The position numbers were made by a program, and so were the translations under genes. This document shows, in pieces, positions 1-27,785 of a stretch of 27,785 nt of DNA (position 1 is its first letter; the number at the start of each line of letters is the position of its first letter). The stretch is from the IMG/VR virus record IMGVR_UViG_3300034072_000915, positions 1 through 27,785 of that record. One strand, 5' to 3'. Under the pieces are notes generated by a model, which was given only the letters and a program-made list of their open reading frames with translations, did not search any database and was not told the origin of the DNA. This DNA is from a virus. Lineage: Duplodnaviria; Caudoviricetes.

Positions 1-17
1 TGTATATTATGTTAAAT
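1..17 (+). other. dif: dif site (partial): 6-bp spacer TGTATA plus XerD-binding arm TTATGTTAAAT; the XerC arm lies left of the window
   Basis: Bases 1-17, tgtatattatgttaaat, are identical to the last 17 nt of E. coli dif (GGTGCGCATAA-TGTATA-TTATGTTAAAT). Confidence 0.85.
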
Positions 18-202
18 CAAAGGGATCGTTTTTAACGCCGTATCACACCACTATAGCCTGACATATTTTTATCTGTTCCCCAAACAGAAATTCTATTAAT
101 TTGGCAATTCCGCCTTAATTTCGCGTTTTAACACTGATTTTATTCAGTTTTCTCTTGAGGCTGAAAATTCGTTTTTAATAACCAAATGGAATTTATAGAA
201 AT

Positions 203-586
203 ATGGCAATGCAAATAAAATCTAAAGACGATACCCATTTATTGTTCAACGCCGGCTTTATGAAGACCGTGATCACCAAAAAATCGGTGCGCTCTGAACC
301 TGATCTGGTCAAAATCGCTGAGTTCTTTTTCGTCACCAGGCACACAGTACGCCGTTGGCTTCGCAATGGCCTGCCGCCAAAAGTGGCGCACCAGCTCAAA
401 ATGCTAAGCTCCGGCCATCTGCTGCCGCCACCTTGGCGACGCGCTCAATTGGCCATTTGTGCCGAAGGCGTGATTTTGCAAAATGGCCGCATCCTTGACC
501 TGGCCTGCATTCAGTTCTGGCCGTTTATCGTGCCGCACGTCGACTGGGGCCGCGTGCCTGAACTGGTCAGAATGCGGATGAATTAG
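203..586 (+). CDS. Small phage regulatory protein with an HTH-like segment (DUF3653-like)
   Basis: 127 aa. LVKIAEFFFVTRHTVRRWLRNGLPP is HTH-like, followed by LPPPW...GVILQNGR, which resembles DUF3653-type phage proteins. The start could be the ATG at 260. Confidence 0.55.
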   Translation: MAMQIKSKDDTHLLFNAGFMKTVITKKSVRSEPDLVKIAEFFFVTRHTVRRWLRNGLPPKVAHQLKMLSSGHLLPPPWRRAQLAICAEGVILQNGRILDLACIQFWPFIVPHVDWGRVPELVRMRMN

Positions 587-759
587 CCACACTGCACGCC
601 TTGGCCCCTTATTTTTATTTCATTTTTAAAGTGGGCTAACTTGTTGTATTTATTCAGGTATTTAAAAACACATTTTGCCGGCACTGTTTTCAAAACCTCA
701 CGGAATCCACAGAAAACACAATGGAATGAATCACTTAGCTTTGCCGGCATCACTCAAAC

Positions 760-970
760 GCACCCCATAAAACTGAAAAACACTGAAAAAAACTGCGATC
801 TTTTCAGATCGTCAGATCCTTGCAGACCTTTAGAAATGGCGCGGCCTGCGCCTATGATCTGCAACGAAAAAAAACTGAAAAAAAATTAACATTTAAAGCC
901 CGCAGGAGGGTGTGGAAGAGTCCGGTTTTCGTGGCCGAGTTTTTACGTGGCTGTTTTTTCCGTGTATGGG
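760..970. other. Putative cos/packaging region (non-coding)
   Basis: No convincing ORF. Contains repeated ACTGAAAAA (772, 782, 874), four GATC (797, 807, 815, 856), a G-rich core gcccgcaggagggtgtggaagag (898-920) and three TTTT(N)CGTG repeats. The position between the last tail genes and the att end matches HP1-type genome layout. Confidence 0.45.
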
Positions 971-1129
971 TGCGCCTGTGGCGCTCTGCTGGCTTATTTC
1001 TTTGAATTGGTGTGCGTGGTGGTGTTTTATGTGCGCAGCGTGGCGGCTTTTGTGGTGCGTTTGGTGCTGTGTGTGATTGCTATAAAATACAGCCACCGGT
1101 TTGGTGGCCGCACTGTTCTGATTAATTAC

Positions 1130-2002
1130 TCAGCTGGCGTCTATCACGGCATGCAGGTCTATTTCGTGGATTATCGTAATCGGATGGCCGTTCTTTTTCA
1201 GCTTAATGGCTTCGTCAATTTTACTGCCGTAACTGCCGAACTTCCATTGCGGTTGGCCTTTGCTGCCGATCACCAGGTATTTTAACTTTGTGGTGATGGC
1301 ATCAGTGACTGTGCCACCCAGCGCGGTGATCACCTTCTTAAATTCTGCCCGACTGTATCGCGTCGATGCGCCGGTAAAACAAAACACGCCGGTTACATCG
1401 ATGTGCGGGTTTTTCTCGCAAAGGTTGTTGTCGTTCACTGTTGGGTTGGTGATTGTTTTATCGTCCAGCATTGACACGAATTCACCGAAAAGGCTCAGCA
1501 GTTCTTTTTGTTCCTGCTGGTCGATATGGTTGTCTTTTAGCACCCGGCCAATTTTGTTGCAGACTTCATCATATGGGTATGAGTTTTCCAGGTGGCTGTG
1601 TTCAGCAAGCCATGCCGATAGGCCTTCCAGCTCCTTCCCTGTCACAACACCGTCTGCAGCGATGCCGGCCAGTAACGTATGCAGCCGCTGAATATCCGCG
1701 GTGATGTTGCTGAAGTATTCGTGGGCTGCCAGTGAGTTGCATGTGAATTTGATTAAACTCAGCTCGTGCGGTGTCAGAACGCCATCGGAAATAACTTCTG
1801 CCACCAGCGGTATCAATTTGTCATAGGGTGGCTTTTGTTCGTTAATGCGGTGGTCTTTAATCCAGTTCTCTAAAAACTGCACTTCGTCATCGTTGATTGA
1901 ACCATCGATGGTGATGCCTTCAATAATGCCTAACAGTGAGTTCAGCGACTTTTCAAAATCAGCTTTGTTTTCATAGCGGGAATTGTCTTGCTGCGGGCTC
2001 AT
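1130..2002 (-). CDS. BRCT-domain cargo protein with two N-terminal TerB-like helical repeats
   Basis: The C-terminal FCFTGAS...GGTVTDAITTKLKYLVIG...W...YGSKIDEA...IIHE is a BRCT signature. The N-terminal GITIDGSINDDE and GIAADGVVTGKE repeats are TerB-like. The ATG at 2002 has AAGGA 7 nt upstream; the ORF track starts at 2044. Confidence 0.8.
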   Translation of the reverse strand: MSPQQDNSRYENKADFEKSLNSLLGIIEGITIDGSINDDEVQFLENWIKDHRINEQKPPYDKLIPLVAEVISDGVLTPHELSLIKFTCNSLAAHEYFSNITADIQRLHTLLAGIAADGVVTGKELEGLSAWLAEHSHLENSYPYDEVCNKIGRVLKDNHIDQQEQKELLSLFGEFVSMLDDKTITNPTVNDNNLCEKNPHIDVTGVFCFTGASTRYSRAEFKKVITALGGTVTDAITTKLKYLVIGSKGQPQWKFGSYGSKIDEAIKLKKNGHPITIIHEIDLHAVIDAS

Positions 2003-2149
2003 TTGATTGTCCTTATCTGTAGTTATTTTGTATCCCGTCATCAATAGCGGAACATAACTACACTGCAGCAGAGTTTTATGATGGTCAATTGTGTTTATTT
2101 ACAGTATCCACTGTATTTGCTGTCGTCTTTTCGCCTGGTGGTGTAGATG

Positions 2150-2175
2150 AAAATGGCTGTACTCGATACAGCCAT
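2150..2175 (-). terminator. Rho-independent terminator of the late tail operon
   Basis: The minus strand reads ATGGCTGTA-TCGAG-TACAGCCAT-TTT just after the stop at 2184. Confidence 0.6.
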
Positions 2176-2183
2176 GATGAAAT

Positions 2184-3980
2184 TTAAAGCCGTGGTTTGG
2201 TGGCGCCGAACGTGATTTGGCCGTTCAGTGGAAAGAACGTCAGGCCGGCTGAGTCTTTGGCCACGCATTGGTGGTTGTAACTCTGTGATAAATCCGCGGT
2301 GTCATCTTCCGTCAGCTGGATTTCAATCAGGCCGGCGCTGAACTCAATGCCCTCACCCATTGATTTTGTCACCAGTACCTGGCCGGTGCGGCCGTACAGT
2401 TCATACTTGGCTTCGCTGATCCCGGTTACCGGCTCGCCGTCGATAGTGTGTTCAATCTGAAGCAGCGCACTGGCGCCCTGCTTAAAGTTTAATTCCTGCA
2501 TATAACCCCCGCCGCGTTGTGTTTTCAGCTCGATTTTGTGCCGCGATGCTGTGTGGTAAATCTTTTTGGTGATTGACCGTGATTCGATGCGCCGGATATA
2601 CACGGCCTTTTGCAAAATGGTATTGACCCGGCTGGTGCCTGCCGTGGCGGTACATTCTGCAGTTGCGCGCCCTGCGCTTTGGCGGTTCTGGCTGTTGATG
2701 GCCGTTGCCGTTGTGACAGCTGTAGCCGCCTGGGTGCTGCTTCCCGATGTGCTGCGGTGCTGGATATTGCCAAGGTCAACGGTATTAACCCAGCTGGTAC
2801 TGGCAATAAAGCCCGCGACTGATAGAACCTGGCCGGCGCTTTGCCGGTGCTGTTTGTTGCTAGGCGCAGTCTCTGCGTTGCCGGTGGCTGCCTGTGCACT
2901 GGTGCCGCTGGTCTGCCTGTGCTGGCTGTTCAGTGCTGTGGTGGTAGTTGTTGCCGTGGCCGATTGCGTAGCGCTGCCCGATGTTGACCGGTGCTGCACC
3001 TCGCCAAGGTCAACGGTATTCACCCAGCTGGTATCTGCGATAAAACCCGCGACAGACAGCAGCTGGCCGGCGCTTTGCCGGTGCTGGTTGTTGAGCGGTG
3101 CTGTGTCAGCCTGTGCAGAAAATACCAGGCCGGCGCTGCCTGCGCTGGTTGTATGCTGGCTGTTGGTCGCCGTGCTTTCTGCGGTGGCGGCGGCGCTTTG
3201 TACTGCAGTGCCGGTTGTAATTTTGTGCTGGCCATTGAGCGGTGATGTGTCAGCGGTGGCTGTTGCTGATTGCTCAGCGCTGCCCGCGGTAGCCTTCAGT
3301 TGGCTGTTGTTTGCCGTGGTGTCTGCGGTGCCGGTTACTTGTTGGGTGGCTGTGCCGCTTGTGATTTGGTGCTGTGCGTTTAATGCAGCTGTGCTGGCTG
3401 CTGCGTTAAAAGCCTGGGTGGCAGTGCCGCTGGTGCTTTGGTGCTGGGTGTCGCCGCCACCATCGTAGAAAACCCACTGTGAATCAGTGCCGTTTTGCAC
3501 TGATACAGTCAGAGTGCCGAGCGGGTCTGCCACTGTATTTCCTGTCGGTGGAAATTGCAGCGCATGTGTTCCTGCGTTATCGACAATAGTCAAATCTGTT
3601 ATTGTTAGGTTTTGAAAAACCTCGCTATTGAAGTTGAGACGATTAAATAAAACGAATCCACCACCTACGCTTGCCGAGTTAACCTGAAAGCTAATAACGT
3701 CACCGGCTACCGCATTTTTTGCATAAGTTTCAAAGGACTTTGATACACCGTTTATTTTAAAATTGCTGGCATTTGCAGGACTAAACCAAGATCCTCCGTT
3801 TCCGTACAAATACGAATTACCTGAAATATACCTGCCATCGAACAGAAACCAGTACGCCGAGTTCGGCAAGGACGGCATATTGGTCAGTAGTTTAAAGCTA
3901 ATAGTGACATTTCCTGATAGGCCAGACACCACTATTGCTCTGTTTCCAGCTGAATTTCCGGTTGCGTATCCGTGAGCCAT
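2184..3980 (-). CDS. Repeat-rich fibre/appendage protein: beta-rich N-terminal domain, 11 Ala/Thr/Ser/Gln repeats, C-terminal BppU-like domain
   Basis: The ATG at 3980 overlaps the upstream stop (TAATG). A GGGDT linker is followed by QH..xxG repeats and a C-terminal ~105-aa Ig/BppU-like segment (QGASALLQIE...LTEDDTADL). Confidence 0.65.
   Translation of the reverse strand: MAHGYATGNSAGNRAIVVSGLSGNVTISFKLLTNMPSLPNSAYWFLFDGRYISGNSYLYGNGGSWFSPANASNFKINGVSKSFETYAKNAVAGDVISFQVNSASVGGGFVLFNRLNFNSEVFQNLTITDLTIVDNAGTHALQFPPTGNTVADPLGTLTVSVQNGTDSQWVFYDGGGDTQHQSTSGTATQAFNAAASTAALNAQHQITSGTATQQVTGTADTTANNSQLKATAGSAEQSATATADTSPLNGQHKITTGTAVQSAAATAESTATNSQHTTSAGSAGLVFSAQADTAPLNNQHRQSAGQLLSVAGFIADTSWVNTVDLGEVQHRSTSGSATQSATATTTTTALNSQHRQTSGTSAQAATGNAETAPSNKQHRQSAGQVLSVAGFIASTSWVNTVDLGNIQHRSTSGSSTQAATAVTTATAINSQNRQSAGRATAECTATAGTSRVNTILQKAVYIRRIESRSITKKIYHTASRHKIELKTQRGGGYMQELNFKQGASALLQIEHTIDGEPVTGISEAKYELYGRTGQVLVTKSMGEGIEFSAGLIEIQLTEDDTADLSQSYNHQCVAKDSAGLTFFPLNGQITFGATKPRL
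2619..3446 (-). repeat. Intragenic tandem repeats: nine 24-aa and two 30-aa units, including a 234-nt duplication
   Basis: Units start QHQ/QHR/QLK etc. gccaaggtcaacggtatt occurs at 2769 and 3003 (offset 234). Confidence 0.9.
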
Positions 3981-4678
3981 TACACAGCACTCATCGTGGC
4001 ATGAAGCAGATATTCGCATTTCCATCGCAGCTTACGTGGCACGCCATAATAAGGCAGTTGCGCCCGATACTGCACCGGCGCAAGCAACCCATGTATAGCC
4101 TGCGCGTGATACCACTCTCCATCTGCGCCTTGCCACTGCACTACAATGTGCGTTGATTCCGGTGCTGCTGTGTTGAGCTGCACTTGCAACCATTGCGCAG
4201 TGGTTTCCTCGATTTCATGCCACTGACCATCAAGCTGCACTGCGCGAGCAGCAACGACATCAGGCAGTGATACGTCTGCGAATGGGCGCTGTTTCCGGTT
4301 TGCCAGTGCATGAACCGCATCGCGGAACGCGGTCATTTTTGCAGACAGCTCCGGAATGTTCTTTATCATCATATCCAGCATCAGCAAATTGCCATCGCCA
4401 GCGGTCGTGCCTTCGATGAAGTTAAACGGATGGTTGCCTATAATGCTCTTATTCACCGATGCCATTTTGTGACGGAACGGATGGTCTTGCGTTGCTGCGA
4501 TGTCATCAATGAATCCAGTTAAATCTAACTCAGCGAACTTCTGATTTACCGTGGTCGCTGGCAGCATGACGCCTTCAGGTGTGGTGGCATTTTTTAGCGC
4601 ATCTAAAGCCTGTTCATCAGTCAGCGCCGCATACTCTGGTTTTGATAATTCTGCAATCAGCGTTTTCATAGTGCGCAC
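3980..4678 (-). CDS. Hypothetical phage protein (appendage module)
   Basis: 232-aa ORF translationally coupled to both neighbours. The N-terminus ELSKPEYAALTDEQALDALKN is typical of phage fibre-associated proteins. Confidence 0.7.
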   Translation of the reverse strand: MRTMKTLIAELSKPEYAALTDEQALDALKNATTPEGVMLPATTVNQKFAELDLTGFIDDIAATQDHPFRHKMASVNKSIIGNHPFNFIEGTTAGDGNLLMLDMMIKNIPELSAKMTAFRDAVHALANRKQRPFADVSLPDVVAARAVQLDGQWHEIEETTAQWLQVQLNTAAPESTHIVVQWQGADGEWYHAQAIHGLLAPVQYRAQLPYYGVPRKLRWKCEYLLHATMSAV

Positions 4679-4679
4679 C

Positions 4680-5054
4680 TTATGGGTTGTCGCGGATCAG
4701 TATTGTTGTGGCTGCATGTACAGTAAAACTGCGCTCGGTGGCGTTGCCGGTGAAATTAAATGGTGCATCCGGCACGATGTAGCCCAGATAGGTGGCGTTT
4801 TCCCACAGCCCGATAAACTGGGCGTTTTGGTTGTTTGTCAGGTGCAACGAAAAAACTACATCGGCATTGAGTGCCGATTCTGCTGCAGTGCCGTTTGCTT
4901 CTGGTGCGTTAAATACGCAGTTTTGCCGGGCGTATGGTGCATCGGTCAGTTCAGAACCTGCGGCCGGATTGGCGCCAGTACCTGGGTTGGTGGCATGCAG
5001 CGACATTTTGTTGGCTGCGTTGATTGCTTTGCTGTTGCCTTGGAAATTAAACAT
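4680..5054 (-). CDS. Small minor tail/fibre subunit (SLH..PG...E....YARQ family)
   Basis: 124 aa with the motifs MSLHATNPG, GSELTDAPYARQ and FIGLWE...YLG. An RBS, GAGG, lies upstream. Confidence 0.65.
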   Translation of the reverse strand: MFNFQGNSKAINAANKMSLHATNPGTGANPAAGSELTDAPYARQNCVFNAPEANGTAAESALNADVVFSLHLTNNQNAQFIGLWENATYLGYIVPDAPFNFTGNATERSFTVHAATTILIRDNP

Positions 5055-5081
5055 GGTGTACCTCGTTTTGTTTTCTGACGT

Positions 5082-6707
5082 TTAGGTGGCGACTAACGGC
5101 TGCAGCGTGTCGTGCAGATTGGTTGCCTGAGTTTTGCGGCCAGTCATGTCTGTGGCGATGTCCGGCGCTTGTGACAGAGTTGAACCGACTAAATGTTTGT
5201 GTTTGGCGCAGTGGTCAGCCAGCTGCGACACGCACTGCATCAGCTGATCTAGCAGGTTGTAGATGTTTACGGTATCGGTACCGGCCCAGTGCGTGGCGGC
5301 TTCAAAGCGCTGCAGTTCTGCGGCGACTGAGTGGCGTATTTTGCCGATGGTTTCTGTCAGATCACCGGCTGTTGCCGTGCGCATGTTTCCGAGCGCGCCC
5401 AGTGTCAAATCGTCACCGGCCAGCACATCGACTGCGCCCAGCGCTTCAATGGCCTTTTTGCCCGCCACCTCTTCGATGGAATGCTGTTTCACTTTGGTAT
5501 GCATCGTGCCGGCGTGTATGTCGTACCTGTCGGCATTTGTAACCTTGTGATAGGCGCTGTGCTTTTGCTGCTGATCTGTGCTGATGGTTTGGTTTCCAGC
5601 AGTGTCGGTGCGCTGAAACACTTCGGCGCGCTGCTGCTGCAGCTGTTCGCCGGGTTCAATGGCCGGCATTGAAAAGCCAGTCCCCAGCACGGTGCGGATA
5701 AACGGCTTGTCGGCACGGCCATAGGCAAAGCCAATTTCTACCAATGCGCCTTCTAAAGGGTACTGCAGCAAGCCTTGCTCTGTGCCTGCAAACATCACCG
5801 GCAGCGCAATCGCCTGATACACCGGTACTGCGGTGTCTGGCTGGCCGTTTTCGTCCAGCAGCTGCACATCCACGGCATAGCGTGGGCGGTATGGGTTGTT
5901 GATGTCCCCTGCTGCAGCAAAGTCAGATATGGCGACCACAGTTGCAAAGCGTGGTAAGTGATACCCGCCTGCCAGCTCCGGAAATGCGGCTTTTACCTGG
6001 CGTTCCAGCTGGTTGTTGTCGGCGGCATGCGTTGCCCAGGTGATGGTCATGGTGTCGCCGGAAAGCTCTACTTGGTTTATCCGGTTGTTATTAACCAACG
6101 CGCCCGGGCGCATAACCGGCATGGCCAGTAACTTCCAGTTGTTGTTGCTTTGCTGCTGGCTCAGTTCCTTTTGAATTTCTACTGGCCTTGTGGCCCAGAA
6201 ACATTGCTGGTAACCGCCCACATAAATCTGACCGTCTTGCTGCTGGTACCAAACGCCATCCGGTACCGCAAAGGCCCGAAACAGGTTATTCAGCAGCTGG
6301 TAGCCGGTGCCCTGTGAAGTGAAATTAGCAATAGGCGTGTCGGTGTAGCCTTGCCCAGCTGGAATGATAAAGCTCAGGCCGGTATCTTCTGCCAGTTTTG
6401 TGATGACCTGGCGCATGGTGGCGTGGCGGATCGATACCGGGTACCGCTCAGCCAGAATGCCTGATAATTCCCGCACCATGATTTTGTTGGTGCCGTTACC
6501 CGCCGGCGTTACCTTGCTGACATAGCCGGTGAAGTAGCGCACCAGCTGATTGTTGTAGCCGATATCAAGGCTCACCAGCTGCCCTTTGCTGACGTCGCCT
6601 TTAACCGTCATGATGCCGCGCCCGCCGGCTGATAGTTCCAGCACAATATGGTGCGTCACTAATTCAGGTTGGTTGCTGCCAATGGTCAGCCGCTTGGTCA
6701 GCTTCAT
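5082..6707 (-). CDS. Baseplate hub/spike fusion (HP1 last-tail-gene type)
   Basis: 541 aa. A hub-like N-half is followed by the OB-like PYRPRYAVDVQLLDENG...GALVEIGFAYGRADKPFIR, beta-repeat spike segments and an HKH tip motif near the C-terminus. Confidence 0.8.
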   Translation of the reverse strand: MKLTKRLTIGSNQPELVTHHIVLELSAGGRGIMTVKGDVSKGQLVSLDIGYNNQLVRYFTGYVSKVTPAGNGTNKIMVRELSGILAERYPVSIRHATMRQVITKLAEDTGLSFIIPAGQGYTDTPIANFTSQGTGYQLLNNLFRAFAVPDGVWYQQQDGQIYVGGYQQCFWATRPVEIQKELSQQQSNNNWKLLAMPVMRPGALVNNNRINQVELSGDTMTITWATHAADNNQLERQVKAAFPELAGGYHLPRFATVVAISDFAAAGDINNPYRPRYAVDVQLLDENGQPDTAVPVYQAIALPVMFAGTEQGLLQYPLEGALVEIGFAYGRADKPFIRTVLGTGFSMPAIEPGEQLQQQRAEVFQRTDTAGNQTISTDQQQKHSAYHKVTNADRYDIHAGTMHTKVKQHSIEEVAGKKAIEALGAVDVLAGDDLTLGALGNMRTATAGDLTETIGKIRHSVAAELQRFEAATHWAGTDTVNIYNLLDQLMQCVSQLADHCAKHKHLVGSTLSQAPDIATDMTGRKTQATNLHDTLQPLVAT

Positions 6708-7273
6708 GCCGTAGCCTGCTCAGTCGGTGCGCCAATGGCGTTATCGATGTTTTTCAGAAACTTCTCAATCGATGACATTTCCACCTGTGGCGGTGCTTCG
6801 CCGCCAATGGCTGCTGTCGGAATGACACTGGCTGTCTGATCGCTGGTTTGCGCGGTACTGGCTGCCGCTTTGGGTTGGCGCTGCTCGGTCACTTCCGGCA
6901 CGCTCAAATGCTCGCGTAGCGAAAAGCTCACTTGCCATGCCATTAGGGTTTGATGTTCTGGCGCCGATACTGTGCCGTGAAACTTCACTTGCCGGATTTT
7001 GACGGTGCGCCCGATGGTCGCGCCAAGCCGGCGCACCACTCTGTTGCCGCTTGCGTCTTTGGCGCTCGCCAGTTCAAACAGCCGGGCTAACTGGGCGGCA
7101 TTTGTAAATGGAATTAACCCGCTAATGCGCAGCTCTTTTGCCTTGTCGCCCTGTTCGCTGCTTCCGGTCGCTGATGTCTGTCCGGACATATCCTGATCCG
7201 CAAGCTGCATGGACAGCTCCATTTTGCAGCTCTTTAAATTAATCAGCTCACCGTCTAAGGCTATTTGGCTCAT
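6704..7273 (-). CDS. Baseplate complex / tube-initiator-like protein
   Basis: 189 aa with DMSGQTSAT...QGDKAKELRISG and WQVSFSLRE. Conserved position before the hub gene in HP1/K139-like phages; 4-nt overlaps. Confidence 0.7.
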   Translation of the reverse strand: MSQIALDGELINLKSCKMELSMQLADQDMSGQTSATGSSEQGDKAKELRISGLIPFTNAAQLARLFELASAKDASGNRVVRRLGATIGRTVKIRQVKFHGTVSAPEHQTLMAWQVSFSLREHLSVPEVTEQRQPKAAASTAQTSDQTASVIPTAAIGGEAPPQVEMSSIEKFLKNIDNAIGAPTEQATA

Positions 7274-8148
7274 TGCAACAATTCCTGTAAGAACGTCAGC
7301 GGCAGCTGGCTGCTGATCACCAGGGCGACACTGACCGGCTGTTTGACCGGTGGCGCGGTGTTTTGTAATTCTGCCGCGAGTGCGGCGGCGCTGCCGTTAT
7401 AGGCAAATCGCCAGATACTGCCGGCAACATTGGCCAGCGCAGTTAAATCTGTCTGCAGCTGTGTGATCAGCGCTGTGCGTTTGCTCGCCAGTGCGGTGAG
7501 TTTCCCAAGTGGCGTGGCGGCGTCGCTGGCGAGGCTTTCCAGCTGGCCGATTTGCGCGCCCAGCAGCCCTTCTGCATTTCGCAGTGGCTGCAGATTCAGG
7601 TCGCTTTTTTGTGTCCAGCGTGGCGTCAGTGCCGGTTTGTTTTGCTGCAGTTTTTCAGCGGCCAAATTCGCTGCTTTTTGCAGTTGCCGCTGATATGCCA
7701 TCAATGCTGGCACGGCCAGCAGGTTACAAATTGGCGTCAGCTGGTTGATTAGCTGCGCCGGTGATGCAGCGCTTAGCAGCAGCACCAACGCATGGCTTTG
7801 GTTCGCCGGTGTGTGCCGGTCTGCGTTATCGGTGAGTTTTGCCGCCAAGGCGTTAATGGCTTGTTGCGTTGATAAAAAACCATCATCACCAATGCCATAC
7901 ACGGCTGGCGTCACTGCCAGTGTCTTGGCTTGCACCAGCAGGTTATTGAGCTCAGTGCGAAGGCCCAGCAGTGCTTCGGCTTCTTCGCTTAAGTCGTGCC
8001 GGCTCAGGCTTACTTTTGCTTCAGTCGCGGCCACTCTGCCAAGTGCAGCCGACATCACGCTGCCGACTTGGTTTAATACCGTGTCGGCGTCGTCTTTGAT
8101 GGCCTGTGCGCTCGCTGGCCAGCGGGCGTTTGCATTTACCCATGCCAT
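7270..8148 (-). CDS. Conserved hypothetical tail-region protein
   Basis: 292-aa helical, Ala/Leu-rich ORF coupled to both neighbours. Confidence 0.7.
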   Translation of the reverse strand: MAWVNANARWPASAQAIKDDADTVLNQVGSVMSAALGRVAATEAKVSLSRHDLSEEAEALLGLRTELNNLLVQAKTLAVTPAVYGIGDDGFLSTQQAINALAAKLTDNADRHTPANQSHALVLLLSAASPAQLINQLTPICNLLAVPALMAYQRQLQKAANLAAEKLQQNKPALTPRWTQKSDLNLQPLRNAEGLLGAQIGQLESLASDAATPLGKLTALASKRTALITQLQTDLTALANVAGSIWRFAYNGSAAALAAELQNTAPPVKQPVSVALVISSQLPLTFLQELLQ

Positions 8149-8570
8149 TAAACAGCGTACCTCAGCAGGTCTTTATAAAGCCCGTTCGGGTGGTTCGATT
8201 TAGGCAGTCTGAAAATTTCCGCAACCGCTTCGCTGCAGTATTTCTTTTTCTGGCTCTGCTTTAAAAACGGCACCCGGTAGCGCATTGCGCCGGTGTAGTC
8301 GTATTTCGCGCCACTGTGCTGCCAGAACCATTGCCAGGCGTCTTCTGCAGTGATGCCCATATCGACTGTCATCAGCAGCCAGTCTTTGGTGGCAATGTTA
8401 ATCAGCTTCACGCGCACCCCGCCGTCCATCATGCTGGCCGACACACACAGTGCCCAGCCGTTCGGGTAGTGCTGCAGCACCGCTTCCACATGCGAAAACG
8501 GCCCACCGGTCATGTCGGCAATGACGCGGTTGGCCAGTCGTTTACGGCCCTTGTAAAACGCTACCTGCAT
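8148..8570 (-). CDS. Permuted papain-like (NlpC/P60, YiiX/YaeF-type) peptidase/amidase
   Basis: His in FSHVEAV, then GAKYDY, then Cys in YCSE. This is the His-before-Cys order of permuted NlpC/P60 enzymes. Confidence 0.7.
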   Translation of the reverse strand: MQVAFYKGRKRLANRVIADMTGGPFSHVEAVLQHYPNGWALCVSASMMDGGVRVKLINIATKDWLLMTVDMGITAEDAWQWFWQHSGAKYDYTGAMRYRVPFLKQSQKKKYCSEAVAEIFRLPKSNHPNGLYKDLLRYAV

Positions 8571-8583
8571 GGTGACCTCTGCG

Positions 8584-8874
8584 TTATCCGTTAAAGGCTT
8601 CTTCTGCCTGAATTGTCAGGCTGAGAATTTCTGAGGCTCTTTGCGCTGTGATTAGGTTTTTGCTGACCAGCAGCTGCACGCCTTGTTGTGTATCAATCCG
8701 TGCTAAATCGATAAACGTCGCAGCTTCCTGATCCTTTAGCAGCACGCGCACAGTTGCATCGCTTTCTGCTGCCGTTTCAATGGCCACCTTCTCCGCAAAG
8801 GTAAATCGGTTACGAAATGCCAGCCGTGTGATGCGGCTATTCATAAATCCATCGTTCCACTTGATAATGCTCAT
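8584..8874 (-). CDS. Small tail-fibre-associated protein (probable assembly chaperone)
   Basis: ITRLAFRNRFTFAE...AATFIDLAR...LITAQRASEIL pattern, directly after the receptor-binding gene with a TAATG overlap. Confidence 0.65.
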   Translation of the reverse strand: MSIIKWNDGFMNSRITRLAFRNRFTFAEKVAIETAAESDATVRVLLKDQEAATFIDLARIDTQQGVQLLVSKNLITAQRASEILSLTIQAEEAFNG

Positions 8875-10025
8875 TATTTGATCCTCACATAGAACGCGGT
8901 GCCGATGTTTCCTAATGATGTTGGTTGTGTTCCTGCAAATGACGGGTTACCGGCATAAGCCAGTTGATTCCCAATCAAAACGCGGCCAGAACCAGAACCA
9001 GCGTCACTGCCGGTTGCAAGGAAACGGCCATCAGTAATATTCAGGAAAGTGGCCGTTGCATTACCTCCAACGCCATGCGGGTAAGGTCTCAGCTTGGTTA
9101 AGTCAAACGACTTGTAAAACAGGGTGTTGTTATTGGTGAAAATATAAAATTCGCCGTTGTACGAAACGTTTGCCAGACCAAGCGTTCCGGTTAGCACTTG
9201 CGTCCAGCTCCCCGTTGCGCCTGTCGTTGATGTATATACTCCGATGTTGGCCACAACCAATACAAACAGGTTATTCCCAGTAATTACCCGCGAGACATTA
9301 GTGCCGCCGCCTGGTGTTGTTACAGCGGTCCACGTCACACCGTTGTCTGTTGACCTTGAGCTTTGAGAAGCGGTGCTTGTGCCAACGGCCAGCCATACGT
9401 TGTTGTAAAACGCCACGGAAACCAGCGCGCTGGTTACATTCGACGTTCTGACCGTGTAGCTGGTGCCGTTTGCTGACGTCAGTATGGTTCCGCTCGCACC
9501 GACGATTGCCAGCAAGCCGTTTGCAAAGTTAATGGCATTCAGCGCGTTGGTGGTTCCTGACGTTCTTGGTGTCCATGTGACCGCATCAGTAGATGTCCAG
9601 ATCAGGCCGTTGCTGCTGACTGCAACCCATAGCGAAAGTGCAGAAACCCATTTCACGGCGTTTACATTTTGTGTGCCTGTGAGGCCAGACGGAACAATCA
9701 AACTGCCCCATGTAATGCCATTGTCTGTCGATACAGCTAACCCGCCCGGGTCGGTGCCGTTATGGCCGACAGCTGCAACAATCGTATTTCCGTTTGCTGA
9801 CGCTCCATTGATTGACCTGTTCGTGTATTCAAGGCGCTTTGCCCATAGCGTTGCACGGGTATGATCCCAATACGCTCCATCGAAGTTGGCCGGGTTGGTT
9901 TCTATGTATTCAGTTCTTAACCACGTGCCAAAATCGTCACTGATCTGAATAGGCATGTTATCCGGTAACTGTAATGCCGCACCGACCGGAAAAGAGCCAC
10001 CGCCGTTTAACAGGCTTAAATCCAT
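8874..10025 (-). CDS. Beta-propeller (BNR/Asp-box repeat) receptor-binding tail protein
   Basis: Repeated S/T-x-D-x-G-x-T-W motifs (STDNGITW, STDAVTW, SANGTSY, STDNGVTW). The start MDLSLL at 10025 follows the upstream stop at 10028. Confidence 0.75.
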   Translation of the reverse strand: MDLSLLNGGGSFPVGAALQLPDNMPIQISDDFGTWLRTEYIETNPANFDGAYWDHTRATLWAKRLEYTNRSINGASANGNTIVAAVGHNGTDPGGLAVSTDNGITWGSLIVPSGLTGTQNVNAVKWVSALSLWVAVSSNGLIWTSTDAVTWTPRTSGTTNALNAINFANGLLAIVGASGTILTSANGTSYTVRTSNVTSALVSVAFYNNVWLAVGTSTASQSSRSTDNGVTWTAVTTPGGGTNVSRVITGNNLFVLVVANIGVYTSTTGATGSWTQVLTGTLGLANVSYNGEFYIFTNNNTLFYKSFDLTKLRPYPHGVGGNATATFLNITDGRFLATGSDAGSGSGRVLIGNQLAYAGNPSFAGTQPTSLGNIGTAFYVRIK

Positions 10026-10027
10026 AA

Positions 10028-10843
10028 TTAAAATCCCCCTGCATACCGCAGCTGATTTGCTGCGACGCACTCAAAAATTAACGTCCCAGCTCTACTTGCT
10101 GGCAGCCAGTGATTCAGCTCGCTGACTCCATTTGGCAGTACAATATTCACGGTGCCCACAATGTCGATGCGGCCGGCTTTGGCCAGCTTTTGCACTTCAA
10201 TCACATCGCCTGGTATAAGGTTCGCGGCGTCTAACGTCACCGTTTTGGATTGGCCTTGGTCAAATACAATTATTTCGCGCTGGGCAGCGCCGGCTGCGGT
10301 GTAGTTGTTTGGGTTGTGCACCAAGTTGTGCGTGGCTCGCTCTTTTAATTCGTTAAGCTCTGCATTAATTGCGGCAATCTCAGCGCTAAAGTCATACATC
10401 CAGCTTTCTGCCGGCACGACAATTGGTACCCCGTTGGCAATGCCCAGATGTTCAATCACCATGTTGCGCACAATGACGTTGCCAACCGTTGCGCCTGCTG
10501 TTTTCACTTTCTGCGTCAGTGGCACATAGGCAAACATGACCAGCTGATCGCCGTTTACCGGATGGGTGTACACCAGGCCAATCCAGTTAAAGCTAAAATC
10601 CCCTACTTCTGTGCTGAGCATCTTTGCGTAGGTGACACGGTTGTCATCGATAATGCCGTGTCCCGTTGGTGGTGTTTCAAGTACCACATGTGCCGGTGCT
10701 GGCATTGGTTCGTTTGCCGGCTCTGGGTCGGTGTGCACCAGCCCCGGAATATTGGCGAATACAAACTTGGTAATTTCCAGCTCTGGGCCTGCGCCCACAG
10801 CTGCAGCAACCATGATTTCGCCGATGGTGGTTAAACGCGCCAT
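10028..10843 (-). CDS. Tail fibre proximal protein (gpH-like N-terminal baseplate-anchoring domain)
   Basis: ITKFVFANIPGL and VGDFSFNWIGL motifs of HP1-type fibre N-termini; follows gpI. Only 271 aa. Confidence 0.8.
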   Translation of the reverse strand: MARLTTIGEIMVAAAVGAGPELEITKFVFANIPGLVHTDPEPANEPMPAPAHVVLETPPTGHGIIDDNRVTYAKMLSTEVGDFSFNWIGLVYTHPVNGDQLVMFAYVPLTQKVKTAGATVGNVIVRNMVIEHLGIANGVPIVVPAESWMYDFSAEIAAINAELNELKERATHNLVHNPNNYTAAGAAQREIIVFDQGQSKTVTLDAANLIPGDVIEVQKLAKAGRIDIVGTVNIVLPNGVSELNHWLPASRAGTLIFECVAANQLRYAGGF

Positions 10844-11427
10844 TAACTGGCCCTCGCGGTTAGTGTCTGAAAATCTGCGTTGACTTCGCTGCCCGCCAAA
10901 ATCATGGCAGCCGCTTTGTTTGAAACGTACTCATACCGGCGACAGGTGCGACCATAGTCCTGAATGATGGTACCCATCAGCGCGGCGCTTGAAACTGTGG
11001 TGTCATCAATTTCAATCGACACCACATCCCAGTCTTTATCCGGCTGGCGCTCTGCGATGCTCAGGACCGGCACACCCAGCCGGTTAAAGATGTTGATAAA
11101 TCCCTGTGTGCTGCCGGCGTCTTTGGCATTGACAAAGGCAAAGGCCACGCGCTTGCGATAGAGCCACAGCGGTTCATCACGAAAACGGGTAATGCGCCGC
11201 TCCCATGCCAGCAAATGCAACACATCCACCGAACAGGTCAACGGGTCACTTTGTGTCAGCGGCCACAGCAGATAACCCCTTACGCGCTGCCAAAAACTCT
11301 GCATGCCGACTTTGAGCATGGCCGGTTCTTGCGGCTCCGGGCTTTCAGTTAACGTTTGGCCATCCATCCAAAACGGCAGGTTCAGCGCTTCCAGCTGCGG
11401 GCTGTTTTCATCATGGTTGATGCTCAT
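10843..11427 (-). CDS. Baseplate wedge/tail protein (gpI-like)
   Basis: DPLTC...LHLLAWER.I.RF..EP..LYRKRV..A..NAKDAGS...YGRTCRRY. Confidence 0.85.
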   Translation of the reverse strand: MSINHDENSPQLEALNLPFWMDGQTLTESPEPQEPAMLKVGMQSFWQRVRGYLLWPLTQSDPLTCSVDVLHLLAWERRITRFRDEPLWLYRKRVAFAFVNAKDAGSTQGFINIFNRLGVPVLSIAERQPDKDWDVVSIEIDDTTVSSAALMGTIIQDYGRTCRRYEYVSNKAAAMILAGSEVNADFQTLTARAS

Positions 11428-12611
11428 GGCGCCACCCCGTTATTGGTGATGGTTAAGCTGTCGATGCGTGGCAGCACTAAGGCGCTTTCAATATCCTCGG
11501 TGGTAAAGCGGATACTTTTTAAGCCCGGCAATGCGCTGTGAAGCTCCTGCACCAGTTGAGAAAAGGCAAACACACTTTGTGGCAAGGTGCGGGTGATCTC
11601 CGGATACAAATCTGACTCCCGAAACGCTGCCCGTACCCGCGCTTCAATGCCATCTTCCAGCGCGGCGATTTCTTCCACGCTCAGGTTTTCTCGGTGCCAG
11701 AATTCCAGCTCGATATCCGCCGGCGCTGCCGGAATGGCAATGGCCAGTAAATCGTCGCCGTGGCCGTGATAGCCTTGGTTCGTGATGTAGTCGTTGATGC
11801 TGTCTATCAGACTGGATGGAGTTTCACCGACCGGCATCATGACAAAACAGTTTGCTGTGCCTGGCCCGCGTGGGGCGTTGTGCTCAAAAAACAGCAGATC
11901 ACTGCGAATGCCGGCAAAGCTGGCAATGGCTGCCCGATATACCGCATCGATATGGTAGTTCCCGACGCTCGCAAACTTATCGCGGATACGCAGCGCCAGT
12001 GCTTCGTCTGTTTCAACGTCAGCACCGGATACCGTGATCCAGTTGGCCGCGTTGGTTACTGAGTCAATGCCCGGCACCACATCCTGCATGATGTTAAAAA
12101 AACCAGCCGGCAGGTTGTAACCGGCGCCCGCTTCCAATGCCTCACACAACACCTGCGCGCTTAAGGTACCTGCCGGAATTAACGTATTTTCCAGCACCGT
12201 GACCCGGTATACCGCGCCCAGTGTGCTGTCTGTTTTGATGATGGTGCCGGCGGCAACGACGATTGGCGCGTTGACGTCCTGTTTAGTGAAAACAATATTG
12301 CCTCTGGTTTTGACCGCCGCTTTTCGCGTCAGGCCTACATCCCACGCCTTTAACTCTAAATACTTTTGTGTCGCTGTTGCGGCAAACATGGCCGGCAGTA
12401 CGTGGCTGGCCAGCAGCGTTTTAATCAGCCACAGTACCGGCGTAACTACGCAAGCAGAGAACAGCCGCCAAAATGGGCTCATGGCGCTGTTGTTGGAAAT
12501 GATGGAGTTTGCCGCGGTGACGTCGGCTTCTAACAATGCCACCACGCCATCGCTGGTGGTTGGCATGCCCTGCTCTGACAGCAGTTTTTCAAAATTAACT
12601 GACGGCCGCAT
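11424..12611 (-). CDS. Baseplate J-like protein
   Basis: 395 aa with A...GAGYNL, GADVETDEAL..RIR and APRGPGTAN; canonical position. Confidence 0.9.
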   Translation of the reverse strand: MRPSVNFEKLLSEQGMPTTSDGVVALLEADVTAANSIISNNSAMSPFWRLFSACVVTPVLWLIKTLLASHVLPAMFAATATQKYLELKAWDVGLTRKAAVKTRGNIVFTKQDVNAPIVVAAGTIIKTDSTLGAVYRVTVLENTLIPAGTLSAQVLCEALEAGAGYNLPAGFFNIMQDVVPGIDSVTNAANWITVSGADVETDEALALRIRDKFASVGNYHIDAVYRAAIASFAGIRSDLLFFEHNAPRGPGTANCFVMMPVGETPSSLIDSINDYITNQGYHGHGDDLLAIAIPAAPADIELEFWHRENLSVEEIAALEDGIEARVRAAFRESDLYPEITRTLPQSVFAFSQLVQELHSALPGLKSIRFTTEDIESALVLPRIDSLTITNNGVAP

Positions 12612-12939
12612 TTAACGATACCTCTGTTGTTATGTCGCCAAATTCGTAAGTAGTGGCAGTGATCAGAATTTGCTGCTCGTTGTTGGCATCAATCTCAATA
12701 GTGCCTGGCACTAACCGCGTGTCTGTTTCTATCAACAGTTCCATCGCCGTATACACGTCATTGCGAAGGGCCGGACTGCGCTGTGCCAGCAGTCTGGTAA
12801 CTAATCCCGATTCCAGCAGCATGTGCTTGACGTCCTGCGCGATACTCGCCCGGGTGTTGATCAGCTCAGGCTGTGGCAGCGCATCTAATGCCAGTGCGCC
12901 TTTTTCGATAAACAGATCGCTGTATTTTTGCAGTGTCAT
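12595..12939 (-). CDS. Baseplate gpW/gp25-like protein (DUF2590 type)
   Basis: SIAQDVKHMLLESGL...DTRLVPGT...TATTYEFG, located between tape measure and J. Confidence 0.8.
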   Translation of the reverse strand: MTLQKYSDLFIEKGALALDALPQPELINTRASIAQDVKHMLLESGLVTRLLAQRSPALRNDVYTAMELLIETDTRLVPGTIEIDANNEQQILITATTYEFGDITTEVSLNAAVS

Positions 12940-15194
12940 GCTGTGAGTAACTCCTGCTGATCAGCCAGTTCTGCCAAGCTCCACTCTTTGGGCGGGTTCT
13001 GCACGATTACGTCGCCAAAGCTGAGGGTTTTACCGCTACTGACCGACTGCGTGGCTTTTCTTACCGCTTGCGCGGATGCAGCCGCCTGCTGGTTGTATTT
13101 CGGCGTAATGGTGCCGGCCAGCATGTCGGTTGCCACCGGCTTGATATCTACCTGCTGCTGCAGCTTTTCTGGGGTGTAAGGCTCTGGCAAATTGCGCTGC
13201 ACGTTCAGCTGCTGGCTTAACTGTTCCGGCACAAATGCGGCTGGCTTTACCAGTTGCAGGTGTTGCTGCTGGGTCATCGGTTCTGGCGCATAAGGCTTTG
13301 GCAAATTGCGCTGCACGTTCATCTGCTGGCTTAACGGCTCCGGCACGTAGGCGGCTGGTTTTACCAATTGCAGGTGCTGGTGCTGGGTCAACGGTTCCGG
13401 CGCATAAGGCGCTGGCAAATTGCGTTGCACGTTCAGCTGCTGATTTACCGGCTCTGGCAATTCCGTCTTTGGTAATAATCCGGCGTGTTTCGGTAATGCG
13501 CTGTTGAATACGCCGGTATCATTTGCCGCCTGGCGCTGCATCCACTCTGGCATGGCCTGCTGGCTTGGCATGTTTTCTGGCAGCTTCGTGGCGTTTTGCA
13601 GCTTCTGTGTATCCACTGGCCCGACGATTGGCTTAAGCTCGATGTCGACACCTGGCAAGGTGTTGAGCTTGCCAGCTATCCAGTTGTAAAAGCTGATGAA
13701 CTGGTTTTGGATGCCGGTTATCATTTCATCAAAAAATTCGCCAACCGCTTTTATCCAGCCCCATTCTGAAACCGTGGCTTTGAGTTCATCCCAGTAATAA
13801 ATAATCGCGGCGACCGCGACTATCGCAAGACCAATGCCGGCGATCAAAAAGCCGATTGGGTTTGCTGCCATCGCTATGTTTACAGCTAACGTCCACGCTC
13901 TCATGGTTTTCATGACTGCGGTGAATTTAGTGCCTGCCCATGCGGCAGCATCAGCGCCCAACTTCCATGTGGTCATCGCCATTGTTCCGGCGCCCATCAT
14001 GATGGTAAGCAGGCCGCCGGCAGCAACGGCCAGCATCAGGCCGATGCCGAGATAACCCAGCCAACGGCTGATGTTTGGGAATTTGCTGGTGAAGTCTATG
14101 ACCCCTTTGCTCATATCCGCTATTTTGCCGACGAACTCATTAAACGCTGGCAGAACGGCGGCGCCGAAGGCTGCCCGGATCACAAACCAGCTTTGTGAAA
14201 GTCGCTGGCTTTGGTCCGTCATGGCCGCTGCCATTTTTTCGGCTTGCTCCATGCCTTTGACTTTACCCAGCTGGCTGATGGAACCTGCCAGACCGTCGAC
14301 GTCGTTTAGCAGTAATTTCACCAGCGAAACGGCCTCTTGCGAACCAAAGGCGCTGGCCAGCTGATCACCTTCAGCCACGCTGATGGTGTCGCCATACTTG
14401 CCTTTGATTTTGTTCAGGATGTCTACCATTGGCAGCATATTGCCGTTGGCGTCAGCAAACTGCAGGTTGAGCGCCTTTTGCGCTTTACCCACACCGGCTA
14501 AAAATGATTTGTATTTGGTGGCCGACTCGCTGCCTTCCATGGTGGCTTGCAGGGTGCCCATGATGGCCATTTGTTCTTCGAGTGGTGCAAGGCCTGCCGA
14601 TGCGCCAAGTGCACCAAAAGCATCCGACATCTTTTTACCATCGGTTTTAAATGCCTGTACTGCAGTGGCAGTCATACCCGTGACGCGCTCAATCCAGGCG
14701 CCCTCGCCCATGCTTTTTGCATCGTTTTTAAAGATGCCGTACATGGTTCCCATGTAGTTGGTCACGGTGGCGGCATCCGCTTTTGTGGCTTTTGCCAGCA
14801 CGTTGGATGCCATGGTGAAACGGCTTAAATCAGCATCATTTAACCCGGTAATGGCTGACTGGATATCGTAGCTTGAGCGCACAAAATCAACGGCTGATTC
14901 GCCGTACTTCATGGCGTAGGCGTATGAATTTTCAGACAGCATTTTCAGCGCGCTGTCACGCACACCCAATGAGGCAACCTCGCCCAATGCCCGGTCCATT
15001 TCAATGGCCGGCATCAGCGCATTTTGCAGGGCAAAACCACTGGCCGCGACGCCACCAATCCCAGTGGCCATCTGCATGGTTCCAGCCTGATAGTTTTCGG
15101 CCAAACCATTTAACTTGTTGCTGATTTTGGCAATTGGCTTGGTGATTTGGTCTATCAAGCCAACGGTAAACATCAGCGGTGCAGGTAAGCTCAT
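12936..15194 (-). CDS. Tail tape measure protein (TP901-type core)
   Basis: 752 aa, Ala/Gly-rich. N-terminal LIDQITKP, hydrophobic ANPIG segment; follows the chaperone. Confidence 0.92.
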   Translation of the reverse strand: MSLPAPLMFTVGLIDQITKPIAKISNKLNGLAENYQAGTMQMATGIGGVAASGFALQNALMPAIEMDRALGEVASLGVRDSALKMLSENSYAYAMKYGESAVDFVRSSYDIQSAITGLNDADLSRFTMASNVLAKATKADAATVTNYMGTMYGIFKNDAKSMGEGAWIERVTGMTATAVQAFKTDGKKMSDAFGALGASAGLAPLEEQMAIMGTLQATMEGSESATKYKSFLAGVGKAQKALNLQFADANGNMLPMVDILNKIKGKYGDTISVAEGDQLASAFGSQEAVSLVKLLLNDVDGLAGSISQLGKVKGMEQAEKMAAAMTDQSQRLSQSWFVIRAAFGAAVLPAFNEFVGKIADMSKGVIDFTSKFPNISRWLGYLGIGLMLAVAAGGLLTIMMGAGTMAMTTWKLGADAAAWAGTKFTAVMKTMRAWTLAVNIAMAANPIGFLIAGIGLAIVAVAAIIYYWDELKATVSEWGWIKAVGEFFDEMITGIQNQFISFYNWIAGKLNTLPGVDIELKPIVGPVDTQKLQNATKLPENMPSQQAMPEWMQRQAANDTGVFNSALPKHAGLLPKTELPEPVNQQLNVQRNLPAPYAPEPLTQHQHLQLVKPAAYVPEPLSQQMNVQRNLPKPYAPEPMTQQQHLQLVKPAAFVPEQLSQQLNVQRNLPEPYTPEKLQQQVDIKPVATDMLAGTITPKYNQQAAASAQAVRKATQSVSSGKTLSFGDVIVQNPPKEWSLAELADQQELLTA
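13140..13457 (-). repeat. 114-nt (38-aa; two 19-aa subunits) tandem repeat in the tape measure C-terminus
   Basis: ggcaaattgcg(c/t)tgcacgttc occurs at 13186, 13300 and 13414. The protein reads PEPxxQQLNVQRNLPxPY / PEPxTQxQHLQLVKPAAxV. Confidence 0.9.
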
Positions 15195-15205
15195 GGGTGC
15201 CTCAT

Positions 15206-15403
15206 TTACTTGCCGCCAAAGGCGCGGTTAACGCCGTTGGCAGTGATGGCTTCTAACGACTCAAAGTGGTTTTTATGCAACCACAAGGCGCGGGCTATCG
15301 ATTGTTCGCTATCGTCTTCACCCGGCAGCCAATGCCGGCGCAGTGCCAGCATCTGTTCCAGCTGGTTGTTGTCCAGCGCTGCAACCAGCTCCGTTATTTT
15401 TTT
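15206..15403 (-). CDS. -1 frameshift extension of the tail assembly chaperone (gpE+E'-like)
   Basis: GTA-AAA-AAA-TAA ends the chaperone ORF. The -1 frame reads ITELVAALDNNQLEQMLALRRHWLPGEDDSEQSIARALWLHKNHFESLEAITANGVNRAFGGK* and stops at 15206, just before the tape measure. Confidence 0.8.
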   Translation of the reverse strand, partial: KKITELVAALDNNQLEQMLALRRHWLPGEDDSEQSIARALWLHKNHFESLEAITANGVNRAFGGK

Positions 15404-15660
15404 ACGGCGATTTCCAGCGCCGGCGAGAACTCTGCACCCAGCTCTGAGGCGATTTGCAGTGCTGCGCCTGGCGATTGTTCCAGCAATGCTTTGAAGTCTT
15501 CTTTTTGCTCAGCGTTGATGGTGCGCATCACTAAGTTGTGCGCTGATGCGGTCATCGATTCACGCCGCGCGGCCGCGTCGACAAATGCGTTGTGGTCTTG
15601 CGCCGTGACGTTAAAAGCAAAGTCAGTACCGGCGATGGTTAACACGATGGTCTTTTTCAT
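15394..15660 (-). CDS. Tail assembly chaperone (gpE-like)
   Basis: 88 aa ending LEIAVKK at a slippery site, upstream of the tape measure. Confidence 0.85.
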   Translation of the reverse strand: MKKTIVLTIAGTDFAFNVTAQDHNAFVDAAARRESMTASAHNLVMRTINAEQKEDFKALLEQSPGAALQIASELGAEFSPALEIAVKK

Positions 15661-15920
15661 GCTGCGTCCTTATCTCTTCTGTTGTTTAAAAGTTCTTTGA
15701 GGTTGTCGAACCCGTTTTTCATCTGCCGCTCGATGCGCTCACCCAGTTTTTCTACTTCAGATTTTGGCGAGTAATACTCGGCAACGTGGGTTTTGTGGTC
15801 GCTTAACTCTTTGCTGGTCTTGTGCACCGTGCCGTACAGGTGCGCAATCAGTGGCACCACTACTGCAAGCACCAGGCTTATCAGCCCCACAATCACCAGC
15901 AACCAGTTAGTTAATTCCAT
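15657..15920 (-). CDS. Small membrane-anchored lysis-region protein
   Basis: One N-terminal TM helix (WLLVIVGLISLVLAVVVPLIA) and a charged coiled-coil tail. Confidence 0.7.
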   Translation of the reverse strand: MELTNWLLVIVGLISLVLAVVVPLIAHLYGTVHKTSKELSDHKTHVAEYYSPKSEVEKLGERIERQMKNGFDNLKELLNNRRDKDAA

Positions 15921-15930
15921 GCCCGTTTCC

Positions 15931-16488
15931 TTACTTTTGCTGCGTTGTGGCCGCCTTGGTTGTGCCGCCCATGCTTAAATTCTTTTCCCGCTCGCTGGCG
16001 TCTTTGGTTGAACTCACCCAGTAGTAAACCGCAGCCGATACAAACGGCAGGAAGTTGCCCGACAGGTACACCAGCAAATCGCGGTTCTCTGGTGGTATTG
16101 GCATGTAAAACAGCACCGCCATCTGCGCGGCCAGCATCACTAGTAAGAAAATGGTGATGGCTGATGGCATCCAGTGGTCTTTATGGATGATCCGCGCCTG
16201 CTGCCGGTCCTGCAGTTCGGCTTTGTATTCTTCCATGGCTATTTTTTGCAGCTCCACATGGCTTTGGCGGATTTGCTCGCGCTCTTGTGCGGCCCACTCC
16301 TGCAGCTTTAACGCGGCGTTCGGGTCTTTCTTCAGCGCTGCTGCCACCGCTTCTGGGCTGTTGTCTGTGCCAATTGCGCCGGCAATTTGGCTGCCAATAC
16401 TGACGGCAAGCCCCACAGGCCCGCCCAATAACGGGGCGACTGAACCGGCAATGTTGCCGACTGTGCTTGCAATATCTTTCCAGTTCAT
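15931..16488 (-). CDS. Putative holin
   Basis: Gly-rich N-terminus (APLLGGPVG), a coiled coil, then two TM helices and YYWVSS. Overlaps the endolysin stop by 4 nt. Confidence 0.65.
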   Translation of the reverse strand: MNWKDIASTVGNIAGSVAPLLGGPVGLAVSIGSQIAGAIGTDNSPEAVAAALKKDPNAALKLQEWAAQEREQIRQSHVELQKIAMEEYKAELQDRQQARIIHKDHWMPSAITIFLLVMLAAQMAVLFYMPIPPENRDLLVYLSGNFLPFVSAAVYYWVSSTKDASEREKNLSMGGTTKAATTQQK

Positions 16489-17048
16489 ACGGTCCCCGCT
16501 TTGCAGTGTTGTTGTAAGTAATTGGCTTCGCGTTGGCGGCGGGTCACGTACCTGTCGCCAAAGTTATTGAGCTCCCGCACCATGGCCGCCGCGTCACCCG
16601 CGACAGCTGCGCGCCAGAAATTAGGGCAGCGCCTGGCTAAATCGCCATATTGAAACGCGACTGAGGCAATCACCGTTTGCATCGCTGCTGGTAACATGGC
16701 AAAGCCTGTCTCGGCGGCGCTGTCATATCGCTGTTCAAGTTGATTGATCAGTTGTTGCTTGACCGCTTTATCAATGGCCTGCGCCTCAACTTCAGTGATC
16801 TGCAACGGGTTGTTGACCAGCACAGCCAGTGCGTTATTGCGCTTATGACCGCAATAAATCGCCAGCTTGTCGACCAGTTCGCCATGCTCTGGCAGCAGCG
16901 CGACTAAATCACTGTCACTGCGACAGCCAAGGTCAAAACCGGTGGCAATGGTTACGCCTGAACTTGATTGCTCAGGATCCGGCACATAGCCACGCAGCGC
17001 AGGGCCGCCCTCTAATGACGAAATGAAATCAAAATCAACTGCTGCCAT
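16485..17048 (-). CDS. Endolysin, pesticin C-terminal-like muramidase
   Basis: DFDFISSLEG...GYVPD...SGVTIATGFDLG...QTVIASVAFQYG...RRQREA. The ATG at 17048 has AAGGTG 6 nt upstream; the track starts at GTG 17057. Confidence 0.88.
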   Translation of the reverse strand: MAAVDFDFISSLEGGPALRGYVPDPEQSSSGVTIATGFDLGCRSDSDLVALLPEHGELVDKLAIYCGHKRNNALAVLVNNPLQITEVEAQAIDKAVKQQLINQLEQRYDSAAETGFAMLPAAMQTVIASVAFQYGDLARRCPNFWRAAVAGDAAAMVRELNNFGDRYVTRRQREANYLQQHCKAGTV

Positions 17049-17121
17049 GGTCTTCACCTTTTTTCAAATCACAGCTGCAGCGCAGTCATCCGTGACTGCA
17101 CTGGGCTGTGTTATTTTTCGG

Positions 17122-17571
17122 CTATTGCTTAATGTTTTCGATTTCTTCCGGACGCAGATACGGCACACCGTCGATATGCACAAAGTCCGGGCTGGTGACG
17201 TCAAACGGGATTTTAAACAAGCTCGCCTGTCCGCCTTTTTTGTCGACGTCCAGAATGTCGCTGAGCTTGATCCGACAGCCAAAGGCTTCCACTTTCATTT
17301 CATCTTTGGCGGTTTTGCCATAGAACATGATGTCGAATGTTTGCATGGCGCGCCAAGAACCAGCGCTTTTGGCTGCTGCTGAGATCAGCGCAAACTGGCT
17401 GGCGTTGACGTTCAGTTCACCGCTGGCTGCCACGTCGCCGTCCACGTAACCATCCGGTACCCCGCTGGTCTGGGCAACCGCGCTGTTGTCGGTGATTGTC
17501 AAAGTGGCGGTATCTACATGGATCATGATATCGCCAAGGTTTACGTTAAAATTCATGCCTGATAAACGCAT
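17122..17571 (-). CDS. Tail tube protein (HP1 type, DUF2597)
   Basis: MRLSGMNF, ITDNSAVAQTSGVPDGYVDGDVAASGE and VTSPDFVHIDGVPYL. Confidence 0.9.
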   Translation of the reverse strand: MRLSGMNFNVNLGDIMIHVDTATLTITDNSAVAQTSGVPDGYVDGDVAASGELNVNASQFALISAAAKSAGSWRAMQTFDIMFYGKTAKDEMKVEAFGCRIKLSDILDVDKKGGQASLFKIPFDVTSPDFVHIDGVPYLRPEEIENIKQ

Positions 17572-17615
17572 TTTTAGTACTCCTACATGCTGCTCAATTC
17601 AAAGCTGGCTACAAG

Positions 17616-18719
17616 TTAAACGCTGCTTAAATCAAGCAGAATGTTGACGGTGATTTCCTTCGGTGAATTGTATGGACGCACCACCATGTAGATGGTCACC
17701 GCTTTGTTTGTGGTCCATACAATGCTGATGTCGCCATCACGCGGCGGCTGAATTTCACCAGGGAACTGAGTACCCAAGATCACGGTGCTTTTGCTCATAT
17801 TGCGCAGCGGCTTCATGAAATAGGATTTGTTCAATTCGATGCTGGCCGGCGTCGAATTCAGCGCCCGATTTGCAATCCGGCGAATGGCTAAAATGCGCAC
17901 TTCGCGGCTGGCTTTGTGCACCGGGCGTAAATGCTCGATGTATTGGAAATCGCCGCCGGCTGCGTCCAATGTGGAGCCGTCGCCCCAGTAGATGCCCGCC
18001 AAGTCCGGATACCACTGCGGGACGCTTAACCGTGCGTTGGCCAGTGTTTCGAGTGTGGCCAGCGTCAGCGGTTTATCAGCGCTATCCACTGGCGCTTCAC
18101 CGAGGCCCAACACTGCACCTGTGGCCACCCGCATTGGGCTGTCTGCAATGCTGACTCCGCGGTTACATAAGCGGCCAGCCAGTACCCCGGCGTTGTTACC
18201 GTGCAGCAATGGCACTGGCACAATCAATGGCGCGGCAATGCCTGCCTGAATAGCCACTGTTGCAGCCTCGTACTGTGCCCAAGTCTGCAGCCCAGTAATG
18301 CCTGGCAGTGCAGCAATACCAAACACAAAACGGCCATGGCTTGCTTTGAGGCTTTCCAGATAACCTTGTTTCGCCGTCAGTGCCGCGCCTGCTGCGCTTA
18401 CATCGCAGAACACCACCGCTTCAAAGCTCTGCACTTCGTTGGCTGCGGTGATGGCGTCAAACACGTCTTCACCGTCAGCCAGTGGATACACCGCTGCGGT
18501 CCAGTTCTGGCCAGCGTTTAACTGTGCGGCAATTAACTGATCACGCAGTGGACTGTCAGCAAATGTGGCTTCCAAGTCCGTTTGAGCGCCCACGCTGAAA
18601 AGCTGGCTTTCTTCTGCTTCTGCGCCGGCAAGACCCACGAATAAGAAGTGCCGTTCAATGGCCGTAATATCACCCTGGCCTTGATTTAAATTGTTTACCT
18701 GTACCTTACCTAGTGACAT
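17616..18719 (-). CDS. Tail sheath protein (HP1 type, DUF2586)
   Basis: VQVNNLNQGQG...IERHFLFVG, SIADSPMRVATG and WYPD..GIYW.DG. Confidence 0.92.
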   Translation of the reverse strand: MSLGKVQVNNLNQGQGDITAIERHFLFVGLAGAEAEESQLFSVGAQTDLEATFADSPLRDQLIAAQLNAGQNWTAAVYPLADGEDVFDAITAANEVQSFEAVVFCDVSAAGAALTAKQGYLESLKASHGRFVFGIAALPGITGLQTWAQYEAATVAIQAGIAAPLIVPVPLLHGNNAGVLAGRLCNRGVSIADSPMRVATGAVLGLGEAPVDSADKPLTLATLETLANARLSVPQWYPDLAGIYWGDGSTLDAAGGDFQYIEHLRPVHKASREVRILAIRRIANRALNSTPASIELNKSYFMKPLRNMSKSTVILGTQFPGEIQPPRDGDISIVWTTNKAVTIYMVVRPYNSPKEITVNILLDLSSV

Positions 18720-18731
18720 TTTCAGCCCCTT

Positions 18732-19385
18732 CTATCGTTTGTTAATTTGTTCAATGATGCTGACCAACTGCCGCTGCACGTTGTCGGCCGTATCACCAAG
18801 GAACGGTCGCGCCGCCACGGGAATGTCCCAGCGCTGTTTTTGTGGTTTGTCGCGTAGCTTGCGCAGGATCAGCATCGCTTTACCCTGACTTAAGCTGTCC
18901 ATGATTTCGCGCAGGCTGGCGCGGCGGTAACCTTTGCCCTTTGCCTTTCTGACCTTGTAGCCTTCCGCTGACAGCGCTTTCGCCTGCGAACGGGTGCACG
19001 GTGCTTTGTAATCTGGCTGGCCATGAATGCGCGCCATTTTGTTGGCCGTCATTTTTTCAGCGCCGCCCTCTTGGTGCAGTGCCGCAATACGGCCCGTTAA
19101 TGCCGCTTTGTGTTTCAGCTCTAACCGGTTGGCGTTTTTTACATAAGGCTCTAGTGTTTTCCCCAGCCGCTTTAACATCCGGTCTTTTTTGCCGTTGCTG
19201 CGTGGAGTGAATGCGCTGCCGTCAGTAGTGGTTTGGCTGGCAATGCGTTTGCGCGCCAGTGTGCGTTCGTGCCGGCCCAGCGTTTTCAAAATGCGGGTAC
19301 GCTTTGGCGCCGGCAGCTTTAACAGCTGCAGCTGCATGCTGGCGCTTAGTGCCTGCTCTTTGTTTGGCGTGATGATCAGACTCAT
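18732..19385 (-). CDS. Virion morphogenesis / tail completion protein (gpS-like)
   Basis: Basic protein with RIAALHQEG and the C-terminal IPVAARPFLG motif. Confidence 0.85.
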   Translation of the reverse strand: MSLIITPNKEQALSASMQLQLLKLPAPKRTRILKTLGRHERTLARKRIASQTTTDGSAFTPRSNGKKDRMLKRLGKTLEPYVKNANRLELKHKAALTGRIAALHQEGGAEKMTANKMARIHGQPDYKAPCTRSQAKALSAEGYKVRKAKGKGYRRASLREIMDSLSQGKAMLILRKLRDKPQKQRWDIPVAARPFLGDTADNVQRQLVSIIEQINKR

Positions 19386-19867
19386 TCGTCACCGCCTGGC
19401 ACTACCTGCACGTTGATTTCTTCCGCGACATTGACCACGACCATATCAACGCTGTAGCGGTTGCCATTAAACAGCACCGGGCCACTGGCATTCGGTATCA
19501 AGTCGATGTTGTCAACCAGTTCCACTTCGATGATCACCGTGGCGTTGTCGTTGCTGATTGGGTCAATGTCCAGTGTCGGGTCTTCAAGGCCCAGTTCATC
19601 GCGTGGCCAGTTGCTGTCGAGTAGAAACGCGGCCAGCATGGCAAGCAGGTTGTAAGGTGCAACTTTTAGATGCGGAAAGTTTTCAATGACGATGATGGCG
19701 CGGTGCTTCCACTTCGCCACCTGATAGCCTGTGCCTAAGTCTTCACCGCTTAAAATGATGGTGCCGCCCTCTTGCCAGGCGTCAATGGTGTTGGCCGTGA
19801 CGTAGGGTTGCAGGCTACTCAGTAAAAATTCAGTCAGTTGCTGCAGCTGGGTTTTTGATTCGCTCAT
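19382..19867 (-). CDS. Tail completion protein (gpR-like)
   Basis: Acidic 161-aa ORF between the gpL-like and gpS-like genes. Confidence 0.75.
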   Translation of the reverse strand: MSESKTQLQQLTEFLLSSLQPYVTANTIDAWQEGGTIILSGEDLGTGYQVAKWKHRAIIVIENFPHLKVAPYNLLAMLAAFLLDSNWPRDELGLEDPTLDIDPISNDNATVIIEVELVDNIDLIPNASGPVLFNGNRYSVDMVVVNVAEEINVQVVPGGDE

Positions 19868-20325
19868 AATGAATGCACCCCTGCACGGCCAAGCCCCAGC
19901 AACAAACGCACCCCACGGTTTGAGTGCGCCAGAATGGCGTCCTGCTGGGCAGTGTCTTTGGCTTTGTTGTTGCCGGCTTCTTTTTGGTCCACGGCGGAAA
20001 AATACCCCAGCAAATCGGCATGGGAACGGGCATACACTGCACCCCGGTAAATGCTGATTTGCTGTTCGCTGAACTCAGGAACCAGGCCAACGCCCAGGGT
20101 TAAAATGACTTCCGTGTCTGCCGTGCTTCTCATGACAAATTGAATAATTTGCTGCTGAATTTCTGCAGCGCTGCGCGTGATGGCGTCGGCAATGGCGGCT
20201 TCTTCGAAATACTCAGGAATGCGCCGGTGCTGGCGAAATTCCTCGGTTGACAGTGCAGGCCAGCCGCTATCGGCATCAACCATGATGCTTTCTTGTGCCG
20301 GTGACTGAAAACCAAATCCGCTCAT
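19864..20325 (-). CDS. Head completion/stabilisation protein (gpL-like)
   Basis: GWPALS..EFRQHRRIP, YRGAVYARSHADL and a C-terminal GVHSL. Confidence 0.88.
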   Translation of the reverse strand: MSGFGFQSPAQESIMVDADSGWPALSTEEFRQHRRIPEYFEEAAIADAITRSAAEIQQQIIQFVMRSTADTEVILTLGVGLVPEFSEQQISIYRGAVYARSHADLLGYFSAVDQKEAGNNKAKDTAQQDAILAHSNRGVRLLLGLGRAGVHSL

Positions 20326-20430
20326 GTCGTGCCCTTGCAGTTGATTAGGTTCAGTGCGGTTAACGTCAACGTGATTAATAACAGTCGCCTGTTAAACACT
20401 CGGTTAGCGCACTGGAGGGTGGAGCCTGTT

Positions 20431-21195
20431 TTATTCCGGCTGGCTGTCGCTCTGCCGGTTTAACTCTTCAATTGCCCGCAACCGCATGGCAATTTTGTTT
20501 CGAACCGTTTTTACCTGGGCGTGCTTGTGCAGCTCTGCCGCTTTTTCTAAAAGCTGATCGGCACGTTTGAGCCGGTCCACATCGCCAACGTGGCTTGGCG
20601 CAATGTCGCCGTTTTTGGCCCGTAGTAAGGCAAGGCCGGCGAATTTGTAAAACTTGGCTGTGACTTGCTCGGGTAGTTTCCACTGCCCAACCACACGGTT
20701 AAACACGGTGCCGAAATATGGTTCGATGCTGTGGCCGTGCTCGGCTTGCAGCTCTGCCCAGTCAAAAACGGTGTCTGCGATAAAACCTGGCCATTTTCTG
20801 CGGATGCTTCCGGCCATTGGCTGTCCAAGCTCAATTGCAGCGAAGGCGAATTCAAGGGCTCTGCTGAGGTTACCGACGTCGAAAAGCCAGACAGTGCAAT
20901 AAGCGAAAATAGGGTTGTCGCTAACAGTTTTTTCATTGCCTTTTTCCTTGCGTTCATTCAGATAGGCTTCGACGATTGGCAGCCACTTGGGCAACAACAC
21001 GTCGCGTTTATGGGCGATTTTGTCCGCCCGTCTTTCAAATGCTTTGAGCCGTTTCAGGTCAGCATCGAGCTCAATCAGCTGTAAATGCAGACTAGGCGCA
21101 TATTCGGCGCTTCCGGTTAGCCTGACTTTTTCGAGTTGCTTTTCCGCGGTGCGGCTTTCCCGCCACGCGAGGATTTTTGCGCCGCCGACGGCTTT
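20431..21195 (-). CDS. Terminase small/endonuclease subunit (gpM-like), main body; probably expressed by -1 frameshift from 21569
   Basis: The frame is open from about 21204 to 20431: LHLQLIELDADLKRLKAFERRADKIAHKRDVLLPKW...VWLFDVG...W.LPEQVTAKFYKFAG...VKT. The first ATG/GTG/TTG is GTG 21000, which lies inside the conserved region. Confidence 0.85.
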   Translation of the reverse strand, partial: KAVGGAKILAWRESRTAEKQLEKVRLTGSAEYAPSLHLQLIELDADLKRLKAFERRADKIAHKRDVLLPKWLPIVEAYLNERKEKGNEKTVSDNPIFAYCTVWLFDVGNLSRALEFAFAAIELGQPMAGSIRRKWPGFIADTVFDWAELQAEHGHSIEPYFGTVFNRVVGQWKLPEQVTAKFYKFAGLALLRAKNGDIAPSHVGDVDRLKRADQLLEKAAELHKHAQVKTVRNKIAMRLRAIEELNRQSDSQPE

Positions 21196-21569
21196 TTTAA
21201 CTCTTCAGTGGCCTCTTTTAACTGCGCTGTCGCCTGGCCGATATCTTCCGCGCTGTACGCAAGCTGATTGGCGGTATCTTCCAGACCACCCGCTGCGCTG
21301 CTGATTTGCTCCGCAGCACCGGTGACTGCATCGGCTGCGCCTTCGACGGTGCTGGCGCTTGATTCAAGGTCTGATGCTGTGCGTTCCAGATCCGCTGTCA
21401 CTGTGTCGTTTTTCGGCTCTGTTTCAGCTGTAGCTGCAGCGATTTTCTTTGCTGCTTCGGCTAATTGTTCTTCGGATAACCCGGTGATGTTTACGCCTTG
21501 CGCAATCAGCTCTTTGGCTAATGCGCGCTGCGCTTCACGGCGCTTTTTAAAATTGGCAATGGCACTCAT
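21117..21569 (-). CDS. 150-aa coiled-coil protein; N-terminal part of the frameshifted small terminase
   Basis: ATG 21569 has an AGGA RBS. Basic N-terminus (MSAIANFKKRREAQ), heptad Ala/Glu/Thr region, TTA-AAA-AAG slippery site and a basic tail. Confidence 0.75.
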   Translation of the reverse strand: MSAIANFKKRREAQRALAKELIAQGVNITGLSEEQLAEAAKKIAAATAETEPKNDTVTADLERTASDLESSASTVEGAADAVTGAAEQISSAAGGLEDTANQLAYSAEDIGQATAQLKEATEELKKPSAAQKSSRGGKAAPRKSNSKKSG

Positions 21570-21655
21570 GGCTTTTCCTGCTGGTTTTTCTACACAATTC
21601 ATTGGATTGATTTGCCAGGCGCTATATCAGCGCCCGGCACTTTTTCAGCGGCCTG

Positions 21656-22678
21656 TTAAGGCGCTGGGCCGATATTGACCGCTGATTCATCTACAGCGGC
21701 GTAGGCCTGATATTCATCCACGGCGTAGCCTTCAAAGCGCCAGTATTTGTCTTCCCAGCGTTTGCGGTCTTCGACGTTTTCAGATTTGCGTGACCGGGTA
21801 CCCTTTTGCGTGTAGCAATGCAGGTTTTGCAGCATGGTCACCACGATGCGTTTACCCGGGAAGAATGGCGGGGTATAGGCCCGCAGACCGCCGATAGATT
21901 TGTCCATCATCTGGGCGGCAACGCGCTCCGTTGGTTTGTCTGCCTGATGCATCAGCTTGATTTGTGCAGCGGCAATTAAGTCGCTCCCCACCAGCACGAC
22001 CAGGCGCGGGTCGTTGCGGAACTGCTCAGGAATCAGTGTTAATTTGAGTTCGGTAACGATGGCATCCAGCGTTTTATATTCGCCTGCAGCCAGTTCACCA
22101 GTGGCATCCGGGTTAAAGTAAATGTCATCGGTCATCACCTGATCTGGCGCTTTTTCTTTTACCAGTTGGTGCCAGCCTTTGTTCACGTCCTGGCCTAACG
22201 GATTGGCAACAGGGTCTGTGTTGGCCGCCGCTGATGTGCCGTTAAAACCAACGCGCAGGATATCGAGTGCAAAACGCATGGTGGCGTTTTCGCTCATTAA
22301 GCGCATGAATTCGCGTTCACTGCCGGCGTTCGCCCAGACAGCCAGCGTTGCCCATGGCACAAATGCGCATGAATCGGTTTCTTTCAGCTCGTATTCGTTG
22401 CCGTCTACGTCTTGGCCAGTGGTAAATCTGCCCGCGGCTGATCGACCTGTGGCAATACCGGTGTTGCCGACACTGACTACCTGACCTTTAATCTGGTCGA
22501 CGTCCATTAAGGTGATCAGTTTTAAAAACTCTACCGAGTCCAGAATGGCGGCGCGTAATTTGGTTTCCATCGGGCCGGTCACAGCAAACTGCTTGCTTGG
22601 GTCCGGTGTTTCGTAAGCTTTGGCCATCGCGCTGCTGTAGGCCATCACGCAGGCTAATGCGGTTTTGGTTAAATTCAT
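21656..22678 (-). CDS. Major capsid protein, P2 family (gpN-like)
   Basis: ALDILRVGFNG, NPLGQDVNKGW, YKTLDA, PPFFP and C-terminal EGYAVDE. Confidence 0.96.
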   Translation of the reverse strand: MNLTKTALACVMAYSSAMAKAYETPDPSKQFAVTGPMETKLRAAILDSVEFLKLITLMDVDQIKGQVVSVGNTGIATGRSAAGRFTTGQDVDGNEYELKETDSCAFVPWATLAVWANAGSEREFMRLMSENATMRFALDILRVGFNGTSAAANTDPVANPLGQDVNKGWHQLVKEKAPDQVMTDDIYFNPDATGELAAGEYKTLDAIVTELKLTLIPEQFRNDPRLVVLVGSDLIAAAQIKLMHQADKPTERVAAQMMDKSIGGLRAYTPPFFPGKRIVVTMLQNLHCYTQKGTRSRKSENVEDRKRWEDKYWRFEGYAVDEYQAYAAVDESAVNIGPAP

Positions 22679-22737
22679 CTTTTTATCTCGCTGCTAATTT
22701 ATACAAAGGTTTAAGTGCTGAGCTTGTTAGTCAGCGA

Positions 22738-23664
22738 TTAAACAACCGCGTACGCTTCACCTGCGCCAGCTGGGTCAGGCTTTTGGCCTGGCGCTTCCTG
22801 GCTCATTTCTTTGAACTTGGTTTCTAAGCCTTCAACTTTTGATACCAGGCCTGTGATGCTGGCATTCAGTTGGTTGAACTGCTCAGCAGTAATGCCTGTG
22901 TCGGCTGGTTTATCCGCTGGTTTGTCTTCAACTTTGTCAGCTGGCTTGTCGGCTGGTTTGTCACCTTCCGGCGCTTTGCTGAATTTGGTTTCCAGTTCTG
23001 AAACCTTGTTTTCGATGCCGCCGACTTTATTCATCAGCGCTTCAAATTGTTCTTTGGTCATCTCTTGGTCCTCGGGGTTGGCTGTTGCCGGATCAGGCGT
23101 TTGGAATTTTTTAATGGCGTCGTAGATTGCGGTGCCAATGGCGGCGAACAGGCCTTTATCCGTGGCTTGGTTTTGTTGGTCTTTTTCGTTGATAAAATCG
23201 GCGCTCAGCAGTTCTTCCAGCTGACTGACTTCGTGGTCATGCTCTTTTTCGCCTACTGAAAACTTTAAGCGGGTGGTGCCGGTTGATGCTGGCGAATCCG
23301 TGACGGCGATACCTTGCAGATACGCTTTGCCGGTGCCTTTGTAGTCGATGTTCGGTTCAATCGACATAAACAGTTTCTGGCCGTCTTTGTTGGCTGCCAG
23401 CAGATAATCGTTGGCGGTTAATTTGACGTATAAACGCAGTTTTCCGCCCTGGGTGGCTGCTTTTACTTCGTCAACCGTACCCCAGTTTTTGCCCTCGAAC
23501 GGTCCCCAGGAGGAACGGAAATGCTCTGGCCAAATCAGTGCGGTGTATTCGTCTGGCGAGTACGACTCGGCCATTTGCTGGATCCACTCTTTGGTGATTG
23601 TGCGGCCGTCGACGGTTGCGCCTTCGGTCGCTGCGATTACCCACCCAGTTTGTTTTCCTGCCAT
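22738..23664 (-). CDS. Capsid scaffolding protein/protease (gpO-like)
   Basis: ATEGATVDGRTI, YTALIWPEH and YLQGIAVTDSPASTGTTRLKF. Confidence 0.95.
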   Translation of the reverse strand: MAGKQTGWVIAATEGATVDGRTITKEWIQQMAESYSPDEYTALIWPEHFRSSWGPFEGKNWGTVDEVKAATQGGKLRLYVKLTANDYLLAANKDGQKLFMSIEPNIDYKGTGKAYLQGIAVTDSPASTGTTRLKFSVGEKEHDHEVSQLEELLSADFINEKDQQNQATDKGLFAAIGTAIYDAIKKFQTPDPATANPEDQEMTKEQFEALMNKVGGIENKVSELETKFSKAPEGDKPADKPADKVEDKPADKPADTGITAEQFNQLNASITGLVSKVEGLETKFKEMSQEAPGQKPDPAGAGEAYAVV

Positions 23665-23689
23665 GTGCCTGCTCTTTTTCGCTGATAAA

Positions 23690-23830
23690 TACCTCTGAGG
23701 CCTTAAGCTTAAGGCGTTGTAAATGGTTAATCACGGGGCATCGTTCTGGGTGGTTCCGATTTTTGCAATATCAGAAAAGGCAGTAAAATTAGTTAGTTAA
23801 CCCATCATTCGCAGACAATACACTAGCTCT
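23690..23830. promoter_or_regulatory. Divergent late promoter region with a dyad TTCCGAT-N9-ATCAGAA (candidate Ogr-family activator site)
   Basis: Intergenic between the divergent scaffold and terminase genes. Inverted repeat at 23754-23776; perfect 16-bp palindrome at 23700-23715. Confidence 0.5.
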
Positions 23831-23864
23831 ATTGTGTCAGTTAACCCGGCAATTTTCCGCATTT

Positions 23865-25655
23865 ATGGCCTACTCTCCCGAGATCCGCGAATCAGCAAAA
23901 CGGCTTTACCTGAAGCGCTGGACGCCCGACGAAATCCGCGACGACCTCGGGCTGCCAAACAACCGCATTGTGTATTTCTGGGCCGATAAATACGGCTGGC
24001 GTGATTTGCTGCGTGAGGAAGAAGTTGACGAAGCCATCGCGCGGCGCATCGTGGTGCTGACTGATATCCCAGATAAGACCGGCAATCAGATCAAAGAACT
24101 GGATATGCTGATTAACCAGCATGTGCGGCTGAAGAAACAACGGATTGATGCTGAGCGCAAAACTCAGGACGGCGGCGACAGCCAGCACCAAAGCAGTAGC
24201 ACCCGCGACAGCAGCAGTGATAGCACTGATAAACCCGCCGCCAAACGCAAAGGCCGTAAAAAGAAAAACGATGTTAGCGAACTGACTGCCGATGATTTTG
24301 CAGCCTGGCACGATACGCTGTTTGGCTATCAGAAAACGATGCACCAGAACCTTGGGCAGCGTATTCGCAACATTCTAAAAAGCCGGCAGATTGGCGCCAC
24401 TTACTATTTTGCCGGTGAAGCGTTTGAACAGGCCACGCTGACCGGCGAACCGCAGATATTCCTGTCAGCCTCGCGCAGCCAGGCTGAAGTGTTCCGCAGT
24501 TACATTGTTGCCATCGCCCAGCAGTTCTTTGAAATTGAGCTGACCGGCAACCCGATTGTGCTGCATACCGCGCACGGCGACGCTGAGCTTAGGTTTTTAA
24601 GCACCAACAGCAAAACCGCGCAGAGTTATCACGGCCACGTTTACATCGATGAATATTTTTGGATCGGCAAATTCGATGTACTCAACAAACTCGCTTCCGC
24701 GATGGCCACGCACAAAAACTGGCGCAAAACCTACTTTTCCACGCCCTCGACTAAAGCGCACCCGGCATACCCATTCTGGACCGGCGATCACTGGCGACAA
24801 GGCAAACCAGAACGGGCCGAAATTGAGTTCCCCAACTTTGATGCGATGCGGGACGGCGGCCGGCTTTGTCCGGATAAACAATGGCGATTTGTAGTCACCA
24901 TTGAAGACGCCATTGCCGGTGGCTGTGAACTCTTCGACATTGACGAACTGCGCGACGAATACAACGGCGACGACTTCGCAAACCTGTTTATGTGCGTCTT
25001 TGTTGATGATGCCGACAGCGTATTTAAGTTTTCCGACCTTGAAAAATGCATGGTCGACGCTGCCCGATGGCAAGACTACAAACCCGCCGCGCCCCGGCCC
25101 TTTGGTAACCGCGAAGTCTGGCTGGGTTATGACCCATCGCGCACCCGCGACAATGCAACACTTGCAGTTGTGGCACCTGGCGAAACCAAAGGCGAAAAAT
25201 TCAGGCTATTGGAAAAGCATTATTGGCGCGGCCTGAACTTCTCGCACCATGTGGCCGAAATCCAAAAGATTTATGCAAAGTATCGCGTTACCTACATTGG
25301 CGTGGATACCACCGGCATAGGCTCCGGTGTGTTTGATTCCATCAGTACGCTTTACCCGCGTGAAGCCACGGCCATTCACTACAGCGTATCGAGTAAAACT
25401 CGGCTGGTGCTGAAAATGATAGATGTCATTGAGGGCGGCCGGATTGAATGGGACGCCTCGCATAAAGACGTTGCCATGAGCTGCCTTGCTATTCGGCGCA
25501 CCGTCACTGAAACCGGCGGTGCCATCACCTTTAAAGCCAGCCGTGATAACGCCACCGGCCATGCCGACATATTTTTTGCCATCGCCCACGCGGTGATTAA
25601 TGAGCCACTTAACCACGAACATCAAAGGAAATCCTCATGGTCGATACCCAATTAA
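23865..25655 (+). CDS. Terminase large (ATPase) subunit (gpP-like)
   Basis: [14 protein letters not shown] (Walker A region), VYIDEYFW (Walker B), GYDPSR and HADIFFA. Start MAYSPE at 23865. Confidence 0.97.
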
Positions 25656-26674
25656 CTGCCCCTGATCAGCAAACCGCTGAAGAGGACAAAAAGCCCGGCA
25701 CTGTGGTTTTTTCCATGCCTGAAACCGTGATGCCGAAAATGTGGCTGACTGACTACGATTCGCTGTATTACAACGAGCATGACGGCTACTGGGAACCGCC
25801 CATCGACCGGCATTTGCTGGCGAACTTGCCACGGCGCAACGCCCAGCATGGCGGCATTTTGCAAAGCCGCGCCAACATGGCGGCAGCGCGGTATAAATCC
25901 GGCGGCATGAGTGCGCAGGAAATTGGTTCGGCTTTTTTAAACCTGATCCAGTTTGGTGACGTGCCGCTGCTAAAGATCCGCAACGGTTTTGGCAAAGTGC
26001 TTTCGCTTTATCCGCTGCCCAGTTACCGCACCCGCGTTACTGAAGATGGCGGCTGTGCAGTGCTGGAACGTGACCGGCAGATTAAGCGTTACAAACCCAA
26101 AGATATTATCTGGTGCCGGATTTATGACACCGTGCAGCAAATCTACGGCTGCCCTGATTACCTCGGCGGTTTGCAGTCGGCCATGCTGAGCGAAGATGCC
26201 ACGATGTTTCGGCGTAAGTACTACATCAACGGCGCCCACATGGGCTTTATCCTGTACGCCACCGACCCCAACCTGGACCCGGCAGTGGAAAAAGAGCTGA
26301 AGCAAAAAATTCAGGAATCAAAGGGCGTCGGCAACTTCAATTCGCTGTTTGTAAACATCCCGAACGGCAAAGAAAAAGGTATCCAGATTATTCCGGTCGG
26401 CAATTTTGAAAGTAAGGATGAATTCAGCCAGGTGAAGTCTGTCAGCGCGCAAGATGTGTTTAACGCGCACCGGTTCCCCGCCGGCTTGGGCGGCATGATC
26501 CCGACCAACACCGCTGGACTTGGCGACCCGACCAAATACAACGAGGTTTATTTCGAAAGCGAAACCAAACCGCTGATTAATATTCTGGTGGATGCGGTAT
26601 CGCGTGACCCGGAAGTGCCGGCCAATTTGCGGCTGGTGTTTGATATGCAGGCAAAGGCAGCGCCGGCGGTTTGA
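25637..26674 (+). CDS. Portal protein (gpQ-like, PBSX family)
   Basis: [27 protein letters not shown] and [12 protein letters not shown]. Confidence 0.96.
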
Positions 26675-26688
26675 TTTTCTTCACCGAT

Positions 26689-26715
26689 AAAAAAAGCCGC
26701 GTAATGCGGCTTTTT
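26689..26715. terminator. Bidirectional rho-independent terminator
   Basis: AAAAAAAGCCGC-GTAAT-GCGGCTTTTT between convergent genes. Confidence 0.88.
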
Positions 26716-26731
26716 CATTTAGTGCTGTAAT

Positions 26732-26926
26732 TCATAACTCTATCGGCTTTCGCTCATACTTCGACGATGTTGGTGGATACACCGTTCCGTCAGCACTGAT
26801 GCAGGCACCTGCTGAAACCCAGCGGCTGATCTGCCCTTGCTGAACTTTCAGCAATTCTGCGGCTTTCACTTGCCCGCCAACGGATTTAACCCAGTCCGCG
26901 AATGAGTATAGCGAATACATTTTCAT
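26732..26926 (-). CDS. Small Cro-like HTH protein
   Basis: GGQVKAAELLKVQQGQISRWV is an HTH pattern. The start at ATG 26926 is uncertain. Confidence 0.6.
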   Translation of the reverse strand: MKMYSLYSFADWVKSVGGQVKAAELLKVQQGQISRWVSAGACISADGTVYPPTSSKYERKPIEL

Positions 26927-26954
26927 GATAAATAAACCAAATAACACATATTCG

Positions 26955-27185
26955 TTATATTCCTTGGTGCCGTAAATTTTTATTTAGCGCGTTATAGCAG
27001 TCTTTAGACAGATATATCACTGCCACCTGGCCCAGTGTTTCAACGAACCCAAAAACCTCGCCTGATGCTGAATGCCAGAACTCTCGCTTTGCCCCTTCCT
27101 TTTTTGTGATGCTGCGCGCCACATCTTTCTGGCATGGCAATGATGGGTGCACTGCTACACGCACACCCCTTAGTGCACAAGTCAA
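26955..27185 (-). CDS. Hypothetical protein (about 76 aa)
   Basis: TTG 27185 is preceded by AGGGG 5 nt upstream, just after the ogr stop. It fills the gap to the HTH gene. Confidence 0.4.
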   Translation of the reverse strand: MTCALRGVRVAVHPSLPCQKDVARSITKKEGAKREFWHSASGEVFGFVETLGQVAVIYLSKDCYNALNKNLRHQGI

Positions 27186-27202
27186 AGAATCCCCTGTATT
27201 TT

Positions 27203-27451
27203 TCAAAACGCCAACTCCTGCTGCAGTGCTTTGCGCTGTTCTGGTGAAAGCGCCCTGGCCAGTGCCGCTACCACTTCGGTTGCGGTCTTGGCTGATGGGC
27301 TTAATGTGTGTGAAAACGATACATTGGTGACGAAAGTATGGCCGCACTCCGGATCCGTGCAACTGCAATACAGGTTTGAAACTGCCACGCTGAGCCGGTC
27401 AGTTTTGCCGATCACCGCTTTTTTCCCGCACACTGTGCACAATATCCGCAT
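27203..27451 (-). CDS. ogr: Ogr/Delta-family zinc-finger late transcription activator
   Basis: CTVCG...LYCSCTDPECGHTFV...HTLSPSA, with AGGAG upstream. Confidence 0.93.
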   Translation of the reverse strand: MRILCTVCGKKAVIGKTDRLSVAVSNLYCSCTDPECGHTFVTNVSFSHTLSPSAKTATEVVAALARALSPEQRKALQQELAF

Positions 27452-27464
27452 GATTTACTCCTGG

Positions 27465-27785
27465 TTATCCAGCCGGCGTCGGTATTGCCGGTTTGTTTTT
27501 CCGTCTTCGCACCACAAAATTTACCCGCCCGCTTGGGTGCGGCGGTTCTGGCAGCTGTTCCAGCACCCCGTATCGCATTTTCCAGCGCTGGCCGTTAACG
27601 TTGACCGTACAGCCCCGCTGCAAGAGGGTCATTTCCTCCGGCCCAATCCCGTGAATATGGGATTTTGGCGGTAAGTTTGGCGTTTGGCCCTGATTTCCGG
27701 CCCCGTTGGAGCCCGTACAGTTAACGCCACAAGTCCAAGATTGTCTGGCTGCGCCAGACTTAACAGCGTTCCGACGCATTTCCCA
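27465..27785 (-). CDS. C-terminal end of the replication endonuclease (P2 gpA-like); 5' part outside the window
   Basis: The frame is open to the window edge. SWTCGVNCT and LLQRGCTVNVNG resemble gpA C-terminal motifs; it lies immediately upstream of ogr. Confidence 0.7.
   Translation of the reverse strand, partial: WEMRRNAVKSGAARQSWTCGVNCTGSNGAGNQGQTPNLPPKSHIHGIGPEEMTLLQRGCTVNVNGQRWKMRYGVLEQLPEPPHPSGRVNFVVRRRKNKPAIPTPAG

Follow-up and report, generated by a model that had tools for sequence, protein, structure and literature searches.

By which route does a tailed phage come to abut the chromosomal dif site, and which recombinase carries it there? The question is raised by the stretch of DNA analysed here (the window: 27,785 nt, a whole virus record), whose first 17 nucleotides combine the dif central spacer TGTATA with the XerD-binding arm TTATGTTAAAT into a 17-bp att core. 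The same spacer and XerD arm are printed for the dif sites of E. coli, Aeromonas, Shewanella and Idiomarina (PMC2731167, in its available part), the chance expectation of the 17-mer in a window of this length is 2e-6, and the arm is the sole XerD-arm match in the window at up to one mismatch, all of which bears out the initial annotation of an exact dif spacer and XerD arm. The record begins at the spacer, so that the XerC arm falls outside it. A scan of nt 1-1200 for promoters and terminators gave results near chance.

Phage genes adjoin the core without an intervening host gene, as first annotated: 27 of the 35 tested ORFs match PHROGs, comprising head, contractile-tail and lysis genes of the HP1/K139 type (Table 1). 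Judged by its genes, the window is an HP1/K139-type P2-like phage, whose host is probably Rheinheimera, to which the homologues of the first ORF point. It displays the hallmarks of the Peduoviridae, namely the P2-family capsid, scaffold, terminase, portal, contractile tail, gpA and Ogr; the integrase with a C/cox or cI/apl switch, a trait of that family in the available text of PMC3448106, is absent, and in relatives a P16/P15-like module stands in its place. Of gpA, which the initial annotation named, just the end of the gene lies within the window; the remaining early region, the repressor and the attR of this phage lie beyond position 27785.

Table 1. Features of the window, with positions counted from its first nucleotide
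Feature	Position	Strand	Basis or remark
dif central spacer	1-6	+	TGTATA, opening portion of the att core
XerD-binding arm	7-17	+	remainder of the att core
Terminal gene, 127 aa, HTH and DUF3653-like part; P15/XafT-like, predicted Xer activator	203-586	+	hhalign to PM2 gp a, Atlas neighbours
Accessory gene with C-terminal BRCT domain	1130-2044	-	phrog_3989; also in G001, G002, G007
Tail fibre, baseplate and tape-measure genes, HP1/K139 type	2184-15194	-	PF25759, PF04865, PF10145, PF12571
613-aa ORF with internal Thr/Ala/Gln-rich repeats	2184-4025		no Pfam or PHROG match
Tail chaperone, lysis genes, tail tube and sheath, connectors	15394-20325	-	PHROGs/Pfam
Pesticin-type lysin	16485-17057	-	within the 15394-20325 block
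Small terminase, P2-family major capsid, scaffold	20431-23664	-	PF05944, PF05125, PF05929
Large terminase and portal	23832-26674	+	PHROGs/Pfam
Cro-like gene	26732-26947		occupies the portal-ogr interval
Ogr/Delta late activator	27203-27451	-	PF04606
gpA, C-terminal 106 codons only	27465-27785	-	76-80% identical to gpA of relatives

Several of these genes vary among relatives. The BRCT gene, with a possible function in DNA damage or defence, is retained beside the left end in the window and three relatives and replaced in a fourth (G003), and homologues of the 613-aa ORF differ in length and N-terminus (353 aa in G001, 628 aa in G002). The portal-ogr interval is a hotspot that holds a different toxin-antitoxin-type pair in each relative (L009:5074-5683; L011:4759-5408; L015:8195-8629; L289:9233-10093), and the early region of these dif-type P2-like phages features a DndB/ParB-like gene and varied DNA methyltransferases (L011:9814-10881; L286:3620-4654).

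Integrated relatives display what lies to the left of nt 1 and at the opposite end, where the initial annotation had asked for a XerC arm and a second dif-like site, respectively. In all four true relatives first found (L001, L002, L005, L006), the homologue of ORF 203-586 follows the core at about 200 bp, and on its other side the core adjoins the XerC arm ATATCCCATAA, which completes a full dif; L003, L004 and L007 were left out as HTH-only matches. When 301 family genomes were searched with the end repressor, 14 had matches, and two of these (G217 and G007) carry further complete P2-like prophages. The four complete relatives measure 29-35 kb (G001, 34,166 bp; G002, 34,986 bp; G217, 29,183 bp; G007, 32,825 bp), and all have a full dif on the left and, on the right, a degenerate XerC arm (matching at 7/11 positions in G001, 4/11 in G002, and 5/11 in both G217 and G007) followed by the spacer and XerD arm. 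Identity between the two ends extends over exactly 17 bp in G001 and G002; the spacer is TGTATA at both ends in G001, G002 and G217, and differs in G007, where it is TTTCCA, again at both ends. Two relatives are partial, with only the right end in G026 and only the left end in G003. The G026 copy, whose tail region is interrupted by IS elements (L050:7109-9436, 13759-16056), is probably decaying.

The chromosomal place of these prophages is the terminus dif. GC skew switches at the locus, being positive in 4/5 windows to the left and negative in 4/4 to the right in G001, positive in 2/2 and negative in 8/8 in G002, and positive in 6/6 and negative in 5/6 in G039 (up to 2.1 Mb), and the few KOPS motifs aim at the site from either side in the same three genomes; together, the flip in skew and KOPS identifies the site. 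The prophage-free state is provided by G022, which has one dif between the host flanks that bound the G001 array (89-93% identity) and is therefore an empty site. The exact 17-mer is found in 18 of the 43 genomes of the genus, once in 15 and twice in 3, with other spacers in other members. The initial annotation allowed that proximity to dif might be incidental, with no XerC arm to the left, or with an unrelated att repeat and a conventional integrase; the XerC arm on the left, the dif-like far site, the missing integrase and the skew switch in relatives all speak otherwise. In a sample of 401 class-level genomes, eight have a P2 capsid, of which G001, the one examined, is at dif. The skew of G039:C1 (4.72 Mb) changes sign near 0.88 Mb and again somewhere from 2.1 to 2.5 Mb, which suggests very unequal replichores, whether from an inversion or as an assembly effect. 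Inoviruses of both polarities share dif arrays with P2-like and PM2-like prophages (L001:2730-9815; L012:1-7330; L048:1975-10551), and the left inovirus site in G001 has an apparent 8-bp spacer.

We found no tyrosine integrase (PF00589) inside the intervals of the four complete relatives, whose hosts carry 4-16 such genes elsewhere, and no serine-family recombinase (PF00239) in the intervals of G001, G002, G003 and G026 or in the window. None of 64 end and early-region ORFs, retained from 88 picked after shadow and short frames were dropped, matches an integration family. This leaves the retargeted integrase, one of two routes offered in the initial annotation, unsupported and favours the other, integration by host XerCD, for which G001 encodes both xerC and xerD. 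By contrast, the Pseudoalteromonas phage C5a (Peduoviridae), which has one of the nearest named capsids (66% identical; terminase 79%) and the same late gene order, is annotated with a site-specific integrase and excisionases, and its regulator gp11 has no match to the P16-like repressor.

Evidence for a rejoined attP comes from contigs of four runs (X1-X4) of one study, possibly the window's own source, with the low-share runs X5-X20 left out. In X1-X4, the phage contig starts exactly at nt 1, and nt 1-30 are overlapped by two different contigs. A 1,059-nt contig of X3 can be placed on the right end of the G026 prophage, where it covers the core, the repressor and part of the early genes. Thirteen letters overhang this placement and read, in reverse complement, as window nt 18-30; X4 has the same loose end. 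These junctions join the phage right end through the core to nt 18 and thus represent attP, which makes it likely that the window phage excises. In X3 the attP contig has a depth of 47.5, against 45.3 for the phage body and 5.4 for the other left neighbour, the two left neighbours are similarly split in X1 (103.5 versus 8.0) and X4 (103.1 versus 4.3), and host-flank contigs joined to the core have depths of 10.0 and 7.4. In X2 the split is 135.1 versus 66.5, with the host flank at 129. Contig depths do not equal cell shares, and head-to-tail copies would yield the same junction. The minor neighbours we infer to be attL.

The prophage ends are further marked by a pair of genes overlooked in the initial annotation, a P15/XafT-like gene (ORF 203-586 in the window) and a P16/RstR-like repressor at the other end, and this layout is met in the relatives. 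The corresponding PM2 products are labelled gp a and gp c in the PM2 record, and we take these to be P15 and P16, respectively. ORF 203-586 aligns with PM2 gp a (hhalign probability 88, E 3e-6), and its Atlas neighbours are DUF3653 clusters (0.89; 184/256 features) and the VC1465/XafT cluster (0.84), scores that, being below 0.9, serve as leads only. The link to the Xaf family is remote, since neither the ORF nor its 11 close and 7 distant homologues match Pfam DUF3653, to which PM2 gp a itself has a sub-threshold match, and since the ORF has no direct match to VGJ ORF136/XafV; its Pfam matches are to HTH families only, below cut-off. A tblastn search against named phages gave no match, the AlphaFold model (pLDDT 71) found none with Foldseek at E 0.001 in viral or PDB libraries, and a predicted complex of XerD with two copies of the protein scored 0.00, which speaks neither for nor against an interaction. 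The final gene before the right site encodes a repressor. This protein, about 100 aa long, has a match to PM2 gp c with 26% identity across 82 aa (E 4e-8), and phrog_4441 is common to the repressors of the relatives and gp c. A 13-kb PM2-like element in G039 displays the same junctions and homologues of both terminal genes. In G007, another Xaf-like gene takes the terminal slot; it is 47% identical to its counterpart in an inovirus of the G002 array, which suggests exchange among array members. Two short contigs of G372 (L294, L295) carry the repressor, a dif core with degenerate XerC arm and a homologue of ORF 203-586 in attP order, and are likely circular PM2-like phages.

Taken as a whole, these findings are best explained, at a probability that we put near 0.88, by a P2-like phage that combines a one-armed dif attP with a P16/P15-like module and crosses over by means of host XerCD, with the help of a predicted activator. 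On the sequences compared here, catalysis by host XerCD is highly probable, and the phage likely both enters and leaves the chromosome by XerC and XerD; we also favour, with less assurance, a role of the 127-aa terminal protein in activating Xer. XerCD would act on attP in its double-stranded form and complete the crossover, since the spacers on either side match, which allows both strand exchanges, and since no shared hairpin rebuilds the XerC arm. The 127-aa protein would activate Xer independently of FtsK and offset the poor XerC arm, much as XafT does for the poor XerD arm of TLC. The degenerate right site may limit unwanted excision during normal dimer resolution, and the intact left site would keep dif functional; with dif kept on the left, later elements could stack there, in keeping with the arrays of G001 and G002. 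The module was probably gained from inoviruses or double-jelly-roll phages in the same dif arrays, displacing the integrase cassette.

The crossover would still belong to XerCD if the terminal gene were a mere transcription regulator, with integration dependent on FtsK or on a basal XerC activity that replication resolves. The HTH-only Pfam matches of the terminal protein would suit such a role, PM2 P15 is called a transcriptional regulator in the available text of PMC12715192, and gp25 of the Burkholderia lineage discussed below has no detectable kinship to the terminal protein. Against this stand the fixed position next to attP, which in G007 is filled by another Xaf-like gene, the degenerate XerC arm, which would be ill suited to a XerC-first reaction, and the precedent of XafT and XafV, proven Xer activators that are both encoded beside attP (PMC6744903 and bioRxiv 2026.06.12.731946, in their available parts), so that we regard a purely regulatory role as rather unlikely.

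The initial annotation had suggested that gpA, by rolling-circle replication, might provide attP as a folded single strand or a cruciform, a route comparable to that of CTXphi. The phage does encode gpA, and in a comparison of six attP regions with crude 2-mer shuffles, those of G001 (z -4.1) and phiE12-2 (z -3.8) fold more stably, with G217 marginal (z -2.5) and no significant fold in G002, G007 and the G039 element. However, the XerC side or the core lies mostly in loops in the G001 and phiE12-2 folds, and within 150 bp the XerD arm itself is the only inverted match to a host-type XerC arm with fewer than three mismatches; a CTX-type hairpin attP rebuilding both arms, or a common fold rebuilding the XerC arm, was not encountered in the six regions. 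The identical spacer at both ends and the re-formed attP also differ from the irreversible integration of CTX (PMC6744903, in its available part), and the single-stranded route is improbable. Least probable of all, to the point of being nearly negligible, is a divergent phage recombinase that escaped detection, or one acting in trans, that targets a core overlapping dif. Several small early ORFs belong to no family, the host genomes encode other tyrosine recombinases, and some tailless dif prophages carry integrases (PMC11630473, in its available part); yet these early ORFs are shorter than 200 aa and differ among relatives, the core is exactly the spacer and XerD arm and follows the local spacer in two lineages, and the X3 contig passes from the core through the repressor to early genes within its length.

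The XerCD-based reading has close counterparts outside the tailed phages. Dif-type double-jelly-roll (PM2-like) prophages and CTX-I inoviruses share the trio of RstR/P16, XafT/P15 and a dif-like attP, with the genes terminal, and resemble the phage here in the 17-bp one-armed attP, the mixed tandem arrays and the lack of an integrase; they differ in being non-tailed and 7-16 kb long, whereas the phage described here is a contractile-tailed member of the Caudoviricetes of 29-35 kb, and in its available text PMC12715192 describes the module for non-tailed phages only. That source also widens the range of dif users, which the initial annotation had limited to filamentous phages and satellites, to double-jelly-roll phages; gokushoviruses belong among them too, according to the portions of the literature available. 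TLCphi with XafT and VGJphi with XafV are alike in that a gene of the activator type adjoins a dif-like attP, one arm of which is poor (PMC6744903; bioRxiv 2026.06.12.731946, in their available parts), although the homology of ORF 203-586 to Xaf proteins is remote and its activity a prediction. In the available text of PMC6744903, the TLC reaction is reversible and double-stranded, like the one proposed here, but in TLC the XerD arm is the poor one and dif is restored to the right of the element, whereas the phage here has a poor XerC arm and keeps dif on the left.

Among named phages, the best matches of the repressor are Burkholderia P2-like phages, which led to a second lineage. The phiE12-2 group (phiE12-2, GI15, PI-E264-2, PK23) comprises plaque-forming P2-like myoviruses without an integrase, as here (PMC2920897, PMC13026187, in their available parts). 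Their attP is flanked by the gene of an HTH repressor, which is 46% identical to that of G002, and by a terminal HTH gene, again as here. The group represents a different P2 branch, and its gp25 has no detectable homology to ORF 203-586. No integrase is annotated in phiE12-2, for which the available text of PMC2920897 (2010) places attP between gp24 and gp25 and suggests 'a different mechanism'. We found that this published attP is the reverse complement of the spacer plus TTATGTCAAAT, the latter being the XerD arm of the Burkholderia dif printed in PMC2731167 (available part). Among 51 virus records with gp25 relatives, 32 have enough upstream DNA, and the XerD arm lies within 400 nt upstream in 27 of these (3/306 control windows), accompanied in 24 of the 27 by a dif-type XerC arm; a P2 gpD gene lies downstream in 45/51, PF00589 is absent from the 18 records searched, and the phiE12-2-type junction occurs in 21 phage records, some of them duplicates. 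The available text of PMC2920897 and PMC13026187 calls the phiE12-2/GI15 site intergenic or non-tRNA and leaves Xer unmentioned, the latter, a 2026 Burkholderia paper, giving GI15 a non-tRNA location.

The terminase and capsid of the phiE12-2 lineage (45% and 33% identical to those of the window) are far less similar than those of the integrase-bearing C5a, which, on identities alone, suggests separate acquisitions. We lean towards the view that P2-like phages have, at least twice, given up their integrase cassette in favour of a portable module for Xer hijacking that filamentous and double-jelly-roll phages also carry. This single module would span three viral realms, include activators that act on an attP whose XerC arm is poor, and explain the integrase-free lysogeny of the phiE12-2/GI15 group, for which an explanation has long been wanting. 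Homologues of gp25 (33-34%) also lie next to dif in L116, an inovirus-like record, and in L197, which suggests a second family of attP-adjacent factors.

In a full-text literature search, which covers few subscription journals and no supplements, we met no account of Xer-mediated integration of a tailed phage at dif. The main text of a 2026 survey of 5,945 P2-like genomes (PMC13100340) contains neither dif nor XerC or XerD, and no tailed dif case appears in the available text of PMC9226527, PMC11630473, PMC3603311, PMC12860723, PMC3448106, PMC12482185, bioRxiv 633727 or bioRxiv 2026.02.19.706829; the DUF3653 survey of PMC6744903 (available part) may include unlabelled prophages of this kind. 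What is likely new, then, is a tailed phage on a dif/Xer route for which the descriptions we otherwise found concern non-tailed phages and islands alone. Xer hijacking has been viewed as a trait of small non-tailed elements, and its use by a lytic-capable myovirus of 30-35 kb would mean that neither size nor realm sets a limit. It would also offer a testable answer to phiE12-2-type integration, left open in the available text of PMC2920897. Such phages would be misclassified as virulent or defective by lifestyle calls based on integrases, and tailed phages could join dif arrays that hold inoviruses, possibly reshaping them on excision.

A scan of viral contigs for the 17-mer (24/64 parts) returned 121 loci, 80 of them with full flanks, whose matches belong to inoviruses or PM2-like phages; these 80 gave no additional structural genes of the P2-like type. 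The Ralstonia record ON170320 is an inovirus with host DNA. Weak terminase matches occur in 4 of the 26 longer records with the 17-mer. Four virus records (L127, L207, L193 and L139, from G064, G067, G072 and G077), 21-38 kb long, combine a full dif with weak matches to terminase and are possibly other tailed phages near dif.

What the first reader, a model, noticed from the sequence alone, without database searches (positions are those of the whole stretch)
20431..21569. Small terminase apparently produced by a programmed -1 ribosomal frameshift
Seen: the ORF from 21569 reaches TTA-AAA-AAG (A-AAA-AAG, 21198-21192). AGAGG lies 13 nt upstream, and GC-rich hairpin potential (GCGG-GAAAG-CCGC) lies downstream. 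The -1 frame is closed by a TGA a few codons before the site, then runs open through the gpM-like sequence, with no ATG/GTG/TTG until GTG 21000 inside the conserved region. Known: A-AAA-AAG with an upstream SD-like element and a downstream hairpin is the dnaX/IS3-family -1 signal; phage frameshifts are best known in tail chaperone, capsid and tail genes. Inference: two products at a fixed ratio, a 150-aa protein and a ~379-aa terminase fusion. I am not aware of this being described for a P2-type terminase.
Basis: partly seen in the sequence, partly recalled or inferred. Interest (0 to 1): 0.85.

Follow-up and report, generated by a model that had tools for sequence, protein, structure and literature searches.

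The report
Phage terminase reached by ribosomal frameshift
In a whole group of P2-like phages of water bacteria, the gene for the small DNA-packaging subunit has no ordinary start of its own and sits behind a strictly conserved slippery sequence at the end of an unknown upstream gene, so it is likely made only when some ribosomes slip back one base, a control we found no description of for this protein.

Summary
The frame break and the A-AAA-AAG heptamer (21198-21192) are real and are neither an error nor decay. Of 178 distinct related loci, 104 form one clade (Rheinheimera, Alkalimonas, Shewanella, Pseudoalteromonas, Colwellia; isolated phages C5a and PY3). All 104 have an upstream ORF X ending in an in-frame A-AAA-AA(G/A) over an open gpM frame with no ATG/GTG/TTG for at least 24 codons. 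Seventy-two more distant loci have an ordinary ATG gpM; 2 are cut off. The codon before Lys-Lys varies (CTA, TTA, ATA, GTA, GCA) but always ends in A. Synonymous change switches from frame 0 to frame -1 at the heptamer. Best reading (0.85): a programmed -1 frameshift gives a 150-aa coiled-coil protein X and, probably at low rate, a 379-aa X-terminase fusion. Main rival: a non-AUG start at a conserved ATC behind GGNGG (0.08). No experiment shows the fusion. Seven literature searches found no such case, and this scan had not noted it on other DNA.

The parts
21656..22678 (-). Major capsid protein gpN (upstream gene)
   Evidence: PF05125 4e-97, phrog_70
21613..21639 (-). 12-bp hairpin between the capsid stop and ORF X, with no U-run behind it; likely an mRNA-stabilising or attenuating element
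   Evidence: z -3.76; a strong hairpin at this place (z < -2 against mononucleotide shuffles) in 40 of 45 relatives, with different sequences
21567..21579 (-). Ribosome binding site (AGGA 21579-21576) and ATG of ORF X
   Evidence: conserved N-terminus M-S-A-I-A-N-F-K-K-R-R and purine-rich SD in relatives
21117..21569 (-). ORF X, 150 aa, the frame-0 product: basic N-terminal helix, variable middle, long acidic heptad-repeat helix ending at E-L-K-K, then a basic Ser/Lys tail
   Evidence: 172 homologues at E<=0.001; no specific Pfam or PHROG family; a model of a 189-aa homologue has helices 3-22, 35-46, 50-62, 94-163, mean pLDDT 66; charges
21212..21216 (-). AGAGG, SD-like, 13 nt before the heptamer; a possible local stimulator, not conserved
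   Evidence: 14-17 of 47 representatives have an equivalent
21205..21207 (-). TGA that closes the -1 frame just before the slip site
   Evidence: the -1 frame is closed 1-41 codons before the heptamer in all 104 clade loci
21192..21198 (-). Slippery heptamer A-AAA-AAG (Leu-Lys-Lys in frame 0)
   Evidence: 104 of 104 clade loci: A-AAA-AAG 102, A-AAA-AAA 2; 0 changes at six of the seven bases on a spanning tree of 89 junctions
21172..21186 (-). GGCGG (21186-21182), 7 nt, then ATC (21174-21172): Gly-Gly-Ala-x-Ile of the -1 frame; also the geometry of the rival non-AUG start, and a weak variable hairpin in some relatives
20431..21192 (-). gpM small terminase frame (-1), 253 codons from the shift, full length relative to ATG-started relatives
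   Evidence: PF05944 3.6e-28; phrog_74 4.5e-58, residues 16-249; alignment; model pLDDT 89.5, all-helical
20998..21000 (-). First canonical start codon (GTG) of the gpM frame, codon 65, inside a conserved helix
   Evidence: starting here loses phrog_74 positions 14-60 and cuts predicted helix 55-84
19864..20325 (-). Head completion protein gpL (downstream gene)
   Evidence: PF05926

Best explanation
The small terminase (gpM) of this P2-like phage clade has no canonical start for its first 24 or more codons and is likely made by a programmed -1 ribosomal frameshift at the conserved A-AAA-AAG that ends the coiled-coil part of the upstream ORF X. Inferred steps: ribosomes start at the ATG of X (21569). 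Most read through the heptamer and stop at 21117, giving the 150-aa protein X. A minority slip back one base with two tRNA-Lys and read on through a Gly-Gly hinge into full-length gpM, giving a 379-aa fusion. With no conserved stimulator, the rate is probably low (about one to a few percent) and differs between members. The likely purpose is a fixed small share of terminase-bearing chains. I favour (about even odds) a lambda G/GT-like arrangement in which plentiful X and rare X-gpM associate through the shared long helix, over pure dose control of gpM.
For: (1) Two clean classes among 178 distinct loci: all 104 complete loci at 57.7% identity or more have X plus the in-frame heptamer; 72 loci at 50% or less have an ATG gpM, mostly within about 15 nt of the capsid stop; 2 are cut off at the junction. 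The X loci are one branch (48 of 48 rows, SH-aLRT 99, quick tree) and include the isolated phages C5a and PY3. (2) The codon before Lys-Lys is CTA 55, TTA 32, ATA 9, GTA 7, GCA 1, always ending in A. Its first base changes 18 times on the spanning tree and its wobble A 0 times, whereas the 20 upstream wobble sites of X change 9-35 times each. Elsewhere in capsid and gpM only 806 of 2078 Leu codons end in A, and 12 of 31 Lys-Lys pairs are AAA-AAG. (3) Selection changes frame at the heptamer. Upstream, 344 of 679 changes are synonymous in frame 0 and 116 in frame -1. Between the heptamer and the conserved Ile, 19 of 124 are synonymous in frame 0 and 82 in frame -1 (expected 26% and 32%). After the Ile the counts are 77 and 160 of 370. 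(4) In Pseudoalteromonas obscura (L095) frame 0 stops right after the heptamer while frame -1 keeps V-T-G-G-A-H-I-L. (5) All 7 indels just after the heptamer are multiples of 3, including a 60-nt insertion open in both frames (L071). (6) X varies from 75 to 251 aa yet stays in frame with the heptamer in 97 of 98 loci that reach the capsid gene. (7) A_AA.A_AA.G is among the most shift-prone bacterial motifs (PMC4066793, passages). (8) The same phage has A-AAA-AAA-stop with an open -1 frame at its tail-chaperone gene.
Against: No experiment, ribosome profile or peptide shows the fusion. No conserved stimulator was found. A weak hairpin starting 5 nt downstream is strong in some members only, and the test was inconclusive: 34 of 47 fold better than a synonymous null, median z -0.67, and one control site gave 30 of 47. 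Without stimulators the best motifs shift about 0.3%, up to 3.7% with a good 3' context (PMC4066793, passages), so the yield may be small. GGNGG plus 7 nt plus ATC is a good start geometry (45 of 47 representatives pair with the anti-SD), and the ATC is nearly invariant (99 of 103). No natural in-frame X-gpM fusion was found (a weak search; none among the best 120 of 365 hits up to 492 aa). One locus (L038) has X broken upstream of the heptamer. The 104 loci are related, so counts are not independent events. The role of X has no direct support: no family and no fold match.
Confidence: 0.85

Rival explanations
1. gpM starts on its own at the conserved ATC (21174), 7 nt behind the SD-like GGNGG, giving a ~245-aa protein at low level. 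X is a separate overlapping gene and the A-run is only an enhancer or a Lys-Lys motif.
For: GGNGG pairs with the anti-SD at -5 kcal/mol or better in 45 of 47 representatives. The codon is ATC in 99 and ATT in 1 of 103 loci. The 7-nt spacing is kept in the six one-codon indel loci. The position is within about three residues of the ATG of ordinary gpM. Some database proteins are called from this codon (P0122, P0145).
Against: The codon is CTC (Leu) in 3 loci. L071 has no GGNGG before the ATC. The middle base of GGNGG changes 20 times like a free Gly wobble and is C in 67 of 89, A in only 15. Gly-Gly-Ala and Val/Ile upstream of the ATC vary as -1-frame codons, with an invariant GC inside the would-be spacer. 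The wobble base of the next codon (CTC) is about as fixed as that of ATC; both match Ser-Ser of the X tail, and both differ in L095, which has no tail. The rival does not explain the invariant in-frame heptamer. It could operate beside the frameshift.
Confidence: 0.08
2. The fusion is made by transcriptional slippage, RNA polymerase adding one A in the A-run, and not by the ribosome.
For: An extra A in the run would join the same frames; 2 of 104 loci have a longer run of As.
Against: The run is only 6 A in 102 of 104 loci, below the more-than-7 A cited for polymerase slippage (PMC3711429, passage). The run keeps its codon phase and its final G.
Confidence: 0.03
3. A shortened gpM starts at the first canonical codon (GTG 21000) or a nearby CTG/TTG, as most annotations have it.
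For: GTG at codon 65 in 44 of 104 loci; GenBank C5a and PY3 are annotated with short gpM genes.
Against: The first canonical start falls at 17 different positions from codon 25 to 124. Starting at codon 65 removes residues invariant or nearly so across both classes (S34, H36, D45, D57, K62, R63), loses phrog_74 positions 14-60 and cuts a high-confidence helix. The skipped part is under -1-frame selection.
Confidence: 0.02
4. Sequencing or assembly error, or an inactivating one-base deletion in a decaying prophage.
For: A homopolymer run at a frame break is a common artefact.
Against: The same break occurs in 104 distinct loci down to 58% protein identity, in two isolated phages, in 4 of 4 contigs of the likely source study and in divergent contigs of two other studies. 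No continuous form was found.
Confidence: 0.01

Closest known systems
Phage tail assembly chaperone frameshift (lambda G/GT, P2 E/E+E'; PMC3091744, passages)
   Same: Two proteins from one start with a shared N-terminus; -1 shift on a simple heptamer; P2 E/E+E' also lacks a downstream hairpin; morphogenesis gene; a short product and a longer fusion.
   Different: Here the site lies in the head and packaging operon between capsid and gpL, the extension is the whole small terminase, and X has no tail-chaperone homology. This phage has its own separate chaperone frameshift.
dnaX and IS3/IS911-family A_AAA_AAG signals (PMC3711429, PMC4066793, passages)
   Same: Identical heptamer read by two tRNA-Lys; as in IS3-family OrfA/OrfAB (recalled), the shift adds a further domain to a shorter N-terminal protein.
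   Different: No conserved upstream SD and no conserved hairpin or pseudoknot; not a transposase or polymerase subunit; in dnaX the shift shortens the protein.
Ordinary gpM of HP1/K139/P2-like phages (PF05944, phrog_74)
   Same: Same protein family, same place after the capsid gene, same length counted from the shift point.
   Different: Ordinary gpM has its own ATG next to the capsid stop (72 loci). Here a hairpin, a new gene X and a frame break stand between them.
Proposed recoding in terminase genes: translational bypassing in the Streptomyces phage Hau3 terminase (PMC5009743, passages); putative -1 shift in terL of Microbacterium phage vB_MoxS-R1 (PMC9030533, passages)
   Same: Recoding suggested for a packaging gene.
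   Different: Those are a bypass at a UUA codon and a single-genome guess in the large subunit on a non-standard motif. Neither is a clade-wide heptamer fusing an extra gene to a small terminase.

Membership tests
Bacterial programmed -1 frameshift (general) | X_XXZ_ZZN shift-prone heptamer in the frame of an upstream ORF | tested here: met
   A-AAA-AAG at 21198-21192; 104 of 104 clade loci
Bacterial programmed -1 frameshift (general) | -1 frame open and coding downstream, without its own canonical start | tested here: met
   253 codons, PF05944; no ATG/GTG/TTG before codon 25 in any of 104 loci
Bacterial programmed -1 frameshift (general) | Site conserved at synonymous positions; selection changes frame at the site | tested here: met
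Bacterial programmed -1 frameshift (general) | Transframe product shown by reporter, peptide or ribosome profiling | not testable with these tools
   no such data available
dnaX / IS911-type three-part signal | Conserved SD-like stimulator about 9-14 nt upstream | tested here: not met
   present in the window, but in only 14-17 of 47 representatives
dnaX / IS911-type three-part signal | Conserved hairpin or pseudoknot a few nt downstream | tested here: inconclusive
   no consensus structure; 6-7 bp stems 5 nt downstream in some members only; pseudoknots not modelled
Tail assembly chaperone G/GT frameshift | Located between the major tail and tape measure genes | tested here: not met
   lies between capsid and gpL
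Tail assembly chaperone G/GT frameshift | Homology of the short product to a tail chaperone family | tested here: not met
   no such hit for window X in Pfam or PHROGs, or among the 25 PHROG families shown of 31 for 77 homologues
Tail assembly chaperone G/GT frameshift | Short and long products share the N-terminus and co-assemble | not tested
   the shared N-terminus follows from the gene anatomy; the complex predictor was unavailable
P2 gpM small terminase (PF05944, phrog_74) | Profile match over the whole domain | tested here: met
   PF05944 positions 1-130 of 130, 98.6 bits against a cutoff of 29.4; phrog_74 positions 14-228 of 232
P2 gpM small terminase (PF05944, phrog_74) | Gene order: inverted portal and large terminase, scaffold, capsid, gpM, gpL | tested here: met
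   ORF X is inserted before gpM
P2 gpM small terminase (PF05944, phrog_74) | Packaging activity with the large terminase | not testable with these tools
   no assay; no solved relative by sequence

The most novel reading that the evidence does not exclude
This phage clade builds its small terminase as a mixed coiled-coil assembly: many copies of protein X with basic ends and a few X-gpM chains, in a ratio set by a ribosomal frameshift. That would be a G/GT-style stoichiometry switch that arose once in the DNA-packaging machinery, with X as a new packaging scaffold.
Probability: 0.4. Interest if true: 0.85.

Novelty: new variant of a known kind. Interest (0 to 1): 0.72.

Why it matters
It would extend programmed frameshifting in tailed phages from tail and capsid genes to a core DNA-packaging gene (gpM is one of the seven Peduoviridae hallmark proteins; PMC13100340, passages) across a clade infecting at least five genera. 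It would correct the annotation of this clade: databases call truncated gpM at scattered starts and X as hypothetical or as a chemotaxis protein. gpM has no solved relative and models as a TPR-like helical protein, so a natural coiled-coil fusion gives a handle on how many copies act and what they bind. Two cultured phages (C5a, PY3) make it directly testable.

Tried and rejected
Stimulatory hairpin: single-sequence folds were no better than shuffles. RNAalifold on 47 representatives gave about 0 kcal/mol in seven windows and -2 to -4 in four subclades. The synonymous-null test was inconclusive. Upstream SD: not conserved. Natural in-frame fusion: none found. Family or fold for X: only weak coiled-coil or tape-measure hits, two unnamed Atlas clusters at scores under 0.9, no viral fold match at E<=0.001. 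The idea that the N-terminal helix of X is a copy of the gpM N-terminal helix: hhalign pairs them, but at probability 2.8%, E 0.016, so it is only a lead. gpM fold: no PDB sequence match, no Foldseek match at E<=0.001, generic TPR-like matches up to Z 10.3 (rmsd 2.9, 102 aligned), which is within the range for common helical repeats. L262 looked like an X-type gap but is a frameshifted capsid gene. A DNA pattern for the junction found 85 viral loci, 65 of them gpM; the other 20 are mostly chance or opposite-strand matches. Expression: no RNA holder listed; raw reads were not available, only contigs. Promoter and terminator scan: nothing above chance. The careful tree did not finish; the quick tree is quoted, and it included the junction residues. 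Literature: searches returned no description of this site. 'Terminase' does not occur in the main text of PMC3711429, PMC10885494 or PMC4066793. Of the PMC3711429 supplements, two files were searched with no hit and file 1 could not be searched; its cluster tables might list this site. Only the first 300,000 of 449,034 characters of PMC5009743 are held. Subscription papers are not covered.

Full report
Setting. The window is most of an HP1/K139-type P2-like phage: portal and large terminase on the + strand; scaffold, capsid, gpM, gpL and tail genes on the - strand. The nearest named genomes are Rheinheimera, at 93-96% gpM identity.

Observation. ORF X (21569-21117, 150 aa) overlaps the gpM frame, which is shifted by -1, closed by TGA at 21207-21205 and open to 20431. 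A-AAA-AAG lies at 21198-21192 in the X frame as Leu-Lys-Lys. The first ATG/GTG/TTG of the gpM frame is GTG 21000, codon 65 after the shift. A tandem slip would give 126 + 253 = 379 aa. Only two in-frame A-AAA-AA(G/A) occur in 7465 codons of 24 window ORFs; the other ends the tail-chaperone gene. Four contigs from one study, possibly the source, match with no indel. Divergent contigs from two other studies bridge the site without a gap.

Relatives. Loci were gathered from phage records, viral contigs, species genomes and metagenomes. Of 283 loci with a gpM match, the window's own copy was skipped and 104 duplicates were dropped, leaving 178; the window is represented by an identical contig, L211. 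Of these, 104 have X and the in-frame heptamer, and all are 57.7% or more identical to the window gpM. Seventy-two have an ATG-started gpM, mostly within about 15 nt of the capsid stop, and are 50% or less identical. Two are cut off at the junction. On a quick maximum-likelihood tree of 84 rows the 48 X rows are one branch (SH-aLRT 99; midpoint root), which fits a single origin. Named members are Rheinheimera, Alkalimonas, Shewanella, Pseudoalteromonas and Colwellia, and the isolated phages C5a and PY3, so this is not decay.

The heptamer is under nucleotide-level selection. The codon before Lys-Lys is CTA 55, TTA 32, ATA 9, GTA 7 and GCA 1; the Lys pair is AAA-AAG in 102 and AAA-AAA in 2. A minimum spanning tree was built on 89 unique ungapped junctions (96 loci; 8 set aside, 7 for in-frame indels and 1 for a pattern miss). 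On it the first base of that codon changes 18 times and its wobble A never; upstream wobble sites of X change 9-35 times each. Controls: 806 of 2078 Leu codons end in A and 12 of 31 Lys-Lys pairs are AAA-AAG in capsid and gpM. These loci share ancestry, so the counts are not independent events.

The coding frame switches at the heptamer. In the 60 nt upstream, 344 of 679 changes are synonymous in frame 0 and 116 in frame -1. Between the heptamer and the conserved Ile the figures are 19 and 82 of 124; beyond it, 77 and 160 of 370. Natural variants agree. In P. obscura frame 0 ends right after the heptamer while frame -1 keeps V-T-G-G-A-H-I-L. Indels after the heptamer are +1 codon (5 loci), -1 codon (1) and +20 codons open in both frames (1). 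X ranges from 75 to 251 aa and reaches the heptamer in frame in 97 of 98 loci that include the capsid end; L038 is broken. The ATG of ordinary gpM aligns just after the shift point, so the -1 frame is a full-length gpM.

Downstream starts do not explain it. The first canonical start falls at 17 positions between codons 25 and 124. GTG 21000 would remove conserved residues, phrog_74 positions 14-60 and part of a confidently modelled helix.

The serious rival is a non-AUG start. GGNGG lies 7 nt before a nearly invariant ATC, pairs with the anti-SD in 45 of 47 representatives (anti-SD motif recalled), and some database records start there. Several results speak against it. The codon is CTC in 3 loci. 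L071 lacks GGNGG. The middle base behaves as a Gly wobble (20 changes; C in 67 of 89, A in 15). The residues before the ATC are conserved as -1-frame amino acids. The fixed third bases of ATC and the next codon match Ser-Ser of the X tail and differ in the one tail-less locus. The rival also leaves the heptamer unexplained. I give it 0.08, possibly as a second route.

Stimulators. The AGAGG equivalent is present in 14-17 of 47 representatives, and no consensus structure was found. The named hairpin starts 22-28 nt downstream. Some members can form a 6-7 bp stem 5 nt after the heptamer from GGNGG and CCUC, in different registers; the overall test was inconclusive. In E. coli the best V_VVA_AAG motifs shift about 0.3% without stimulators and up to 3.7% with a favourable 3' context (PMC4066793, passages), so a low and variable rate is the likely case. 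P2 E/E+E' also lacks a hairpin (PMC3091744, passages).

The proteins. A 189-aa X homologue is modelled as a short N-terminal helix, two small helices and a 70-residue helix ending at E-L-K-K (pLDDT 66, pTM 0.21). The ends of X are basic and the long helix is acidic. The shortest X keeps only the N-terminal helix and a few heptads (L149). It has no family or fold match. gpM models well as an all-helical, TPR-like protein. In the fusion the long helix would be followed by a conserved Gly-Gly and then gpM; in X it is followed by Pro and a Ser/Lys tail. A strong hairpin of varying sequence separates capsid and X in 40 of 45 relatives, and X has its own SD. So the clade has replaced the ancestral capsid-gpM adjacency with a hairpin, a new gene and a frameshift.

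Mechanism. Shown: anatomy, conservation and the frame switch of selection. Inferred: ribosomal slippage (0.85), low rate, fusion product. More speculative: X and X-gpM associate through the shared helix, as in tail chaperone G/GT (0.4); otherwise the shift mainly limits gpM dose, although conserved residues at both ends of X show that X itself is under selection.

What is known. The mechanism is familiar from dnaX, IS3-family elements and tail chaperones; the target is not. Seven searches found no such case. I read passages, not whole texts, of PMC3711429, PMC5009743, PMC4066793, PMC3091744, PMC13100340, PMC9030533 and PMC10612066, and a term search of PMC10885494 with no hit. The only terminase recoding mentioned was Hau3 bypassing and a speculative terL shift. 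One supplement of PMC3711429 could not be searched, and subscription journals are not covered. This scan held no look-alike sequence.

Verdict. Real, conserved, very probably a programmed -1 frameshift that supplies the small terminase. It is a new variant of a known kind, untested at the bench. Interest 0.72.

Noticed in passing
window 15403-15397 and 15397-15206 (-): The tail assembly chaperone gene (Phage_TAC_10, 15660-15394) ends GTA-AAA-AAA-TAA with the -1 frame open for 63 codons (phrog_7050, 1.5e-23) up to the tape measure gene: the usual G/GT-type frameshift. Its context resembles the terminase junction of L095 and L064.
   Followed up: partly
window 21639-21613 (-): Strong hairpin after the capsid stop, conserved in shape but not in sequence in 40 of 45 relatives, with no U-run; absent where the gap is only 8 nt (L149).
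   Followed up: partly
window about 21132-21126 (-): A second G-AAA-AAG near the end of the X tail (Ser-Lys-Lys) is well conserved; it may only reflect both frames, or be a minor second slip site.
   Followed up: no
window 21569-21510 versus 21183-21120 (-): The N-terminal helix of X looks like the first helix of gpM (hhalign probability 2.8%, E 0.016), which hints at origin by duplication of the gpM start.
   Followed up: partly
window 17057-16485 (-): The lysis gene is a pesticin-type lysozyme homologue (PF16754, 2.6e-43) rather than a common endolysin family.
   Followed up: no
window 4025-2184, 4678-3980, 5054-4680 (-): Extra ORFs after the baseplate genes: 613 aa and 232 aa with no Pfam or PHROG hit, and 124 aa with a weak Gp80/phrog_240 hit; also a 304-aa BRCT-domain ORF at 2044-1130 (phrog_3989).
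   Followed up: no
L262 1301-1938: Capsid gene split by a frame break in an ATG-gpM relative, probably an error or decay.
   Followed up: partly
L352 and L365: Two non-gpM viral loci match the junction pattern, with both frames open across it in L352 and a long open -1 frame in L365; possibly other frameshift sites.
   Followed up: no
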